Shown here one piece after another: positions 1 to 64,000 of a stretch of DNA of 64,000 bases. The DNA is from Thermodesulfobacteriota bacterium (lineage in GTDB: Bacteria; Desulfobacterota_D; UBA1144; Nemesobacterales; Nemesobacteraceae). The first letter of the stretch is position 1, and each line of letters opens with the position of its first letter. Made by a program: the position numbers and the translations under genes. The stretch covers positions 1,167,933-1,231,932 of the forward strand of contig OZ241964.1 in NCBI GenBank assembly GCA_965204035.1, read 5' to 3'. The notes beneath the pieces are model-generated. The model did not search any database. It was not told the DNA's origin and saw only the letters and a program-made list of their open reading frames with translations.

Positions 1-4226
<4,226 letters not shown>

Positions 4227-4230
<4 letters not shown>

Positions 4231-5609
4231 CGCGGACTTTCCCCTACCCCGAAATTCTTCTTAACGTAGTTAACCTTGTAAGATATGTTGTCCTTAATCC
4301 ACTTGGCGTCCCACCACTCAAGCGGCCTCACCGGAACTCCCTGAACGTAGACCCCGAAGTGCAGGTGATCCCCGACGGCAAGCCCGGTAGTGCCCGTCCT
4401 TCCCACGATATCTTTTTTCCCCACGCTGTCCCCGACGTTCACATTCATCGAGCTTAAGTGGGAGTAAAGAGACATAATCCCCATTCCGTGGTCGACGATA
4501 ACCGTATTGCCGTATATGCCGAGGTGCTCCGCGAATACCACCACTCCGCTGTTAGAGGCGGAAACAGGGTATTTTTTAGTAACCGAGAGGTCGTAGCCGA
4601 GGTGATACTGATTGTCGACCACGTTGCCGTCCAGCAGGTATTCCCTCTGGTCCGCGAATGTCGCGGCCACCTTGGAATTGCGAAGCTGGTTGAACTTCCC
4701 TTTCCAGAGAATCTTCTCCCCGCTCTGTCTTCCGACCTCGTATACCCTGTTGTCGTTTTCCTTTCTCATCTCGCTGTTTATCTTGAGAAACGCCTTGAGC
4801 AAATCGGGTTTCCCGTCATCCCCGACCGGGGAATAGCCGTAAACTTTGGTGAAAAGCGGGAGCACCTTGTTCCTTAGAAACCACTCCGAGAGGCCTATTT
4901 CATCCTTTACGTACGAGGCCCCGACAAGCCGGTAATAAACAGGCTCCCTCGCTTCGTTGCCAGCCGCGTCAGTTGCAAGAATTTCTATCTTCTCATCCCT
5001 GTCCGCATTATACGGGTAGGCGAGAAAGGCAAGGTATATCGAGGGGTCTTCAAAGTGCCCGGGGTAGCCTTCAAAGAAAAGATCCTTTACTTCAACGCCT
5101 GTTGAGACCGTGTCCTCGGAAACCTTGTAGATGACAACTCCCGCGCCCCCGTGTCTTATGTAAAGTATGGGGGAAAGTTCCTGTATCCGGGGAGGGATGA
5201 AATCCAGGGTTACCCTCTCGCTGAAAACAGCCTTTTTCCCGGGGAGAAGACCATTCATGAAACGGTCGGTCGCCTCTATTAAGAGTTCCGATGTGCCGCT
5301 TTTTATGCCGAGCTTCTCGGGGTTGATGCTCACGCTTATCACATCGCTTTTAGTTCCCTTCTTGTACTCTTTTTTAACAAGGACGGATTCCCCGTAAGCA
5401 TCAAGCAGGGAGATGCGCACCTTGGCGAGCCCGGTGCCCTTGTCAGACACCGTCACCTCAAAGGGCTTTAAACCGAGAGTCTTAACATCCCGCTCAAGGG
5501 ATATGACCGGAGGGCTCATCTCGGCAATGGAGATGACCTTTACGAGAGCGACGATCAGAAGCACAATCCCAAAAACGGCCGCAACCCGTTTTCCGGATAC
5601 TTTCAGCAT
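4227..5609 (-). CDS. Membrane-anchored M23/LytM-family metallopeptidase
   Basis: N-terminal TM helix. C-terminal LytM motif HxxxD...GNTVIVDHG...GTTGLAVGDHLHFGV. Confidence 0.85.
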
Positions 5610-5810
5610 TTAAGACAACCTCCTTCGAATTACCGCAGCGGCTTCGCTTATCACATCATAAGAGCAGCCCGGACAGCGCAAGTTAACCGGAAAGAAACCC
5701 TGTCTCCACACCGCCCCAGGAACCTCAAACTTGCCTCTCGCACGATCCGGCTTCACGGGGGAAAACCCGCAGCAAACAGAACATTTCTTTGGAAAGGACC
5801 TTCCGGGCAC
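5610..5810 (-). CDS. Small Cys-rich hypothetical protein (possible zinc ribbon), translationally coupled to the M23 peptidase gene
   Basis: 66-aa ORF with a C-x2-CC ... C-x2-C pattern. Its stop TAA directly abuts the ATG of the downstream peptidase. No family recognised. Confidence 0.3.
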   Translation of the reverse strand: MPGRSFPKKCSVCCGFSPVKPDRARGKFEVPGAVWRQGFFPVNLRCPGCSYDVISEAAAVIRRRLS

Positions 5811-8800
5811 CTCAATCTGGTTCTGTTTTTATTTGGCGGTTTTTAAGTATAATAGGCTTGTTAGGAAAATCCAGATCCTTACGGCGTAACCAAAAAGAAT
5901 TCCCTGCTTTTTCACTAAGGACAGTGCGTAGAAGAACGATTTTTTTTATATTCACCGCAGTAAGCTGCGCTCTTGTCCTGGGGCTTTTTCTGTTCTCCCA
6001 GACCGAGCAAAGCCGCCAGTACGCGAAAAACCTCATAGAGCGAAGGCTTAACTCAATCCCCAATTTCAATATCAGCCTCGGAAATATCGAGGGGAGCATA
6101 ATCTCCACAATGGAGATAAAGGATATTGAAGTGAAGATAGCCGGAGAGAGCTACATGAAAATCGAGAAGCTCTCGACCAACTACTCGATTCCGCTTCTTT
6201 ACTCAATGATCTCGAGAAAGAAGCTCTACCTGTCCGACACGGAGATACAAGGTCTCAGGGTTTTTCTCGCAAAGGACCGCCAGGGGGTATGGGACTTCAA
6301 GAAACTGAAGAACAAGGACAAAACCGCCAAGGAGCCTCAAGGGGAGAGAATAAGCCTCATTTTCGCGGACAACATAATCCGCGATTCCCGCATTACGATT
6401 GTTGACCGCACCAGGGACAAGGTCTGGGAATTTGACCTGGTGGAAGAGTCCCTTTTCTCGATAAACATCATTGAACTGACGAAAAAAATCGAACTTGACG
6501 CAAAGGACATAAATTTCGACTACGTGTCCCCCAGGATCAGGATAAGGAACCTCAGGGGAAAAATCGACATAGCCTCCTGGGACTGCGTATTCGAAGACGC
6601 CGGATTCAAGGTTGAGGGCGTGCCGGTCAGGGGAAGCGGGATCGCGAGGGGTCTTAGAAACCCTGATTTCGACATGACCGTGTATTTCGACGCACTTGAA
6701 ATAAACGAGAAGGGAAAGGTTAACCTCGAGGCAAAAACGAAGGTCAAGATGCACTCCGTTGACAACATGGTCGGCACGATGGAGCTCTCGACGCGCGATT
6801 CATTCCTTAACGGAAAGCCGCTTCGGACGGACTTAAAACCGGTCAGGATCAAAGGGACAAAGACTTTCATAGAGGGGACGGTAGGCGGAGGATTCGGGGA
6901 GGCAAGCCTCAAGGGCAGCGTCGACTTTAAGAAATGGCTCGCGAGGGGAGAGAGGAACTGGTTTGATTTCACCGCGGAGCTAAACGGCGCGGACACGGAT
7001 GAAGTGACCGAGATACTTAACAGCACACCCTACCCGCTTAAGTTCGGAGACAGCTCAAGGCTTAGCTCGAATCTCAGGGTAAGCGGCAGCTGGGCGAGCA
7101 GGGAAATCTATTCCCTGCGGGCCGAACCCGATTATCTCGACGTAATAGACAGCGAGCAGAGCAACCTTCGGATCGGAGGTTACATGACGTTCAGAAACGA
7201 CGGTACGGATTTCGATGTCACCTCAAAGGCAAAAGGATTCAAGCTGAAACTCGAATTCCCGGAGATCAGAATTGACAACTATGTTGACGGAAGCGCGAAT
7301 TTTCGGGGAACGATACCGAAGGAAGGCAAATTCTTTGAAGACAAGTACCTGCGCGTAGACGCCGACCTGAAAACAGACGAATTATACGGAATAACGAATA
7401 TAAACTCCCGGATAGACGGCAGCATTCAGAAAGGAACCCTGACTGTAAACAGGCTTAAGGTCCGGTCCGATCAGTTTTCCTTGTCCGCGGAAAAGACCAA
7501 AGAAACGCAGGAGGGTCTTGACTGCGCTTTTGAATTCAAAACGCAGGACCTGAGTTTTCTCTCCGAGATTGACGAGAGGATTCCTCTGGTTTTAGGAAAA
7601 ATAGCCTCAAGCGGAAGAATCAGCGGAGACATTTCCACTCCTCTTATCGAGGCAAATTCGCACGTGGAGAATTTCGCATATGAAGAAGATTTCATAGTTC
7701 AGGACATGTCCGTCCGGTCAACCACCCGGATTGATTTAAAAAACACCCCTAGGGTATCGCTTGATATACATCTGCAGGGAGAACGGGCCCGCGTTCTCGG
7801 CAATTACTCAGACACGATCGAAGCAAAGCTTCGGGGAACGGAAGCTCACTTTGACGCGGGAGTTCTTTTGGGCAGGGAAAACGGTTCCTACGCCTCTTCA
7901 GAATTCAGCGTCAGCGGCTTCATGGAACGCGAGAGAAAATTAAGGATGACCTATCTTGAAGGTCTTCTGGACCAAAAGCTGTTTAAAAACAAAGGAGATA
8001 TCCTCCTTGATATATCTTCGCAGAGAACAAGTATTCGGGGAGATGAATTCACCTACGGAGAGGGAAAAATCTCCAACTTCCTTGGAGAAATAGACAGGAA
8101 AGAAAAAACGATCGACCTGCGGGCCGACATGACAAACTTCAATCCGCTGATCATATCAAAGGTCCTGAATCTCAGACACGACCTGGGAGGAACTCTCGAC
8201 GGAAAAGTCCGGGCCAGCGGTTCTCTTGTGGCCCCTTCAGTTCAGGCCGAAATAAGATCAGACGGCTTCTCTTACGGATTCCCCGCATCGGGAGACATGA
8301 AAATCAGGCTCGGCGGGGAAAAAGGAAGCCTTTCTCTGGAACTGCTGTCCTCAGCGGGGCAAAAGGAAAACCTGAGCTTGCGGGGAGACCTGCTGGTTCC
8401 GCGAAACGCGCAGAGCCCGCTGGAAGCGGTAATGGGAACTTCGATGGACCTTGAATTGAAGTCGGACGGATACGGCCTCGGTTTCATGAAAATCTTTTCA
8501 AATTCGATAGAGAAAATCGAGGGCAGCTTCTCATCCGCCGGTCTTTCTCTGAACGGCACCCTCTCAAAACCGCGCGTAAAAGGCGATCTTGAACTAAACG
8601 ACTTGAGACTCTCTCTTACCCAGCTCAGAAACAGCCTGTTCACCGAGCACGCGGAGCTTTCGTTCAGCGGGGCCAAGCTCTCTTTGCCAAGGACGGAAAT
8701 CCGTTCAAAAAAAGGAAAAGCCTACCTCAAGGGCAGGATGAACATCTCCGATTTCACCTACCGCGCCGATCTTGAAATGGAGAAAGTCCGGTTTAATCCT

Positions 8801-9739
8801 CATTCGATAAAAACGGATCTCTCCGGTGATCTCAAGATAGAGAAAAAAGACGAATTTCTGAAAGTAACGGGAAAGACCAAGGTCACCGCGGGTAGAATTC
8901 GCCTGTACCCGGGCAGGATAAAAAGCATAAAAGACATCAGCTTCATAGAAAAAAGCGAGAGCTTCGCCGACGAGTTCTCACTTGAAGCGCAGAACGAAAC
9001 CGGCTTTTACAGAGAGAGGGTCGCAATGGATATCTCAGTCGACATCTCCTCGGGCACGTGGATTAAAACCAAGGAAGCCAACTTCAATACAAGAGGAAAA
9101 CTGAGGCTCAAGAAACAACCGGGCGGCGATCTTGACATGCAGGGAAACATAGTGTCATCCGAGGGGTATTACACGGTCTTCGGGAAGCTTTTCGACATAG
9201 AGGACGCCACGCTTAACTTTACGGGGGCATCGAACAACCCGGATCTCAACGTCAAGGCCTATTACGACGCCGGCGATGTTGACGTGAACGTAAACGCCAC
9301 GGGAGACCTGAGGGAACCGGACCTGTCTCTCTCAAGCAATCCGGATCTCGAAGAAATCGACATAATCTCCTATATAGTTTTCGGAGCCTCGAGCAACAGG
9401 CTCCAGAACCAGCAGAGGGCATTCATGGGAAAATTCGCGACCGCGGTTGCCGCGGGCGGAATCTCGGAGCTTTTAAGCTCTGAGATCGGTCTTGATCTCC
9501 TGAGCATCCAGGAAGGAGACCGGGGGTTTGAGGACAGCACGCTGAAAGTCGGCTCCTACGTCACAAGAGATATCTTCGTCGGCTACGAGAGATCGCCCTC
9601 CAAGACCTCGCTTGACCACACGGTGGAGATGCGCAACAAGCTCAACCTTGAATGGAGACTGAACAGAAGATTCTCGGTTGAGAGCCAGATGGGCGGAGAA
9701 AACCCCGGAGTCGATTTTTTCTACAATTTCAATTTTTAA
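5789..9739 (+). CDS. tamB: TamB-like translocation and assembly module protein (DUF490 C-terminus); start uncertain (TTG at 5789 or in-frame GTG at about 5924)
   Basis: Over 1,250 aa with an N-terminal signal-anchor (RRRTIFFIFTAVSCALVLGLFLF), a long beta-rich body, and a DUF490-like C-terminus (GSYVTRDIFVGYER...NLEWRLNRRFSVESQ). No tamA is adjacent. Confidence 0.75.
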   Translation: MERTFRAPQSGSVFIWRFLSIIGLLGKSRSLRRNQKEFPAFSLRTVRRRTIFFIFTAVSCALVLGLFLFSQTEQSRQYAKNLIERRLNSIPNFNISLGNIEGSIISTMEIKDIEVKIAGESYMKIEKLSTNYSIPLLYSMISRKKLYLSDTEIQGLRVFLAKDRQGVWDFKKLKNKDKTAKEPQGERISLIFADNIIRDSRITIVDRTRDKVWEFDLVEESLFSINIIELTKKIELDAKDINFDYVSPRIRIRNLRGKIDIASWDCVFEDAGFKVEGVPVRGSGIARGLRNPDFDMTVYFDALEINEKGKVNLEAKTKVKMHSVDNMVGTMELSTRDSFLNGKPLRTDLKPVRIKGTKTFIEGTVGGGFGEASLKGSVDFKKWLARGERNWFDFTAELNGADTDEVTEILNSTPYPLKFGDSSRLSSNLRVSGSWASREIYSLRAEPDYLDVIDSEQSNLRIGGYMTFRNDGTDFDVTSKAKGFKLKLEFPEIRIDNYVDGSANFRGTIPKEGKFFEDKYLRVDADLKTDELYGITNINSRIDGSIQKGTLTVNRLKVRSDQFSLSAEKTKETQEGLDCAFEFKTQDLSFLSEIDERIPLVLGKIASSGRISGDISTPLIEANSHVENFAYEEDFIVQDMSVRSTTRIDLKNTPRVSLDIHLQGERARVLGNYSDTIEAKLRGTEAHFDAGVLLGRENGSYASSEFSVSGFMERERKLRMTYLEGLLDQKLFKNKGDILLDISSQRTSIRGDEFTYGEGKISNFLGEIDRKEKTIDLRADMTNFNPLIISKVLNLRHDLGGTLDGKVRASGSLVAPSVQAEIRSDGFSYGFPASGDMKIRLGGEKGSLSLELLSSAGQKENLSLRGDLLVPRNAQSPLEAVMGTSMDLELKSDGYGLGFMKIFSNSIEKIEGSFSSAGLSLNGTLSKPRVKGDLELNDLRLSLTQLRNSLFTEHAELSFSGAKLSLPRTEIRSKKGKAYLKGRMNISDFTYRADLEMEKVRFNPHSIKTDLSGDLKIEKKDEFLKVTGKTKVTAGRIRLYPGRIKSIKDISFIEKSESFADEFSLEAQNETGFYRERVAMDISVDISSGTWIKTKEANFNTRGKLRLKKQPGGDLDMQGNIVSSEGYYTVFGKLFDIEDATLNFTGASNNPDLNVKAYYDAGDVDVNVNATGDLREPDLSLSSNPDLEEIDIISYIVFGASSNRLQNQQRAFMGKFATAVAAGGISELLSSEIGLDLLSIQEGDRGFEDSTLKVGSYVTRDIFVGYERSPSKTSLDHTVEMRNKLNLEWRLNRRFSVESQMGGENPGVDFFYNFNF

Positions 9740-9790
9740 AAGACCAGACTTCGGGCATATTCTTGCCAGGAACTATAACGGAGAAACGCA

Positions 9791-11137
9791 ATGAACGGGC
9801 AAAAGCCGATAGTGGCCATAGTCGGAAGACCGAATGTCGGCAAGTCCACCCTTTTTAACAGGATAATAGGGTGGAACAAAACGATAGTAGAGGACATCCC
9901 CGGCGTCACAAGAGACAGGGTCTATGAAGACACCCGATGGAAGGAAAAGGAGTTCACCCTGGTTGACACCGGAGGACTTTCCCTCGGCGAAGACGACCAG
10001 GACTATTCTCTCATAAAAGAGCAGATAGACGCCGCTATCTCGGAAGCGGATCTCGTGGTGATGCTCTTTGACGGCAGGGACGGGGTCATGCCCCAGGATT
10101 CCGAAATAGTGCGGTATCTTCGAAAGACCGAAAAAAAAGTCATCTACGCCGTAAACAAAATCGACCATGGGAACATAAAGCAGGTGCTGAAAACATACGA
10201 ATTCTACGGTACGGGCACGGATGATCTCATGGCGATTTCCGCGCTTCACAACAAAAACATCTACGAACTCGTGGAGCAGATCGCTTCCTGCATAGAAACC
10301 TCCGGGCAGCCGGAAGAAGAACCCGAAGGATCCGAAGAGACGAGAATCGCCGTCATCGGCAAACCCAACGTCGGGAAATCCACGCTGGTGAACAGGATAC
10401 TCGGAGAACAGAGACTCATAACAAGTTCCACCCCCGGGACGACCCGCGATTCCATTGACTCCGTATATGAAAAAGACGGGAAGAAATACGTCTTCATCGA
10501 TACCGCGGGCATAAGAAGAAAGTCGAGGATAGACGCCCCGGTTGAAAAACACAGCGTTTTCCGGGCAATAAGGTCCATCGAAAGAGCCCACATCGTGCTG
10601 CTGATGATAGACGGTCAAGAAGGCCCGACCCACCACGACTCGCGCCTCGCGGAACTGATTAAAGGCAGAAACAGGGCCATTATAATACTGCTTAACAAGT
10701 GGGACCTTGCCCCCGAGGACATAGCGGACCCCAAAGAGGTCGAAGAGGTGACGAAGGAAAAACTGATCGGGGTTGACTACGCCCCCGTGCTGACCATCTC
10801 CGCTCTTACCGGCAAGAAGGTCGGGAAAATCTTTGACGCCGTCGAGCGGGTGGAGAACAATTTCAGAAAAAAGATATCCACGGGAAAGCTGAACAGGTTC
10901 CTTGAGGACCTTACAAAACGCCACCCTCCCCCGGTCTACAGAAGGAAGGAAATCAAGTTTTTCTACATCTCACAGCCTCTTACCGCGCCGCCGACATTCA
11001 CGATCTTCACCAATTCGGCAAAGGGCATCCCGGAGAACTACAGAAGGTTCCTTGAGAACAAGCTAAGGGAGTACGCGGACTTCGAGGGATCTCCCCTCAG
11101 GCTTCTGTTCCGGGACAGGGAAGGAAAGGAAGTCTAG
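9791..11137 (+). CDS. der: Ribosome-biogenesis GTPase Der (EngA), two tandem GTPase domains
   Basis: Two G1 motifs (GRPNVGKST, GKPNVGKST), DTGG/DTAG and NKxD motifs, and a KH-like C-terminus. A GGAGA RBS lies upstream. Confidence 0.95.
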   Translation: MNGQKPIVAIVGRPNVGKSTLFNRIIGWNKTIVEDIPGVTRDRVYEDTRWKEKEFTLVDTGGLSLGEDDQDYSLIKEQIDAAISEADLVVMLFDGRDGVMPQDSEIVRYLRKTEKKVIYAVNKIDHGNIKQVLKTYEFYGTGTDDLMAISALHNKNIYELVEQIASCIETSGQPEEEPEGSEETRIAVIGKPNVGKSTLVNRILGEQRLITSSTPGTTRDSIDSVYEKDGKKYVFIDTAGIRRKSRIDAPVEKHSVFRAIRSIERAHIVLLMIDGQEGPTHHDSRLAELIKGRNRAIIILLNKWDLAPEDIADPKEVEEVTKEKLIGVDYAPVLTISALTGKKVGKIFDAVERVENNFRKKISTGKLNRFLEDLTKRHPPPVYRRKEIKFFYISQPLTAPPTFTIFTNSAKGIPENYRRFLENKLREYADFEGSPLRLLFRDREGKEV

Positions 11138-11138
11138 A

Positions 11139-12347
11139 TCACCGGACCGAAAGTATTATCTTCTGTATGTCCGCGGTCCGCTCAGACGCGGAGCACATTT
11201 CCATCACCCTGCGCCTTGAGTTTCGGCCCATTTCACCCCGGGCCTCCGCGTCCCGCACAAGAATCGAGACGCTCTCCCCCATCTTCTCAAAATCCCCGGA
11301 GGTGCAGAGAAAACCGGTCTTTCCGTCCTCAATGGCCTCCGCTATTCCGCCTATTGAGAACCCCACGACGGGAAGGCTGAACGCCATCGCCTCTATCACT
11401 GACCTCGGGAAAGGATCAGGATAATTGGACGGAATAACGAAGAGGTCAAAGTCCTTAAGATACGGCCTTACGTCCTTTCTGTATCCTGTGAAGATAAAGC
11501 TGTCCCGCACCCCCAGGCTCTCCGCGTGGTCCTCAAGTTCCCGCAGGTGGTTTTTCGGGAAAAACCACGGAGTATCTCCGACTATGACGAACTTTGTTTT
11601 CTCCTTGATACTGCCGTCTGAGACAAGTCGACTTACGGTGTCAATGAATTCCACGTAGCCTTTTCTCGGAACCACCCTTCCGGTGTTTCCGACAAGCACG
11701 GTATCCGGTGGGATGGAGAACTCCTCTCTCAGGGAACCCCGAACGGAATCCTTGTCGAAATCCGCGGGGTCAATGCCGTTATACACTACGTGAACCTTGC
11801 TCTTCGCTCTCTCAAACGGTCTGGCCGTGGCACGGGAAACGCATATTATCTTCTTCACGCACTGAAACCCCGAGAGCGTTTCCATCAAGGATTTCATAAA
11901 TCGCGTCTGCTGTATGTTCCTTACGTGCCAGATAACGGGTTTCTTGTTTCTCTTTCCGATCAGGGTGCCCACGATTTTTGCGAGGGTTCCGTTGCAGTAG
12001 ACAATGTCGATCGCGTTCTCCCTGATTATTTTAGGGGAGCCCAGGAGCAGGCGGAGCATATTCACTATGTTTACGATTATTGAGAAAACTCTCATAAGAC
12101 CCGGGGCCCACGTGGTGTCCGCCACTATTGTTGATTTCTGTATGTTCTCGGGAAACCTTGGGTCGACTATGACGTTCTCAAAGATGCCCTCGGATTTCAG
12201 GCTCTCAGAGAATATGTCGTGCTTCGGCACGAGCACGAACGGGTTTATCTTATCCCGGTCAATGTACTTCAGTATGTAGAGAAGACTTCTTCCCGGTCCT
12301 CCGTCCCTTACCGAGTGATTGATGAAAAGTACATTCTTTTTTTTCAT
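11139..12347 (-). CDS. GT4-family glycosyltransferase (GT-B fold)
   Basis: C-terminal GT1/GT4 signature: EAMAFSLPVVGFSIGGIAEAIEDGKTGFL. Confidence 0.85.
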   Translation of the reverse strand: MKKKNVLFINHSVRDGGPGRSLLYILKYIDRDKINPFVLVPKHDIFSESLKSEGIFENVIVDPRFPENIQKSTIVADTTWAPGLMRVFSIIVNIVNMLRLLLGSPKIIRENAIDIVYCNGTLAKIVGTLIGKRNKKPVIWHVRNIQQTRFMKSLMETLSGFQCVKKIICVSRATARPFERAKSKVHVVYNGIDPADFDKDSVRGSLREEFSIPPDTVLVGNTGRVVPRKGYVEFIDTVSRLVSDGSIKEKTKFVIVGDTPWFFPKNHLRELEDHAESLGVRDSFIFTGYRKDVRPYLKDFDLFVIPSNYPDPFPRSVIEAMAFSLPVVGFSIGGIAEAIEDGKTGFLCTSGDFEKMGESVSILVRDAEARGEMGRNSRRRVMEMCSASERTADIQKIILSVR

Positions 12348-12462
12348 ATCGGCTGATATTGCGGTACAATCCCCGGAGTGTTAGAGTGGAAAAGAAAAAT
12401 AAACTAATACAAATTTCATGTTATCTTTATATGTTAGGCAAATTAAAAATCAAGGAATCTTA

Positions 12463-13221
12463 ATGCACACAAAAACCCGCGCAAGCACCGTGAAAACCTA
12501 CCTGTTTTTCCTCTTTATTTCCTTATTCGCAGTCTCGGGATGTGGCCTGGATGTCGAGTTCGGAGGCAGTGGGAATGGAGACGACGGTGAAGGATCCGAG
12601 AACATAGAAGGATTTATCATAGATGTAATTCCGCAGAGAGATAACGGGGTTTCAGATCTTGTCATAAGGATTGTGAATAAAGAAACCACCCAGAACTACC
12701 AATTGCTGAAAGACTGCAGGATGGGAGCGAGCAACTCAGAAGTGGAAAATCAAGAACAGACAACAGGAACCAATGGAGCCTTTTGCGTAGAGGGGGATTT
12801 TGACCCCGAAGCCGAGCTCAGAATTTCTGAAAGTGGGAACGAAGACTCACCGCTTGCGGTAACAAAGCTCACCGTCTTTCCCGGAGCAATGATTGACATT
12901 GGAGACATTCGCATTAGGGGTGGAAACATAGAATACACGGAAGATATCAACATAGATTTCAATATGGATTTCAGAGGACGTGTATCAACTGCAAACTGTC
13001 GTGATAATACTGGAAACATAGAAGTGGAAATTGATAGCAACAAAACGACTGATAATAATCCAATAGAAGTACTTGTTCAGATAAAATCAGATACCGAGAT
13101 TGAAACAGCAAATTTTGAAAATCTTGGTTGCGACTCCATAACCGTGGGGGACACAGTCAGGAGATTAGAAGGAACCCTGGACGGTATCACTATCAAGGCA
13201 AATTTCATCGAAATAGAATAA
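12463..13221 (+). CDS. AT-rich hypothetical lipoprotein (acidic, Asp/Asn/Glu-rich)
   Basis: Signal peptide plus lipobox (FAVSGC). Low GC relative to neighbours. Internal GNIE repeats. No family recognised. An ORF extension from 12418 is possible. Confidence 0.5.
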   Translation: MHTKTRASTVKTYLFFLFISLFAVSGCGLDVEFGGSGNGDDGEGSENIEGFIIDVIPQRDNGVSDLVIRIVNKETTQNYQLLKDCRMGASNSEVENQEQTTGTNGAFCVEGDFDPEAELRISESGNEDSPLAVTKLTVFPGAMIDIGDIRIRGGNIEYTEDINIDFNMDFRGRVSTANCRDNTGNIEVEIDSNKTTDNNPIEVLVQIKSDTEIETANFENLGCDSITVGDTVRRLEGTLDGITIKANFIEIE

Positions 13222-13252
13222 CTGGTCTGGTTTTTGCCGAGACCTGCTCCCT

Positions 13253-14353
13253 CTATCTTCCCTCCATGGTAATACGCGCCCTCTCCCTTCCTTTCTCCGT
13301 AAGAAAAAGCCCTCCGCCCGCGACAGCTATTTCTCCTTTGCGCTTCAGAAATTCGACCACTTTTGAGGCGAAATCAGCTGACCGAAACATGCCCCTGCTG
13401 TCGGGGTGGTTCTTTACCGCAACTCCTCTTTCCTGGTTGTAAAGACTCACGAGGAGCGAAGCCTCGGCAAAATCCATCCTCTGTTTCCTTTTTTCTCTCA
13501 TTATGCCGAAGAGCCCCCTTTGAGGAGCAAGGAGAAAAACCACGAGAAAAAACAGCCCGCACACAAAAGCCATTGAACCCGCTATGTTGACGTCAAGCCA
13601 GTTGGCGGCCCAGAATCCCGAAACGGCCGCCGAGATCCCAAAGACCACACTCAGGAGAATCATCCTGAAAAGCGAATCCGTAAGAAGATAGGCGCAGCAC
13701 GGCGGAATCACTATAAGCGCTATAACAAGTATCGAGCCCACGGCATCAAACGCGCCGACGCATGTAAGCGACACGACAGCCATAAGCAGGTAGTGGATGA
13801 GCCGGGGACGGAATCCTATTGACGACGCAAAACTCTCGTCAAAGGTCGACACCTTGAGCTCCTTGTAGAAAAAGCAGATGAAAAGCAGGTTCAGAAGAAG
13901 AATCGAACCCATTACGTAAGCCGACTTGGGCCCCAGGTCCACACCCGAGAGAATCAGGCGGTGAAAAGGGGCAAACGCTATCTCCCCGAGAAGCACCGAG
14001 TGGGTGTCAATATGCACGTTTCGCGCGTACCTGGAAAGCAGTATGACCGCCACGCTGAAAAGAAACGGGAAGACTATCCCTATCGAAGCATCCTTTTTTA
14101 CCAGCCTTGCCCGGTTAACCGCCTCTATGAGCGAAATCGCTAGCACTCCGCTTGCGGCAGCTCCTATTATGAGAATCGGCGACGAGAGGTCCCCCACGAG
14201 AAAAAAAGCGAGGATTATGCCGAGCAGAATGGAATGGCTGATCGCGTCAGTCATCATGGACATCCTCCTCAGAACAAGAAACGCCCCCGGCATGGCGCAT
14301 GAAGCCGCAACTATGATGGCTACCAGCTGTATGTCAAACTGATGCGCGCTCAT
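13253..14353 (-). CDS. Metal (Mn/Zn/Fe) ABC transporter permease (ABC-3 family) with a C-terminal DtxR-like winged-helix extension
   Basis: Eight or more TM segments typical of MntB/TroD/ZnuB. About 85 cytoplasmic C-terminal residues (…VVEFLKRKGEIAV…LFLTEKGRERA) resemble the DtxR N-terminal wHTH. The start overlaps the upstream permease stop by 4 nt. Confidence 0.85.
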   Translation of the reverse strand: MSAHQFDIQLVAIIVAASCAMPGAFLVLRRMSMMTDAISHSILLGIILAFFLVGDLSSPILIIGAAASGVLAISLIEAVNRARLVKKDASIGIVFPFLFSVAVILLSRYARNVHIDTHSVLLGEIAFAPFHRLILSGVDLGPKSAYVMGSILLLNLLFICFFYKELKVSTFDESFASSIGFRPRLIHYLLMAVVSLTCVGAFDAVGSILVIALIVIPPCCAYLLTDSLFRMILLSVVFGISAAVSGFWAANWLDVNIAGSMAFVCGLFFLVVFLLAPQRGLFGIMREKRKQRMDFAEASLLVSLYNQERGVAVKNHPDSRGMFRSADFASKVVEFLKRKGEIAVAGGGLFLTEKGRERARITMEGR

Positions 14354-15477
14354 ACGTTACTCCCCACCGGCGAAAGCCTTCTGATTTCGCGAATGCCGCT
14401 CGGGGTAAGCCGCCAGTTCTCTTCCCCCGCTCTCTCCACGTATCCCGCCGCCTGCAGCTGCAAAAGACTTTTTCTCACGTTAAACCCCTTCCCGCTTCCA
14501 AGCGCAAGCAGCTTCTCGGAATGCGCGTAGCCGGGGTCGTTATGCTCAAGGGCCAGATCGTGCAAGGCTTTTAGGACGTAATCCCTTTTTATCTCCCTTC
14601 TGCTCCTTGCGTCCTTGAATCTCAGGGTGAAAAATCCGTTCGACGAGAAAAGAATCGAGAAAAAAGCGATAACGCTCACGCAGACTATAACCGCGGGTCC
14701 CGTCGGCACGTTCTCAAGCCCTGCACTCAGCGCAACACCGGTTACGCCGGAGACAGCCGCTACCGAGGCTGAAAGAATCACCATCGAGCCCATACTGCCG
14801 GTCCACTGTCTGGCCGCAACCGCGGGAGCGATGAGCATTGAACTCATAAGCACGACCCCTACTGTCTGCAGCCCGATCACTATCGCCGAAACTATGACGG
14901 CCGTGACGAGCAGGTCAAGAGACTTCATGGAAAAGCCCATAGTGCCTCCGAAATCCGGGTCGAAGCAAAGAAGCTTGAACTCTTTCCAGAAAAGTCCCAC
15001 GACCAGAAGGGCGAAAAGCCCCGTAAGACCTATAACAAGGACGTCTTTTTCGACAAGGGCCTCCGCCTGACCGAAAAGGAACTTGTCAAGCCCCGCCTGG
15101 TTGGCATCCGGCATTTTCTGCGCGTAGGTAAGAAGAACGAGCCCAAGCCCGAAAAAAACAGAAAGGGCCATCCCCATCGCGCTGTCGGTCTTTATCCTTG
15201 AGTTGCTCGTAATCAGGTTGATCAGGAAAACCGCCAGGACGGCTGAGAGCGCAGCCCCGATAAAGATCGGCAGCTGTTCCTTGACTCCCATTATTATGAA
15301 GGCAAGCACTATTCCGGGAAGGGCCGCGTGCGACATGACGTCGCCCACGAGACTTTGCTTTCTGAGCACCGCGTAAGAGCCAACCACGCCGCTTACAATC
15401 CCAAGAGAAGCCGCTCCCAGGAGAATGGTCCTGGCCGTGTAGTCAGAGAAAAGCTCAACCGCGAATTCGAGCATCAC
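14350..15477 (-). CDS. Metal ABC transporter permease (ABC-3 family) with a C-terminal DtxR-like winged-helix extension
   Basis: ABC-3 permease core. The C-terminal about 95 aa (…LQLQAAGYVERAGEENWRLTPSGIREIRRL) align with the HTH region of the standalone DtxR at 17245..17904 (KLSEKKLITHKRYQGVKLTPSGRKIA). Confidence 0.85.
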   Translation of the reverse strand: MMLEFAVELFSDYTARTILLGAASLGIVSGVVGSYAVLRKQSLVGDVMSHAALPGIVLAFIIMGVKEQLPIFIGAALSAVLAVFLINLITSNSRIKTDSAMGMALSVFFGLGLVLLTYAQKMPDANQAGLDKFLFGQAEALVEKDVLVIGLTGLFALLVVGLFWKEFKLLCFDPDFGGTMGFSMKSLDLLVTAVIVSAIVIGLQTVGVVLMSSMLIAPAVAARQWTGSMGSMVILSASVAAVSGVTGVALSAGLENVPTGPAVIVCVSVIAFFSILFSSNGFFTLRFKDARSRREIKRDYVLKALHDLALEHNDPGYAHSEKLLALGSGKGFNVRKSLLQLQAAGYVERAGEENWRLTPSGIREIRRLSPVGSNV

Positions 15478-16250
15478 ACTGCCCTTCTGGCCGATTTCCT
15501 TTCGGGGAAAAAGGAGGTCTTGCCTCCGTAAGCCTTCATGAGGTTCTCGGAATTAAACACCTCATCCACCCTCCCCGAGGCCACAAGCCCCACATTCAGA
15601 ATGGCGATCCGCTCGTAGTACTCGGAAACGGTGTTAAGGTCGTGATGAACCGCGAGCACGGTCTTTCCCCAGGCGGCGAGTTCCTTCAGTATCCTGACTA
15701 TCGCTTTTTCAGTCGTGGCGTCAACGCCCTGGAAGGGTTCATCCAGAAGATAAACCGACGCACTCTGGACAAGAGCTCTCGCGAGAAAGACTCTCTGCTG
15801 CTGTCCTCCGGAGAGCTGGCTTATCTGCCTCTGGGCAAACTCAAGCATATCGACTTTCTCAAGAGCGCCGAGCGCCTTTTCATGTTCCCGTTTTCCGGGA
15901 CGCCTTATCCAGCCCAGATCTCCGTAACTCCCCATCTTCACCGTATCCACTACGGAGGTGGGAAAATCCCAGTCCACAGAACCTCTCTGGGGAACGTAAC
16001 TCACTTCCTTTCTTTGTCTCTCGTAAGGTTTGCCGTGGATTGAGACGACCCCCGCGACGCGCGGAACAAGTCCCTGGATGGATTTTATCAGCGTTGTCTT
16101 GCCGGCGCCGTTTGGTCCAACGACGGCGACCATCGACCCGCTCGGAATCTCAAGATCTATATCCCAGAGAACGGTCTTGTCGCCGTAAGCGACGGTAAGG
16201 TCCGTCACACGGACAGCCGGAACGGCCGGATTCTGCTCTCCGCTGCTCAT
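15474..16250 (-). CDS. Metal ABC transporter ATP-binding protein (MntA/ZnuC/TroB-like)
   Basis: Walker A GPNGAGKTT, ABC signature LSGGQQQRV, Walker B LLDEP. Overlaps its neighbours by 1-4 nt. Confidence 0.9.
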   Translation of the reverse strand: MSSGEQNPAVPAVRVTDLTVAYGDKTVLWDIDLEIPSGSMVAVVGPNGAGKTTLIKSIQGLVPRVAGVVSIHGKPYERQRKEVSYVPQRGSVDWDFPTSVVDTVKMGSYGDLGWIRRPGKREHEKALGALEKVDMLEFAQRQISQLSGGQQQRVFLARALVQSASVYLLDEPFQGVDATTEKAIVRILKELAAWGKTVLAVHHDLNTVSEYYERIAILNVGLVASGRVDEVFNSENLMKAYGGKTSFFPERKSARRAV

Positions 16251-17233
16251 TACCCGTCTCCGGCGGCTTCGGCTTTGGAGTCAGCAACCTCGATGCTGCG
16301 GACAAGAGACTCAACGATAGTGTCCACATTGCTTCTGAACATCCCTATGTAGCTGCCCTCTTCCGTTCCCGGGCTGCCCATTGAATCCGAGTAAAGGCTG
16401 CCGCCTATCCGGACATCAAAACCTCTTGCCTTCACCGAGGCCCGGAGGGCGCGCATGTATCTGGGGGAAATGGATGTTTCGACAAAAACTGCCGGAATTC
16501 TCCGCTCGGTGATCACCCTTGAGAGATTCTGTATATCCGCGACGCTCGCTTCGGAATCGGTACTTATTCCCTGAAGCCCCATTACCTCAAACCCGTAACC
16601 TCTTCCGAAGTAGTTAAACGCGTCGTGGGCCGTTATAAGCACCCTTCTTTCGTGGCTCACCGAGGCTATCTTCTTTCGTATGTAAGACTGCAAAAGGCTA
16701 AGTTCCTTGAGATAGGATTCGGCGTTCTGCCTGTAGATACCGGCGTTTTGCGGGTCGTAGAGCGAGAAGGCCTCCATGACAACCCTGGCCGCTTTTTTCC
16801 AGAGAGTGACGTCAAACCAGATATGCGGGTCGTAGTATCCTTCATATTCCTCGGGAGAAAGAAGCAGGGACTTGTCGATTCCCTCCGCGACGCCCACGGT
16901 GAATACCCCGCTTTTTTTCATCTGCGCAAGAACATCCGTAATCTTTCCCTCAAGGTGAAGTCCGTTATAAAAAATCATGTCGGCTCCGGCAAGCCTCTCC
17001 ACGTCCCCGGCACTTGCCTTGTAAAGATGCGGGTCAACCCCGGTTCCCATGAGGGAGATGACCTCCGCTTTTTCCCCGGCGACGTTCCTCACGAGATCTC
17101 CGATCAAGGCGGTGGTCGTAACCACTTTTATCGTGCCTTCCCTTTTTACGCTTCCGCTGCTTTCAGCGCAGGACGCGCAGAGCACCAGCAGCGCAGAAAG
17201 CAGAAAGAACCTTATGCCCGTTATCGTTTTCAT
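16250..17233 (-). CDS. Metal ABC transporter substrate-binding lipoprotein (cluster A-I, TroA/MntC/ZnuA family)
   Basis: Signal peptide plus lipobox (LCASC). SBP_bac_9-like sequence with conserved His/Asp metal ligands. Confidence 0.9.
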   Translation of the reverse strand: MKTITGIRFFLLSALLVLCASCAESSGSVKREGTIKVVTTTALIGDLVRNVAGEKAEVISLMGTGVDPHLYKASAGDVERLAGADMIFYNGLHLEGKITDVLAQMKKSGVFTVGVAEGIDKSLLLSPEEYEGYYDPHIWFDVTLWKKAARVVMEAFSLYDPQNAGIYRQNAESYLKELSLLQSYIRKKIASVSHERRVLITAHDAFNYFGRGYGFEVMGLQGISTDSEASVADIQNLSRVITERRIPAVFVETSISPRYMRALRASVKARGFDVRIGGSLYSDSMGSPGTEEGSYIGMFRSNVDTIVESLVRSIEVADSKAEAAGDG

Positions 17234-17244
17234 TTTTTCCTCTC

Positions 17245-17904
17245 TCAGTTGTTCGCTTTCTCAACCAGTATGTACTTGGCGGCGTTTCGCCCTATGGGGT
17301 GTTCCTTCCCGGTCAGCTCGATGATTATGGGACCCTTAAAAGGCTGCTTCGAGATAACCGTCATCTCGGTCTCGGGGTAAAGACCTATCCCGCCCAGATA
17401 ACGAAGCAGTTCCGGGTCATGATCGCTCACCTCAACCACTCTCACCAAGGTGTCGGGCTCCACATCCACAAGGGCGTCGCACTCCCTCACAATCATGGTG
17501 CCGTCCCGGCGCGGAATCGGCGAACCGTGCGGGTCGGTCACCGGATAACCCAGAAACTTGTCAATCCTGTCTTCAAGATCTTCTGAGAGCACGTGTTCCC
17601 ATTTCTCGGCCTCCTGGTGCACCTGGTCCCAGGGAACGCCGAGCGCCTCCTTGAGATAAAGCTCGATAAGCCGGTGATGTCTGATTATCTCAAGAGCTAT
17701 CTTCCTGCCAGAGGGAGTAAGCTTCACCCCCTGGTAGCGCTTGTGGGTTATGAGCTTTTTCTCCGAGAGCTTCTTCATCATGCTCGTCACCGAAGCCGGA
17801 GACACGCCCAGTTTTTCCGAAAGCGCGCTGGTCGAAACCTTTCCTTCGGAGGCCTCAACCTCGTAAATGGTCTTCAGGTAATCCTCTATTGATTGTGAAA
17901 GCAT
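17245..17904 (-). CDS. DtxR/MntR-family metal-dependent transcriptional repressor with C-terminal FeoA/SH3-like domain
   Basis: N-terminal wHTH (MLSQSIEDYLKTIYE...), metal-binding and dimerisation region, C-terminal SH3-like domain. First gene of the transporter operon. The ORF track extends further N-terminally to 18015. Confidence 0.9.
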   Translation of the reverse strand: MLSQSIEDYLKTIYEVEASEGKVSTSALSEKLGVSPASVTSMMKKLSEKKLITHKRYQGVKLTPSGRKIALEIIRHHRLIELYLKEALGVPWDQVHQEAEKWEHVLSEDLEDRIDKFLGYPVTDPHGSPIPRRDGTMIVRECDALVDVEPDTLVRVVEVSDHDPELLRYLGGIGLYPETEMTVISKQPFKGPIIIELTGKEHPIGRNAAKYILVEKANN

Positions 17905-17960
17905 CTTTTCTCTCTTTATCTCAGCGAAAACCGCCTGAGATTCAGACAGGCAAAAAAATA

Positions 17961-17977
17961 TTTTAGCCTTATCTAAA
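17961..17977. promoter_or_regulatory. Candidate metalloregulator operator: partial palindrome TTTTAGCCTTATCTAAA in the divergent dtxR / cyclotransferase promoter region
   Basis: TTTAG/CTAAA inverted repeat in an AT-rich intergenic region directly upstream of the dtxR-family gene. It resembles DtxR/MntR box half-sites. A separate GCCTG..CAGGC hairpin lies at 17933-17951. Confidence 0.3.
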
Positions 17978-18064
17978 TTTGTTTTTAATTCTAGCAAAAA
18001 CAAAACCGCTGTCAAGAAAAAACCGGGGTTTCTAAAGAGATATTTATGGCTTAGAATAAGCCCT

Positions 18065-18880
18065 ATGCGGAAGCAGTGTCATAAAAGAGTAAATCCCCTT
18101 GCGGTCACGGCAGGTCTTGTGTGCCTTTTTCTCCTTGTTTTTTCCTCATGTTTCACGACGGAAAACAAGGGGTATTATCCCGGCGGGACCACCTTCAGCG
18201 TGCTCTACTCTTTCCCCCACGACCTGACCGCTTTCACTCAGGGATTTGTCTACAGAGACGGTTTCCTTTATGAAAGTACCGGGCTTCACGGGAACTCGTC
18301 TCTTAGAAAAATCAACCCGGTCACGGGACAGGTACTTGCCAGGGTAGACCTTCCCGCGAGGTTTTTCGGCGAAGGTCTTACCATTATAGGCGACAGCATA
18401 TACCAGCTCACCTGGAGATCCAGGCAGGGTTTCATATACGACAAGGAGAGCCTGCGGCAGAAAGGGTCGTTTACCTATTTAACCGAAGGCTGGGGACTTA
18501 CCGACGACGGAACTCAACTCATAATGAGCGACGGAACCGAAAAACTGTATTTTCTTTCCCCCACGAACTTCGGGATAACGAGAATCTTAAGCGTAAAGGA
18601 GAATGGATCGGCGGTTACTATGCTTAACGAGCTTGAATACGTGGAGGGAAAAATCTACTGCAACATATGGCAGTCGGACGACATAGTGGTTGTAGATTCC
18701 TACAGCGGCATGGTGGAGAGACGGATAAACCTGGGGGAACTCAGGGAAAGGCTGAGTTTTCCGGACAGAGCGGGAGTGCTGAACGGAATTGCCTGGAAAT
18801 CCTCCTCCCGCACTTTCCTCATCACCGGAAAGAACTGGTCCGAGGTTTTCGAGATAAGATTCGGTTTCAACTACCCTTGA
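18065..18880 (+). CDS. Glutamine (glutaminyl-peptide) cyclotransferase family beta-propeller protein, lipoprotein
   Basis: Signal/lipobox (VFSSC). Sequence pattern of the plant/bacterial-type glutamine cyclotransferase family (YPHDLTAFTQGFVY..., GLTDDG, GIAW). Confidence 0.7.
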   Translation: MRKQCHKRVNPLAVTAGLVCLFLLVFSSCFTTENKGYYPGGTTFSVLYSFPHDLTAFTQGFVYRDGFLYESTGLHGNSSLRKINPVTGQVLARVDLPARFFGEGLTIIGDSIYQLTWRSRQGFIYDKESLRQKGSFTYLTEGWGLTDDGTQLIMSDGTEKLYFLSPTNFGITRILSVKENGSAVTMLNELEYVEGKIYCNIWQSDDIVVVDSYSGMVERRINLGELRERLSFPDRAGVLNGIAWKSSSRTFLITGKNWSEVFEIRFGFNYP

Positions 18881-18919
18881 AGCGGGAACCCAAGCGGGTA
18901 GACTCATTTTCCCTTCTGT

Positions 18920-18993
18920 GTCCCCGTAGCTCAGTTGGATAGAGCGCAGGATTCCTAATCCTGAGGCCGCAGGTTCGAATCCTGCCGGGGACG
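18920..18993 (+). tRNA. tRNA-Arg (anticodon CCT)
   Basis: Hand-folded cloverleaf: acceptor GTCCCCG/CGGGGAC, D-arm GCTC-AGTTGGATA-GAGC, anticodon stem CAGGA/TCCTG with loop TTCCTAA, T-arm GCAGG-TTCGAAT-CCTGC, discriminator G. CCA is not encoded. Confidence 0.9.
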
Positions 18994-19008
18994 CGCCAGC
19001 AAGAAACC

Positions 19009-19701
19009 CTACGAAAAAAGCTGCCTGAATATCATCCAGATGATCTTCACCCCGGCCATAAAACTTCCCGTGATTGTTCCGGTTATCTTTGAAGTCCCCA
19101 TTCTCTTTCTGTAACTCACCGGAACCTCGGCGCAGCGGAGTCCTTTCTTCGCGGCCTTTATCTGCATCTCAACCGTCCATCCGAAAGTCCTGTCTCTCAT
19201 GCCGAGAGAAAGGAGCTTGTCGTATCTTATTGCCCTGAAGGGACCAAGGTCGGTAAAGCTCACCCCGTAAAACAGTTTTATAAGCCTGGTAGCCACGTAG
19301 TTGCCGACAAGGGCCTGGGGCAAAAGCGCGCCTTTCTGTCTTTCGCCGATGGTTCTTGACCCTATGACGAGGTCGTATCCGTCCTCGGTTATCGGTGAGA
19401 TAAGGTCTTTCATTTCTCCTGGATAATCAGAATAGTCTCCATCCAGAAATACCATGATATCAGGCACATATGAAGAACTCTTAATGTAACTTATCCCCGC
19501 AAGGCAAGCCTGTCCGTACCCCATCCTCCCCTCGTCTATGACCGTGGCTCCAGAGTCCGAGGCAACCTGCGCGGTGGAGTCGGTCGAGCCGTTGTCGACA
19601 ACCACTATCTCCGTTGCGAGGTCCCGGGGAATATCCCCGATCACCTGCCCTATGGAGCGCTCTTCGTTAAGCGCCGGGATGATTACGACCGTTTTTTTCA
19701 T
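19009..19701 (-). CDS. GT2-family glycosyltransferase (polyprenol-phosphate/dolichol-phosphate mannosyl- or glucosyltransferase-like)
   Basis: N-terminal GT-A motifs: IIPALNEE, VVVDNGSTD and the DxD motif FLDGDYSD. Confidence 0.85.
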   Translation of the reverse strand: MKKTVVIIPALNEERSIGQVIGDIPRDLATEIVVVDNGSTDSTAQVASDSGATVIDEGRMGYGQACLAGISYIKSSSYVPDIMVFLDGDYSDYPGEMKDLISPITEDGYDLVIGSRTIGERQKGALLPQALVGNYVATRLIKLFYGVSFTDLGPFRAIRYDKLLSLGMRDRTFGWTVEMQIKAAKKGLRCAEVPVSYRKRMGTSKITGTITGSFMAGVKIIWMIFRQLFS

Positions 19702-19707
19702 GGGATT

Positions 19708-22700
19708 TTATATGGAGACAAGCTCAACCTGCGGGATAAGAACTATGTGGCGCGAGAGCAGGGGTTTTTCGAATCTTGAGAGTATCGCCTCGCAGTAACC
19801 GTCCATCTGCTCTTCGTAGTCCCTGCTGGCGTCGTCATTCATCGATTTTCTGTACTTGTAGTCAAAAAGTCGCATTCCCCCATCCTCTTCCGTCAGAAGA
19901 TCTATCCTGCCTCGTTTCGGAGAACCCCTGCCGGGACCGAGGGTAAATTTAAGCTCCTTTCTGATTTCCTGAGCCGCGCTTATAAAGGAGAAGAGCTCGG
20001 ATTCCAGGAAATTCGATGAAAGCTCCAGAAGCAGTTCTTTCATATTAGGGCTTGAGACGAGGAATTCCCCCAGAACAAATTCAATCTCTTTCTCGACGGT
20101 TTCCTCCCTGAAATCCCAGGTCTCAAGGAACCTGTGCATTATGCTCCCCGCCCTCTCCGGGTCTTTCAGGCGGTCGGTCGGGGAGAACAGGTCGGGAAGC
20201 TGGGAGGGTTCCACCCGTTTCGGCTTATCCTCCTTGCCGTATATAGGTTCCATGTACTTAAGATCCAGAGGAATTCCCGACTCCAGAGAAGAAGCATCCC
20301 ATATGGAGTCAGGTTCTTCTGAAAGTTCATCTCCATAGAGTCCCGAGAAAGAGATTCCCCATGTGTCGTCCGTAAACCCTTGCGGCATCTCAAGACATCG
20401 TGAAGACAGGGACAGCTTTGAATCGGCAAGTTCCGCGAAGCTGTCTCTTTGCACCCGCATCTGCCTTACTCTACCCCTGCTGCCGCCGCTTAAGCATATG
20501 AAAAGCCCTTTCTTGGCCCGTGTCATGGCCACATAGAGGGCTCTTTTCTCCTCCTCGGCTTCTTTCGCTTCGGCGCGGGATTTAAGGTGCTGCCAGCTGT
20601 CCGATGAGAATGCCGGGTACCTTACTATGAATCCTCCTCCTTCGGTATCCGCCATTACCCTCTCGGACGTAACTACCCTCTGGTAGTTCGTGTGGCAGAG
20701 AAAAACCGTGTCAAACTCAAGCCCTTTGGCCTTATGCACCGTCATGAGTTTTACAACTCCGCCGTCGTTTACTTCCTCAAACGCCCGTTCTTCCTGCGAA
20801 CCGCGAAGCGAATCAAAATGCTCCACCACCTGGTAAAGTCCGTATCCTTGCTGTGAAATAAGATCTTCTGCCTTAAGAAGGAATTTCCTGAGGTTAAGAC
20901 GCTTTATCTCACCACCGGGAAGCGCCCGCACCGCGGAGGAATAACCAAGTCCGTTTACAATGAAATCAACCGTGCTGAAAGTGTCTCCGTTAATGTATTC
21001 CTTTCTTTTGAGATCGAGAAATCGCAGATATTCCCGGATCCTTACGGCGTTTCTATCCTCATTCTCTCCCCGGAAATGGGAGAAAAGCTCGTCATCCGAC
21101 GCCCCGAAGTAGGGAGACCTGAGCACGGCCGCCTCCGCGATCAAGTCAAGGGGATCAAGAAAATACCTGAGCATGGACATAACGTCCCTTACTTCAGGGA
21201 GGTCGTAGAAATCGCGTCCCATAAGGGACTGGAACCTTATTCCCTCTTCCGTCAGGGCGTTTTCATATATAACCACGTTCGAAGACCTTCTGAACAGAAG
21301 GGCGATCTCTTCTCTGGATCTCTTTTGGAGTTCTTTTATTTTTAAGGCTGCGGCTTTGGCTTCCGCTTCTGCGGATTCCTTGGCGTTTTTACCTTCGCAG
21401 GCAATGATTTCCACGGATATACCAGGGTCGGGATCGGAGGAGGAAGCTTCCATCGTTTCGTAATATTTTTCGGAAAAGGTCCCAGCGAAAAAGAGATTGA
21501 AAAACTGTATGAGGCTTCCGCGGGAGCGGTAATTGGTCGCGAAGGATATCTTCTCGAAATTCTCATCTTCAAGTATGTTCCCGAATATCTCGGGCTGGGC
21601 ACCCCTGAAACCGTAGACGGACTGGTTAACATCGCCCACCACGATAAGACTGCCGGCCGGGTCTCCCTCCGTAAGAAGTTCCATAAGCTCCAGCTGAAGA
21701 GAGTCGGTATCCTGGAACTCATCAACTATAATAAACTTTAAAAAGCTTCTGTAATAGCCTAGTATTTCAGGATTTTCTCTGAGAAGATCGATTGTGAAGC
21801 GTATCATGTCCTCATACTCTATTTTCTCCTCGGAGATTTTCGTCTCCACGAGAAAATCATACGCCTCGCCCGATAAATCAAGGTAAAGAGAATTGATCTC
21901 AGAGTCATAACGCTCAACCACCGAGAACACGCACCTCAGAAGCACCTGCCTCGATGTCTCGACTTCAGGAGTTTTTCTCTCATCCTTTATCTGTTCGTAA
22001 ACCGCCTGCAGGTGGCGGATGTTGCGGTCAATACCCAGAGTCATATCTGTTTTTTCGCCGAGGTCGCTCAGGATAAGTTTTTTCTTCCTGGAGCCGGCAG
22101 GAAGGATGGCGGCATGCTTCTCAATCAGCCGACGAAGCTTCCCGCCGATTGCTTCGAGTTCATCGGCAGAAACTTCCCCGTGGCGCGCACCGCCTCCGTA
22201 ATGGAGAAAAGGAGGAACCAGGTGCAGTTTCGCCGCTTCTTGCAGTATCATCCCTATTATCTTTACGGTCTCGGCGTAATCATAGGATTCCATCTCAAGC
22301 AGCCTCTCAAGGCGGGGGTCGCCCTCTTCTCTCCTCGTCCGAAGGAATTTCCCGATATTGCGTTCGAAAAAGGCCTGCTGGTCCGAATCTTCAATCACGG
22401 AAAAACTGAATGGAAGTCTGGAATCGAAGATATTCTCCTTAAGTATTTTCGTACAGAAGCCGTGAATCGTCGCTATGGGGGCGGAAAAGAACTTCCTGCG
22501 CCATCCCTCGGTCATGTTTCCCTCGGGTCCGTAGGTGGAGATATACCTTGTGATTTCAGAGCTTATCCTCGATTTGAGTTCCGCCGCGGCCGCTTCCGTA
22601 AAGGTAACGGCCACGATCTGAGGAATATCCGCTTCTCCGCTTTCGAGAATACGAAGATACTTGGCTATGATGGCCCTGGTCTTTCCCGACCCCGCTCCCG

Positions 22701-22782
22701 CCCTGACAGCGACTTTGCCCGCGGGGTGAAGTATCCGGGACTGCTCTTCGTTTAGTTCTAGAAATTCGGAAATCCTGTCCAT
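19708..22782 (-). CDS. addA: ATP-dependent helicase/nuclease subunit A (AddA/RexA; UvrD-like SF1 helicase plus C-terminal PD-(D/E)xK nuclease)
   Basis: Walker A GAGSGKT, UvrD helicase motifs, and a C-terminal nuclease motif (...IDLLTEEDGGMRLFDYKY). Confidence 0.9.
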   Translation of the reverse strand: MDRISEFLELNEEQSRILHPAGKVAVRAGAGSGKTRAIIAKYLRILESGEADIPQIVAVTFTEAAAAELKSRISSEITRYISTYGPEGNMTEGWRRKFFSAPIATIHGFCTKILKENIFDSRLPFSFSVIEDSDQQAFFERNIGKFLRTRREEGDPRLERLLEMESYDYAETVKIIGMILQEAAKLHLVPPFLHYGGGARHGEVSADELEAIGGKLRRLIEKHAAILPAGSRKKKLILSDLGEKTDMTLGIDRNIRHLQAVYEQIKDERKTPEVETSRQVLLRCVFSVVERYDSEINSLYLDLSGEAYDFLVETKISEEKIEYEDMIRFTIDLLRENPEILGYYRSFLKFIIVDEFQDTDSLQLELMELLTEGDPAGSLIVVGDVNQSVYGFRGAQPEIFGNILEDENFEKISFATNYRSRGSLIQFFNLFFAGTFSEKYYETMEASSSDPDPGISVEIIACEGKNAKESAEAEAKAAALKIKELQKRSREEIALLFRRSSNVVIYENALTEEGIRFQSLMGRDFYDLPEVRDVMSMLRYFLDPLDLIAEAAVLRSPYFGASDDELFSHFRGENEDRNAVRIREYLRFLDLKRKEYINGDTFSTVDFIVNGLGYSSAVRALPGGEIKRLNLRKFLLKAEDLISQQGYGLYQVVEHFDSLRGSQEERAFEEVNDGGVVKLMTVHKAKGLEFDTVFLCHTNYQRVVTSERVMADTEGGGFIVRYPAFSSDSWQHLKSRAEAKEAEEEKRALYVAMTRAKKGLFICLSGGSRGRVRQMRVQRDSFAELADSKLSLSSRCLEMPQGFTDDTWGISFSGLYGDELSEEPDSIWDASSLESGIPLDLKYMEPIYGKEDKPKRVEPSQLPDLFSPTDRLKDPERAGSIMHRFLETWDFREETVEKEIEFVLGEFLVSSPNMKELLLELSSNFLESELFSFISAAQEIRKELKFTLGPGRGSPKRGRIDLLTEEDGGMRLFDYKYRKSMNDDASRDYEEQMDGYCEAILSRFEKPLLSRHIVLIPQVELVSI

Positions 22783-22791
22783 AGTCTGTCC

Positions 22792-25758
22792 TTACAAGCG
22801 GCCGGTCTTTCTGGTCACCCCGTCTTTAACCCTGCAAAGATCCCTGTAATCGCAATAGGAACAGGGATGGTTCTTTGACATGTAGAGAGCATGTTCCTCC
22901 TGGTCAAGCTCCTTTTTCCCCACGTAGGGAGGGAAAAAACCATTTTTTATGCACTTTATGTAGTGGTGGCTGAGTAAAACCGCCTCGTCAAAAGAAGAGT
23001 CCTTGGGCAAAGAGCTGTTGTCAGCAGGCCTGCTGATTGAAAGATAACGGCCCCAGGAGGGGACAAAGCCCTCCTCGCACAGCGCTCTCAGGTAAAGCGG
23101 GAGTTGCAGATTTTCAAAATCAAAATATTTTCTGTCCCGCACCCTTCCGATCTTGTAGTCAATAACCGCGACGTTCCGCTTGTGAACGTCGACCCTGTCC
23201 ACTTTCCCTCTTATTACCGCGTCGGCTATGCGGAACTCCACTTCCTTTTCAAAAAACCGGGGAGCGTGCTCATCTTTTTCGATCCTTAAAACCTCGTCCA
23301 TTATAAAATTCGGCAGGATGCGCTCAAAGAATCTCTTCTTCTCAATTTCCGCAACGTTTTTTGGAAGATGGGAGAAAACGCCGGGCTTGGCTTCATGTTT
23401 CTTTTTTATGTCCTCATAAGCCTCAAGAAACCGGTCGGCCTCAACAGAACCGGAGCCCTCGGCGAAAACAGTTTCCATCAGCTCTTTCAGCATATTGTGA
23501 GCGAGCGAACCCAGGTCAAGCTGGGAAGCCCTCTGCTCATCGATATCTCCAGGCGCCTTGAGCCCGAGCACTCTCCTGGAAAAATACCTGAATGGGCACG
23601 TCCCATACTCCTCAAGCTCGGTGGGCGAGAAGGAATCCCGTTTTGGAGGGCTGCCGAGCAGAACACCTTCAAAACCCGTATAGGCCCCCGTGAGCTCCAG
23701 TCTCCGCCTCTCCGCGGAAATACCGCCGGAGAGATGAGCGACTATATCGGAACCATAGTGCCGCTTGAGGACCTCTTCAATCTTCGGGTCTCCATAACCC
23801 GCACCAGAGGGTGAGAAGCAGTGAAACAGGGCGTCTTCCCTTGAAAATGCCTCAGAGCCCGGAGTCGCAGGAGAAACCTCCATCCCCTCAAGGAAATCGG
23901 AGCGGGCTATCTCCTTTGATCTCTCGTCGTAGCGGAAGCGGGAGAGAAACACCTTCTCGGAAGCCGAAACGCCGAGAGTGAAAAAGATATGCTTTTCCTT
24001 CTCGTAATGGAGACCTTCCTCGTCAAACACCCTTTTTCCAAGCGCTCTGTTTATCTCCGCCTTCTCCCTGGGTTTCAGCACGGGGTCTGCCGGGGGAAGA
24101 GACGGGAAAGAAGCATCCGAAAGCCCCAGGAGGAAAACAAACCCGGGGTTTATGCCGCGCGCCGCGGAAAAATCAATAACGCTTACCCTTTCCGAATCGG
24201 CGTCGCAGGGAGTTTTATATGGAACTGTCCTCTCGCCCATAAACTCATCCAGGAGGAAAAGATATTCTCCGGAGTCAGAAACCCGGAAATCAAACTCGCC
24301 GTAAGAAAAGGAAAGCTCTCTCAGGAAAGAGAAAAACTCATCGAAACACTCCCTGGTAGTTTTATTCTCCTCTATAAGCACCGCGGAACTCTCGGAAACC
24401 CTGAGTTCCGAGAAGATCTTTCTGAGATCAGAGGTCATCGCGGCAAAACTCCTTCTGCCGAACTTCGACGATAAAGAATCAAGCACGAAGGCTATATTGC
24501 GGGCAGCCGAGGACATCCGGCCGTCCTGCTCCACTATATGCTCCAAGATCCTCTTCCAGCCCGTAATGCCGCTTACGGTCCTGTATTTGAGGTCCGCGGA
24601 GGAGAGCCCCTTTATCATGTTAACGCAACGGTGCGAGGATTCAGACTCTCCCAGGTAGAGGGCAAAAAACGGGTTGTGAAGAAGTCCCATCAGATCGTTT
24701 CTGTGAAAATTGCCTGACTTAAGGCGCAGAATATCACCCGCAAGGCGTCCGTATGCGCTTCCCGCCAAGGTCCCGGAATTCCCGAGATCGACCGCAACCC
24801 CGTTTTTCTCGAATATACGTACTATGGATCGGCCGCGCCTCTGCGCTGACTTCACGAGAACCTTAAAATCAGAGGCCTTGTGCTCCCCATCCAATATGAG
24901 CTTCTTGATCGTCCTTGAGACATATTCAATTTCGTCGTGAGAGTCGCGAAACTCGCTGAGCTCCCTTTTTGTCTCGCCTCCTGGAATTTCCTTTGTCATC
25001 GTAAAATCTTCTTCATAGGCCAGAGAAGCTTCGCTTAGCTTGTCTAGAAAGCTGTCTTTGTATTCGTCCAGGTCGCCGAAATCGCTTAGGAAGAAGAAGG
25101 TTTCTGAAACCACCGAGGAGAGGCTCTTTATCACGTCAAGTTCGCAGAGGGTAAAATCGGAGAAACCGAAAACCACAAGTCTCTTTGCAGACGGGAAGAA
25201 CGGAGTAAGTCCTTCTCCGTCCAGTTCTTCTGAAACGACACGGACAGAATCCGCGTCGTCAAGAAAGCCTCTTTCCGCTACGAGCGCTTCGTATCTTTTG
25301 TAAACAAGCCCTATATCCGAGAGTTTTTTTCGAAGACCACGCGTTTTGATTCTCTTAGCGGAACCGGCAAGCTCCTCCACGGATACCTTGCTCTGCTTAA
25401 GTCTTGAAAGAATGGAAGCTGCGGAGTTAAGAAAGTCCCGGTTCTGGGAGAATTCCCCGAAAACCTCAAGGTCCCCCGATACCACCTCCGCCGCTTTTCT
25501 GGTTACGGATAAGACCTGGGTCCTTGATATCCTCTTCTTTTTCAGGTTCGGGGAGGCCTCGTTTACAAAATCGGAAAGTTCATAGAACGTGAGCAGGTTT
25601 TTTCCCCATACTCCTTCCCTAGAGTAATAATCCTCTATTTCCTGTACAACCGAGACGCCGGGGAGAAGGAAGAGGGTTGTCTCATCGCTCGGGTTAAGCC
25701 CGTATTCTTTGAAAAGATTTTTGAAAGTGAGTTCTTTGGGGTGATAAATGACTTTCAT
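22792..25758 (-). CDS. addB: ATP-dependent helicase/nuclease subunit B (AddB/RexB) with C-terminal Fe-S nuclease domain
   Basis: Adjacent and co-directional with addA. The C-terminal cysteine cluster (CPFRYF ... CSYCDYRDLC) and DYK motif are typical of the AddB nuclease/Fe-S domain. Confidence 0.85.
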   Translation of the reverse strand: MKVIYHPKELTFKNLFKEYGLNPSDETTLFLLPGVSVVQEIEDYYSREGVWGKNLLTFYELSDFVNEASPNLKKKRISRTQVLSVTRKAAEVVSGDLEVFGEFSQNRDFLNSAASILSRLKQSKVSVEELAGSAKRIKTRGLRKKLSDIGLVYKRYEALVAERGFLDDADSVRVVSEELDGEGLTPFFPSAKRLVVFGFSDFTLCELDVIKSLSSVVSETFFFLSDFGDLDEYKDSFLDKLSEASLAYEEDFTMTKEIPGGETKRELSEFRDSHDEIEYVSRTIKKLILDGEHKASDFKVLVKSAQRRGRSIVRIFEKNGVAVDLGNSGTLAGSAYGRLAGDILRLKSGNFHRNDLMGLLHNPFFALYLGESESSHRCVNMIKGLSSADLKYRTVSGITGWKRILEHIVEQDGRMSSAARNIAFVLDSLSSKFGRRSFAAMTSDLRKIFSELRVSESSAVLIEENKTTRECFDEFFSFLRELSFSYGEFDFRVSDSGEYLFLLDEFMGERTVPYKTPCDADSERVSVIDFSAARGINPGFVFLLGLSDASFPSLPPADPVLKPREKAEINRALGKRVFDEEGLHYEKEKHIFFTLGVSASEKVFLSRFRYDERSKEIARSDFLEGMEVSPATPGSEAFSREDALFHCFSPSGAGYGDPKIEEVLKRHYGSDIVAHLSGGISAERRRLELTGAYTGFEGVLLGSPPKRDSFSPTELEEYGTCPFRYFSRRVLGLKAPGDIDEQRASQLDLGSLAHNMLKELMETVFAEGSGSVEADRFLEAYEDIKKKHEAKPGVFSHLPKNVAEIEKKRFFERILPNFIMDEVLRIEKDEHAPRFFEKEVEFRIADAVIRGKVDRVDVHKRNVAVIDYKIGRVRDRKYFDFENLQLPLYLRALCEEGFVPSWGRYLSISRPADNSSLPKDSSFDEAVLLSHHYIKCIKNGFFPPYVGKKELDQEEHALYMSKNHPCSYCDYRDLCRVKDGVTRKTGRL

Positions 25759-25812
25759 CTAGCAGAGAAACGCTGGAATCCTAAGGAAGACCGCTTTTGC
25801 GGTTGAAAACCC

Positions 25813-26016
25813 TCAAGTAGCAGAACCTGTCGAGTAAATTATATCTGAACTGTGAGAAGATTGATTAAGTTTTAAATATTCTTTCATCAATTGAATAAAT
25901 TGGAAGGCCAGAACGCGCCTCGCCGCCCATTCGGTCGTTTCCTCGTAGATTCCTTGTTCTTTAAGGAAGTCCTCAAATAGTGTGCCGACTTTTCCCCTCT
26001 TAATATTTGCAGTCAT
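25813..26016 (-). pseudogene. Truncated XRE-family HTH antitoxin remnant (HigA/RelE-partner type)
   Basis: The N-terminus (GKVGTLFEDFLKEQGIYEETTEWAARRVLAFQFIQLM) matches the conserved N-terminal region of XRE antitoxins. The HTH region is replaced by unrelated residues and the ORF ends after 67 aa. Confidence 0.4.
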
Positions 26017-26031
26017 TGAAGCATCCTGAAT

Positions 26032-26412
26032 TCAGGAAATTTGCTGAGCCAGAATTCTAAGCCAGTCAGCAAGTTCCCTTTCCTCAATAATGCCTTGGGC
26101 GGCTTTAATCATCATGTCACCAGCTTCCACAGTGTCAAAATCCAGTTCTATACCGTTTATAGTCAAGCAGGTATCCATGGCCTTAAATGCGGTTCTCTTG
26201 TTACCGTCATTAAACGCATGACCAACTGCAATACAACAGGCGTAACAAGCGGCGAGTTCAAATACATCTTCGACCATGTCGTAGGCAACACGGTTGTCAA
26301 CACGGGCTAAAACGGACTCAATGGACTTGTTCAGGGCCATGCCTTGCAGTTCGTCAGGTCCAAGAACCTGCTCATGCATGGCAATCACCTTCTCGGGTGA
26401 TAGATATTTCAT
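26032..26412 (-). CDS. doc: Doc (death-on-curing) toxin, Fic-fold kinase family
   Basis: The Fic/Doc motif GHAFNDGNKR is present. 126 aa. Lies immediately downstream of a small acidic ORF. Confidence 0.85.
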   Translation of the reverse strand: MKYLSPEKVIAMHEQVLGPDELQGMALNKSIESVLARVDNRVAYDMVEDVFELAACYACCIAVGHAFNDGNKRTAFKAMDTCLTINGIELDFDTVEAGDMMIKAAQGIIEERELADWLRILAQQIS

Positions 26413-26414
26413 GC

Positions 26415-26663
26415 TTATTTATCTTTGAGGTAATCCAGTATCGGCTGTATCTTGTCTTTGCGTTTTGCAATAGCCGCATCAACTTCGTCGGGATCAGCAA
26501 GTTCAAAGCGGGATTCATCCACGACGGAATTGGTGGTCGAAGAGTCCCTGGGTTCATCACTGTCCAAAACAGCTAGAGATTCGTCGCCAGCTTTTTTGGC
26601 AACTTTTTCAGGATTGCCGAGATCACTCAGCAATGCGGTTTTTTCAGTCAACTTGTCTCCCAT
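26415..26663 (-). CDS. Putative antitoxin of the Doc toxin (non-canonical, acidic/disordered; not obviously Phd/YefM)
   Basis: 82-aa ORF ending 3 nt before the doc start, which is the typical antitoxin-toxin arrangement. The sequence is low-complexity and acidic. Confidence 0.5.
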   Translation of the reverse strand: MGDKLTEKTALLSDLGNPEKVAKKAGDESLAVLDSDEPRDSSTTNSVVDESRFELADPDEVDAAIAKRKDKIQPILDYLKDK

Positions 26664-26883
26664 TACAACCTCACTGTCTTGTGACTACAAATATATGGAA
26701 CTTCACCCGAAATATCAACTGAGATATCCCTAGGTATGATGATTTGATATAGAAAGTAAATTGACAAGATTTTGAATAAATACCAGAAATTTAAGAAAGG
26801 CCGTTTTTCTGAACTCTATCTTTCCGCTCCCACAGGAACCCGTAACGAGAAGATTCTTCCGACCCCGTTCTGACAGGAAGGTC

Positions 26884-27108
26884 ATGTACTCCAAGCGAAT
26901 CATGGGAATTATCCTTGAGAATGTCGCCAAAGGTTTCACGGTTTATACCCATGAGCATAAAAGCTACTCGGGCTTGGAGAAAAAGGGATATGAGCACGGA
27001 ACCGTCCATCACTCCGCCGGTGAGTATGTAAAAGGCATGGCTCATACAAACGGCATCGAGTCCTTCTGGGCGTTATTAAAGATAGGCTATTATAGCGTAG
27101 TCCGTTAA
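26884..27108 (+). mobile_element. IS1595-family (ISXO2-like DDE) transposase, C-terminal fragment only (remnant)
   Basis: FTVYTHEHKSYSGLEKKGYEHGTVHHSAGEYVKGMAHTNGIESFWALLK matches the conserved DDE_Tnp_IS1595 C-terminal block. The N-terminal approximately 250 aa are absent, and no inverted repeats were identified. Confidence 0.75.
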
Positions 27109-27233
27109 GCACCTCCAGAGATACATAGACGAATTCTGTGGCAGGTATAATGTTCGTCAGATAGACACTATGGACCAGGTAGGTTCAACTATTCACGGGC
27201 TCATGGGAGCGAAGAAGCTTACCTACAAGGAGT

Positions 27234-30200
27234 TTGTCTCTGGATAGTCTCCATCCTGTATTCCAAATGAGAACAGCAATGATAGACACTGACAATGCAC
27301 TTAAACATCTTGCGGAAGCAAGAAAATACCACGAAAAAGAAATAGAAGTTCAGACCGAGTTGAAATATATGTTCAAGTCTCTCGGCATGGGTCCGGTACT
27401 TGCGAGGTCTGTAGGGAAACGTGAGGCGGACATTCACATAACGGACTATAACTGCGTTGTTGAAACCAAGGCCACAGGCAAAGCGAACCCGGAGGCAAGA
27501 GGGTCCCGAGGGGAAACCCAGAGAGCACAGCTTTGCTCATATGTTGATGGCTTGAGAGAAAACCTGAGGGGGGAGTTTGATTTTGAAGAAATAGCGGAAA
27601 AACCTTGGGTGGGAATTCTTACCGATGGGCAATCCGGATGGGTATGGAAATGGGAAAATGAGAGTGTGAGGCACCCCAAAGAACTAGGGAATCTCAGATG
27701 GAATGAGAGCGACATAGATACAAAGGTCTTAAAAAACACCCGCATAGCTCTTGGTGACACTCCTGTGGGCAAGCAGTGGGCTGACCCTGAAGAAATATAT
27801 GAAATATTCCGTAGAGACGAGCAGGAATTTTACTCCCTCTACGACGAACTTACAAAAGACCCTGGTCAGCAAATAAGAACGAAGTTCAAACTTTGGCTTG
27901 AGAGGTTGCGAGGGTCGGGCATGGCCCCCGAACATGAACTGCACCAGCACAACTTGTTTGTGAAGCACTGTTTTCTTGTGGCTGTGGCAAAGGCGGTTAT
28001 CGCAGCTCTTACGCCCAAAACATATGATGATGACCCTGAGATTGTACTGGGGGAAGGATTTACAGCGTGGTTGGTCGAAAGCGACGAGGGGATTGAGAAG
28101 AGCAAAGCTCTTTTTGAAAAGGCTCGGAATTACAATTGGCGTTTCCGATTCGGAGACGTGCTCAGAAATCTTTATGAGCAGTGCATTGATAAGTCTGACC
28201 GTAAAATATACGGTGAATACTACACGCCGGACTGGATTGCGGAGCAGATGGCGGAAGAGATTCTCGATGATGACTGGATAGAGTCCGCGGCGACTGCGGC
28301 GCTTAAGAGTCTTAAGGGCGATGGGAAAGCTTTAAACGGTATCGGCGTGCTTGACCCCGCTTGCGGGTCCGGGACTTTTCTCTACCATGCCGCCCGACGC
28401 ATCTCAGGAGCTAATATCCTGAGGACGGTGCCGCCCGGAAAACGCGCCTTGGCCGTGGCGAGGCTTGTGCATGGGATTGACATCCATCCAGTCGCAGTTG
28501 AGATGGCAAAAGCGACCCTGCTTAGAGCTCTCCCCCCCCCCCATTTCGGCGCGGAACTTCTCTACGCTTCTTAATATAACGCAGGGAGACAGCCTGCTTG
28601 CGACTGAGATTCAGGAAGGATTGTACAAGGAAGTTGTCGAACTTGTTTCCCCCAAGGGCAAGGAATTCAGGCTTCCTCGTAGGGTAATCAGAAATCCAGA
28701 ATTCAGGAACTTTTTACCTAAACTTGTAGAAGCCGCATGTGATCATTCTCCTGTTCCCGATGAGGTGCCTGAGGAGTTAAGAACTTCCCTTCAATCATTT
28801 CTAAAATCCCTTACAAAAATTATTGACGATGAGGGAGACAGCGTCTGGACGTGGTATATCCTGAATACTCTTGGCCCTTCTTCTCTTGCTGAAAAGAAAG
28901 TGAACAGGATACTTGCCAATCCGCCGTGGGTTCGGGTGAGCAACATTCAAGTAGAAAGCAGGAAGAGAGAAGTTGAAAGTATGGCGAGGAAGCTTGAATT
29001 ATGGGTTGGAGGAAAGAATGCGACAGGATTTGATATTGCTGCATTGTTTATACATCGGTGCGGAAACCTGTATCTGGGCGAGCGAATAAGCAGAGCGGCG
29101 TGGATAACAAACAATGCTGCTATTAAAGGCGGAAACTGGGAGGGGTTTCACAAGCGACATGGAAAATTCCTTACGCAGATAATTGACTATGGTGAGTTAA
29201 AGGAACAGCCTTTTCACGGTGCGAAGTCATGTGCGTTGATAGAGGATAAGCCCCCAACGCCGAAAACAGAGTTGTCCCGATTGGTAAATGCGGAAGGAAA
29301 AATAAATCGTTACCAAAAATGGGCAGAAATCCGAGACGTTACTTATTTGGAACCGGCACCAGAACCAATTCCAAAAGGAGAATCAGAGTATTTTGGCAAG
29401 TTCAGGCAAGGTGCCACAATAGTTCCCTATTGCTTATTAGTAATTGAGGAAATGCATAAGGACAAAGGCGGACAGGTAATGATTAAGATGCAAAAATCCC
29501 GTCAGAATCCTTGGAGGAACATAAAACCTCAAAAAGGAACGGTTCCAGAAAAATGGATAACTTCATGTATTTTTCCAAACGATCTATTGCCCTTTGCACT
29601 TCGTCCTGAGACCACTCAAGCACTCATCCCTCTTGGAGAAAATGGACTCCTTGAAGAGAATCCTGATAAAGAGCCATACTGGTCTATGGCAGACAAAATA
29701 TATAAAGAAAATCGGGGAAAGGGCAAGATAACTCCTCACACTCTACTGAATCAAATTAATTTTAGTTCTAAGCTTGAGAAACAACTCCCAATTACAAGAG
29801 GGAGCCCGAGTTTATGGAGAATTGTATACAATAGTTCTGGACAGCATTTGAGAGCATCTAGGTGTGGTGGATTAAAGGCTGTAGTGCAACATGCGTTATA
29901 CTGGTGGGAGGCTGGAAGTGAAGAAGAGGCACAATACCTAGTAGGGCTTCTCAATGCACAATGCCTCCAAGACGCATACAGAGAATGTAGACAGACCGAC
30001 AGACACTTTACAACACATATATGGAACGGTGTCCCAATTCCATGCTACAACCCTGAAAACGACCACCACAGAGAACTTGCGGGTCTCTGTCTTGAGGCCG
30101 AGAATTTCGTTGGAGGGATTCTTGGGGAGTTAGATTTTAGTTGCAGGCAAGAAAAACTCTCAATGCAGATAAAAGACGCATTGAGACGGGTTGGAATCTC

Positions 30201-30252
30201 TGAACAAATTGACAAAGTTGTAAAAAAAATTCTGCCAGAACAAGCTAGGTAG
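27234..30252 (+). pseudogene. MmeI-like Type IIL/IIG restriction-modification enzyme (N-terminal PD-ExK nuclease, gamma-class N6-adenine methyltransferase, C-terminal target-recognition domain). Frameshifted at a poly-C tract into ORFs 27234..28574 and 28465..30252
   Basis: ORF1 carries a D-x9-E-x-K motif (DYNCVVETK), methyltransferase motif X (YGEYYTPDW) and motif I (LDPACGSGTFL). ORF2, in the +1 frame, carries motif IV (NPPW) and a long C-terminal region. The two frames meet at a homopolymeric C run (at least 11 C), and a 1-nt length change would fuse them into a protein of about 1,000 aa. Confidence 0.75.
28531..28542. repeat. Homopolymeric poly-C tract (at least 11 C) at the frameshift point of the RM gene: candidate slipped-strand phase-variation switch
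   Basis: Directly visible in the sequence (…gagctct CCCCCCCCCCC atttcgg…). ORF1 and ORF2 overlap exactly here. Confidence 0.9.
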
Positions 30253-30297
30253 AATAATCCTTCCACTTTCTTACCTCTGAGAACAAGGTGACCTGTA

Positions 30298-30534
30298 TTA
30301 TCCGAAAACTCGGTGGCGCTCAATGCCGGACAACAAGGCCACCAAGCAGATAATTCCCGACATGAGCGAGTATCCCAACGTTACTACCTCATGCGGAAGA
30401 AGTTTGCGGCTTGACGGATAGCATTCGATATCCGGGTCCCGAACAGCACGAACGATGGCCACACTCAGCATGGAGATTCGCCCCCTGAGCGGTTCCGATT
30501 TACGGTTCGTCTTGTCCAGACTGTTCATCGCCAC
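30298..30534 (-). CDS. Orphan small ORF (78 aa), no recognisable family; possibly non-coding
   Basis: The only ORF in a 290-nt gap between the RM gene and a secreted-protein gene. No motifs recognised. Confidence 0.2.
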   Translation of the reverse strand: MAMNSLDKTNRKSEPLRGRISMLSVAIVRAVRDPDIECYPSSRKLLPHEVVTLGYSLMSGIICLVALLSGIERHRVFG

Positions 30535-30545
30535 GCTACTTCAAA

Positions 30546-31019
30546 TTATTTAACTTCCGGAATCCTTTGAAGAATATGTATCTTCTTCGCCTTCATGATG
30601 TTCTTGCGCTTGGAAAGAAAATACCTTTTATGCTTGCTGTAGCGACCCCAGATCCTTACCCTGCTCCCGTTTTCAACGCCTTCCACGAACCCTCTTGCGT
30701 AAACGTTTATTCTTTTTTCCGGATCATTCTCAAAGAACTGAAACAGGGTGAACTTCCTTCCGTTCGCCATTCTCTTGAACCGCAGATCACCCACCTGCCC
30801 CTCGAGCGTGAATATTTTCCTATGAAACTCATCGCGGGAGGAGAGAACCTGCGAGATGGTTACGGCCGGCGGTTCAAGTTCTCCAATGTCGGTATAGGTC
30901 TTGTAGACCTCTTCTTTTCCGTAAGAAGAAACCGGAATCGCCAAAAAAAGCAGAAAAACTAAAAGAAAATTTCTCATTCTTCCAACCGCCGAAAATACCC
31001 TGTACCACCAAGCGGCCAT
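30546..31019 (-). CDS. Secreted OB-fold protein, YgiW/BOF (DUF388)-like
   Basis: Signal peptide MRNFLLVFLLFLAIPVSSYG. The body (VTISQVLSSRDEFHRKIFTLEGQVGD…RVRIWGRY) fits the BOF/YgiW periplasmic OB-fold pattern. Confidence 0.55.
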   Translation of the reverse strand: MAAWWYRVFSAVGRMRNFLLVFLLFLAIPVSSYGKEEVYKTYTDIGELEPPAVTISQVLSSRDEFHRKIFTLEGQVGDLRFKRMANGRKFTLFQFFENDPEKRINVYARGFVEGVENGSRVRIWGRYSKHKRYFLSKRKNIMKAKKIHILQRIPEVK

Positions 31020-31033
31020 CCGGGCCCATGACG

Positions 31034-32422
31034 CTATGAAACCGGCTTTGTCATCGACAGCGGGTCAAGGACCCTGTCAAGCTCCTCGTCTGAAAGCACT
31101 CCCTTTTTCCTAGCAACTTCCCTCACCGTGCTGCCCGAAGCGTAGGCTTCCTTCGCAATCGCGGCCGCGTTGTCATAACCTATGATCGGCGCGAGGCTGG
31201 TGCACATGGCGAGGCTCTGCTCGATGATCTCCCCGCAGCGCTCCTCGTCCGCCTCTATTGCGGAGATGCACTTGTCGACAAACACGGTGCAGACCCTGGA
31301 TAAAAGCCTTATCGACTGAAGGAGATTATCCGCCATCATCGGCATCATAACGTTAAGCTCGAAATTCCCCGACTGCCCTCCGATCGTTATCGCCGCGTCG
31401 TTGCCGATCACCTGGGCCGCGACCTGCGTAACCGACTCCCCGATCACGGGGTTAACCTTCCCCGGCATAATGGACGAACCCGGCTGTATCGCGGGCAGAA
31501 GGATCTCTCCGAAGCCGCAGCGCGGACCGCTTCCAAGCCAACGTATGTCGTTTGCTATCTTGATGAGGCTCACAGAGACCGTCTTGAGAGCTCCGCTTGT
31601 CTGGACGACCGCGTCCTTTGACGCCTGGGCCTCGAAGTGGTTCTTAGCCTCCCTGAACTTAACCCCGGTGGCTTCGCTTATCCTTGCCGCCACCTTCTTT
31701 CCGAAATCCTTGTGGGTGTTTATCCCCGTGCCGACAGCGGTGCCTCCTATTGCAAGCTCCGAGAGTTCGGTTCTTACCCCCTTTAATCTTGAGATTCCGT
31801 GATCGACCATACTCGCGTACCCGCTGAACTCCTGGCCGAGCCGTATCGGGGTGGCGTCCATAAGGTGGGTGCGCCCTATCTTCACTATGCGGTCAAACTC
31901 CTTTGCCTTTTTGGAGAGAGCGTCTCGAAGGTACTCAAGGGACGGTATGAGGTCTTTTTCTATCGCCTCAAGGGAAGAGACATGCATGGCCGTGGGAATC
32001 ACGTCATTGCTTGACTGGCCCATGTTCACGTGGTCGTTCGGATGCACCCGGGTCTTTCCCTTGAGCATCTCGGTCGCCCTGTTGGCTATCACTTCATTCG
32101 TGTTCATGTTGGTCGAGGTGCCGGAACCCGTCTGGAAGACATCCACCACGAAATGATCGTCGAGTTTTCCGTCGACAACTTCCCGCGCGGCCCGCGCTAT
32201 GGCCCGCGCCGCGCCTTTCTTCAGATATCCGAGTTCTAAGTTTGTATGCGCGGCGGCCAGCTTCACAAGACCCATCGCCCTTATGAATTCCCTTGGAAGA
32301 GTGCGTCCGCTCACGGGAAAATTCTCAACCGCTCTTGCCGTCTGCGCCCCGTAGTAAGCGTCCGAGGGAACTTTCATCTTTCCCATCGAGTCGGATTCCA
32401 CCCTGTATTTCGTCTTAGCCAT
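31034..32422 (-). CDS. Class II fumarate hydratase / aspartate ammonia-lyase family enzyme (AspA or FumC; not resolved)
   Basis: Signature GSSIMPGKVNP. N-terminus KYRVESDSMGKMKVPSDAYYGAQTARAVENF. 462 aa. Confidence 0.9.
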   Translation of the reverse strand: MAKTKYRVESDSMGKMKVPSDAYYGAQTARAVENFPVSGRTLPREFIRAMGLVKLAAAHTNLELGYLKKGAARAIARAAREVVDGKLDDHFVVDVFQTGSGTSTNMNTNEVIANRATEMLKGKTRVHPNDHVNMGQSSNDVIPTAMHVSSLEAIEKDLIPSLEYLRDALSKKAKEFDRIVKIGRTHLMDATPIRLGQEFSGYASMVDHGISRLKGVRTELSELAIGGTAVGTGINTHKDFGKKVAARISEATGVKFREAKNHFEAQASKDAVVQTSGALKTVSVSLIKIANDIRWLGSGPRCGFGEILLPAIQPGSSIMPGKVNPVIGESVTQVAAQVIGNDAAITIGGQSGNFELNVMMPMMADNLLQSIRLLSRVCTVFVDKCISAIEADEERCGEIIEQSLAMCTSLAPIIGYDNAAAIAKEAYASGSTVREVARKKGVLSDEELDRVLDPLSMTKPVS

Positions 32423-32490
32423 TTAAGATTCCCTCCAGATAATTGTCAATTTGAGTCAAGGAGTTTATTATGCCACAAACAAAACCGGTT

Positions 32491-35400
32491 TCATAAGACC
32501 GGGGACCTTTTCCGGAACTCGAGCATGAGGCTGAAAACCGAAGGGATCAGAAACAGCGTGAAGACCGTGGAAAGAACAAGTCCGCCGACCACGACGCTTC
32601 CTAGGCCCTTGTAAAGCTCAGAGCCTTCCCCCGGGGCGAGCACGAGGGGAAGCATGCCGAATACGCTTGTGAGGGTGCTCATGAAAATCGGCCTTATCCT
32701 CACCCTTACCGATTCGCGTATGGCCGCCTGCTGCTCCATTCCCTCCCGCATGTTGTTAAGCGCCTGGTGAACTATGAGTATGGCGTTGTTAATGACTATT
32801 CCTATGAGGATCACAAAACCCAGCATCGTCAGTATATCAAGCGGCTGGTACGTGAACAGATTAAGCGCGAAGAGCCCCAGGAATCCTCCGAGGGAGGCAA
32901 ACGGAACCGTGATCAGGATAACCAGAGGATGGAGAAAACTCCCGAAAAGAGCCGCCATCAGCAGAAACGATATCACTACGGCCAGGAGAAAATTCAACTG
33001 AAGCGCGTCTTTTGCCGTCGCGAGCTTGTCCGCGGTCCCGGAGAGGACAAAACCGGTCCGCCCCCCTACCTGCCCGCTTTCACGGAGCACGGAGATTATA
33101 TTGTCGTTAATTGTCTCTATCGCCTCCTCAAGCGTAACTTCCTCGGGGGGAGTTATCTGTATCGTTATCACCCTCTGTCTTTCGTAGTGATTTATCTGTT
33201 CCGGGCCGTTCTCAAGGCTGACCCTGGCCAGTGCTCCCACGGTAATCACCTGCCCGCTAGGAGAAGTGATCATTATGTTCTCTATATCCTGGGTTCTCTC
33301 TGAGAAATCCTGCTCCGCCCGCAGGACTATGTCGACCTCCTGCCCCTCGAGGTTAAACTCGCTTGCCGCGACGCCGTCTATGAGGGATCTCACGGCAAAC
33401 CCGAGCTCGCTGTTGGTGATCCCGACCCGGGAAGCCGCCTCCCGCTCGGTAACGATCCTGATCTCGGGGCTTCCGAGATCAAGGCTCGGGATCGGTCTTA
33501 CCTGCGCCCCGGGAATGGCCTCCATGGACATGAAAAACACGCTTCTCGCGACCCTCAGTATCTCGTCGAGATCATCTCCCGTGACGTTAACGTCTATCGA
33601 TCTCCCCTCGCCTATGTTGGCGTTGAAGATGCTGGGCTGGATTATCACGCCGAACGTCCCGGGAATCTTGGATACCGTCTGCTGAAGAACGGGGAAGATC
33701 TTCTTTATTTCCTTTCTGTTCTCGGCGACCGCGCCCATGAAAATCTGTTTCCCCCTCGCGACGTAGAAGAAATTCTTTATGCGCGGGAGATCTTTGCCGG
33801 CCGCGGTTTCCCCGTTCATGTAGGGTTCGAGATCAGCCTCGATCTGCTCTCCGATGGCGGTGTATTCCTCGACATTGTATCCGGGAGGCGGGATAAGTAT
33901 CCCGAAAAGCAGGTTCCTGCTCCCAGTGGGCAAGTATTCGGTCTTGGGAAAGACGGCGATTATAAGCACTATTGACAGGAGGGTGAAGGAACCCACGAGA
34001 ATCGCCCTTTTCCGAACGCTTGTCATTATCTGCTCGGTAAAGCGGTTTATAAACCCCGAGACCCTTCCCGCGAAACCGAACAGACGCGACATGATACGAA
34101 GGCGCTCAAGAGATTCCGCGCCCTTCGTGGAGAGGTACTTCGAAGATGCGGACGGTATCACGGTTATTGAAACAAGAAGGCTCAGTATGACCGAAACGCT
34201 TATGGCTATGGCTATGTCGCGAAACAGCTGTCCCGTCTGCTCCTCGATGAACATGATCGGAATGAACACGGCGGCCGTGGTGAGGGTGCTTGCAAGCACC
34301 GCCCCCCAGACCTCGGTCGTGCCGTCGTAGGCCGCCTCCACTCTCGATTTTCCCATCTGCATGTGGCGGTACACGTTTTCAAGGACCACGATCGAGTTGT
34401 CTATGACCATGCCGACGGCGAAGCTCATCCCCGCGAGACTGACCACGTTTATGCTGCGCCCGAGCGCCTCGAAAACTATGAAAGTCCCTACGACGCTTGA
34501 CGGTATCGCGATTGCCACAATCATCGTGCTGCTCGCGCTTCTGAGGAAAAGAAGAAGAACCGTTATGGCAAGCACGCCGCCGATGATAAGATTGTTCCTC
34601 ACAAGGTTTATCGCGCTTTTTATGTACCCGGTCTCTTCGTAGACATTGCGGAGGCGAAGCCCGCTTTCCTTGAGGACGCCTGAATTCAGTTCCTCAACGG
34701 CCGCGAAGATGCCCTCCTTGACCTCTATTGAGTTCGCCCCGCTTTCGCGAAGCACGTTAACGGCGATGGAGGGCTCCCCGTTCTGCCTCACGGTGTAGCC
34801 CGGATCCTCGTATCCGAGGCGGACAGCGGCAACGTCCCTCAGGTAAACGGGAAGCCCGCTTGGCGCCGTAGCGACCACTATGTTTTCTATGTCCCGCGTG
34901 GTTCTGTACTCTCCGACGGTCCTGACGAGATACTGCCTCTTGCCCTCGTTAAAGGAACCGGCGCTGAAATTCTCATTCTCCCTGTCAATGGAAGCGGCAA
35001 GCTCGGCTATCGTGATGTTTCTGTTGACAAGCGCGGCGGGGTCGAAAAGAACCTCTATGCGCCGCTCCCTTCCGCCGAACACGTTCGAGGCTCCGACTCC
35101 GGGAACCCTCTCAAGCCTAGTGCGGATTATCTGGTCCGCGAAGTCGTAGTAGAGATTTATATCCGCGGGATTGCCGGCAAGGGGCTTTAGGATAAACCAC
35201 GCCATGGCGTTTGCCCTGGGATCGACGGTGGTTATCACGGGCCGCTCGACCTCGTCGGGATACTCCCTTACCTGGTCAAGCCTGTTTGACACCTTGACCA
35301 CCTTGGAGTCGATGTCGGCGCCGGTTTCAAACTCGAGTATTACCTCAGAGGAGTTCTCCGAGCTCTCGCTGTCAAGCCTCCTGAGGCCCGTTATTCCGCG

Positions 35401-35613
35401 AAGCTCGTCTTCCTGCTCGTTTACCACCTCGCTTTCCATCTCAAAGGGGCTTGCCCCCCTCCAGAAAGTGCTCACGGTAACCCTGAGGGTCTCCACGTCC
35501 GGGGTAAGCTGAACGGGAATCCTGAAAAGCGAGATAACCCCGAAAATAACGAGGAATATAACGCCGACGGCTACGGTTACGGGGTTTTTTATGGAGGTCT
35601 CGACAAGATTCAT
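32491..35613 (-). CDS. RND efflux transporter permease (AcrB/HAE1 family)
   Basis: 1,040 aa with 12 TM segments and two large periplasmic loops, typical AcrB architecture. The start overlaps the upstream adaptor gene. Confidence 0.95.
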   Translation of the reverse strand: MNLVETSIKNPVTVAVGVIFLVIFGVISLFRIPVQLTPDVETLRVTVSTFWRGASPFEMESEVVNEQEDELRGITGLRRLDSESSENSSEVILEFETGADIDSKVVKVSNRLDQVREYPDEVERPVITTVDPRANAMAWFILKPLAGNPADINLYYDFADQIIRTRLERVPGVGASNVFGGRERRIEVLFDPAALVNRNITIAELAASIDRENENFSAGSFNEGKRQYLVRTVGEYRTTRDIENIVVATAPSGLPVYLRDVAAVRLGYEDPGYTVRQNGEPSIAVNVLRESGANSIEVKEGIFAAVEELNSGVLKESGLRLRNVYEETGYIKSAINLVRNNLIIGGVLAITVLLLFLRSASSTMIVAIAIPSSVVGTFIVFEALGRSINVVSLAGMSFAVGMVIDNSIVVLENVYRHMQMGKSRVEAAYDGTTEVWGAVLASTLTTAAVFIPIMFIEEQTGQLFRDIAIAISVSVILSLLVSITVIPSASSKYLSTKGAESLERLRIMSRLFGFAGRVSGFINRFTEQIMTSVRKRAILVGSFTLLSIVLIIAVFPKTEYLPTGSRNLLFGILIPPPGYNVEEYTAIGEQIEADLEPYMNGETAAGKDLPRIKNFFYVARGKQIFMGAVAENRKEIKKIFPVLQQTVSKIPGTFGVIIQPSIFNANIGEGRSIDVNVTGDDLDEILRVARSVFFMSMEAIPGAQVRPIPSLDLGSPEIRIVTEREAASRVGITNSELGFAVRSLIDGVAASEFNLEGQEVDIVLRAEQDFSERTQDIENIMITSPSGQVITVGALARVSLENGPEQINHYERQRVITIQITPPEEVTLEEAIETINDNIISVLRESGQVGGRTGFVLSGTADKLATAKDALQLNFLLAVVISFLLMAALFGSFLHPLVILITVPFASLGGFLGLFALNLFTYQPLDILTMLGFVILIGIVINNAILIVHQALNNMREGMEQQAAIRESVRVRIRPIFMSTLTSVFGMLPLVLAPGEGSELYKGLGSVVVGGLVLSTVFTLFLIPSVFSLMLEFRKRSPVL

Positions 35614-36677
35614 TGCTCTATGGTGTCAGTGATCCTGACTTTCTGCATGGGCCTGAGTCTCTCGTTTCCCCTTACGACCACGCTCTCCCCCACGCTTACT
35701 TCCCCCTCGACGCGAGTGAAGCTCCCGTACCAGCCCTTTTCTTCAACCGGCACCTGGTGGGCGAGGCTCTCCCTCACGGCAAAAACCACAGAGCCCTGGG
35801 GAGACCTGACTATGGAATCTTTCGGTACGAGCTTTATTTTCTCGGTTTCGCCGATTCTTGCCATGATTACCGCGGAAGCCGAGGACTTTATCGTATGATC
35901 CGGGTTCTCAAGCACCACCCTTACCGGAAAGGACACGGCCCTGGGGTCCGCGTCGGGGATGACCGAAGAGATTTTCGCGGTAACGGTGAGCCGGTTGTGG
36001 GAGGGCAGCATGACCTCGACCTCCATGCCCTCGCTTATGTCATCTATGTACCTCTCGGGTACCCCGGCCATTACCTCTATCGTGTCTATGTCGACAAAGG
36101 AAACCACCTGGTCCCCCATACCGAGCCACTGTCCCGCTTCGGCGTGGTGCTTGGTCACGTAGCCGTTAAAGGGAGCGGCGATTCTCGACGCCGCGAGATC
36201 GTATTCGGCGATCTCGATGCGGCTTTCAAGGCTGAGCAGCCCGGCCCGGTCGGACTCCCTCTGGGTCCTCGCCCTGTCAAAATCTCCGTCAGAAACAATC
36301 CCTTTCTCGTAAAGCTCCTCCATCCTCGCAAAATCTTTTTCAGAAAGCTCGGCCCTAGCAAGGGCTTCCTTTCTCTGGTTTTTAAGCTGCTCGAGGGCAA
36401 GGCGGATCTTGTCGTTCTTTATCTCGGCGAGGGTCTCGCCCTTTTTTACGTACTGGCCCTCCTCGGCGTTTATTTTCCCGACGACTCCCTCGACCTCGCT
36501 TGATATGACGGATTTCCTAGCGGGAAACGTCGCGCCGACGAGTCTGAGGGGTTTTTTCACCTCTCTTTCGACGACCGGGGATACCACCACGGGAGCGTCC
36601 GGGGGCTGGGAGAGGGAGAGCCCGGGAAAAAGGCATATAGAGAAAAAGAGAAAAAACAGTTTTATCCGCTTAACCAA
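35610..36677 (-). CDS. RND efflux periplasmic adaptor (membrane fusion protein, HlyD family)
   Basis: Signal/anchor, coiled-coil hairpin (…LALEQLKNQRKEALARAELSEKDF…), lipoyl and beta-barrel segments. The stop overlaps the pump start (ATGA). Confidence 0.9.
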   Translation of the reverse strand: MVKRIKLFFLFFSICLFPGLSLSQPPDAPVVVSPVVEREVKKPLRLVGATFPARKSVISSEVEGVVGKINAEEGQYVKKGETLAEIKNDKIRLALEQLKNQRKEALARAELSEKDFARMEELYEKGIVSDGDFDRARTQRESDRAGLLSLESRIEIAEYDLAASRIAAPFNGYVTKHHAEAGQWLGMGDQVVSFVDIDTIEVMAGVPERYIDDISEGMEVEVMLPSHNRLTVTAKISSVIPDADPRAVSFPVRVVLENPDHTIKSSASAVIMARIGETEKIKLVPKDSIVRSPQGSVVFAVRESLAHQVPVEEKGWYGSFTRVEGEVSVGESVVVRGNERLRPMQKVRITDTIEQ

Positions 36678-37131
36678 AGTTCACTCTCCATTATCTGAAC
36701 ACTCCTCTCAGAATAACCGCAAAGAACCCGCGCGCACCGTATTTAAAGCCAGGGACGGTATGCGCGCATTCTGAAATCTCCCAAATTATACACGACTAAG
36801 CGACCGGGACTATAAGCGACTGGCACTAGGGTTTTACGTAGCGGGATTTTCCTTTGCGGGGCAGGAACCTTTTTTCCGGGGTCTTTCTTCGCCGTCAATG
36901 AAGAGGTTGCATATTATTTCCGTACCGACCACGGCTTGAGTTATGACAGACAGTTTCTTGCGCATATCCGCCCGGGGACAGCTTGATGTTTTGCCGCCCC
37001 GTTTCGGGGTTGGTAAAAAGGTGCGTTCAAATGCCGGAAAAAACAAAGGGGCGATCCTAACCGAATTAAGATCATTCCCTTGTTAAGCCAGTGTTACCCG
37101 CAGAAAGACTGCCGGTATTACGAGAAAGTCT

Positions 37132-38553
37132 CTACGCATGTCTTCTCAGGAAAACAACAGAGAAGAAAGCGGACGCTGTCAGAAGCAGGCTGAGCAAAGC
37201 GGCCTGAGACCTATTGCTGGCTCCGGCGATAGCGCATCCACCTCCACCACCTGACGTCGTTTCTTCTGGCGCCATTTCTGGTGGATTATAAATTCCGGAA
37301 CCGAAGATTAATAGCTCGACAGGAGAAGGAACCTGAGACTCTGTTAAAGGAGTAACGGCAGCAACTGCTTTGGGAACTCCTCCGTTTATGTCGGCAACCT
37401 CGATATAGCTTCTTTTAGGCGTTGTGCCGGGAACCTTTCCATCTTCGAAAAAGTTCGGGACGTCATCGTCTGGATCTGTAGGGTCGTCCCAGTGGTACTC
37501 GACATAGGCGGAATTTTCGTCTCCCAATGCGTTGTTAAACAGCCTCGCTATATTCTGCTCACCCGACAATAGATCATCTTCCAATTCGAGGTTGGCGCCG
37601 TTCAAATCAAAGTTGTTTCCGTTCACAAGTACTGTGGATTCTGTTAGATCTGTACCCATTATAAAAATATATATGTTTTCATGCTTGAAATCTCCACTTC
37701 CAAAACAGAAAAGCCGCTCTTGAATTCTTGCGGTTACTGTTCTATAAAGTTCTGCTTGTGTTGTCGGGTCTACCAGCGGAGCTAGGGTTAAGGGGTTCTG
37801 TAGATCAACGCCGTCCAGTTTGCCGATTTCTTCCACTGTTAGTCTTCCTACATCTTCTTGAATTGTTTCTATAACATCTTTTACGAAAGCTTCAAGATTG
37901 GCGTTGCTCGGGTCCTCGAAAACATTTTCAGCGGTGGTTTCAAGCGTGAGACCTGAACAGTCAGGTTCCCTGAAAACGGCGTCAAGGTTATCCAAGTCTT
38001 CCTCGTGATGAAGACCCGCTATGATAGTTAGATTTTCACCAAGGCCGCTCTCTACTTTTTCTGCACAGACTACCCTTTCATTGTTCTCGCCGTAATCTTC
38101 GCAATTCGTAGCTCCAGTAGCTGAATTCTCGAGTAAAGCCTTAAAGATCTCCGCAAGCGGTGTCCCGGCATCTGGATTAATCTTGTAATTTATCAATTCG
38201 GGGTATCTCGCGTGATTTGTTATAACAAGATTATCGGTTATCTCCATTGCGTAGATTTCACCGTGCCTGTAGTCTCCATCTTCTCGCCTGATCTCTCTGG
38301 AGAATATTGTCAGTTGTTTGTATAGCTCGACGCGTCTTTCCTCAAAGTCATCACCAATGAACGGGTCCCTAATTTGATTGTAGTGAGCCACTATATGCTT
38401 AATCAACTCTTTCATGTGCTGTTCATTTCCAGGTTCGACATCAGCTGCGGTTCTGCTCTGACCGTCATCGTGGCTAGCAGATGCCTCGATAGTGAATGAA
38501 AAAACAAGCCCTAATACAAAAAACAGAATCATTCCGTATGTTCTGAATTTCAT
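37132..38553 (-). CDS. AT-rich secreted Cache-domain (sCache_2-like) ligand-binding protein with a C-terminal Gly/Cys-rich sorting-signal-like tail
   Basis: Signal peptide (…TIEASA). Cache-like motif YVEYHWDDP…KRSYIEV. C-terminus SGGGGGCAIAGAS…LLSLLLTASAFFSVVFLRRHA (Gly run, Cys, TM helix, RR), reminiscent of GlyGly-CTERM/MYXO-CTERM-type sorting tags. No cytoplasmic signalling domain. Confidence 0.6.
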   Translation of the reverse strand: MKFRTYGMILFFVLGLVFSFTIEASASHDDGQSRTAADVEPGNEQHMKELIKHIVAHYNQIRDPFIGDDFEERRVELYKQLTIFSREIRREDGDYRHGEIYAMEITDNLVITNHARYPELINYKINPDAGTPLAEIFKALLENSATGATNCEDYGENNERVVCAEKVESGLGENLTIIAGLHHEEDLDNLDAVFREPDCSGLTLETTAENVFEDPSNANLEAFVKDVIETIQEDVGRLTVEEIGKLDGVDLQNPLTLAPLVDPTTQAELYRTVTARIQERLFCFGSGDFKHENIYIFIMGTDLTESTVLVNGNNFDLNGANLELEDDLLSGEQNIARLFNNALGDENSAYVEYHWDDPTDPDDDVPNFFEDGKVPGTTPKRSYIEVADINGGVPKAVAAVTPLTESQVPSPVELLIFGSGIYNPPEMAPEETTSGGGGGCAIAGASNRSQAALLSLLLTASAFFSVVFLRRHA

Positions 38554-38796
38554 TTTATTTATTCTCCAGTAATTTTTCCAATATTGTACTTACCTTGGTT
38601 GCAGACTTCCCGTATTAGGAAGATACGATTAGTCCTAGGTACTTATAGCGAGTTTAACAAACATGAATGTGCGCCGTCAAGCATTTATTCAGGCTTGTAG
38701 AGAGTACGTTATATGACCGGTTTTTGAGTACGTGAGTTGAGACTGTGAAGATATTCTCTGTTTCCCCGGGAACATCTTTTGCGGCACGCCTTTATA

Positions 38797-39981
38797 TCAA
38801 GAACGGGGACGGTCGCGCAGCCCGCCGCCATAGTCGCCGTCCGGCTCGCGATAGATCGTGTGGACGTGATCCACGGGATTGCCGGCGTCGCTTCCCCCGC
38901 GCGAGTCATTCGCATACTCGACAATGACCGACGGTCCCTGAATGACATAGGAAACGTCGCTCCCGGCCGCGATCGGGCCGCTCCAGGCAAACCAGGTCTC
39001 GTCGAGCCCATCTGAAAACCGCTCCTTCCGCGCCCGCGCATGATGTGGCGGCATGAGGTCGAACCACTGTGAAGCCAGGGCGAGAAGCTTCTCCCTCTGC
39101 GCCCTGTTAAGCAGCCTGCAGGGAATGCCGACGGGCTCCGGGACGACACCGTCCCAACCGGGGCCGACCCGCAGGGCGCCGCGCCGGTCGGAGATCACGG
39201 CCAGGGCGCGCTGCTCCGCCGTCAGGCTCGCGGCCAGGTCGTGCGCGAGATCGGTCTCCGCGGCCAGCGGCCGCAGTTTCACGCCCGCCGCAGTGAAGGC
39301 TTGCGGATATGTGCCGATGAAGCTCGGCGACATGTACCAGGCATCGCCATCGAGCGTGATGTTGAAGGCGATATGATGCCCGTCCAGCTGCACCGCCCAT
39401 CGCGACGTCGACGAGGGCGGACCGAACACGGAGAACCGAAACGCTTCGATCCCGACCCCCGGATTGATCTTGCCGTCGATGGTGGCGCGCAGATCGTCCC
39501 CCAGCATGACATCCCGTACCTTGCCGTAACCCTTCTCGCTCAGCAGTGCCGCGAGAAGGTCCGAGAACGCGCGAATCCGGGCCTCGTCCAGATCGCCGAG
39601 GGCAATGCCGCCGACATCTCCGCGTACCGGGGCATTGGTCCACCTGGTTCTTTCCGCGCTCGTCAGGCCGTGGTGCGCAGACCGTCTCTGCGCCTCGCTC
39701 AGCAAACCCAGGAAGCGGTTCGCCGCTCGCGCCGCGGTCTCCGGCGAGCGGTCCGGCGGGGACGGCCGATACGTGCCCAGAACGGCGCCGGCGCGGGATT
39801 CGTAACCCGCAAAATCCATGGCGGCGTCCGCGGCCCGGACTCCGCCCGCCACGGCCGACGGCGGGAGCAACATGCAGAGAAAAAGCAATCCGAACGACAG
39901 TCTCATCGGGACATCCTGCGTATTCAAGAATAAAGGGACACTCATTCCGAGAACAAGGGGGACAGCAAAACGCTTTCCCAC
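38797..39981 (-). CDS. GC-rich (approximately 68%) secreted protein of unknown function (possible DUF3500-like); probable start near 39906
   Basis: A long ORF in a segment whose GC is far above the window average. Signal-like N-terminus (MRLSFGLLFLCMLLPPSAVAGG). Overlapping antisense ORFs are explained by the high GC. Confidence 0.55.
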   Translation of the reverse strand: MGKRFAVPLVLGMSVPLFLNTQDVPMRLSFGLLFLCMLLPPSAVAGGVRAADAAMDFAGYESRAGAVLGTYRPSPPDRSPETAARAANRFLGLLSEAQRRSAHHGLTSAERTRWTNAPVRGDVGGIALGDLDEARIRAFSDLLAALLSEKGYGKVRDVMLGDDLRATIDGKINPGVGIEAFRFSVFGPPSSTSRWAVQLDGHHIAFNITLDGDAWYMSPSFIGTYPQAFTAAGVKLRPLAAETDLAHDLAASLTAEQRALAVISDRRGALRVGPGWDGVVPEPVGIPCRLLNRAQREKLLALASQWFDLMPPHHARARKERFSDGLDETWFAWSGPIAAGSDVSYVIQGPSVIVEYANDSRGGSDAGNPVDHVHTIYREPDGDYGGGLRDRPRS

Positions 39982-40171
39982 AGGACAGACTTTAACACGC
40001 CTTAAATTTCCCTGTCAAATAACGAGCGAAAAGTCTGTTTTTTCCTGAGAATCACCCCTGTTTTTTTTCCTTTGCCAACCTGTTTTTCCATCTTCCCGGC
40101 CACAATTCTCTCCTTGTATTATTCCAGATTGGTATTAGCATATAGGCATAAAACCCCCAAAGGAGATTTAA

Positions 40172-40504
40172 ATGGCATCCTCAAACATAGTCGAAGTAGT
40201 AGATTCCGTGTTCGATAAGGAAGTAATGGAAAGCGAAGTTCCCGTCCTGGTTGACTTCTGGGCTCCCTGGTGCGGTCCCTGCAGGGCCCTTTCCCCCGTC
40301 ATCGAGGAGATCTCCAATGACTACGAAGGCAGCGTGAAGGTGGGAAAGGTGAATGTGGATGAGAACCCGGAGACCACGATGAAATTCAGCATAAGAAGCA
40401 TTCCCACGCTGATAGTTTTTAAAAACGGCGAGGTCGCCGAGCAGATAATCGGCGCCGTCCCGAAAAGTGAAATAGAAAAGGTACTGAACAAGGCTCTGGA
40501 CTGA
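40172..40504 (+). CDS. trxA: Thioredoxin
   Basis: WCGPC active site. 110 aa. Confidence 0.95.
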   Translation: MASSNIVEVVDSVFDKEVMESEVPVLVDFWAPWCGPCRALSPVIEEISNDYEGSVKVGKVNVDENPETTMKFSIRSIPTLIVFKNGEVAEQIIGAVPKSEIEKVLNKALD

Positions 40505-40530
40505 TAAGTTCCGGGCGCGGGCACGATAAG

Positions 40531-40821
40531 ATGGGCAAATACATAATGCTTAGCAACCTCACCGATGAGGGCAGAAGGACCATAAAGATGAGGCCCGAGA
40601 GGATAAACGAGGTTAACAGGGAACTTGAGGAGATGGGCGCCAAGGTTGAAGCCCAGTACGCGGCACTCGGCCCCTACGACTTCGTGAACATAGTGGAGGC
40701 ACCTGACAATGAAACGATCACCAAGATCGTGATAGAACTCGGCTCGAGGGGCACAATCCACATAGAAACCCTTGCCGCAATCCCCATAGGCGAGTTCGAA
40801 GAAAAGCTTATAAACGAATAG
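40531..40821 (+). CDS. GYD-domain protein
   Basis: 96 aa with an LGPYDFV motif characteristic of the GYD family. Confidence 0.7.
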   Translation: MGKYIMLSNLTDEGRRTIKMRPERINEVNRELEEMGAKVEAQYAALGPYDFVNIVEAPDNETITKIVIELGSRGTIHIETLAAIPIGEFEEKLINE

Positions 40822-40981
40822 CCCCTCCCTTCCCAGAGCATTAAACGAAAGAAACTTTTTACCTGTATATAAATCATCGCAAAAAAACTGGACCGTTTAG
40901 CCCTGTTCTGATGTATAATCGTAAAGTACATCAACCGACCGGAGATTCGGTGATGGTGATACATATTTCAACTGGAGGTAT

Positions 40982-42295
40982 ATGGCTGTGAAAAGATTAA
41001 TCATTCTGGGTTCTGTCCTGTTTTTGGTTTCCATGGGAATATTCTCTTCGGGGTGCTTTCACGACGAAGAAGATGAGGCAGTAGTGGATTGCGCGGAAGT
41101 TTTCTGCATAGGAACACTTCTGGCTGAAGGCGAAGGGTTTAACGATCCTCTTATAGAGGCCGTGGATCTCGCGAAAGGAGACATTAACAAGGCGGGAGGA
41201 AACATAGAAATCATAAGCGGAAACTCTTTTAAGGCAGCAGCGGGCGAAGCGACCGCAAGCGCGACGCGGCTTCTTGGAATGGGTGTACGCGGCATGGTAG
41301 CACCTTCATACTCTGCAGACTCTCTGGCTCTTCTTCCTTTTCTGGTCGAAAATAAAATAGTCGCCATTTCGCCCTCGGCAACTTCTCCCCTCCTTACCGA
41401 TGCAAACAAAAAGCTCGTGGACGGCGGCAACCAGCATTTTTTCTTCAGAATACCCCCCTCTGACCGCTTTCAGGCACCAATACTGGCGACGAAGCTGTCT
41501 CGGGGCAACACGGTTATAGTGAATCGTGATGACGCATGGGGCAAAGCCCTCGCGAAGCTTGCCAGAGACGAAATAATGTCTGACGGCGACAGACAGGTCG
41601 AGGTTGTCAGCTATGACCACAGACGTTTTCCAGAAGATGCTGATGACGCTACGGTTTCAAGGAACGCCGCCGATGTGGTTTCAGACGTTGAAGCTGCAGT
41701 GCAACGAATCCCGGATGTGCAGTCTATAATCGTACTCGTTTTTGATGTAGAGGGAGGGAGAATAATCAAGGGCATGCTTGATTCTTCGGTGATTCCTGGG
41801 GAAGTCGGATATTACGTCGGGGACGGGCTCAATTTCAAGAAATCCCTTTTCCCCCATGTCGATGAGGAAGACGGTGAGATTGAGGGATTCAGGCGCATAG
41901 CTTCGGTTCCGCCTCCGGGCGAAAGGCTTGAAGAATTCAAAGACCGGATTGACTTTGGTGACTTCTCCGCGCACGCCTATGATGCGGTGGTCGTACTCAG
42001 CCTGGCGGCCCTAAGCGCCGGAAGCAATAACCCTTCTGATTATGTTTCCGAAATCCAGGGGGTCACGAGAGATGGAACAAAGTGCCACAGCTATGCTACC
42101 TGCGCCGCGGCGCTTACCGATGAAACCGCGATTAACGACGACATTGACTACGAAGGACTTTCGGGCCCAATCGATCTTAACGATAACGGAGACATAACCG
42201 ATGGACTCTATGCGGTTGATACATACAACGCTCAAGGTGAAGTGGAGAAAAGAACCTATTTAAACTTTGAAGGCGAAGAAGTGAATACGAATTAA
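40982..42295 (+). CDS. Orphan periplasmic substrate-binding lipoprotein, type 1 PBP fold (Leu/Ile/Val-binding/ANF-receptor family)
   Basis: Signal plus lipobox (FSSGC). Peripla_BP_6-like sequence. No permease or ATPase genes are adjacent. Confidence 0.75.
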   Translation: MAVKRLIILGSVLFLVSMGIFSSGCFHDEEDEAVVDCAEVFCIGTLLAEGEGFNDPLIEAVDLAKGDINKAGGNIEIISGNSFKAAAGEATASATRLLGMGVRGMVAPSYSADSLALLPFLVENKIVAISPSATSPLLTDANKKLVDGGNQHFFFRIPPSDRFQAPILATKLSRGNTVIVNRDDAWGKALAKLARDEIMSDGDRQVEVVSYDHRRFPEDADDATVSRNAADVVSDVEAAVQRIPDVQSIIVLVFDVEGGRIIKGMLDSSVIPGEVGYYVGDGLNFKKSLFPHVDEEDGEIEGFRRIASVPPPGERLEEFKDRIDFGDFSAHAYDAVVVLSLAALSAGSNNPSDYVSEIQGVTRDGTKCHSYATCAAALTDETAINDDIDYEGLSGPIDLNDNGDITDGLYAVDTYNAQGEVEKRTYLNFEGEEVNTN

Positions 42296-42349
42296 CTTCC
42301 TCGGCAACAAGCCCGTATTGTTCGCTACGGGCCGGGGAAAACAGCTTCG

Positions 42350-42390
42350 GGAGGTCGGTCGAAAATGCCGACCTCCTGAGATTTCAGGCC
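42350..42390 (+). terminator. Possible stem-loop terminator after the substrate-binding protein gene (GGAGGTCGG-N9-CCGACCTCC)
   Basis: A perfect 9-bp inverted repeat is visible. The downstream U-tract is weak (TGAGATTTC). Confidence 0.25.
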
Positions 42391-42529
42391 TGTCAGCGGC
42401 ATTCACTGACCTTCCCTCCCACGTACTTCCACAAGGGCGCTCTTCGGTGCCGGAAACTTTATTTTTGATTGAAGAGCGTATAATCTTAACCAACCCGCGG
42501 GGCTAACTGCTCACCCGGGAAAACTTACT

Positions 42530-43813
42530 ATGAAAGTGGCCCGTCTTCACGGATTCAAGGACATATTCCACCCCGAAACGGAAAAACTGCGGCTCGTAGA
42601 GAGCAAGACCAAAGAGGTGTTCGAGCGCTTCGGTTTTTCCGAGATAATCATTCCGATCCTAGAGCTCTCCGGGGTCTACTCAACAGGGCTCGGAGACACC
42701 ACCGACATAGTCCAGAAGGAGATGTACACTTTCGAGACCAAGGGCGGAGAGTGGGTCTCGATGCGACCCGAGGGGACAGCGGGAGTTGTAAGGGCCTTTA
42801 TCGAGCATTCTCTTCACAGAAAGTCGCCCGTTACGAAGCTTTACTACTCGGGAGAGATGTTCAGGCACGAAAAACCCCAGGAAGGAAGGCAGAGAAGCTT
42901 TAACCAGATAGGAGCCGAGCTTTTCGGTTCCAGGGACCCCCTTGCGGATTCAGAGATAATCGCGATGCTCTGGCTTGCGATCACGGAACTCGGGCTCTCG
43001 GATCACGTGGAGCTTGAACTTAACTCAATAGGCAAGCCAGCTGAGCGCGAGCAGTACAAAAAAGCCCTTACGGACTACCTCTCCCCGAACAAGGACTCCC
43101 TTTGCGAGAACTGCCGGAACAGACTCGGCACGAACCCCCTTCGGATACTTGACTGCAAAACCGGAGTGTGCCGCGAGGTAACTTCCGAGATCCCCTTCTC
43201 GATCCGGGATTATCTCTCCGAGCAGAGCAACGAGCATCTGGACACTCTTACCTCCTCTCTCGGCGAGAAATCCATACCCTACAGACTTAACCCAAGGATA
43301 GTGAGAGGACTTGATTACTACACAGACACGGTCTTTGAGGTAACGACTGACAAGCTCGGTTCCCAGAACGCCGTGGCCGCCGGGGGAAGATACGACCTTC
43401 TGGTTGAGCGGATGGGGGGACCGGAAACTCCCGCAGTGGGCTTCGCGATGGGGCTTGAGAGGATACTGCTTCTGCTTGAGAAAACCGGGACGCGGAGGAA
43501 TTCTCCGGGGAAAAAGCAGCTCGTATGCATCATCCATATCGGGGAGGAAGCCCGGGGAGAAGCAGCGAAAATAGCCGACGACCTGAGGAAAAAGGGCATG
43601 CGCGTTGAGACCGAATACGAAAACAAGAGCCTTAAAAGCCAGATGAGAAGAGCGAACAGGACCGGGGCGGCGTACTCAGTAATTATCGGAGAGGACGAGC
43701 TTCGGAGAGAAGTCTTTTCGCTTCGCAACATGAGAACCGGAGAGGAAAAGACGTTCCCCCTCGAAAAACTTGCCGACCTTGGGGGACACGGCGATTTCCG
43801 GAAACTTCTCTGA
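42530..43813 (+). CDS. hisS: Histidine--tRNA ligase
   Basis: Class II aaRS motifs (RPEGTAGVVRAF), HisRS-specific regions, and a C-terminal anticodon-binding domain. Confidence 0.9.
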   Translation: MKVARLHGFKDIFHPETEKLRLVESKTKEVFERFGFSEIIIPILELSGVYSTGLGDTTDIVQKEMYTFETKGGEWVSMRPEGTAGVVRAFIEHSLHRKSPVTKLYYSGEMFRHEKPQEGRQRSFNQIGAELFGSRDPLADSEIIAMLWLAITELGLSDHVELELNSIGKPAEREQYKKALTDYLSPNKDSLCENCRNRLGTNPLRILDCKTGVCREVTSEIPFSIRDYLSEQSNEHLDTLTSSLGEKSIPYRLNPRIVRGLDYYTDTVFEVTTDKLGSQNAVAAGGRYDLLVERMGGPETPAVGFAMGLERILLLLEKTGTRRNSPGKKQLVCIIHIGEEARGEAAKIADDLRKKGMRVETEYENKSLKSQMRRANRTGAAYSVIIGEDELRREVFSLRNMRTGEEKTFPLEKLADLGGHGDFRKLL

Positions 43814-43855
43814 TTCGCCCGCGACGGCGAAATCCCGTTTACACACAAAGAGCCT

Positions 43856-45088
43856 ATGCTTAGAAACAAAATTTTTTACGGATGGATCATAGTATTAGCT
43901 GGACACCTGCTCATAACGCTTGACGGGATGGTTCTCTACTCGTTCGGGATATTCCTCCCTTACCTAAACGAAGCTTTCGGTCTCTCCACCGCCGCCGGAT
44001 CGTCATTTTTTTCCCTGAGGTGCGTGTGCATGGCCTTTTCCTTCGTGTTCGCGGGAAGGCTTATAGACACCCATGACGCGAGGTACCTCACCTTCTTTGG
44101 AGGGCTTATAGGAGCATTCGGCTTTCTTCTCTCCGCTTATGCCCAGACCACCTGGGAACTCTACCTTACCTACAGCGTAATGGTGGGAATAGGAGACGGG
44201 TTTCTCTACATACTGCCGGTCACCATTATCAGCAGGTGGTTCGTTAAGAAAAGGGCGCTTGCCATAGGGATCGCCACGGCAGGGGTTCCGGTAAGCGGAC
44301 TGGTGGTAAACCCGCTTACCACCTGGCTTATAGAATCATTCGGTTACGAGCGCGCCCTTGTTTATCTGTCCGTAATTTTCACCGCGATACTCTGCTCCGC
44401 GTTCCTGGTGAAAAGCCACCCAGAGGACATGAATCTCAGGCCGTACGGAGAGAACTCCGAGGATGCGGCAAAGGAGACGGGAACTTCTGACTGGAGTCCG
44501 AAGGAAGCGTTTTCACACTCAAGCTTCTGGCTTATGTACGCCGCCTTCTTCTTCGGGTTTAACACTTTTCTCATTATTATCGTTAACCTCTTTAACTTCT
44601 CGGTAGGATCGGGAATAACGCCGCTTGTGGCGGCCGGGGCGCCCGCCTTCATAGGGGTCGGAAGCATTATCGGGCGGATCTTCTTCTCGGGAGTGGTAAC
44701 CAACATGCTCAGGGACGTGCGCATACTGTTTGTATGCTATTTCTTTCAGGCATGTTCAATAATCCTGATTCTGTCGGTCGTTGAGGTATGGTCGCTTTAC
44801 CTGTTCGGCTTTCTGTTCGGCTTTTTCTACAGCGGATGGGTACCGATGTTTCCGACTATACTTGGAAGATTCTACGGCCTTAAGTCGCTTGGAAGTATCT
44901 TCGGCGTTTTCGGCACCGGGTTCTCCCTCGCCGCGATCAGCGGTCCCCTTATCTCGGGATTTCTCTTCGACATGACCCAGAGCTACCAGAACTCCCTTGT
45001 CGTGGCGATGGCGGCGTCTTTCATAACGGCCTTGTTAACGCTTCTTATAACAACTCCCGCAAAAAAAACTGAGAAATTCGGTACTTAG
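43856..45088 (+). CDS. MFS transporter (oxalate:formate antiporter-like subfamily)
   Basis: 12 predicted TM helices. MFS motif GRLIDTHDARY between TM2 and TM3. Confidence 0.85.
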   Translation: MLRNKIFYGWIIVLAGHLLITLDGMVLYSFGIFLPYLNEAFGLSTAAGSSFFSLRCVCMAFSFVFAGRLIDTHDARYLTFFGGLIGAFGFLLSAYAQTTWELYLTYSVMVGIGDGFLYILPVTIISRWFVKKRALAIGIATAGVPVSGLVVNPLTTWLIESFGYERALVYLSVIFTAILCSAFLVKSHPEDMNLRPYGENSEDAAKETGTSDWSPKEAFSHSSFWLMYAAFFFGFNTFLIIIVNLFNFSVGSGITPLVAAGAPAFIGVGSIIGRIFFSGVVTNMLRDVRILFVCYFFQACSIILILSVVEVWSLYLFGFLFGFFYSGWVPMFPTILGRFYGLKSLGSIFGVFGTGFSLAAISGPLISGFLFDMTQSYQNSLVVAMAASFITALLTLLITTPAKKTEKFGT

Positions 45089-45129
45089 TCCCCCGGTTTT
45101 GGTTATATTAAAAGCTGGGAGAAAAAACC

Positions 45130-45345
45130 ATGTTCGGACTTGGCACGGCTGAATTACTGATAATACTGTTTATCGCCCTCGTAGTTCTGGGGCCAAAGGA
45201 GCTTCCAAAAGTCGCAAGAACTCTTGGCAGGGGGATAAGAGAGCTCCAAAGAGCCAAGGATGATATAAAAAAGAACATAGAGTTCGAAGACGATACCGAC
45301 GAGAAAACCAAGTTCCAGGCACCCGAAAAGAACGAGAACGCCTGA
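45130..45345 (+). CDS. tatA: Twin-arginine translocase subunit TatA/E
   Basis: MFGLGTAELLIILFIALVVLGPKELP N-terminal TM helix plus amphipathic helix. 71 aa. Confidence 0.85.
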   Translation: MFGLGTAELLIILFIALVVLGPKELPKVARTLGRGIRELQRAKDDIKKNIEFEDDTDEKTKFQAPEKNENA

Positions 45346-45408
45346 CTTGTCAAAAGGACTTTCTCTGATAGTATTTTCCCTAATCGTTTTTTCCTTTGAG
45401 CCCTCTCT

Positions 45409-47016
45409 ATGCCCAAGATAACCATCGACGGAATTGAACTTGATGTGGACGACGGACTGAACGTCATCCAGGCCGCCGCGGTGGCCGGGATAGAGATTCC
45501 CCACTTCTGCTATCACCCTTCGCTGAGCGTGGTCGCCCAGTGCAGGCAGTGCCTCGTGGAAGTGGAAGGCGTTCCCAAGGTGCTCCCCGCGTGCAACACG
45601 ACCGTAAGAGAGGGCCTCGTGGTGAAGACTGACACCGAAAAAGCTTTTGAGGCAAGGAAGGCGGCCGTTGAGTTCACGCTGATAAACCACCCGCTTGACT
45701 GTCCCATATGCGACAAGGGCGGAGAATGCCCGCTCCAGATGACCACTTTCGATCACGGTCCCGGTTACAGCAGGGTCGGCGGTCCCGAGAACAAGAAGGT
45801 AAGGCAGAAAAGCTACCTGAGCGACCGCATAATGTACGACGCCAACAGGTGCATCATGTGCACTAGGTGCGTGCGTTTCACGGATGAGGTGACAAAGACC
45901 CACGAACTTGGAACCACGGGAAGAGGATTCCGGAAGAAAATCTCCGTTTTCCCCGGCAAAACGCTTGATAATGAACTTGCCGGAAACGTGATTGACATCT
46001 GCCCGGTCGGTGCCCTGCTCCCCAAAGACAACCTTCACGAAGAGAGGGTCTGGTACATGAAATTCACAGACTCCGTGTGTTCCCTCTGCAGCACCGGGTG
46101 CAACATTACCGTGGGCGTCGACCCGAGAAAGGGAGAGGTCTCCCGCATACGCCCGAGAATAAACGAGGAAGTTAACGGGCACTGGATATGCGACAGGGGA
46201 AGATTCGACTACAAGGAGGTACAGGAGTCGACCAGGCTTAAGGACCCCATAATGAAAAGCGGTGGGGACTACGAGATAGCCTCCTGGGAGAACGCGGTTA
46301 ACAGCGTCGGGGCCAGGCTCTCGGGAATAAAGTCGGGCGACGCGGACACCTGCGCTATCGCGGGATCGGCCAGGCTTACAAACGAGGAGATGTTTCTCGC
46401 AGTGAAGCTCTCGTCCACCCTTGGGGACTGCCCGGCAATCTGCGCCACGGGAACCGGGGAAACAGAGAAAAAATTCAACCTTGTAAGCAACGACCCTTAT
46501 CCAAACAGCGCCGGAGCCAGGAATTTCATGACACAGGCAAACGGAAACGATATAAAAGCCACGGTGGACTCGCTGCTTGCCGGCAGGATCAATACGCTGG
46601 TGGTTATCGAAGCCGACCTGTTCGAGATGGTTTCGGGCCACGAGAAATACGCACTTTCGCGGGCGCTTGAGAGAATCAGCTTCCTTGCGGTTATCGACTA
46701 CAGACTAACCGAGACCGCGAGATACGCTCACGTAATACTTCCGGCGGCAAGTCCCTATGAAAAGAACGGGACTTTCACGAACGACGCCGGACGGGTTCAG
46801 AGAATAAGAAAGGCCATCCCTCCTCCCGGGAATGCCAAGTCCGCATGCGAAATACTGTGCATGATCGGGGAGCGGCTCGACAAGGCCCTGTTCAGCTACG
46901 GCTCCGCGTCGGAAGTGATGGATGACATAAGCCTCAAGGTCCCCAGATACGGGGGGGTCAGCTACGACAGGATAGGTACCGTCGGAAAAGTTCTTGAACA
47001 CGGCGCGGGCGGATGA
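45409..47016 (+). CDS. nuoG: NADH-quinone oxidoreductase subunit G (short, 535-aa form: 2Fe-2S plus 4Fe-4S N-terminal domains, truncated molybdopterin-like domain)
   Basis: 2Fe-2S cysteines (CYHPSLSVVAQCRQC), HPLDCPICDKGGECPLQ, CIMCTRCVRF, DICPVGAL. Confidence 0.85.
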   Translation: MPKITIDGIELDVDDGLNVIQAAAVAGIEIPHFCYHPSLSVVAQCRQCLVEVEGVPKVLPACNTTVREGLVVKTDTEKAFEARKAAVEFTLINHPLDCPICDKGGECPLQMTTFDHGPGYSRVGGPENKKVRQKSYLSDRIMYDANRCIMCTRCVRFTDEVTKTHELGTTGRGFRKKISVFPGKTLDNELAGNVIDICPVGALLPKDNLHEERVWYMKFTDSVCSLCSTGCNITVGVDPRKGEVSRIRPRINEEVNGHWICDRGRFDYKEVQESTRLKDPIMKSGGDYEIASWENAVNSVGARLSGIKSGDADTCAIAGSARLTNEEMFLAVKLSSTLGDCPAICATGTGETEKKFNLVSNDPYPNSAGARNFMTQANGNDIKATVDSLLAGRINTLVVIEADLFEMVSGHEKYALSRALERISFLAVIDYRLTETARYAHVILPAASPYEKNGTFTNDAGRVQRIRKAIPPPGNAKSACEILCMIGERLDKALFSYGSASEVMDDISLKVPRYGGVSYDRIGTVGKVLEHGAGG

Positions 47017-48062
47017 CTCCACTTCTGATATCAATAGCGGTCGCAAAGATAGCGCTTGTCTTTTTCGTCGTCCTGACGGTTGTCGCCTACCTCACATTCG
47101 CGGAAAGAAGGTTAAGCGCCTTCATACAGGATCGCTACGGACCGAACAGGGTCGGGCCTTCCGGGTTTCTCCAGCCTCTTGCAGACGGCATAAAATTCAT
47201 TTTCAAAGAAGACATCATTCCCCCGAAGGCGAACAAGACCATGTATGTAATGGCCCCGGCGTTCGCGCTCGTCACGGCCCTTGCGGCCCTCGCCGTGATT
47301 CCCATAGGAAAGGGGGTTCACACGGATCTTTTCGGATTTCTCCAGGACCCCGTGTTCATAAGGTTCCAGATAGCCGACATAAACATCGGCCTTCTCTACG
47401 TGCTCGGAATAAGTTCGCTCAGCGTGTACGGCGTGGTGCTCGGCGGGTGGGGTTCCAACAGCAAGTACTCGCTTCTGGGAGGCCTTCGGGCCGCGGCGCA
47501 GATGATAAGCTACGAACTCGCTCTGGGCCTGTCCATACTGGGGGTAATCGCCATAACGGGCTCGCTTCGCCTGGGGGACATAATCGAAGCGCAGGAGAAG
47601 ATGTGGTTCTTAATCCCGTCCTTTATAGGGTTTGTGGTTTTCGTAGTTTCCGCGTTTGCCGAAACCAACAGGCTTCCGTTTGACATGCCGGAAGCCGAAC
47701 CCGAGATAGTCGCCGGCTATCACACCGAATACAGCAGCATAAAATTTGCAATGTTCTTCATGGCTGAATATACTCATATGATAGTTGCTTCGTGCATGAT
47801 AACTTGTTTGTTTTTGGGTGGTTGGTATCCCTTACCGTTCGGAGGGTGGTTCGGCATCGATATCAACACGCATTGGTATCTGCCGCCAGCTGTCTTTATT
47901 GGCAAAGTCCTTTTCTTACTCTTCCTGTTTATCTGGGTAAGATGGACTTTGCCAAGGTTCAGGTATGACCAGGTAATGGCCCTCGGCTGGAAGAGGCTTT
48001 TCCCCCTAGCAGTAGCTAATCTTCTCCTCGTAAGTTTTCTTATCATTCTTGGAATTCTTTAG
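47013..48062 (+). CDS. nuoH: NADH-quinone oxidoreductase subunit H
   Basis: Conserved NuoH/ND1 N-terminus (AERRLSAFIQDRYGPNRVGPSGFLQPLADGIKF…). Eight TM segments. The start overlaps the nuoG stop (ATGA). Confidence 0.95.
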   Translation: MTPLLISIAVAKIALVFFVVLTVVAYLTFAERRLSAFIQDRYGPNRVGPSGFLQPLADGIKFIFKEDIIPPKANKTMYVMAPAFALVTALAALAVIPIGKGVHTDLFGFLQDPVFIRFQIADINIGLLYVLGISSLSVYGVVLGGWGSNSKYSLLGGLRAAAQMISYELALGLSILGVIAITGSLRLGDIIEAQEKMWFLIPSFIGFVVFVVSAFAETNRLPFDMPEAEPEIVAGYHTEYSSIKFAMFFMAEYTHMIVASCMITCLFLGGWYPLPFGGWFGIDINTHWYLPPAVFIGKVLFLLFLFIWVRWTLPRFRYDQVMALGWKRLFPLAVANLLLVSFLIILGIL

Positions 48063-48077
48063 TATATAATTGCGTTT

Positions 48078-49010
48078 ATGAGGGATTTACACCTCGAGCA
48101 TGACAGTTCCATACGAATGGCGGCGTTTGAGCATGTCAAAAAGCTGAGCGCAATCTATACCCATATACCAGCAAAAGAGATCTCAAAGGGTTTTATGTTT
48201 GAAGGAGAGAAAATCTCACTTGTAAACCCACGCGGTATATTCAAACCTAAAGAGATGAAATCTCTTCTCTCAATCAGAACAAGATTTCTAAAAAAAGGCC
48301 ACAAACCCCTGTACGAAGACCAAATAGACGTTCACAGGAAAATTTTTGAAGGCACAGAATACATAAACTACGACTTTATGAAAAAGGGTGGTCCTGAAGC
48401 CAAGGAGAACCAACTGCTTCGCGAAGCATTTGAAAACCAGACCCCCATAATCTATTTTCTTGGAATTGCTCCTGGCCAATATCAGGCAATAGCACCCGTT
48501 TTTATCGGGGGCTGGGACAAAAATGCCCAGAAGGTCATGGTGTTCTTCGGCAAATCCAACCAGAAGGAAATGACTCCTCCTGAAACTTCGGAGGAAAGGC
48601 GTTACACACTACATACGGTGAAACAACGGGTTCATCAAGGACAGTTCCGCGAATCAATTCTCGCTGCCTACAAAGGACGATGTGCCTTGTCCGGCATTCC
48701 CGAAAGACGCCTGCTTGACGCAGCCCACATAATCCCCGATGTGAACCCTGAACTCGGTCAGCCGGTAATATCAAATGGCCTGCTGCTCTCCAAGATCCAC
48801 CACGCGGCGTTTGATGGTCACCTGATAGGAATCGATCCTGACTATGGACTTCACGTTTCAAAGCGCCTACTCGATCAGGATGACGGTCCGACGCTTGAAG
48901 CGCTCAAACAGCTAAGGGGTAAGAAGCTAAGGCTTCCGAAACTAAGGCAGGATTATCCTGACAGGGACCGTTTGGCGTTGCGATACGGAGAATTCAAGGC
49001 CATGGAATAA
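48078..49010 (+). CDS. AT-rich HNH-family nuclease (COG3440/HNH_2-type, putative restriction endonuclease with uncharacterised N-terminal domain)
   Basis: C-terminal HNH_2 core GRCALSG…LDAAHIIP…NGLLLSKIHHAAFDGHLIGID. The gene starts 16 nt after nuoH, and GC is clearly below the flanks. Confidence 0.75.
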   Translation: MRDLHLEHDSSIRMAAFEHVKKLSAIYTHIPAKEISKGFMFEGEKISLVNPRGIFKPKEMKSLLSIRTRFLKKGHKPLYEDQIDVHRKIFEGTEYINYDFMKKGGPEAKENQLLREAFENQTPIIYFLGIAPGQYQAIAPVFIGGWDKNAQKVMVFFGKSNQKEMTPPETSEERRYTLHTVKQRVHQGQFRESILAAYKGRCALSGIPERRLLDAAHIIPDVNPELGQPVISNGLLLSKIHHAAFDGHLIGIDPDYGLHVSKRLLDQDDGPTLEALKQLRGKKLRLPKLRQDYPDRDRLALRYGEFKAME

Positions 49011-49180
49011 CTCTTCGCTTCCTGAGAGGAATTCTGCAAAGCCATTGGACTAAGTCCCCAAATTTGGCTTCCAATCACCTGCTGCCACATGGTTTTCTGA
49101 GACAAAACAGATTTTGACCCGTCGTATTGTTGAAATGAAAGTGACAGGTCGATTACACGCATTCCTCTTTGGTAGAATCC

Positions 49181-50353
49181 TTACATTTCCATCAGAAAAG
49201 ACGCCATGTCCCGAAGACCGATGGCCTCGACATTTTTCGCGAGGAGATACCGGTCGGCACCCGCCGTGACTACGAATGAGCGCGCGGGCCCTATATCTTC
49301 AATAGCGTTTCGAAAACCCCTTGACAGGGTAGCGGAGAGAGAGCGCTTGATTTCGATCGCTATCGGACCGCGGGTTCCCGGAAGCTCCAGCAGCAGGTCG
49401 ACCTCCGCGCCCGCGGAAGTCCGGTAGAAGCTTGCCCTTGTCCCCTGCGGTGCGACAGACAGGAGATTTTCCACGACAAAGCCCTCCCAGCTCGGACCGA
49501 CGACCGGATGGCCGGCAAGAGAGTTGTAATCCTCTATGCCGAGCAGGGCGTGTACAAGACCGCTGTCCCGCACATAGACCTTCGGCGACTTCACGAGACG
49601 TTTCCGCACGTTGGCGTGAAACGGCGGAAGGCGGCGCACCAGCAGAAGATCGGCCAGCAGGTCTATGTATCCGCTTACAGTCGGAGCGCTGACCGAAAGA
49701 CCGGAGGCAATCCTCGAGGCGTTAAGCAGGGTTCCCTGGCCATGGGCCAGCATGGTCCAGAGCCGTTCAAGTGTCTGGGCCGGGATGCGCCACCCGAACT
49801 GTGAAACGTCGCGCTCAAGATAGGTCCGGATGAAGTTGAGGCGGAAGGCAAGGCTGTTTTTGTTGTTCCGGGAGAGAAAACTGTCGGGAAAGCCACCGCG
49901 CACCCAGAGCGAGGTCACCAGATTGTCGTCGGGTGCCGATTCAGGCACGCTCAGGGGATTCAGTTCAACATGCTCAATCCGTCCCGCCAGACTCTCACCC
50001 GATTGTCTCAGCAGATCAACGGAGGCTGATCCGAGCACCAGAAAGCGGCCCGTGCGGTGACCCCGCCGTCTTCCCCGGTCAATCAGACCGCGCAACTCGG
50101 AAAAAAGCTCCGGAACGCGGTGAACCTCGTCCAGGATTACCAGGCGGTTTTCGTAAGGCTCGAGAAACAGCGCGGGGTCAGCGAGCTTTTTGCGGTCCGC
50201 GCTGGCTTCAAGGTCGAGATAGAGCGCGTCCCTCTTTTTGCCAATCTCAAGCGCAAGCGTTGTCTTGCCGACCTGACGGGGACCGATCAGCGCTACTGCG
50301 GCCTGCCGACCGAGAGCCTCCTCCACTTGATGGTATGCGTAACGTTTTATCAT
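49181..50353 (-). CDS. AAA-family ATPase with DUF4143 (COG1373-type)
   Basis: Walker A GPRQVGKTT, Walker B LVILDEVH, and a DUF4143-like C-terminal half. GC (approximately 62%) is above the window average. Confidence 0.8.
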   Translation of the reverse strand: MIKRYAYHQVEEALGRQAAVALIGPRQVGKTTLALEIGKKRDALYLDLEASADRKKLADPALFLEPYENRLVILDEVHRVPELFSELRGLIDRGRRRGHRTGRFLVLGSASVDLLRQSGESLAGRIEHVELNPLSVPESAPDDNLVTSLWVRGGFPDSFLSRNNKNSLAFRLNFIRTYLERDVSQFGWRIPAQTLERLWTMLAHGQGTLLNASRIASGLSVSAPTVSGYIDLLADLLLVRRLPPFHANVRKRLVKSPKVYVRDSGLVHALLGIEDYNSLAGHPVVGPSWEGFVVENLLSVAPQGTRASFYRTSAGAEVDLLLELPGTRGPIAIEIKRSLSATLSRGFRNAIEDIGPARSFVVTAGADRYLLAKNVEAIGLRDMASFLMEM

Positions 50354-50420
50354 CCTTGCATTTTAAAAGATAAACTTTAAATTTGCAAGGATAATTTGAA
50401 GCAGGACGGCTCCAAGAACC

Positions 50421-52997
<2,577 letters not shown>

Positions 52998-53115
52998 TCA
53001 GAATTTTCAAGGAGATGATCTTCTCTGGCGACCGTCCATCGGATAGTGTCGTCTCCCAGAATTCCATATTATCAGATAGCGAAAATTGCTGGAAATAGAT
53101 TATCTATAGTAAAAA

Positions 53116-53144
53116 TTTGATATTCTCAAATGTTCGCCATATAA
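53116..53144 (+). promoter_or_regulatory. Sigma70-like promoter TTGATA-N17-TATAAT upstream of the AbiEi-like gene, embedded in inverted/direct repeats
   Basis: Perfect -10 and near-consensus -35 with 17-nt spacing in a 30%-GC intergenic region. Inverted repeat ATTATCTAT (about 53100) / ATAGATAAT (about 53163). Confidence 0.4.
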
Positions 53145-53227
53145 TGATACACAAATATGATGATAGATAATATTAAGTAAAAATTGGAGAAAATCAAATT
53201 AAGACTGAAAAGAATCTAAAGAAATCC

Positions 53228-54034
53228 ATGGTCGGAGTTGAGCTGGTCAGACTTCTGGCTTCCCGGGGAGACAGGATATTCTCGACAGAACGGGCGCGGG
53301 AAATGGCGCCTCACGTTGGTCTCAAGGATTCGTATCTTTGCGAAGCTCTTTACCATCTCCGACGAAATGGCTGGATAGTCTCGATTCGCAGGGGGCTGTA
53401 CGCACTGTCCGTTCCCGGGACTTTTCCCGTGCACGAGTTTGAGATCGCGATGAATCTGGCAAGCCCTGCGGCGATTTCTCACTGGCTGGCCATGAATCAC
53501 CACGGCTTGACGGATCAGATACCTAGAACGATTTTCGTCCTGACAACCACGGGAAGTTCCTTCCCGCGTGTTCGAGGGATTAAAAGCAGAGGAATGTCCT
53601 ACAGAGGGTATAAGAGCGGGAATACTTTATACAGGTTTATTCAGGTGAAACCCGAGCATTTCTTCGGTACGGAAGAAATACTGATCGGAAACACTCTGGT
53701 ATTGATAACGGATCCCGAGCGTACGCTTCTGGACGGCCTTTGCCGTCCTCAGTACTGCGGCGGCTTCGCCGAAGCGCTCCACGCCTTTAATGTCATAGGA
53801 GATAACCTCAACATGAAGCGAATAGTAAAGTATGCTCTTCGGCTGAATGTCGCGGTGGCAAAGCGCTTGGGGTGGATTCTGGAATACTGGGGTTACGATT
53901 CTTCCGAATTCAGCGAACTCGCAGAACTGCCCGTCAAGGGCTACCGCAAGCTTGACCCCTTGGGGCCGAGAAAGGGACCGTGCAACAGTCGCTGGATGAT
54001 ACAGGAGAACCTTCCCGGGAACGTTGACTCATGA
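53228..54034 (+). CDS. AbiEi-like (COG5340) antitoxin/transcriptional regulator, orphan: no AbiEii/DUF1814 partner adjacent
   Basis: N-terminal wHTH of AbiEi type (ELVRLLASRGDRIFSTERAREMAPHVGLKDSYLCEALYHLRRNGWIVSIRRGLYAL) plus a C-terminal domain of about 170 aa. Sits in a low-GC cassette between gyrB and dcd. Confidence 0.5.
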   Translation: MVGVELVRLLASRGDRIFSTERAREMAPHVGLKDSYLCEALYHLRRNGWIVSIRRGLYALSVPGTFPVHEFEIAMNLASPAAISHWLAMNHHGLTDQIPRTIFVLTTTGSSFPRVRGIKSRGMSYRGYKSGNTLYRFIQVKPEHFFGTEEILIGNTLVLITDPERTLLDGLCRPQYCGGFAEALHAFNVIGDNLNMKRIVKYALRLNVAVAKRLGWILEYWGYDSSEFSELAELPVKGYRKLDPLGPRKGPCNSRWMIQENLPGNVDS

Positions 54035-54064
54035 TAAAATCAGCCGCAAAACACCGACCGCCAG

Positions 54065-54628
54065 TTAAGCCTGCGAAATCTTAGGATGCGTGATGCCGGT
54101 CTGTTTCTGGTATTTCCCCTTCTTGTCTGCGTAGGATCTGTCACACTCCTCGTCACCTTCGAAAAAGAGCACCTGGGCGATTCCCTCGTTCGAGTAAATC
54201 TTTGCGGGAATGGGAGTCGTGTTCGAGATCTCAAGCGTCACGTATCCCTCCCACTCGGGCTCAAAGGGAGTGACATTCACGATTATTCCGCACCTTGCGT
54301 AAGTGGATTTACCGACGCACACGGTAACTGTGCTCCTGGGTATCCTGAAATACTCAACGGTCTTTGCAAGCGCGAAGGAGTTCGGCGGAATTATGCAGTA
54401 ATCGTTCTCTATCTCCACAAAGGAGTTGGGATCGAAATTCTTCGGGTCAACAACCGCGCTGTGAAGATTGGTAAACACCTTGAACTCGTTGCTTACCCTT
54501 ATATCGTAGCCGTAAGAGGAAAGGCCGTACGATATGACACCCTTGCTTACCTGGCCTTCCACAAAAGGGTCTATCATCTTGTGCTCAAGCGCCATTTTCC
54601 TTATCCAGTGATCAGGTTTGATTCCCAT
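54065..54628 (-). CDS. dcd: dCTP deaminase
   Basis: Dcd/dUTPase-fold motifs (…GYDIRV…, [32 protein letters not shown]). Confidence 0.95.
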
Positions 54629-54804
54629 TGGTGTTCTCCTTTCTGTTTTCTCGAATCTTGTTTAACATCTGATTCGTATTACTCTCATATAAAAGATGTT
54701 TTTTAAACTCAGAAACGTTGTCTAATCCAGTCGTTTTCATGCACTGAAATGAAGCGGTCCATAAGAAACGGCGCCTCGCATATGACCGGGGCCCCGCAAA
54801 AGAA

Positions 54805-55824
54805 TTATACGAACTGCCTCAAAAACCTTACGTCGTTCTCAAAGAAAAGCCTTATGTCGTTTATTCCGTACTTAAGCATGGCGATTCTCTCAACTCCCAT
54901 GCCGAAGGCGAAACCCGAGTAGATGTCAGTGTTGTAGTTAACGCTTGAGAAAACCGCGGGGTCGACCATTCCGCATCCCATTATTTCAAGCCAGCCGGTA
55001 CCCTTGCATACCCTGCATCCGAGGCCGGAACATATCTGGCACTCTATGTCCACCTCGGCGCTGGGCTCGGTGAAGGGAAAGAAACTCGGGCGGAACCTGA
55101 CGTTCGTATTGTCGCCGAAAGTGAGCTTGACGAACTGGATGATGACGGATTTTAAGTTTCCGAAAGTTATCCCCTTGTCAACGAGAAGACCTTCTATCTG
55201 GTGGAACATGGGGGTGTGGGAAACGTCGCTGTCGCACCGGTAAACCTTTCCGGGAGCTATTATCTTCACGGGAGGCTGCTGGGTCTGCATGATCCGTATC
55301 TGAACCGGCGAGGTGTGGGTTCTCAAGACCATGTCGTCGGTTATGTAGAAAGTATCCTGCATGTCCCTCGCGGGGTGGTTTTTCGGTATGTTAAGCGCCT
55401 CGAAATTGTAGTAGTCAAGCTCGACCTCGGGACCCTCGGCTACCTCGAATCCCATCCTCTCAAAGTCATAGACGATGCGCTCCATCACCTGGGTTATGGG
55501 ATGCTTGGCCCCGACCGGCATTCCCCGGCCCGGAAGAGTGAAGTCGGTTGCATCCTCAAGGAGCTTTTCATTCATCACCCTGCGCTTTATCTCGTCGGAT
55601 TTTCTCTCGATCAGCTCCTCGATTTCCCCTTTGGTTCCGTTTATGAGAATGCCCGCCTCCCGGCGCTCGGAAGCGGGGAGGTCCTTCATGGATTTAAGAA
55701 GCTGAGTGAGAGACCCTTTCTTTCCGACGTAGCCTGCCTTCACCCTGAGAAGCTCGGCCTCCGTTGAGACCCCCTCAAGGTCAGAATCTATCTGGTTTCT
55801 TATCTGCTCTAGAGTTTCCTGCAT
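54805..55824 (-). CDS. pheS: Phenylalanine--tRNA ligase alpha subunit
   Basis: Class II aaRS motifs 2 and 3 (…FRPSFFPFTEPSAEVDI…, GFAFGMGVERIAMLKY). No pheT is adjacent. Confidence 0.95.
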   Translation of the reverse strand: MQETLEQIRNQIDSDLEGVSTEAELLRVKAGYVGKKGSLTQLLKSMKDLPASERREAGILINGTKGEIEELIERKSDEIKRRVMNEKLLEDATDFTLPGRGMPVGAKHPITQVMERIVYDFERMGFEVAEGPEVELDYYNFEALNIPKNHPARDMQDTFYITDDMVLRTHTSPVQIRIMQTQQPPVKIIAPGKVYRCDSDVSHTPMFHQIEGLLVDKGITFGNLKSVIIQFVKLTFGDNTNVRFRPSFFPFTEPSAEVDIECQICSGLGCRVCKGTGWLEIMGCGMVDPAVFSSVNYNTDIYSGFAFGMGVERIAMLKYGINDIRLFFENDVRFLRQFV

Positions 55825-55939
55825 GATGTGAACGAGTTATGTGTTTTCAGAAACAAAACGGGAAATATTTAACCGTTATGAGAGCGATTATCAAAGCGCG
55901 GAACCGGCTTTCGACGGGGCATCCGCCAAAGCGCGGCTT

Positions 55940-56851
55940 CTATATGGACTCCTTTCTTTTTCTCCAGTAGACCACGAAGGCGCTTGCCACGAAGATTGAC
56001 GAGTAGGTTCCTATAACGACCCCTACCATAAGGGTAAACGCGAAATCGTGTATTACCGAGCCGCCGAGGAAAAAGAGCGGCAGGAGCACTATGAACACCG
56101 TTATGGCCGTGAGCAGCGTACGCGAGAGCGTCTGACTTATTCCGTCGTTAACAAGCTCCCTGAAGCCTTTTTCGGGGAAATTCCCCATGTTCTCCCTTAT
56201 CCTGTCGAATATGACGATCGTGTCGTTAACCGAATAACCTATCACGGTCAGAAGCGCGGCCACGATCGCAAGGGTGAACTCCTTGTCCGCGAGCGATATG
56301 GCCCCGACAGTTATAAGGGTGTCGTGAATAAGGGCGATAACCGCCCCCACGGCAAAACCGAATTCAAACCTGAATACCAGGTAGGCAAGTATGCCTACGC
56401 ACGCGATCAGTATGGATAAAAGGGCCTTGGTTATGAGTTCCTTCCCCACCCTGGGACCTATGTAGTCTATTCTCTGGATGGAGGCTCCCTCAAAATCTTG
56501 TGACGTGGCAAAGAGGTCCTCTAGCTTTTTCTGAAAATCACCTATCTGGTCAAAGGTCGCAAGCTCCGGCGCAAACTGTATGAGGTGCTCGTTGTCGCCC
56601 GGAAGGCCGAAACGCTGAACCGATTCCGAGGGAAAACCGTTCTCGGCAAGCGTCCCCTTGAGGATGTTGGTATCAAGGCTCTTTGCGAGCTTTATATGTA
56701 TCTCCGTTCCGCCCGTGAACTCCACTCCCCAGTTAGGTCCCTGGTGGTACAGGAGGGAAGCGATGGAAATAACCGCAAGCGCGATGGAAATGCGCATCGC
56801 GCCCCCCATCTTGTCCACAAAATCGTAACTCAGTTTTCCTATAATCCGCAC
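55940..56851 (-). CDS. secF: Protein translocase subunit SecF
   Basis: Six TM helices and a SecD/SecF GSXL motif region. Directly downstream of secD. Confidence 0.9.
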   Translation of the reverse strand: MRIIGKLSYDFVDKMGGAMRISIALAVISIASLLYHQGPNWGVEFTGGTEIHIKLAKSLDTNILKGTLAENGFPSESVQRFGLPGDNEHLIQFAPELATFDQIGDFQKKLEDLFATSQDFEGASIQRIDYIGPRVGKELITKALLSILIACVGILAYLVFRFEFGFAVGAVIALIHDTLITVGAISLADKEFTLAIVAALLTVIGYSVNDTIVIFDRIRENMGNFPEKGFRELVNDGISQTLSRTLLTAITVFIVLLPLFFLGGSVIHDFAFTLMVGVVIGTYSSIFVASAFVVYWRKRKESI

Positions 56852-56861
56852 TCGCGCACCC

Positions 56862-58463
56862 TCAGATACTTACTTCCGTCAGTTTTTTGTCCCTGTAAAG
56901 CATGTTCGTAAAGACTCTCGCCACAATCAGATTGCTGAAAACGGTCGACACTATTCCGATTGAAAGCGTTGCCGCAAAACCCTTCACGGGGCCGGTGCCC
57001 AGCCAGAAAAGTATAAGCGCCGTAAGAAGCGTCGTGACGTTCGCGTCAAGTATGGTCCACACGGATCTCGCGTATCCCGTTTCAATCGAGTGAACCGCGG
57101 TTTTGCCCGCAACAAGTTCCTCTTTTATCCTCTCGAATATGATGATGTTTCCGTCAACCGCCATGCCGAGCGTAAGGACGAGCCCGGCTATGCCGGGAAG
57201 CGTAAGCGTAACGCCGAAAGCGGAGAGAAAGCCCATTATGAAAAGTATGTTGAGCACAAGCGCGGCGTTCGCTATAACGCCCTGACGCCTGTAGAAAAAG
57301 ACCATGAACGCCAGAACAAGTATGCCGCCGACGATCATGGAGAATCTCCCCTTCTCTATCGAGTCCTGCCCCAGGGAAGGACCCACGGTCCTTTCCTGCT
57401 CAACCCTCACGGGAACCGGAAGGGAGCCTGATCTCAGAATGAGCGCGAGGTCTTTTGCCTCCTCCGTGGTGAAAGTGCCGGTTATCGTGCCCTGGTAGGT
57501 TATCTTGTCCTGGATTGTGGGCGCTGATTTTATCACGCCGTCAAGAACTATCGCCAGACGTTCGCCGATGTTGGCCTCGGTAAGCTTTCCGAACTTGCTC
57601 GCGCCCTCTCCCCTGAACGTGAATCCGACCGCCGGGTTTCCGTAATTGTCAAACGTTATCCGGGCATCCGAGATATATTCCCCCGTCACGCTCGCAAGCT
57701 TCTCGGTCAGAAAGAACTTTTCGTTCTCGTTCCCGGTGTCTCCCTCGTGGATGACAAGGCCTTTTTCCGCAAGCTGCCTCTCGGTCCCGGCTTCGGCGGC
57801 GGCAAGCAGGTTCTCCCGCGTCGCCCCGACCGCCCTTACGATCTTGAATTCCAGAACGGCCGTCTTTTTGATCAGGTTGACTATTCTCTGTCTGTCTTTT
57901 TTGGAAGCGCCCGGCACCTGCACCAGGATCCTGTCGTCGCCTGATTTCTGTATGCTCGGCTCGACGAGGCCGAAATCCTTAACGCGGTTCTCTATTATGT
58001 GGCGGACTCTCTCTATGGAGTTTTGCTCAAGCTCGTCCACATAGGACGGTTTTATCGAGAGTGTGACCAGAAAGCCGTCGGAATCTATATCCGCCACCTT
58101 TTCAAACTCCTCGCGCGCGATCTCAAGCGCCTTGTCCATATTCGCGCCCGGGAAAAGGCCGATCGTGAGGGTTCCGTCCGAAACAGAGGAGTTCTTGACG
58201 AGAATCCTCCCCTCCCTGAATTTCGATACCAGCGCCTCCTCAACTATGAGCATTTCCTGCTCCACGCCCTCTTCGGTCTCTACTCCCAGGAGAAGAAATA
58301 TCCCTCCCTCAAGATCAAGCCCGAGGCTTATCCCCTTGCTTGAGAAAACCTTCCCCCACCACGAGGGAAGCTTGTCGCCCATGAAGGTAGGCGTAAGGAG
58401 TATTGCGCAGAGAAAAGAGAAAAGAAAGATAACGGTAATCCAAAGACGGGACACGCCTTTCAT
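56862..58463 (-). CDS. secD: Protein translocase subunit SecD
   Basis: Large periplasmic domain plus a C-terminal 6-TM bundle. Conserved order yajC-secD-secF. Confidence 0.9.
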   Translation of the reverse strand: MKGVSRLWITVIFLFSFLCAILLTPTFMGDKLPSWWGKVFSSKGISLGLDLEGGIFLLLGVETEEGVEQEMLIVEEALVSKFREGRILVKNSSVSDGTLTIGLFPGANMDKALEIAREEFEKVADIDSDGFLVTLSIKPSYVDELEQNSIERVRHIIENRVKDFGLVEPSIQKSGDDRILVQVPGASKKDRQRIVNLIKKTAVLEFKIVRAVGATRENLLAAAEAGTERQLAEKGLVIHEGDTGNENEKFFLTEKLASVTGEYISDARITFDNYGNPAVGFTFRGEGASKFGKLTEANIGERLAIVLDGVIKSAPTIQDKITYQGTITGTFTTEEAKDLALILRSGSLPVPVRVEQERTVGPSLGQDSIEKGRFSMIVGGILVLAFMVFFYRRQGVIANAALVLNILFIMGFLSAFGVTLTLPGIAGLVLTLGMAVDGNIIIFERIKEELVAGKTAVHSIETGYARSVWTILDANVTTLLTALILFWLGTGPVKGFAATLSIGIVSTVFSNLIVARVFTNMLYRDKKLTEVSI

Positions 58464-58467
58464 CTAA

Positions 58468-58845
58468 TCAGCCGCCCCCTTTGGATTTGCCTTCAGCGGC
58501 CCCGGAATCGGTCTTCTCCGAGATTCCGGAGCGGACCATCTTTATGTTGATGCCCTTGGCTATCTCGACCGTGAGGTCGTCCCCGTCAACGTTTATCACC
58601 CTGCCGTATATGCCCCCGGTGGTAACAATACCGTCGCCTCTTTTCACCTCGGCGAGCATCTTCTTGCGCTCGCGGCTCTGGCGCTGCTGGGGCCTTATGA
58701 TAAGAAAGTAAAAAAGGGCGAATATCAGAACGAACGGAAGTATGGCGGAGAACGGCGTCCCCCCCGATCCTCCCTGCCCGGTCCCGGGAGGCATGCATGA
58801 TAAAAGAAAAAGGGCTGAAGTAGCGACAAAAGCTAATCTTTTCAA
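58468..58845 (-). CDS. yajC: Preprotein translocase subunit YajC
   Basis: Single TM helix followed by the conserved RPQQ(R/K) and (E/G)(D/G)xV/ITxGGI motif. Upstream of secD. Confidence 0.8.
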   Translation of the reverse strand: MKRLAFVATSALFLLSCMPPGTGQGGSGGTPFSAILPFVLIFALFYFLIIRPQQRQSRERKKMLAEVKRGDGIVTTGGIYGRVINVDGDDLTVEIAKGINIKMVRSGISEKTDSGAAEGKSKGGG

Positions 58846-60776
<1,931 letters not shown>

Positions 60777-60777
60777 T

Positions 60778-61257
60778 CTAGCCTCCTCCGTTTCCGCCTT
60801 CGCCCTCCGGTCCGTAGCTGCAGTTCTCAATGCACTCGTCCTTCACTATCTTCCATTTCTTTTCGGGTATGGAGAGATCGTAGCGGTTTGTATATCTGGC
60901 CCTCTGACGCTTGTCTTCGCCCGGTTCCCTGTAGTCAACCTCCACTTCCGCGACCACTATGGCGGTATCCTTGAAAAGCTGGGTCGCCAGGACCCTGTAG
61001 TCAACTATCTTGATGTCATAGCGCTCGTAAAGAAGCTCGAACCTGCTCACGTACCCCTCGCGGTCCGAACTGAATATATGAATCTTGTCGTAAGCGGATT
61101 CAAAGTCCCGCTCCTTGAGCGCCTCGAGAAAAGAGCTGACGACGCTGGTGGCGGAAACCTTCGGTTGCGGCCTCCTCTGGTCCGAACCTCGCACAGGAAC
61201 GGCGCAGGAGGCAAAAAGAAGCAGCAATGGCAGAATGAAAAGATAGGATTTTCTCAT
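60778..61257 (-). CDS. Hypothetical lipoprotein
   Basis: Signal plus lipobox (LLFASC). 159 aa. No family recognised. Upstream of and contiguous with dapB. Confidence 0.5.
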   Translation of the reverse strand: MRKSYLFILPLLLLFASCAVPVRGSDQRRPQPKVSATSVVSSFLEALKERDFESAYDKIHIFSSDREGYVSRFELLYERYDIKIVDYRVLATQLFKDTAIVVAEVEVDYREPGEDKRQRARYTNRYDLSIPEKKWKIVKDECIENCSYGPEGEGGNGGG

Positions 61258-61452
61258 GGAGCGGAAACTGGGGGTCCTCTGAATGATCTAAGAAGTTAAA
61301 TGAGAAAAATGGTACAGGCAAGTTCCGGGAACATGCAACGCGGTTTTCTTTCCTCAAATGGCGGCGGTTGCGAATTGGAACCCGTTGCGGGTATCCTGCT
61401 TGGGGGAAAAAAAAACGGATACAGAGATAAAGAGGAAACTATCTTGAAAAGC

Positions 61453-62316
61453 ATGACGGGTTTCGCGGAATCATCCGTAAACACGGAAATCGGAAAGATC
61501 CTGGTGGACATGCGGTCTGAGAACCACAGGTTCCTTGACGTCAAGGCAAGCCTTCCCGAATCGTTGCTCCACATGGAGATGCCCATTGAGGACAGGCTGA
61601 AGAACTCTATTCAGAGGGGAAAGCTCCGCCTCAGGCTTTCCGTGCAGACGAACAAGAGGCAAAAGCAGCACTTATCAGAAAAAATTCTCCGGGAAAATCA
61701 CAGTTCCCTTAAAAGAGTCAGCTCGGCGCTGGGGCTTAAAACGGAGATAGGAATCGAGCACCTGCTCATGATGGAGAACTCCCTTGAAGGCCATGTCTCG
61801 CCCGAGATCTCAAGGGAGACGGAAGCCAGGATCAGGGAAACGGTCTCAAAAACCCTCGTAAAGTTCAACAGAAGCCGAGAGGTCGAGGGACGAAAACTTG
61901 AAAAAGCCATCCTCGGGCGCCTTGAGTCAATAAAGAAAACCGTTGTCTCCATAAAGAAGAAGCGAAAGGAATTCGTAAAAAAATCCGAGAAGAAGACGAA
62001 AGAGAAAATCGAGAAAATCTTCCCCTCAAAGCACAAGAACGACCCCATTATCTCCCAGGAGGCCGCGGCAATAGTCACGGAGAGAAGCGAGATTGACGAG
62101 GAAATCGTAAGGCTAGAGGCTCATATCTCAAAGTTCGGGAAAACCGCCAAGAAAAAGGGGGCAGTGGGAAAGGAGCTTGACTTTCTGGTCCAGGAAATGA
62201 ACAGGGAGGCGGGAACGATATCGGCGAAATGCAAGGACGCGGGGATCTCGCACCTTACCATAGGCGTACGCCTTGAACTCGAGAAAATACGGGAACAGAT
62301 TCAGAATATAGAGTAG
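61453..62316 (+). CDS. yicC: YicC-family stress-induced protein (YicC_N plus DUF1732)
   Basis: MTGFAES…RSENHRFLDVKASLPESL… matches the YicC N-terminus, and the C-terminus matches DUF1732. The ORF track's upstream extension (61300) is unlikely to be real. Confidence 0.85.
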   Translation: MTGFAESSVNTEIGKILVDMRSENHRFLDVKASLPESLLHMEMPIEDRLKNSIQRGKLRLRLSVQTNKRQKQHLSEKILRENHSSLKRVSSALGLKTEIGIEHLLMMENSLEGHVSPEISRETEARIRETVSKTLVKFNRSREVEGRKLEKAILGRLESIKKTVVSIKKKRKEFVKKSEKKTKEKIEKIFPSKHKNDPIISQEAAAIVTERSEIDEEIVRLEAHISKFGKTAKKKGAVGKELDFLVQEMNREAGTISAKCKDAGISHLTIGVRLELEKIREQIQNIE

Positions 62317-62496
62317 AGTCACGCCAGGGTCCGCTGTCGCGGGACGCAGCACCGGCAGAACGGCCCAAAAAACAGAGACCCCGATACGGAACCAGGCAAT
62401 TTCATTCCAGGCAATACACAGCCGCTCCCCTCGGCCTCAACTGCCTTGGCCGGGGCGCCGGCGCCGACAAGCAAGCCCGGAGGCCGGTTTTGCTCA

Positions 62497-62997
62497 CTAC
62501 TTCTCATAAACGCTGACCACCGGTCGGATTTTCGTTTTCCGAAGAGCTTGACGCGCAAGCTTCGTTCGCAGGTAAGCGGCGGAAGTATCCTCTCCTTTTC
62601 TTATGGCTTCCTGATGTTCTTTACCCTGGACCAAAACGCATTCCTTGCATCGGCTGGAAAGACCGACCGACCTGCAGGGGTCGGAATGGAATTCCGACAC
62701 GGGAAGTTTTCGCCAGCACCAGGAGCAGACGTGATGGCCACTGGCCTTGCGAGGATACTTGCGTCTCTCTCGCCGGTTCCTTTTTTTTGACCACCTGTTG
62801 TTAGACAGCAGCGGCGCTTCAGGATTGCTGTTGATCTGCCTTCCCCCAACATATCTGTTTATCGGTTTTTCAAGCTGCATGATCTGCTCTTTTTCTTCCC
62901 GGTCGGCAGCCCCCTGCTCGCGGCAGCGCGAGAGGATTTTCACAGTCGGCTTCATTATCAGAAGCTTGCTGTGTAAAATCGAATTGCATGGACTCAA
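62497..62997 (-). CDS. Questionable ORF: basic protein with a C-x2-C…C-x2-C zinc-ribbon-like motif
   Basis: The longest ORF in an otherwise gene-less high-GC stretch of about 1 kb. CSWCW…CKEC pattern. Both strands carry overlapping ORFs here, so this may be spurious. Confidence 0.2.
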   Translation of the reverse strand: MSPCNSILHSKLLIMKPTVKILSRCREQGAADREEKEQIMQLEKPINRYVGGRQINSNPEAPLLSNNRWSKKRNRRERRKYPRKASGHHVCSWCWRKLPVSEFHSDPCRSVGLSSRCKECVLVQGKEHQEAIRKGEDTSAAYLRTKLARQALRKTKIRPVVSVYEK

Positions 62998-63319
62998 TCT
63001 GCGATGTTGCGAGAGCCGGAGGGAAATCGGTTTTCTTGTTTGACCAACATAAGCTGACCCGTCAGGAAAGCTGATTTTATATATTTTTATAATTGGTTCG
63101 TCCTTCCCGCGCGGTGGATTGCCGAAGACGCATATTATTCCAATTTATAAAGCAATTTAAACATGATACGAAACAATTAGTCCTAGGAATTACCGATCGA
63201 TCCACCGTCCTGGACCCAGCGGGAATTTTTTGGGGACCGCCGCCAGCGGATCTTGCGAGAAAGTGTTTAGGGGCGGTGAAAAATCCTTTGCCGTCCCTGC
63301 AGACCCGGGACAAAAGACT

Positions 63320-63348
63320 TTGAAAAAACGACCCGGGCATGTTATAGT
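63320..63348 (+). promoter_or_regulatory. Near-consensus sigma70-type promoter TTGAAA-N17-TATAGT upstream of sucD
   Basis: Read directly from the sequence. A GGGAG RBS lies at about 63382-63386. Confidence 0.45.
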
Positions 63349-63396
63349 ACGCCCTCATTTGAAGAGCAATGAAACCCACCAGGGAGAACCGGGAAA

Positions 63397-64000
63397 ATAA
63401 GCATTCTTGTAAATAAAGACTCAAGAGTCCTCGTGCAGGGGATAACGGGAAGCGCCGGGCTTTTCCACGCAACCCAGTGCCGCGAATACGGAACCAATGT
63501 CGTTGGCGGCGTAACGCCCGGAAAAGGAGGAAGCAGCGTCGAGGGATTCCCGGTTTTCGACACCATGGATGAAGCCGTGCGGGAAACCGGAGCGGACGTC
63601 TCCCTTGTGTTCGTTCCAGCGGCGTTTGCGATGGATTCGATGCTCGAAGCCCTTGATTCAGGCGTCGGGCTCGTAATCTGCATAACCGAGGGAATACCCA
63701 CCCTGGACGTTGTAAGAGTAAAGGAGTATATGAGGGGTTCTGACTCAAAACTTGTGGGACCCAACTGCCCGGGCGTAATAACCCCCGGGGAGGCCAAGGT
63801 GGGAATAATGCCCGGGTACATTCATAAACCCGGAAGAGTGGGAATAATCTCAAGAAGCGGAACGCTTACCTACGAAGCCGTCTGGCAGCTTACCAACCTC
63901 GGCATAGGACAATCGACGTGCATAGGCATAGGCGGCGACCCCGTTATAGGGACCACGTTTATCGACGCGCTTTCCCTCTTTGAGAACGACCCTGACACAG
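63397..64000 (+). CDS. sucD: Succinate--CoA ligase [ADP-forming] subunit alpha (3' end beyond window); no canonical start codon (ATA in the Met position)
   Basis: The manual translation (I)[44 protein letters not shown]… aligns end-to-end with E. coli SucD. An in-frame TGA at 63370-63372 and the absence of ATG/GTG/TTG before 63400 leave ATA or ATT as the only start options. The ORF track does not list it. Confidence 0.9.

Follow-up and report, generated by a model that had tools for sequence, protein, structure and literature searches.

What are the extra C-terminal segments that end both permeases of a bacterial metal ABC importer, and do they act on transcription or on the transporter itself? 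This question is raised by a locus in the window, that is, the whole stretch of 64,000 nucleotides that was analysed. Importers of the ABC-3 type (Psa, Mnt, Znu, Tro, Ytg) have a central part in the Mn, Fe and Zn homeostasis of bacteria and in virulence. The locus, from the genome of a marine Candidatus Dadabacteria, is an operon for a metal importer of Tro/Mnt type (ABC-3, cluster A-I).

The operon and its promoter

The genes lie on the minus strand in the order dtxR/mntR, binding protein, ATPase, permease 1, and permease 2; neighbouring genes are adjacent or overlap. The features are as follows.

17978..18015, minus strand: promoter-like site with inverted repeat (TTGACA 18015-18010, 16 nt spacer, TAGAAT 17993-17988)
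17245..17904, minus strand: standalone DtxR/MntR-family metalloregulator, 219 aa from ATG 17904, with winged helix-turn-helix (wHTH), dimerisation/metal, and FeoA/SH3-like domains
16250..17233, minus strand: ZnuA/TroA-family periplasmic metal-binding lipoprotein, 327 aa (Pfam ZnuA 4.4e-79, 266 bits)
15474..16250, minus strand: ABC ATPase subunit, 258 aa (Pfam ABC_tran 3e-30, 106 bits)
14350..15477, minus strand: permease 1 (TroC-like, long form), 375 aa, ABC-3 at residues 16-277 (Pfam ABC-3 1.5e-64)
14353..14622, minus strand: tail 1 (permease 1 residues 286-375), basic juxtamembrane linker and wHTH
13253..14353, minus strand: permease 2 (TroD-like, long form), 366 aa, ABC-3 at residues 10-274 (Pfam ABC-3 3.3e-45)
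13256..13504, minus strand: tail 2 (permease 2 residues 284-366), helical basic linker running into helix 1 of the wHTH

Both permeases passed the Pfam ABC-3 model (PF00950), whose cut-off is 20.1 bits, with scores of 218 and 155 bits. Permease 1 starts either at GTG 15477 (375 aa) or at ATG 15474 (374 aa, as in the database homologues). The standalone DtxR matched Fe_dep_repress (6.5e-19), Fe_dep_repr_C (1.8e-32), and FeoA (1.7e-16), all above the gathering score. Its best NCBIfam model was MntR (Thermus type) with 187 bits, which is under the cut-off of that model, and none of the NCBIfam equivalogs run on the proteins of the locus reached its cut-off. The open reading frames and Pfam matches bear out the dtxR-SBP-ATPase-permease-permease operon of Tro/Mnt/Znu type described in the first-pass annotation, and the three-domain Pfam architecture confirms that a complete DtxR is encoded in the same operon as the tailed permeases.

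The promoter-like site upstream of dtxR has 11/12 consensus matches and a TG extension, and a perfect 9-nt inverted repeat (17978-17986 / 17996-18004) flanks the -10 element. By analogy with the tro promoter/operator (PMC2628430), this palindrome is a candidate DtxR/TroR-type operator. The TroABCD-TroR operon of Treponema, which encodes a manganese/zinc/iron ABC importer, has the same genes: one for a ZnuA/TroA-type binding protein, one for an ATPase, two for ABC-3 permeases, and one for a DtxR-like repressor; its sigma-70 promoter carries a palindromic operator (PMC2628430). However, the repressor gene is first in the operon of the window and last in Treponema. In T. pallidum and T. denticola, TroD has 366-367 aa and TroC 298-304 aa (PMC2628430). 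TroD thus resembles permease 2 as a long form by length, not by alignment, and a 2026 preprint (10.64898/2026.05.05.717303) mentions that TroD of T. pallidum is predicted to end in a winged helix. With its short TroC, Treponema has a one-tailed form, whereas both permeases in the window are tailed.

The tails as winged-helix relatives of DtxR

Beyond the ABC-3 match, which ends at residues 277 and 274, each permease adds about 90 C-terminal residues, in agreement with the 85-95 extra residues first reported. We count these residues as extra because the solved homologues PsaC and ZnuB end where the ABC-3 match ends. The transmembrane domains of PsaC (7kyo/7kyp) and ZnuB (9oko) are homologous to those of the permeases here (E 2e-30 and 1e-8, respectively); unlike the permeases in the window, they end just past the last transmembrane helix, at 282-290 aa and 260 aa, respectively. 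The solved ABC-3 permease structures are all of the short form, and none includes a tail.

Mis-called stops or frameshifts could in principle produce such extensions, but an error of annotation or sequence is vanishingly improbable here. Permease 1 has 120 database homologues of 374-375 aa with 88-100% identity, and across these same-length homologues tail 1 is 71-100% identical. For permease 2, homologues of 366-376 aa from many phyla cover 98-100% of the protein, tail 2 included, and the tail 2 domain is kept at 73-95% conservation inside the clade of the window. Same-length homologues of this kind come from hundreds of independent assemblies. Permease 1 ends in ...GSNV-TGA, and its stop overlaps the ATG of permease 2 (ATGA). 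The same-length homologues and this shared stop and start led us to reject mis-called stop codons as the origin of the tails. The confident AF2 models of the tails and a profile homology well beyond shuffled controls, both given below, also argue against an artefact.

In AF2 models both tails are canonical wHTH domains, as the first-pass annotation had proposed. The model of tail 1 (pLDDT 71) has the topology H-β-H-H-β-β-H, and in Foldseek it matches IdeR of T. acidophilum best, with 28% identity and an rmsd of 2.2 Å across 75 columns. The model of tail 2 has a pLDDT of 82.8, with Foldseek matches mainly to IdeR, MntR, and DtxR (prob ≥0.9). Its helix 1 is continuous with the basic juxtamembrane stretch, and the domain is therefore without a long tether. 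In both permeases the wHTH has about 75 residues, the linker from the membrane is helical, basic, and about 10-15 residues long, and in the models the tail stops about 10 residues past the post-wing helix.

A relationship to DtxR was detected at the profile level. In hhalign comparisons, the tail 1 family profile matched the N-domain of the operon DtxR with Prob 92.6% (E 4.5e-7, 70 columns, LTPSG in register), the tail 2 family profile matched it with Prob 70% (E 4e-5), and the two tail families matched each other with Prob 94-95%. The scores were 39, 29, and 42, whereas the maximum among column-shuffled controls was 17.5; with 24 shuffled profiles per comparison, 0/24 came near the real score. 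Helix 1 (DYVLKAL / EDYLKTIY) and the wing (LTPSG) of the tails and DtxR align in register. MntR, IdeR, and DtxR were the top PDB matches of the tail 2 profile, and this family is the best-matching PDB regulator family by both sequence profile and fold; the E-values of the tails against DtxR-type PDB entries (0.0035-0.2) are modest.

Pairwise BLAST of the tails against the operon DtxR gave nothing significant. In Pfam searches of the tails in the window, neither Fe_dep_repress (PF01325) nor another wHTH family was found, with Fe_dep_repress absent even at E ≤ 10, and Fe_dep_repr_C (PF02742, the dimerisation/metal domain) was absent from both. Fe_dep_repress matched 6/50 members of the tail 1 family, all below threshold, and PF01325 was not among the Pfam families listed for members of the tail 2 family. 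The best sub-threshold Pfam families were other winged helices (HVO_A0261_N, HemN_C, and S19e). A search of 1.8 billion representatives with the tail 2 profile returned only ABC-3 permeases or fragments thereof. By profile comparison the two tails are paralogous to each other. Both are remotely related to the DNA-binding domain of the DtxR family but have no dimerisation/metal domain. The lack of a metal-binding dimerisation domain had been noted in the first-pass annotation. Its alignment of the tails with the wHTH of the operon DtxR (LTPSG / LTEKG) holds for profiles but not for pairwise BLAST. Its DtxR-like label is apt insofar as the nearest characterised relatives are DtxR-family N-domains; however, the relationship is remote and does not reach Pfam Fe_dep_repress. 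The tails share the winged-helix topology and following helix of the DtxR/IdeR/MntR N-domain, but they differ from it in falling below the Pfam threshold, in lacking S-P-A-S-V-T, in being acidic in most lineages, and in being fused to a membrane protein.

Distribution and conserved residues of the long form

Two tailed permeases next to a DtxR had been described as an unusual arrangement; this view has to be abandoned, since, among the 82 related loci that we fetched, 71 encode two long permeases, across about ten phyla. At least 585 species-level matches were found. The best 80 of these come from about ten taxa, including Dadabacteria/Thermodesulfobacteriota, Chloroflexota, Poribacteria, Gemmatimonadota, Zixibacteria, Bacteroidota, Bacillota, and Actinomycetota. 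Where the upstream flank of a locus is long enough, a full DtxR gene is often found beside the long permeases, and the same operon including the DtxR gene occurs in Thermoflexales. In a few loci (L024, L047, L054, L063, and L064) permease 1 is short and has no TroC-type tail. The long form is an ancient, widespread, and almost unstudied version of the Tro-type transporter.

TroD-type tails outside the clade of the window have a His/Glu/Trp cluster in helices 1-2 (IHLLNHEG...E...HL..HLRW; H-x3-H-E ... E ... H-x3-H ... W), with H in 70/70, H in 70/70, E in 61/70, E in 68/70, H in 60/70, H in 60/70, and W in 70/70 sequences. Judged from the sequences, this invariant His/Glu cluster suggests cytoplasmic metal sensing. 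Tail 2 of the window differs from the TroD-type tails of other phyla in lacking it: the cluster positions are occupied by S, Q, E, A, H, a deletion, G, and R. The His/Glu-rich domain of the family is present here as a degenerate copy, and the cluster has been lost in the Dadabacteria clade. The permeases in the window are an ordinary member of the widespread long form with one tail degenerate.

TroC-type tails carry the motif H-x-D-x2-H-x-H, with two of its His found in 57/59 and 57/59 sequences outside the clade of the window. In tail 1 of the window H312, D314, and H319 are conserved, and Y317 stands where the family usually has His. Both the cluster and the TroC-type motif lie away from the recognition helix.

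Family-wide, the median net charge is -2 for tail 1 and -3 for tail 2, as against +5 for the DtxR N-domains of the same loci. Conservation in tail helix 3 is limited to buried positions, with variable residues at the exposed positions of the recognition helix; the signature S-P-A-S-V-T, near-invariant in the recognition helix of the co-encoded DtxR, is not kept in the tails. The tails of the clade of the window are net basic (+2 and +3), and Arg/Lys/Ser/Gln are conserved in helix 3 of tail 1 within that clade. Because the tail 2 cluster is gone, the tails are basic, and polar or basic residues of helix 3 are kept, the tails of this clade may bind DNA.

Repressor, scaffold, or regulatory module

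In Chlamydia trachomatis, YtgC carries a whole DtxR-like repressor, YtgR, with conserved metal ligands, which is cleaved off (PMC5599777). As in the window, an ABC-3 permease in a metal ABC importer operon bears a C-terminal DtxR-related domain. The tails in the window, in contrast, are wHTH domains of about 75 aa without Fe_dep_repr_C, joined by a short helical linker, and they occur on both permeases beside a separate full DtxR. The description of the locus as YtgCR-like can therefore not be upheld.

The tails could nevertheless work as tethered or released repressors, binding an operator either as a pseudo-dimer on the permease heterodimer or after protease cleavage, such that the state or abundance of the transporter would be relayed to transcription. 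We regard this as unlikely. The resemblance to DtxR/IdeR/MntR DNA-binding domains in homology and fold is consistent with it, as are the palindrome overlapping the -10 of the operon promoter and, in the clade of the window, the basic charge and conserved helix 3 residues. YtgC-YtgR is a precedent that a permease-borne DtxR-like domain can repress, and fusions have been reported in 11 phyla (PMC5599777). However, a repressor role of the tails is doubtful because the tails are acidic family-wide, have variable residues at the exposed positions of helix 3, are joined by only a short linker, and lack a dimerisation domain. The invariant recognition helix of the co-encoded DtxR, and the complete DtxR that many of these operons already have, also argue against it. 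The predicted linker offers no obvious cleavable tether, and the ATPase dimer on the cytoplasmic face would probably leave tails on so short a linker little room. A role in transcription, or in sequestering DtxR, is neither shown nor favoured.

Quite unlikely, in our estimate, is a purely structural or assembly role, in which the tails would heterodimerise with each other or dock on the ATPase or the free DtxR, with no sensing and with the tails of the clade of the window partly vestigial. Winged helices often act as protein-interaction domains, and among the sub-threshold Pfam matches are winged helices that are not regulators (HemN_C, S19e, and MksE). The domain of tail 2 stays conserved in the clade of the window despite the loss of its cluster, and the loci with a short permease 1 indicate that some lineages can do without a TroC-type tail. 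Packing alone, however, hardly accounts for an invariant His/His/Glu/His/His/Trp in about ten phyla.

We tentatively favour the tails as cytoplasmic modules that regulate the transporter in cis rather than autonomous repressors, although this function falls somewhat short of being probable. In the long form the last transmembrane helix runs through the short basic helical linker directly into the winged-helix domain. The His/Glu cluster (TroD-type) and H-x-D-x2-H-x-H (TroC-type) are in a good position to sense cytoplasmic metal. Metal bound by the tails may in turn exert feedback on transport (trans-inhibition) or on ATPase coupling, and transcription would be controlled by the co-encoded complete DtxR at the palindrome over the -10. 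The clade of the window would have a divergent version of the module, with sensing, if any, left to tail 1 because the tail 2 cluster is lost. Several points weigh against a sensor: the closest characterised relatives of the tails are bona fide DNA-binding domains, YtgC-YtgR is a precedent for repression by a permease-borne domain of this kind, the clade of the window combines cluster loss with net basic tails, and the link to DtxR has modest E-values, with other winged-helix families nearer in sub-threshold Pfam matches.

Trans-inhibition is mediated in ABC importers by the C2 domain of MetNI, by ModBC, and by the regulatory domain of MalK. The likeness is in the proposed logic only, namely that an extra cytoplasmic domain binds the imported substrate and throttles import; those domains are on ATPase subunits and have unrelated folds, whereas the domains in the window are winged helices on permeases.

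A more specific reading, possible but rather unlikely, is that the paired tails form a sensor built into the transporter, in which either cytoplasmic metal shuts the importer or two DtxR-derived DNA-binding domains are repositioned with the permease heterodimer as their dimerisation scaffold. In most phyla the four-His/two-Glu cluster and the TroC-type motif would then bind the imported metal, and Dadabacteria would have a variant with one half-site lost.

For the window itself the outcome is more modest: a common long form with a degenerate tail 2. For the family, a permease-borne, DtxR-related winged helix with invariant ligand-type residues, present in about ten phyla and, to judge from protein length, on TroD of T. 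pallidum, points to an unstudied regulatory layer. YtgC-YtgR becomes one end of a wider spectrum of architectures that combine a permease with a DtxR domain. If the built-in sensor is real, Tro/Mnt-type importers, that of Treponema pallidum included, would have a post-translational level of metal homeostasis that had so far gone unrecognised.

Operon and promoter

ORF calling placed five co-directional genes, abutting or overlapping one another, at 13253-17904 on the minus strand of the window. The database names of near-identical proteins assign the window to Candidatus Dadabacteria.

Features of the operon, in the direction of transcription
18015-17988, minus: sigma-70-like promoter TTGACA-16-TAGAAT upstream of dtxR; 11 of 12 consensus positions, the best in the region
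17904 (start ATG), minus: first gene, DtxR/MntR-family regulator, 219 aa; Pfam Fe_dep_repress, Fe_dep_repr_C, and FeoA
After the DtxR gene, minus: ZnuA-family binding protein (Pfam)
After the ZnuA-family gene, minus: ABC ATPase (Pfam)
After the ATPase gene, minus: permease 1, ABC-3 domain, 375 aa
After permease 1, minus: permease 2, ABC-3 domain, 366 aa

A perfect 9-nt inverted repeat (TTTGTTTTT / AAAAACAAA at 17978-17986 / 17996-18004) flanks the -10 element of the promoter. It lies where a DtxR/TroR-type operator would be expected, and we infer that it is a candidate for one. A riboswitch controlling the operon was rejected; the region 12300-18400 contained no Rfam match at E ≤ 0.1. The operon is flanked upstream by a divergent glutamine cyclotransferase gene (18065-18880, plus strand; Pfam Glu_cyclase_2, E 2.5e-88) and downstream by a convergent gene (12418-13221, plus strand), whose 267-aa product had no Pfam match. 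The N-terminal hydrophobic segment of this protein ends in a Cys, which gives it a lipoprotein-like appearance.

Fold and kinship of the permease extensions

The Pfam ABC-3 match stops at residue 277 in permease 1 and residue 274 in permease 2, which is where the solved homologues PsaC and ZnuB terminate. About 98 and 92 residues follow, respectively; we call these extensions tail 1 and tail 2. The first-pass annotation had named mis-called stop codons as one of the findings that would undo its reading; the extensions are real. The last 90 residues of permease 1 are 71-100% identical to the window sequence in 120 homologues of 374-375 aa, and homologues of permease 2 (366-376 aa, from many phyla) span 98-100% of its length. 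These same-length homologues, together with the overlap between the TGA stop of permease 1 and the ATG of permease 2, rule out a stop-codon or frameshift artefact.

AlphaFold2 models built from family alignments gave winged helices for both tails taken alone. Tail 1 has the canonical order H-β-H-H-β-β-H (pLDDT 71). In tail 2 (pLDDT 83), a long helix 1 runs on from the juxtamembrane basic stretch; after it come the recognition helix, a wing formed by a β-hairpin, and one last helix. Foldseek searches of the PDB returned winged-helix proteins alone for both tails. The two best matches of tail 1 were to Thermoplasma IdeR (rmsd 2.1-2.2 Å over ~75 columns, 27-28% identity), and IdeR, MntR, or DtxR made up most of the top 50 for tail 2 (probability ≥0.9, identity up to 33%).

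The simpler searches did not bring out the relationship. Pfam and NCBIfam returned neither a winged helix-turn-helix family nor Fe_dep_repress at threshold for the window tails, so that the domain match anticipated at first pass did not materialize; the sole match was a weak one to Ribosomal_S19e. BLASTP gave no significant match between tail 1 and tail 2 or between the tails and the DtxR of the operon, and a word-indexed protein search with a tail-only query returned 3 candidates. Below threshold, family members scanned singly matched HVO_A0261_N (22/50) and Fe_dep_repress (6/50) for tail 1, and HemN_C (39/68) for tail 2; the commonest of these families are thus winged helices other than Fe_dep_repress.

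We compared family profiles with all PDB sequences and with one another. The tail-2 profile had MntR (E 0.0035), IdeR (0.0038), and DtxR (0.046) as its top matches. A first tail-1 profile, drawn from Dadabacteria only and too shallow (Neff 1.4), aligned to tail 2 in hhalign with Prob 14% and had IdeR as its best PDB match at E 0.22. With a deeper profile of tail-1 orthologues gathered from 80 genome loci, Thermoplasma IdeR tied with archaeal S19e (E 0.014), followed by ScaR, SloR, IdeR, and DtxR. The tail-1 and tail-2 families are homologous end to end (Prob 94-95%, E about 1e-7, 84 columns). Tail 1 also aligned to the N-terminal, DNA-binding domains of the DtxR proteins from the same operons (Prob 92.6%, E 4.5e-7, 70 columns), with helix 1 (DYVLKAL versus EDYLKTIY) and the wing (LTPSG) in register; for tail 2, the corresponding alignment covered 48 columns (Prob 70%, E 4e-5). 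The real profile scores were 39, 29, and 42, whereas column-shuffled controls scored about 10 ± 2, with a maximum of 17.5. The proposed alignment of the tails to the operon's DtxR therefore fails by BLASTP and holds between profiles, with the LTPSG turn in register for tail 1.

Because structure, Foldseek, and profile results agree, we regard the assignment of the tails as winged helices as firm; given the Pfam results, their kinship to DtxR is remote, yet it is the best-supported relationship. The initial reading of the tails as paralogous, DtxR-related winged helices is borne out, as is its statement that they lack the dimerisation and metal-binding domain, which is absent from both. Its likening of them to YtgCR is not. 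In Chlamydia, YtgC bears a whole DtxR-like repressor, YtgR, which is cleaved off, and such fusions have been reported in 11 phyla (PMC5599777); with the dimerisation domain missing, the tails were rejected as complete YtgR-like repressors.

Distribution of the long form

The long form is an ABC-3 permease with a C-terminal winged helix. Scanning one genome per species turned up at least 585 relatives. The best 80 of these come from Dadabacteria/Thermodesulfobacteriota, Chloroflexota, Poribacteria, Gemmatimonadota, Zixibacteria, Bacteroidota, Bacillota, Actinomycetota, and others. We added two Thermoflexales loci with the same operon and assigned ORFs by BLAST. Both permeases are long in 71 of the resulting 82 loci (permease 1 ~373-380 aa, permease 2 ~367-373 aa), and an upstream DtxR gene is often present where the flank of the locus is long enough. 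The arrangement, described as unusual at first pass, is common and occurs in many phyla.

In five loci from Actinomycetota, Bacteroidales, and Bacillota (L024, L047, L054, L063, and L064), permease 2 is long and permease 1 short, at about 298-311 aa; these loci therefore keep a TroD-type tail, including the His cluster, and have no TroC-type tail. This is exactly the pattern of Treponema, where TroC has 298/304 aa and TroD 367/366 aa (PMC2628430). A 2026 preprint mentions in passing a predicted winged-helix C-terminus in T. pallidum TroD and terms the architecture unique (10.64898/2026.05.05.717303). In the literature, we found no description of the form with two tails, of where it occurs, or of the residues conserved in it.

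In a representative library of 1.8 billion proteins, the tail-2 profile matched only ABC-3 permeases or their fragments; the 410 matches cannot serve as a family size because, at 50% identity, the conserved transmembrane domain lumps the family together, and fragments account for many of the matches. More than 20 distinct library proteins of 71-72 aa (P0256, P0263, P0282, and others) begin exactly at the conserved internal Met of MLAIHLLNHEG, profile position 16; these probably stem from gene calling on short contigs and not from free-standing tail proteins.

Some operons carry additional genes. The Thermoflexales order is DtxR, ZnuA, an extra hydrolase, ATPase, and permeases of 372 and 369 aa; the extra gene, between those for the binding protein and the ATPase, belongs to the ATC_hydrolase family (PF14196; L001:3167-3877 and L002:1908-2618), and a multicopper oxidase and a Zip-family transporter are encoded directly downstream. 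Five Candidatus Poribacteria loci (L045, L056, L059, L060, and L067) have a ~2.7 kb gene between the ATPase and permease 1 (e.g., L056:2953-5652), encoding an 899-aa protein whose sole Pfam match is a C-terminal FlgD_ig.

Conserved residues and possible function

Ligand-type residues are conserved in the tails in helix 2 and near the end of helix 1. We compared the tail-2 cluster (residues 306-331 of permease 2 in the Thermoflexales locus L001, ~303-330 in the window) in 70 loci outside the window's clade. The pattern is I-H-L-L-N-H-E-G ... E ... H-L-x-x-H-L-R-W, with two H-x3-H pairs; its H, H, E, E, H, H, and W occur in 70, 70, 61, 68, 60, 60, and 70 of the 70 loci, respectively. In tail 1, again outside that clade, two His are each present in 57/59 sequences, and the stretch that separates them holds D/N/E and a third His (40/59).

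A repressor that stays tethered or is released from the permease would fit the kinship to DtxR, and we rank it second, as an unlikely reading. In the DtxR N-domains from the same loci, the median net charge is +5 and the recognition helix (S-P-A-S-V-T...KKL) hardly varies. Most lineages have acidic tails, with median net charges of -2 (tail 1) and -3 (tail 2), and in helix 3 of the tails the buried positions alone are conserved. Such patterns speak against operator binding as a conserved role of the tails.

We tentatively favor the view that the tails form a module of the transporter that acts in cis, in regulation or metal sensing, and might do so, for example, through trans-inhibition, because the tails are acidic, ligand-type residues are conserved, the membrane-to-tail linker is short and helical in the tail-2 AlphaFold2 model, and a complete DtxR is often present.

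The window's clade is atypical of the family. In 11 genomes of this marine Dadabacteria clade, the tail-2 cluster is substituted or deleted everywhere but at one Glu (S, Q, A, H, a 4-residue deletion, G, and R), and in tail 1 a Tyr replaces the third His. The tails are mildly basic here (+2 and +3); both domains are conserved within the clade all the same. Judged by sequence, tail 2 appears degenerate in this clade, and it is possible that at the window locus the tails bind DNA or are purely structural. For the family, a purely structural or docking role ranks third and is somewhat less probable still than a repressor.

The window locus thus belongs to a widespread and essentially uncharacterised long form of Tro-type importers, and its tail 2 is degenerate. 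The interest lies at the level of the family, in the invariant His/Glu cluster and the two-tailed heterodimer, and is directly testable.

Follow-up and report, generated by a model that had tools for sequence, protein, structure and literature searches.

Core-gene-flanked defence hotspots and islands are known from the pan-genomes of E. coli and Pseudomonas, and phase-variable Type IIG restriction-modification enzymes carrying homopolymer tracts are known from Campylobacter, Haemophilus and Neisseria. A third kind of system is the transporter insertion sequence of the IS1595 family, of which MTnSag1 and tISCpe8 are examples (Siguier et al. 2009; review PMC5704250; concept PMC3129680). The locus analyzed here belongs to these known kinds: an IS1595 transporter insertion sequence, a Type IIG enzyme and a core-flanked hotspot.

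In this report, we examined positions 25759 to 31033 of a 64,000-nucleotide stretch of DNA (hereafter the window) belonging to a Candidatus Dadabacteria genome, lying between addB and the aspartase/fumarase gene aspA, and compared them with 28 related Candidatus Dadabacteria loci sharing the order aspA-(bof)-...-addB-addA. The main result is that the aspA/bof-to-addB junction is likely a conserved and long-standing variable hotspot of Candidatus Dadabacteria chromosomes, not one island, and that it holds old toxin-antitoxin residents together with one recent arrival. This degree of confidence applies jointly to the whole layered explanation, that is, the core, the old residents, the IS1595 arrival, its later decay, the phase-variable gene and the exchange between lineages. 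Three layers would make up the interval. The first is the core, consisting of aspA, the OB-fold protein bof157 and addBA. The second would comprise old residents common to several species, namely a SulP gene of which two flanks are left, an intact antitoxin/Doc pair, and a HigB/HigA-type pair of which the antitoxin's first 46 codons are left. The third, and sole genome-specific arrival, would be an IS1595-family transporter insertion sequence whose passenger is a single-chain Type IIG restriction-modification enzyme. The features are as follows:

25813..26016, minus strand: XRE/HigA-type antitoxin remnant, 67 aa; residues 1-46 are homologous and a 21-aa tail replaces the helix-turn-helix
25838..25843, minus strand: invariant TATAAT within the tail of the XRE remnant, candidate -10 box of a promoter for addB, whose start codon lies about 80 nt downstream
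26032..26412, minus strand: intact Doc (Fic-fold) toxin gene, 126 aa, with the motif HAFNDGNKR
26415..26663, minus strand: putative antitoxin, 82 aa, its stop codon 2 nt before the doc start codon
26731..26903: scar, 3' flank of a lost SulP/STAS transporter gene
26904..30358, plus strand: decayed IS1595-family transporter insertion sequence, 3455 bp, made up of left tip, truncated transposase, restriction-modification passenger and right tip
26904..26916, plus strand: left inverted-repeat tip GGGAATTATCCTT, 13/13, joined to transposase codon ~183 via the microhomology ATCCTT
26908..27247, plus strand: IS1595 transposase remnant, residues 182-296 of 297, with a frameshift near 27100
27267..30252, plus strand: Type IIG single-chain restriction-modification gene, frameshifted, ~990 aa if the tract had 10 C; an alternative start at 27279 fits the homologues
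28532..28542, plus strand: 11-C homopolymer that puts the gene out of frame; a length of 10 or 13 C would bring it back in frame
30298-30534: 'orphan ORF', 78 aa, a chimera of the lost SulP gene's leader and the transposon right end
30348..30358, plus strand: right inverted-repeat tip AGATAATTCCC, 10/11
30359..30545, minus strand: scar, bof-SulP intergenic leader and at most 8 SulP codons
30546..31019, minus strand: bof157, OB fold, signal-peptide-like N-terminus

Among the 28 loci the junction ranges in length from 510 bp (L015) and 612 bp (L027, near-empty) to more than 8.6 kb, and, as is the rule for core-flanked defence hotspots, its flanks are fixed while its defence-enriched cargo varies between genomes. 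This cargo includes Type ISP enzymes (L013 and L022), a SIR2/ThsA-like system with PD-T7-4 (L016), PDC-S11 with IS256 and a nuclease (L009), and PDC-M30 (L013), and the non-defence cargo of relatives includes SulP, a PQQ dehydrogenase and a substrate-binding protein. An earlier note on this DNA had proposed repeated insertion and decay at this spot, and the spread of lengths and cargo bears it out, as do three decayed layers in the window itself: the two flanks of the lost SulP gene, the truncated XRE antitoxin and the truncated transposase. All the features inventoried in that note were found in the interval, some with a changed identity. The marks of a classical genomic island are missing, as the note had seen for integrase and tRNA: no integrase domain occurs among the main ORFs of the interval (Pfam, NCBIfam), no tRNA lies within 6 kb (the sole one, a tRNA-Arg at 18920, is 6.8 kb off), and a repeat search of the islet found no flanking direct or inverted repeats.

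The same note had taken the whole 5.3 kb for a single horizontally acquired, low-GC defence/mobility islet of unclear insertion mechanism, a reading that we now consider highly improbable. Its observation on composition is correct: GC is 46.1% versus 52.4% for the remaining window, and the interval is the GC minimum among 5.3-kb stretches of the 64 kb (sliding windows: mean 51.7%, sd 1.9; 1.4% as low). The proximity of toxin-antitoxin, insertion-sequence and restriction-modification genes, and the near-empty sites of L015 and L027, also speak for a single acquisition. However, the low GC is common to all layers (45.6% for the core gene bof157, 44.5% for the toxin-antitoxin block and 46.3% for the recent insert) and to the near-empty site of L027 (44.3% versus 51.5%). 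Since bof157, the toxin-antitoxin block and near-empty sites are as GC-poor as the recent insert, low GC is no marker of recent acquisition. Moreover, alignment of the interval from relatives, which the note had named beforehand as the comparison able to overturn its reading, revealed shared content of matching composition: bof157 adjoins aspA at 75-91% identity in 24 of the 28 loci, and the trio of antitoxin, Doc and 67-aa XRE stub recurs at this position in no fewer than six further species. Only 26904-30358, with its own transposon ends, is missing from all 28 related loci.

Judged from sequence comparison, bof157 is a conserved Dadabacteria-specific core gene, outside any insert and not part of an acquired islet: 190 homologues were found, and all source names among the 120 listed are Candidatus Dadabacteria. 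Its earlier description as a BOF/YgiW-like secreted protein of the islet holds in part. The N-terminus resembles a signal peptide by eye, and a predicted OB fold is supported by an AlphaFold2 model (pLDDT 79.6 with a 39-sequence alignment, 33.5 from the single sequence) whose Foldseek matches are the OB folds of AspRS/AsnRS/LysRS and the lipoprotein 3f1z. The family and the islet membership did not stand: Pfam BOF gave no match in 12 members of the family even at E<=10, only OB_YrrC appearing, under its cut-off, and a bof157 profile returned nothing significant from the PDB.

The toxin of the old resident pair is readily classified. Besides its Fic motif, the protein scores 1.5e-10 with Pfam Fic and 73 bits with TIGR01550 (DOC_P1, cut-off 38.65), and it matches the P1 Doc structure 3k33 end to end (residues 1-121, E 5.9e-21), which upholds the earlier designation as Doc. 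At least 14 related loci have the gene at this position, with 76-93% identity. The 82-aa partner, to which the note had given the role of antitoxin, is likewise conserved in position among relatives; its N- and C-termini are invariant in the alignment, and two alleles exist that differ in the central third. It matched nothing in Pfam, NCBIfam or the PDB (profile built from 11 homologues), and no sequence match to the Phd/YefM family was found; its position and the near-abutting gene ends designate it as the putative antitoxin of Doc. A promoter-like TTGATA-17-TATATT precedes it at 26718-26690. As PADLOC matches of Doc were weak and to candidate families, we do not call it a defence system.

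The second toxin-antitoxin resident is reduced to the 67-aa XRE remnant, which the note had recognized as truncated. Residues 1-46 are 67-74% identical (tblastn) to XRE proteins of 97-109 aa that adjoin a Gp49/HigB-like toxin in L001, L003, L005, L020 and L022. These full-length relatives carry HTH_26/HTH_3 at residues 40-92; the window copy diverges past residue 46, and no helix-turn-helix match was found in its ORF, which on this count is no XRE/HigA antitoxin. The same 67-aa form is present in L006, L007, L009, L014, L017 and L021 (69-88% identity). Its synonymous divergence, 0.18-0.36, compares with 0.6-1.5 for doc. The TATAAT in its tail falls in the best-conserved block of a 7-genome alignment and was not reported by a simple promoter scan; from its conservation, we take it as a candidate -10 box of the addB promoter. 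A promoter inside the remnant would account for the low synonymous divergence, and the first 46 codons have probably been kept because this DNA is now the upstream and promoter region of addB.

Two non-coding scars testify to the SulP gene. By blastn, 26731-26903 matches L014 (8884-8955) and L008 (9781-9876) directly downstream of the SulP stop codon; on the other side, L014 6696-5969 aligns with 30364-31100 (82%) and L003 with 30413-31099, homology to the SulP leader of L014 restarting at 30364. Only these flanks are detectable, as a tblastn search of the window with the SulP protein of L014 yielded no coding remnant. Within the first scar, 26775-26812 is a second copy of an addB-upstream-like sequence, 97% identical to L023 9957-9994; as a direct repeat with 25765-25802 around the toxin-antitoxin cassette it is weak (score 19; shuffles 13.7±2.1, maximum 24). 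An Rfam scan of 25600-31200 at E<=1, run as a riboswitch test for the conserved SulP leader, returned nothing. The small ORF at 30298-30534, listed as an orphan gene in the earlier note, matches no family in Pfam, PADLOC or NCBIfam and is a junction artefact of SulP leader and transposon right end, not a gene. A likeness of its C-terminus to an internal SulP segment was dropped after the tblastn result.

Where the two scars end, the recent arrival begins: the tips at 26904 and 30358 coincide exactly with the breaks in homology to relatives. These ends were defined by comparing independent copies of the element, an inverted-repeat search of L029 alone having shown none. The left tip GGGAATTATCCTT agrees in all 13 nt with the start of the left repeat of L036 and L037, and L029 has ATTGGATCATCCTTGAG at the corresponding transposase position. 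The window thus retains 13 nt on the left and 10/11 nt on the right of repeats that are 25 bp long in L036 and L038; at the right end, the inner 15 nt depart from the repeat consensus. The inverted repeat of this element lineage is GGGAATTATCCYTTTWAGTTGACAA. As the earlier note had it, the transposase remnant is of the IS1595 family (Pfam DDE_Tnp_IS1595 PF12762 5.4e-14, NCBIfam NF033547 3e-14), and it is 83-87% identical to the 297-aa full-length transposase of L029. Two related elements are complete:

L036, 3004-5544: related element with the 8-bp target duplication TTTTATTT
L038, 4928-8534: related element; its 25-bp inverted repeats are perfect and its 8-bp target duplication is AAACATTT

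Both carry passenger genes between transposase and right repeat. With 25-bp inverted repeats and 8-bp target duplications in intact relatives, DDE transposition answers the question of insertion mechanism, which the note had left unclear, for the sole recent part of the interval. The window copy itself has no 8-bp duplication, its flanks CGAATCAT and GACATGAG being the two ends of the deleted SulP gene; this, the short tips of 13 and 10 nt and the unmatched inner 15 nt count against transposition in situ, which we nonetheless infer for 26904-30358. The element would have entered by DDE transposition into or beside the SulP gene, the body of which would then have been lost, as the missing target duplication suggests, by an element-mediated adjacent deletion or by recombination between two copies. 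Later, an internal deletion from the left-repeat tip to transposase codon ~183, at the ATCCTT microhomology, and a frameshift would have immobilized it. No intact copy able to supply transposase is visible within the 64 kb.

Insertion sequences of this type accumulate in dispensable defence DNA, so one may also have landed beside a pre-existing restriction-modification gene that is not its passenger. We regard this as improbable. It finds support in the homology between L029 and L031, which starts only at the transposase stop codon, in the lack of a transposase in L031, L032 and L034, and in the lack of a right repeat in L029 before the contig end. Copies of the gene elsewhere nevertheless recur in the arrangement of a passenger:

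L029: left repeat, full transposase, then the restriction-modification gene
L030: 54-aa transposase stub upstream of the restriction-modification gene
L034: right repeat 52 bp past the restriction-modification stop codon
L035: transposase, restriction-modification gene, three small ORFs, right repeat

Each copy occupies a different chromosomal site, and the transposase-gene pair is found at four different sites. A right repeat follows the gene in L034 and L035, as the right tip does in the window, and target duplications bracket transposase and passengers in L036 and L038.

The passenger itself was examined with PADLOC, a check that the note had suggested for the islet, and matched REase_MTase_IIG at 2.4e-37; Pfam N6_Mtase gave 25.2 bits (cut-off 20.4). 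As in other single-polypeptide Type IIG enzymes, nuclease, N6-adenine methylase and specificity regions are combined in one chain, with DPACGSG at residue 359, NPPW at 547 and a nuclease motif D..ETK, read by eye, near residue 62. Full-length homologues measure 977-1017 aa and are 65-79% identical. The note had called the gene Type IIL and split at a poly-C; the split, at the 11-C run, is present in the sequence, but the IIL label is unproven, since Pfam MmeI_Mtase scores 24.8 bits, under its 27-bit cut-off, on the window gene (homologues have precomputed PF20473 matches).

Apart from the tract, the restriction-modification gene shows the substitution pattern of purifying selection, with a dN/dS versus L029 of 0.08 ahead of the C run and 0.17 behind it. 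As it is off solely by the length of the 11-C tract, it is most likely a slipped-strand on/off, that is, phase-variable, module of restriction and methylation. At the same site, L029 has the tract in frame, the window and L032/L033 (two assemblies) have it out of frame, and L030 and L031 have none. A dying pseudogene, or a frameshift due to homopolymer sequencing error, would leave no switch, and we hold this to be unlikely. In its favour, the adjoining transposase shows both truncation and a frameshift, long-read assemblies such as the metagenome-assembled genome of the window are prone to error at 11-nt homopolymers, and the tract measures 11 nt in all three genomes having one, the on/off difference coming from flanking sequence. 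Against decay, there is one lesion in 3 kb, and both halves keep their low dN/dS. Despite ~20% nucleotide divergence the tract has been retained, every third codon position in it being C, and its out-of-frame form recurs in the separate assemblies L032 and L033, one of them a Logan assembly of public reads. Furthermore, the methylase-HNH passenger of the related element in L036 opens with a perfect (AGCA)x32.5 repeat.

Besides the phase-variable passenger of the window, other copies suggest a broader pattern. In L037, a transposase 88% identical sits upstream of a C5 methylase. It is conceivable, and we propose it only tentatively, that a Dadabacteria IS1595 transporter lineage is specialized for single-polypeptide methylase/restriction enzymes that bring along a simple-repeat on/off switch, such as the poly-C of the Type IIG enzyme (window, L029/L032) or the tetranucleotide repeat of L036.

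Transposition and decay may not be the only processes at work, as hotspot content would also be swapped between lineages, with homologous recombination in the core genes on either side as the route. Nucleotide identity of the toxin-antitoxin block to that of L017 is 88.8%, far above what addB, about 80% identical, predicts. L001, the closest genome by addB (96% protein identity), differs in hotspot content, and addB identity to it falls to 91% over the first 300 nt. These data, and the missing target duplication, are also what one would see if transposon and restriction gene had been imported within a whole hotspot allele, by recombination in aspA/bof and addB, from another Dadabacteria lineage. 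We judge such an import rather unlikely, though less so than the loss of the switch: no donor allele was found, none of the 28 loci having the element at this site, and the SulP flanks meet the repeat tips exactly, as insertion and deletion here in some lineage would give. The import would in any case change the place of transposition, not its occurrence.

A low-GC patch between core genes can thus stack events of very different ages, which synteny comparison, not composition, separates. The aspA/bof-addB junction is a handy site for surveying defence-gene turnover in Dadabacteria, and the IS1595-type transporter insertion sequence offers a concrete vehicle for the movement of single-chain restriction-modification genes within this group. 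Restriction-modification systems are reported to be enriched in sponge symbionts generally (PMC8163846). From the conserved poly-C tract of the passenger one would expect restriction and methylation to be phase-variable in an uncultured lineage. If the tentative specialization of the element lineage is true, transposable and switchable immunity or epigenetic modules would be seeding hotspots in uncultured sponge- and marine-associated bacteria.

Each component resembles a described system and departs from it. Like MTnSag1 and tISCpe8, the element encodes a DDE_Tnp_IS1595 transposase and has its passengers between transposase and right repeat, and its intact relatives further show a zinc ribbon at the transposase N-terminus, ~25-bp inverted repeats and an 8-bp target duplication. 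Unlike MTnSag1 and tISCpe8, it carries a ~1000-aa Type IIG enzyme (a methylase-HNH fusion in L036) in place of a lincosamide-resistance gene, its host is an uncultured Dadabacteria lineage, and the window copy is decayed, with repeat tips only, no target duplication and no working transposase. The enzyme is organized as MmeI/Eco57I-like Type IIG proteins are: a single chain joins a D..ExK region at the N-terminus to the N6-adenine methylase motifs I (DPACGSG) and IV (NPPW) and to a C-terminal part. As in the phase-variable enzymes of Campylobacter, Haemophilus and Neisseria, a homopolymer inside the ORF sets the frame, whereas here the tract is 11 nt in all carriers and known from assemblies alone. 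With P1 Phd/Doc, the older module shares a toxin alignable end to end, the Fic motif HxFx(D/N)(A/G)NKR and a small upstream gene stopping 2 nt before the toxin; it differs in that the 82-aa partner matches neither a Phd/YefM model nor a solved structure and has two alleles, and in that the module lies on the chromosome and is conserved from species to species. Finally, the junction parallels the hotspots of E. coli and Pseudomonas in its fixed core flanks (aspA/bof and addBA) and in species-specific cargo rich in defence genes, toxin-antitoxin systems and insertion sequences, without integrase or tRNA, but its variation is between species of an uncultured phylum, not between strains, and its cargo extends to ordinary metabolic and transport genes.

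The interval between addB and the class-II fumarase/aspartase-family gene aspA (25759-31033) had been described in the earlier note as a single acquired low-GC islet of defence and mobility genes, inserted by an unclear mechanism. All the objects named there are present:

22792-25758, minus strand: addB (Pfam PDDEXK_1 and ADDB_N), whose start bounds the interval at one side
25813-26016, minus strand: 67-aa ORF, XRE remnant
26032-26412, minus strand: Doc toxin
26415-26663, minus strand: 82-aa partner upstream of doc
26884-27247: IS1595 transposase fragment, occupying two reading frames
27234-28574 and 28465-30252: large methylase/restriction gene, split at a run of 11 C (28532-28542)
30298-30534, minus strand: 78-aa ORF
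30546-31019, minus strand: 157-aa ORF (bof157)
31034-32422: aspA (Lyase_1, 2.7e-105; the NCBIfam aspartate ammonia-lyase subfamily model exceeds its cut-off), whose stop bounds the interval

The low GC is real, 46.1% versus 52.4% in the remaining window, and no 5.3-kb stretch in the 64 kb is lower (mean 51.7%, sd 1.9), but the unit was drawn wrongly, as the interval is layered. As the note had it, there is no integrase or tRNA flank: the main ORFs of 25759-31033 contain no integrase domain, and the single tRNA of the window is at 18920. The window has other composition outliers, namely two low-GC genes (12418-13221 and 37132-38553; 42.4% and 45.6%) and a 1-kb stretch at 65.9% GC (39001-40000).

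An AddB-based scan yielded 28 loci (L001-L028) from Candidatus Dadabacteria / Thermodesulfobacteriota metagenome-assembled genomes, with AddB identities of 57-96%; tblastn with all window proteins shows the gene order acrB-aspA-...-addB-addA preserved in nearly every locus. The spacing between aspA and addB is highly variable: 510 bp in L015, 612 bp in L027 (bof only, in effect an empty site), 8.6 kb in L022, and more than 10 kb, or with synteny broken, in L013, L024 and L025. Cargo comprises Type ISP enzymes (L013, L022), PDC-M30A/B (L013), PD-T7-4 with a SIR2/ThsA-like protein (L016), PDC-S11, IS256 and a non-specific endonuclease (L009), an IS with a DDE_Tnp_1_4 transposase (L022) and a CN-hydrolase protein (L012, L013), together with non-defence genes, that is, a PQQ dehydrogenase (L003), a substrate-binding protein (L028) and the transporter SulP. 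The aspA/bof-to-addB junction is a hotspot. Its content is at odds with the AddB tree: L001, whose AddB is 96% identical to that of the window, carries an orphan antitoxin and HigB/HigA without Doc, and the toxin-antitoxin block of the window is nearest to that of L017 (88.8% nucleotide identity versus about 80% for addB). Swapping by homologous recombination via the core flanks is the likely cause. Separately, an extra lipoprotein-like gene (173-186 aa) lies between aspA and bof at L020:4615-5136 and L021:5156-5716, so the aspA-bof junction itself is not invariant.

In L014 and L021, bof and the toxin-antitoxin module are separated by a SulP/STAS/cNMP transporter gene, which in L008 lies instead between this module and addB. 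The window retains only the flanks of this gene:

26804-26903: SulP scar, matching the sequence right after the SulP stop
30364-30545: SulP scar, matching the bof-SulP leader and at most 8 codons

The whole segment between the scars is absent in 28/28 loci, whereas bof157 adjoins aspA in 24 of them (75-91% identity) and the antitoxin-Doc-XRE-stub trio is at the same place in L006, L007, L009, L010, L014, L017, L021 and others (doc 76-93% identity). The idea of one acquired islet thus fails, since only the inter-scar segment is missing from relatives. The suggestion of repeated insertion and decay was right, given the scars, the truncated XRE gene, a decayed element and the variable cargo. The 'orphan' 78-aa ORF spans the SulP leader scar into a transposon end, and is a junction artefact rather than a gene.

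Homologues of the restriction-modification gene (L029-L035) each occupy a different chromosomal site, in Dadabacteria-like contexts: the nuo genes of L031 share 87% identity with 45337-48043 of the window, and the IS256 of L029 matches that of L003 and L009. On the nuoH side, a low-GC 310-aa ORF (47.1% GC) lies downstream of nuoH in the window (48078-49010), and, besides its restriction-modification homologue, L031 (1-6267) has two small ORFs, a ThiF-like gene and a solitary left-repeat-like sequence (6243-6267) at the matching junction, which is possibly another variable spot. Four copies have an IS1595 transposase immediately before the restriction-modification gene, progressively trimmed: full length (297 aa) in L029, fragments of residues 72-297 in L035, residues 182-296 in the window and 244-297 in L030.

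Element ends were defined by a search with the L029-type transposase and comparison of independent copies, among them loci with related transposases (L036-L038). The inverted repeats are 25 bp, GGGAATTATCC(Y)TTTWAGTTGACAA, with 8-bp target duplications (TTTTATTT for L036:3004-5544; AAACATTT for L038:4928-8534, which has perfect repeats). Both L036 and L038 carry passenger genes between transposase and right repeat, the 'transporter IS' organisation known in the IS1595 family (PMC5704250, PMC3129680). In L034 the stop codon of the restriction-modification gene is 52 bp from the right repeat; in L035 the right repeat follows this gene and three small ORFs. A conserved 137-138-aa protein with a hydrophobic C-terminus (57% identity) follows the gene at L035:4238-4651 and L030:11290-11706; absent in the window and L034, it could be an accessory passenger.

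In the window, GGGAATTATCCTT at 26904 matches the left repeat over its first 13 nt without a difference; ATCCTT links it to transposase codon ~183, and an internal deletion has therefore removed the inner left repeat, the promoter and 181 transposase codons. At 30348-30358, AGATAATTCCC matches the right tip at 10/11 nt, and about 6 bp further on the homology to the SulP leader begins again. These two tips set the limits of the only recent part of the interval, which we read as a decayed IS1595-family transporter insertion sequence of 3455 bp (26904-30358), and so supply the mechanism that had seemed unclear. The flanks CGAATCAT and GACATGAG differ, so that no target duplication is seen at this insert; each is one end of the missing SulP gene, the pattern expected if SulP was lost through element-mediated adjacent deletion or recombination between two copies.

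Deletion of one C from the tract gives a protein of ~990 aa with full-length homologues (65-79% identity), a PADLOC REase_MTase_IIG match (2.4e-37), methylase motifs I (DPACGSG) and IV (NPPW) and an N-terminal D..ETK. As the tract falls between motifs I and IV, the out-of-frame state would abolish methylation and restriction alike. dN/dS against L029 (0.08 before the tract, 0.17 after) argues against a long-dead pseudogene. A same-site 11-C tract is in frame in L029 and out of frame in L032/L033 (two assemblies), and ordinary proline codons occupy the site in L030 and L031. The tract is consistent with a contingency tract, but its length is the same, 11 nt, in the window, L029 and L032/L033. 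The passenger of L036, in an intact IS1595-type element, is a 450-aa N6/N4 methylase-HNH fusion whose gene begins with a perfect (AGCA)x32.5 (L036:4021-4150); with it, the same element lineage seems to have a further repeat-switched methylase/nuclease of a different kind. A restriction gene cluster in L037 has an 88%-identical transposase ahead of a C5 methylase.

In the older layer, doc is intact and its product can be aligned with P1 Doc over the full length. Its 82-aa partner gave no match when a family was looked for, and its position and both termini are conserved across relatives. Two alleles of this putative antitoxin share their termini and differ wholly at residues ~27-50, one in the window, L017, L012 and L022, the other in L008, L014, L020 and L021; the gene is kept without any Doc gene in L001, L002, L004, L005 and L023.

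The 67-aa ORF is confirmed as a truncated XRE antitoxin. Full-length homologues (L001, L003, L005, L020, L022; 97-109 aa) have a helix-turn-helix domain and follow a Gp49/HigB-like toxin; the ORF matches only residues 1-46 and diverges beyond. In L001 (~9190-9560), the closest relative, codon 6 of this toxin gene is a stop (MADEK*), where L003, L005 and L020 read through; the L001 gene is possibly a pseudogene, or else starts elsewhere. The truncated XRE form is an old one, because six species have it in common. Its low synonymous divergence (0.18-0.36; doc has 0.6-1.5, addB 0.5-0.86) and an invariant TATAAT at 25838-25843 (minus strand), some 80 nt upstream of the addB start codon, suggest that it was retained as addB upstream or promoter DNA, with nucleotide-level constraint over 25759-26016 probably reflecting an addB promoter or 5' UTR.

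Across the toxin-antitoxin cassette from addB, 26775-26812 (38 bp) repeats addB-proximal sequence in diverged form, being 97% identical to L023 9957-9994 directly upstream of addB and resembling that of L021; a direct-repeat test within the window gave a weak result. The cassette also lies on opposite sides of SulP in L008 and L014, and might thus travel as one block.

The bof157 family comprises 190 proteins, all 120 listed being from Candidatus Dadabacteria. The 'BOF-like' label holds for architecture, as the AlphaFold2 model (pLDDT 79.6, 39-sequence alignment) matches OB folds in Foldseek (tRNA-synthetase anticodon domains, Klebsiella lipoprotein 3f1z), but family membership is not supported: none of 12 members checked matches Pfam BOF. 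bof157 is thus a lineage-specific OB-fold core protein, probably exported.

Each component is of a known kind: an IS1595 transporter IS, a Type IIG enzyme, Doc, a HigA remnant and a core-flanked hotspot. The combination has some value, as a restriction-modification passenger bearing a repeat tract is here carried by an IS1595-type element in a Dadabacteria host.

Follow-up and report, generated by a model that had tools for sequence, protein, structure and literature searches.

Switching of restriction-modification (RM) genes between ON and OFF states by homopolymers is textbook knowledge for Campylobacter, Helicobacter, Neisseria and Haemophilus. To our knowledge, such switches have rarely been documented in uncultured environmental lineages. 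In C. jejuni, a poly-G tract switches the Type IIG enzyme encoded by cj0031, with effects on both phage restriction and methylation (Anjum et al. 2016, PMC4889913), and within the Cj0031 homology group the tract is present in some alleles only (PMC8355987). In H. pylori, JHP1272 and HP1353-HP1354 (Hpy99XIV and HpyAXVI) are Type IIG genes for which a Type IIL classification has been suggested (Krebes et al. 2014, PMC3936762); their first poly-C repeat encodes PPPP and toggles the gene, and repair of the frame restored methylation (PMC3936762). More generally, phasevarions, in which changes in the length of a repeat within an ORF toggle a DNA methyltransferase, are common in REBASE-wide surveys (Atack et al., PMC5909438, PMC7383803).

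The gene analyzed here belongs to Candidatus Dadabacteria and lies in a window of 64 kb, by which we mean the whole stretch of DNA that was analyzed. We put at about 0.75 the probability that it is one Type IIG RM gene of ~990 aa gated by a hypermutable poly-C tract, that is, a phase-variable contingency locus. The putative switch is of a known mutational on/off kind, found here in an unfamiliar bacterial group, and a single TARA metagenome contig suggests that the lineage is marine. As with Cj0031, this is a single-gene Type IIG system with an intragenic G/C homopolymer and, in our case, putative switching. The two genes nonetheless belong to different protein lineages, Cj0031 being that of a host-adapted pathogen, and whereas the switching, the motif (CCCGA/CCTGA) and the phenotype of Cj0031 have been shown by experiment, the Dadabacteria switch is predicted from sequence. 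In the H. pylori genes the tract is located within the target-recognition region, with a second one altering specificity, whereas the Dadabacteria gene has a single tract between methyltransferase motifs I and IV. Positional homology with the tract of JHP1272, which resides in the target-recognition domain (TRD; PMC3936762), was therefore rejected, and the likeness is analogous. Type III mod and Type I hsd systems stand further apart, for they are multi-subunit, mostly from host-adapted pathogens and often switched by tetra- or pentanucleotide repeats, unlike the single-chain Type IIG gene of this uncultured lineage. Sequence identity of the RM protein to DrdV (Type IIL, PDB 7LO5/7LVV), CamA and M.BseCI amounts to 12-19%. 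Both CamA and M.BseCI are gamma-class methyltransferases with a TaqI-like TRD and without a nuclease domain. We know of no homopolymer switch in DrdV, CamA or M.BseCI.

An earlier note on this DNA had described a poly-C run at about 28531-28542. The run stands, with 11 C, and its exact position is 28532-28542 in the letters of the 64-kb window. It is the only G/C homopolymer of at least 8 nt in the window, where the runner-up runs reach 7 nt, and 0.035 runs of at least 11 nt are expected per window (iid). The RM gene is indeed split at this point into two overlapping ORFs, as had been proposed: ORF1 (27234-28574) and ORF2 (28465-30252) overlap at the tract only. Corrected for the tract, the gene extends over 27279-30252. 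The ATG at 27279 (MIDTDN), which matches the starts of homologues, is likely its real start, the other possible starts being ATG 27267 and TTG 27234. The N-terminal frame ends at a TAA stop 30 nt past the tract, and its product from 27279 corresponds to P0137 (431 aa) at 100% identity; the C-terminal frame ends at a TAG stop at 30250-30252, and P0141 (543 aa), the annotated C-terminal ORF, is identical to the window sequence from MYKEVV on. The GC content of the gene is 0.464, versus 0.519 for the window. The features of the locus, in window coordinates, are the following:

25769..30552, no strand: strain-variable low-GC islet from addB to the fumC-adjacent gene (GC 0.45-0.48)
26032..26412, minus strand: Doc/Fic-family toxin (Pfam Fic 1.5e-10)
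26415..26663, minus strand: 82-aa antitoxin-like gene, upstream of the toxin (from the ORF list)
26908..27241, plus strand: IS1595-family transposase remnant (residues 182-296 of 297, frameshift near 27100)
27279..28574, plus strand: RM N-terminal frame in the present, predicted OFF state (nuclease domain, helical domain, first half of the methyltransferase with motifs X and I)
27429..27470, plus strand: PD-(D/E)XK residues D55 and E66-x-K68 (EADIHITDYNCVVETK), invariant in 51 family members
28212..28229, plus strand: methyltransferase motif X, GEYYTP (G316, E317, Y319, T320 and P321 invariant)
28353..28379, plus strand: AdoMet-binding motif I, DPACGSGTF (D363, P364, C366, G367, S368, G369 and T370 invariant)
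28532..28542, plus strand: C11 homopolymer, the proposed slipped-strand switch (Pro run after VEMAKATLLRAL; OFF at C11, ON at C10/C13)
28543..30252, plus strand: RM C-terminal part, in the +1 frame relative to the N-terminal part (rest of the methyltransferase, recognition region, helical domain)
28918..28929, plus strand: catalytic motif IV, NPPW (N551, P552, P553 and W554 invariant)

In the window allele, a single ORF is restored by C10 or C13, with a product of 1005 aa (from the TTG), 994 aa (from ATG 27267) or 990 aa (from 27279), in agreement with the fused protein of about 1,000 aa that had been anticipated. Simulation of C9 and C12 yielded no single ORF, and C9, C11 and C12 are OFF lengths. 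The expectation that a change of one C in either direction would fuse the frames consequently needs amending, inasmuch as -1 (or +2) does so, whereas +1 gives the third frame. The C11 tract is, in short, an intragenic G/C homopolymer (~8 nt or longer) that sets the frame by its length.

Once corrected for the tract, the sequence is that of a single-chain Type IIG RM gene combining a nuclease and an N6-adenine methyltransferase, with predicted activity. The initial view of a single-polypeptide RM gene finds support in a PADLOC match to REase_MTase_IIG (PDLC03630, 2.4e-37) and in intact full-length homologues of ~1000 aa. More than 4,200 database matches align with the fused product over its full length; the best matches listed are mostly intact ~1000-aa proteins, the closest among them being 79% identical. 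No characterised homologue of the fused product was found, the names in the source going no further than 'N-6 DNA methylase'. The AlphaFold model of the fused protein has pLDDT 88.3 and pTM 0.80. The protein begins with a PD-(D/E)XK nuclease, which a helical linker joins to a gamma-class N6-adenine methyltransferase, and a TaqI/CamA-like target-recognition region follows. The four motifs that had been reported (PD-ExK, YYTP, DPACGSGTF and NPPW) are all present in the window allele, and their invariance, as listed above, was scored over a 51-sequence family alignment. The model places D55 within strand 52-58 and E66/K68 at the end of strand 63-67. The tract falls in a surface loop of the methyltransferase domain that runs from helix 408-421 to strand 436-439, with lower pLDDT, and the length of this loop differs among homologues. 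In an 11-sequence clade alignment, the Pfam domain Eco57I was detected in 11/11 members and TaqI_C in 4/11, while an NCBIfam scan of the RM protein returned nothing above cutoffs. Neither in the window nor in most related loci does a second methyltransferase gene adjoin the RM gene. The RM protein also displays weak similarity to PglX, over the methyltransferase core only; a BREX identity was rejected because the surroundings hold no further BREX genes and the gene fuses nuclease and methyltransferase in one chain.

The label of MmeI-like Type IIL enzyme given in the earlier note turned out to be too specific, since the architecture agrees with it but the sequence criteria of the MmeI family do not. 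One of these criteria is significant similarity to MmeI, at E < 1e-20, from end to end (Morgan et al. 2009, PMC2731913). The fused translation falls short of this: in a PDB profile search it matched MmeI (5HR4) at E 2.7e-6 over ~100 residues spanning motif I, and CamA, M.BseCI, PglX and DrdV came ahead of MmeI among the structural matches. The match to MmeI is weak and confined to the region of methyltransferase motifs X-I (Pfam MmeI_Mtase, 28.7 bits vs a cutoff of 27). Neither the RM protein nor the clade alignment (11 members) contains the Pfam domains MmeI_hel, MmeI_TRD or MmeI_C, and MmeI_N matched 1/11 clade members. The nuclease, on the other hand, conforms to the definition of the family, with D55/E66/K68 as the equivalents of D70/E80/K82, the D in strand 2 and the ExK ending strand 3. 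Judged by these comparisons, the RM family is distinct from MmeI.

According to the proposed mechanism, slipped-strand mispairing during replication would add C residues to the tract or remove them from it. In the window allele, lengths with n mod 3 = 1 (C10, C13) would allow the whole enzyme to be made, its three or four prolines fitting into a tolerant surface loop, and at the remaining lengths translation would end 8-10 codons past the tract. Motif IV lies downstream of the frameshift and would therefore be absent from the OFF-state product; lacking this motif and the whole DNA-recognition region, the truncated product would lose both methylation and targeted cleavage. The sequenced genome, at C11, would be OFF. 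The population would thus alternate between a state that restricts and methylates and one that is unprotected but open to foreign DNA, with the ON state providing phage defence and possibly methylation-dependent gene regulation.

The predicted states of the alleles found in relatives lend strong support to the phase-variation reading. The run occupies one shared codon position in a Candidatus Dadabacteria allele clade made up of independent metagenome and MAG alleles, with homologous tracts of 9-12 C in L001, L002, L005, L018, L020-23 and L024. Lengths of C9, C10, C11 and C12 were verified in DNA, and C12 and C13 were also inferred from protein ends; read from consensus assemblies, each tract length represents the majority length. 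The alleles, with tract length and predicted state, are:

Window allele: C11, OFF
L018/L019: C12, OFF (flanks identical to the window)
L024/L025: C10, ON
L001: C11, ON
L020-L023: C10, OFF (L020 is a 2.14-Mb contig labelled 573x)
L002/L003: C11, OFF
L005 (Ca. Dadabacteria MAG): C9 then TCC, an interrupted tract, OFF

In 300-nt segments about the tract, identity between the window and L018 is 99-100%, yet the former carries C11 and the latter C12. Within clusters of 90% identity, L001-type protein ends match the simulated C12 (P0122) and C13 (P0124) products; the same clusters hold three C11 ON proteins, and ON and OFF alleles are interleaved inside them. Counted as distinct protein sequences, not as independent strains, 4 of the 18 distinct N-terminal variants are ON and 14 are OFF. 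Length polymorphism between close alleles, with ON and OFF forms and without other lesions, is the pattern by which a contingency locus is recognized. The comparison of orthologous loci, a check that had been named beforehand, accordingly revealed a variable tract (C9-C13) with both ON and OFF alleles, a result that favours a switch over a plain pseudogene. In the sister alleles L004, L006 and L007, all of them intact, Pro-Pro is specified by mixed codons, and no run of at least 8 nt was found in more distant relatives (57-73% GC). Across 266 kb of related DNA, the G/C runs of at least 8 nt all lie inside Type IIG-like genes. A scan of genome contigs returned one relative only, the L005 MAG. 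In JGI metagenome contigs, a search for the DNA pattern of the tract flanks gave no match, and a profile scan recovered distant relatives only (35-42% identity), with no tracts, which serve as a negative background. An ORF of 202/217 aa upstream in L002 and L018 was considered as part of the RM gene and excluded, because RM homology begins at the MIDTDN ATG.

The integrity of the OFF alleles bears on whether the tract is a switch or a mere site of decay. In every OFF allele tested, a one-C change gives a full-length ORF, and a search for further inactivating mutations uncovered no second stop or frameshift in any of them. Values of dN/dS are 0.06-0.20 in both gene halves, OFF-OFF pairs included, with dS near or above saturation in many pairs and pairwise dN/dS mostly reflecting ancestral branches; by this measure, both halves of the RM gene are under purifying selection. 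An alternative account would have the poly-C as a mutational hotspot without adaptive switching, giving rise to repeated irreversible knock-outs, with the window copy as a young pseudogene. The preponderance of OFF forms among the N-terminal variants (14/18) and among the tract-bearing allele types first examined (3/4) is in line with this account, as is the L020-23 strain type, which is C10 and OFF in contigs of at least three datasets and fits frequent one-way inactivation. So are the decaying mobile surroundings (an IS1595 transposase both truncated and frameshifted, and a small downstream ORF that is also truncated), the sister genomes without the RM gene and the interrupted tract of L005. 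Nonetheless, about two thirds of alleles would be expected to be OFF from random tract lengths anyway, ON alleles occur among OFF ones within the 90%-identity clusters, and the OFF alleles lack a second lesion across ~3 kb. The tract has moreover been kept in a clade whose members diverge by up to ~20% in amino acids, with dS at about 0.8-1.1 and dN/dS at 0.06-0.2, and we regard irreversible inactivation at a hotspot as unlikely.

An error of sequencing or assembly in the homopolymer, such that the true genome would be C10 or C13 and the gene intact, is much less probable still. Homopolymers of at least 10 nt are error-prone on several platforms, and the names of related contigs (ptg..., ctg..._NNx) resemble long-read assembler output, as far as names can tell. 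However, the same tract lengths are reproduced across independent assemblies and samples (L002 = L003, L018 = L019, L024 = L025 and L020 = L021 = L022 = L023), L020 bears its 573x label, OFF alleles in both alternative frames appear on scaffolds from several assembly sources, and the public annotation of the same genome contains the split proteins P0137 and P0141. We attach equally little weight to recoding, whereby the C11 allele would yield some full-length enzyme through ribosomal +1 or transcriptional slippage, as a form of dosage control. Slippage of tRNA-Pro by +1 is classically favoured at CCC-C, RNA polymerase slippage is promoted by long homopolymers, and a +1 shift at its CCC codon run is precisely what the window allele requires. 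In contrast, L018, L002 and L020 need the other shift and, with OFF alleles in both wrong frames, no single programmed shift fits all. The requirement for recoding is not conserved either, since close relatives have intact in-frame alleles, and no RNA element or known frameshift stimulator turned up when 25000-31500 was scanned against Rfam.

Returning to the reading of a phase-variable locus, public metagenomes alone have here provided an allelic series from C9 to C13, with ON and OFF forms, for one Candidatus Dadabacteria gene. This suggests that in marine or sponge-associated bacteria with small genomes, too, phage defence is shaped by contingency loci, as methylomes possibly are. The large RM family (more than 4,000 database matches) is a possible source of new specificities, and the case carries a warning for annotation, in that pairs of 'split methylase' genes of this kind may each represent one switchable gene. 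It may also serve as a natural experiment, in which existing long-read kinetics data would allow a search for an m6A motif in ON versus OFF populations.

The earlier remark that the gene is of low GC and sits in a defence and mobility islet holds on inspection. The islet is strain-variable and contains a small ORF, the Doc/Fic toxin, the antitoxin-like gene, the IS1595 remnant and the RM gene. The sister genomes L026 and L027 share 93-96% identity with its flanks (36000-30553 and 25768-20000) but carry 1.25 kb in place of the islet and lack the RM gene. A promoter and terminator scan, which found no strong plus-strand promoter directly upstream of the RM gene and no terminator excess, was uninformative. 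The IS1595 remnant, identified by tblastn with the intact transposase of L001 and by Pfam (DDE_Tnp_IS1595, 5.4e-14), ends about 25-35 nt upstream of the RM start. In L001 an intact transposase of 297 aa precedes the RM gene by 35 nt, while L004 has a shorter remnant, and the transposase (in L001) or its remnant (in the window and L004) is directly adjacent to the RM gene and in the same orientation. No convincing pair of terminal inverted repeats was found around the transposase and RM gene in L001, and the notion of an IS1595 passenger gene hence amounts to linkage. In other loci, homology stops ~15-35 nt from the RM ORF.

More speculatively, Candidatus Dadabacteria might harbour IS1595-linked, interchangeable and strain-specific Type IIG cassettes at the fumC-addB islet, each with its own G/C tract, the tract being selected for evolvability, be it as bet-hedging defence or as a phasevarion. 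We hold this broader proposal to be doubtful, if possible; were it true, such switches would exist outside host-adapted pathogens, from which most of those described come, the Dadabacteria being small-genome bacteria not known as a pathogen group. In L029, which has a G10 tract, an intact IS1595 transposase abuts a different Type IIG-like gene.

The earlier note on this DNA had placed the split in the restriction-modification (RM) gene at a run of at least 11 C. Direct reading and a scripted scan of the window agree, locating a run of exactly 11 C (C11) at 28532-28542, where two long open reading frames (ORFs; 27234-28574 and 28465-30252) meet, their overlap being confined to the run. No other homopolymer of G or C in the 64 kb reaches 8 nt, the runner-up runs measuring 7 nt, and an iid model predicts 0.035 runs of at least 11 nt per window. 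Simulated changes in tract length give one unbroken ORF with C10 or C13 and out-of-frame products with C9, C11 and C12; the proposal that a gain or loss of one C would fuse the frames is thus half right, holding for C10 and failing for C12, with C13 also restoring the ORF. Once repaired, the ORF encodes 1005, 994 or 990 aa, depending on whether it begins with a TTG, with the ATG at 27267 or with that at 27279, the start position of homologues; this matches the anticipated fused protein of about 1,000 aa. The gene also has the low GC content ascribed to it (46.4% against 51.9% for the window), and its split products correspond to database proteins P0137 and P0141.

All the motifs listed in the earlier note are present, and its description of a single-polypeptide RM enzyme agrees with a match of the fused protein to the PADLOC Type IIG nuclease-methyltransferase model (PDLC03630, 2.4e-37) and with the size of its homologues. 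A search of a large protein collection returned more than 4,200 matches; the 120 listed are mostly of about 1000 aa, aligned over 94-100% of the query, and the closest among them show 79, 73 and 70% identity. Residues D55, E66 and K68 (PD-ExK), GEYYTP, the DPxCGSGT motif I and NPPW are invariant in a 51-sequence alignment, and the window allele keeps all of them intact. An AlphaFold model built on this alignment is confident (pLDDT 88.3, pTM 0.80). The prolines coded by the tract (residues 423-425) fall in one of its less confident parts, a loop that joins helix 408-421 to strand 436-439 and differs in length among homologues.

The label MmeI-like Type IIL is only loosely right. Pfam yields weak methyltransferase-core matches alone on the fused protein (MmeI_Mtase at 28.7 bits for a cutoff of 27, N6_Mtase and Eco57I), NCBIfam gives no match above its cutoffs, and a profile search of PDB sequences has MmeI (5HR4) as its best match, with an E-value of 2.7e-6 over some 100 residues. 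Across 11 clade members Pfam detects Eco57I in all, a weak MmeI_Mtase in 10, TaqI_C in four and MmeI_N in one; MmeI_hel, MmeI_TRD and MmeI_C are found in none. Morgan et al. reserve membership of the MmeI family for proteins with E < 1e-20 and similarity along the whole length (PMC2731913). The RM protein falls short of this, and hence we file it instead as a putative Type IIG enzyme of a large family, with no characterised member found among its matches. Its likeness to MmeI is one of architecture only: the domain order is filed as MmeI/DrdV-like and the recognition region as TaqI/CamA-like. On Type IIL (one-strand) methylation the sole indirect indication is that no partner methyltransferase gene adjoining the RM gene was found in the window.

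DNA of close relatives (metagenome and genome-bin contigs) was retrieved, and tract length and frame were read at each locus.

Tract length and frame in the window and related loci (Cn, run of n C; ON, one full-length frame; OFF, frame broken at the tract)
Window: CTC-Cn-ATTTCGG; C11; OFF
L018, L019: flanks identical to the window's; C12; OFF, third frame
L024, L025 (a TARA metagenome): Cn-ATAAAATTTCGG; C10; ON, 1005 aa
L001: Cn-GAAAAATG; C11; ON, 992 aa
L020-L023 (four contigs, three datasets; that of L020 spans 2.14 Mb and bears the label 573x): Cn-GAAAAATG; C10; OFF
L002, L003: Cn-GTGAATG; C11; OFF
L005 (Candidatus Dadabacteria MAG): Cn-TCCAG; C9; OFF
L004 (sister allele): CCT CCT TTG CCA; no tract; ON, intact
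L006 (sister allele): CCA CCT GTC; no tract; ON, intact
L007 (sister allele): CCT CCT GTC; no tract; ON, intact

In 300-nt segments around the tract, L018 matches the window at 99-100% identity but has C12 in place of C11. Among 90%-identity protein clusters, the L001 type comprises three 992-aa ON proteins and at least six 424-aa proteins ending in PPPRKM/I, the simulated C10 product, while the ends of P0122 and P0124 are those of the simulated C12 and C13 products. In total, distinct N-terminal variants number 4 ON and 14 OFF. Related sequence totalling 266 kb has its G/C runs of at least 8 nt exclusively in Type IIG-like genes; in more distant relatives (35-42% identity, 57-73% GC) the gene contains no such run. 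In a neighbour-joining tree of N-terminal halves, computed without support values, six tract-bearing alleles form one clade, with L005 outside.

A slipped-strand contingency switch is the best explanation for this pattern. A conserved tract of variable length, with both states present and secondary lesions absent, is the pattern by which phase variation is usually recognised in genomes, and the comparison of orthologous loci proposed in the earlier note thus leaves its phase-variable reading well supported at the sequence level. Changes in tract length would decide whether motif IV and the entire recognition region are read in frame. ON cells would be capable of methylation and restriction; in OFF cells the product would be confined to a 431-aa fragment, comprising the nuclease domain and half of the methyltransferase, that should be inactive. 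The comparative pattern matches experimentally proven switches, namely cj0031 of C. jejuni (PMC4889913, PMC8355987) and JHP1272 and HP1353-54 of H. pylori. The poly-C repeat of the H. pylori genes also encodes PPPP, but lies in the recognition region (PMC3936762), whereas that of the Dadabacteria gene lies in the methyltransferase domain.

One rival explanation is inactivation at a mutational hotspot without adaptive value, with which the majority of OFF alleles and the decaying mobile surroundings are in keeping. Such a process has to contend, however, with the long persistence of the tract and the absence of second lesions: each OFF allele regains full length after a one-C change, which also tells against the decaying pseudogene that the earlier note had offered as an alternative. 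Pairwise dN/dS ranges from 0.06 to 0.20 in both halves, OFF-OFF pairs included, but since dS is often saturated these values mainly reflect long-term constraint. Homopolymer sequencing error is unlikely, because the same tract lengths recur in independent assemblies and from different assembly sources. Recoding, through +1 slippage on CCC-C or transcriptional slippage, is possible as a leak, but both wrong frames occur among OFF alleles and a known RNA element was not found. The occurrence of the proposed switch in an uncultured, non-pathogen lineage with a ready natural allelic series lends it modest extra interest, as do its repeated association with IS1595 and the presence, in the same islet of a sister strain, of another Type IIG gene with a homopolymer.

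The gene had been assigned to a defence and mobility islet, and its surroundings agree. In sister genomes L026 and L027 the flanks are 93-96% identical to the window, but 25769-30552 is absent and 1.25 kb of other sequence stands instead; L028 carries a sulfate transporter and a Fic toxin at this position. Besides an IS1595 remnant, the islet contains the following feature.

26032-26663, minus strand: Doc/Fic-family toxin (126 aa) with an upstream 82-aa antitoxin-like gene, in the same variable islet

An 82-aa gene is found at the equivalent position in L026-L028, with or without a Fic gene. Preceding the RM gene, 26908-27241 retains half of an IS1595 transposase gene, its 3' end (residues 182-296, with a frameshift); an intact transposase occupies the same place in L001 (L001:9073-9966), and L004 retains a shorter remnant of the last 54 codons (L004:9801-9962). 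The RM gene is physically linked to the transposase 3' end at three independent loci, which suggests that IS1595 elements may carry RM cargo in the Dadabacteria lineage. Terminal inverted repeats enclosing transposase and RM gene were not found in L001; homology at other loci ends within about 15-35 nt of the ORF. In sister strain L029, an intact IS1595 transposase (L029:15905-16951) abuts a second, unrelated Type IIG-like gene (L029:16954-19229; HSDR_N_2 nuclease, N6_Mtase and Eco57I) in the fumC-addB islet. This gene has its own G10 tract (19165-19174), coding GGGG, and is possibly another phase-variable RM gene; the contig stops 55 nt past the tract, possibly an assembly break from tract heterogeneity.

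Elsewhere (L002:12875-17452; L018:1-1176, 6959-7302; L004:16844-23048) the neighbours of the RM gene are defence or toxin genes, including HipA/HTH, a LmuB_C-containing Lamassu gene with MC3/CTD7-domain genes, GmrSD, and HEPN, SIR2 and DUF4020 proteins; the RM gene thus lands recurrently within defence islands, and at differing positions on the chromosome. Over its first 2250 nt or so the gene is 99-100% identical between the window and L018, but in its last 600-700 nt (29530-30252) identity drops to 68-80% over about 600 nt, a mosaic in which recombination has replaced the C-terminal domain and which may change specificity or partner contacts. A small, very acidic ORF of about 50 aa (consensus ...KQIxPDMSEFxIDDVxSIL...EKE..D) lies 3' of the RM gene in L004:13121-13273 and L020:7306-7476, in copies 72% identical, and the window keeps its first 17 codons only (30323-30373); this ORF may be a partner of the RM gene with an accessory or regulatory role. 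Also 3' of the RM gene is a small glycine-rich, zinc-ribbon-like gene, present as two copies (86 and 100 aa) in L021:7052-7688 and as a single 91-aa copy in L020:7052-7327; the two contigs come from one sample, and this duplication or rearrangement shows local structural heterogeneity beside the RM gene.
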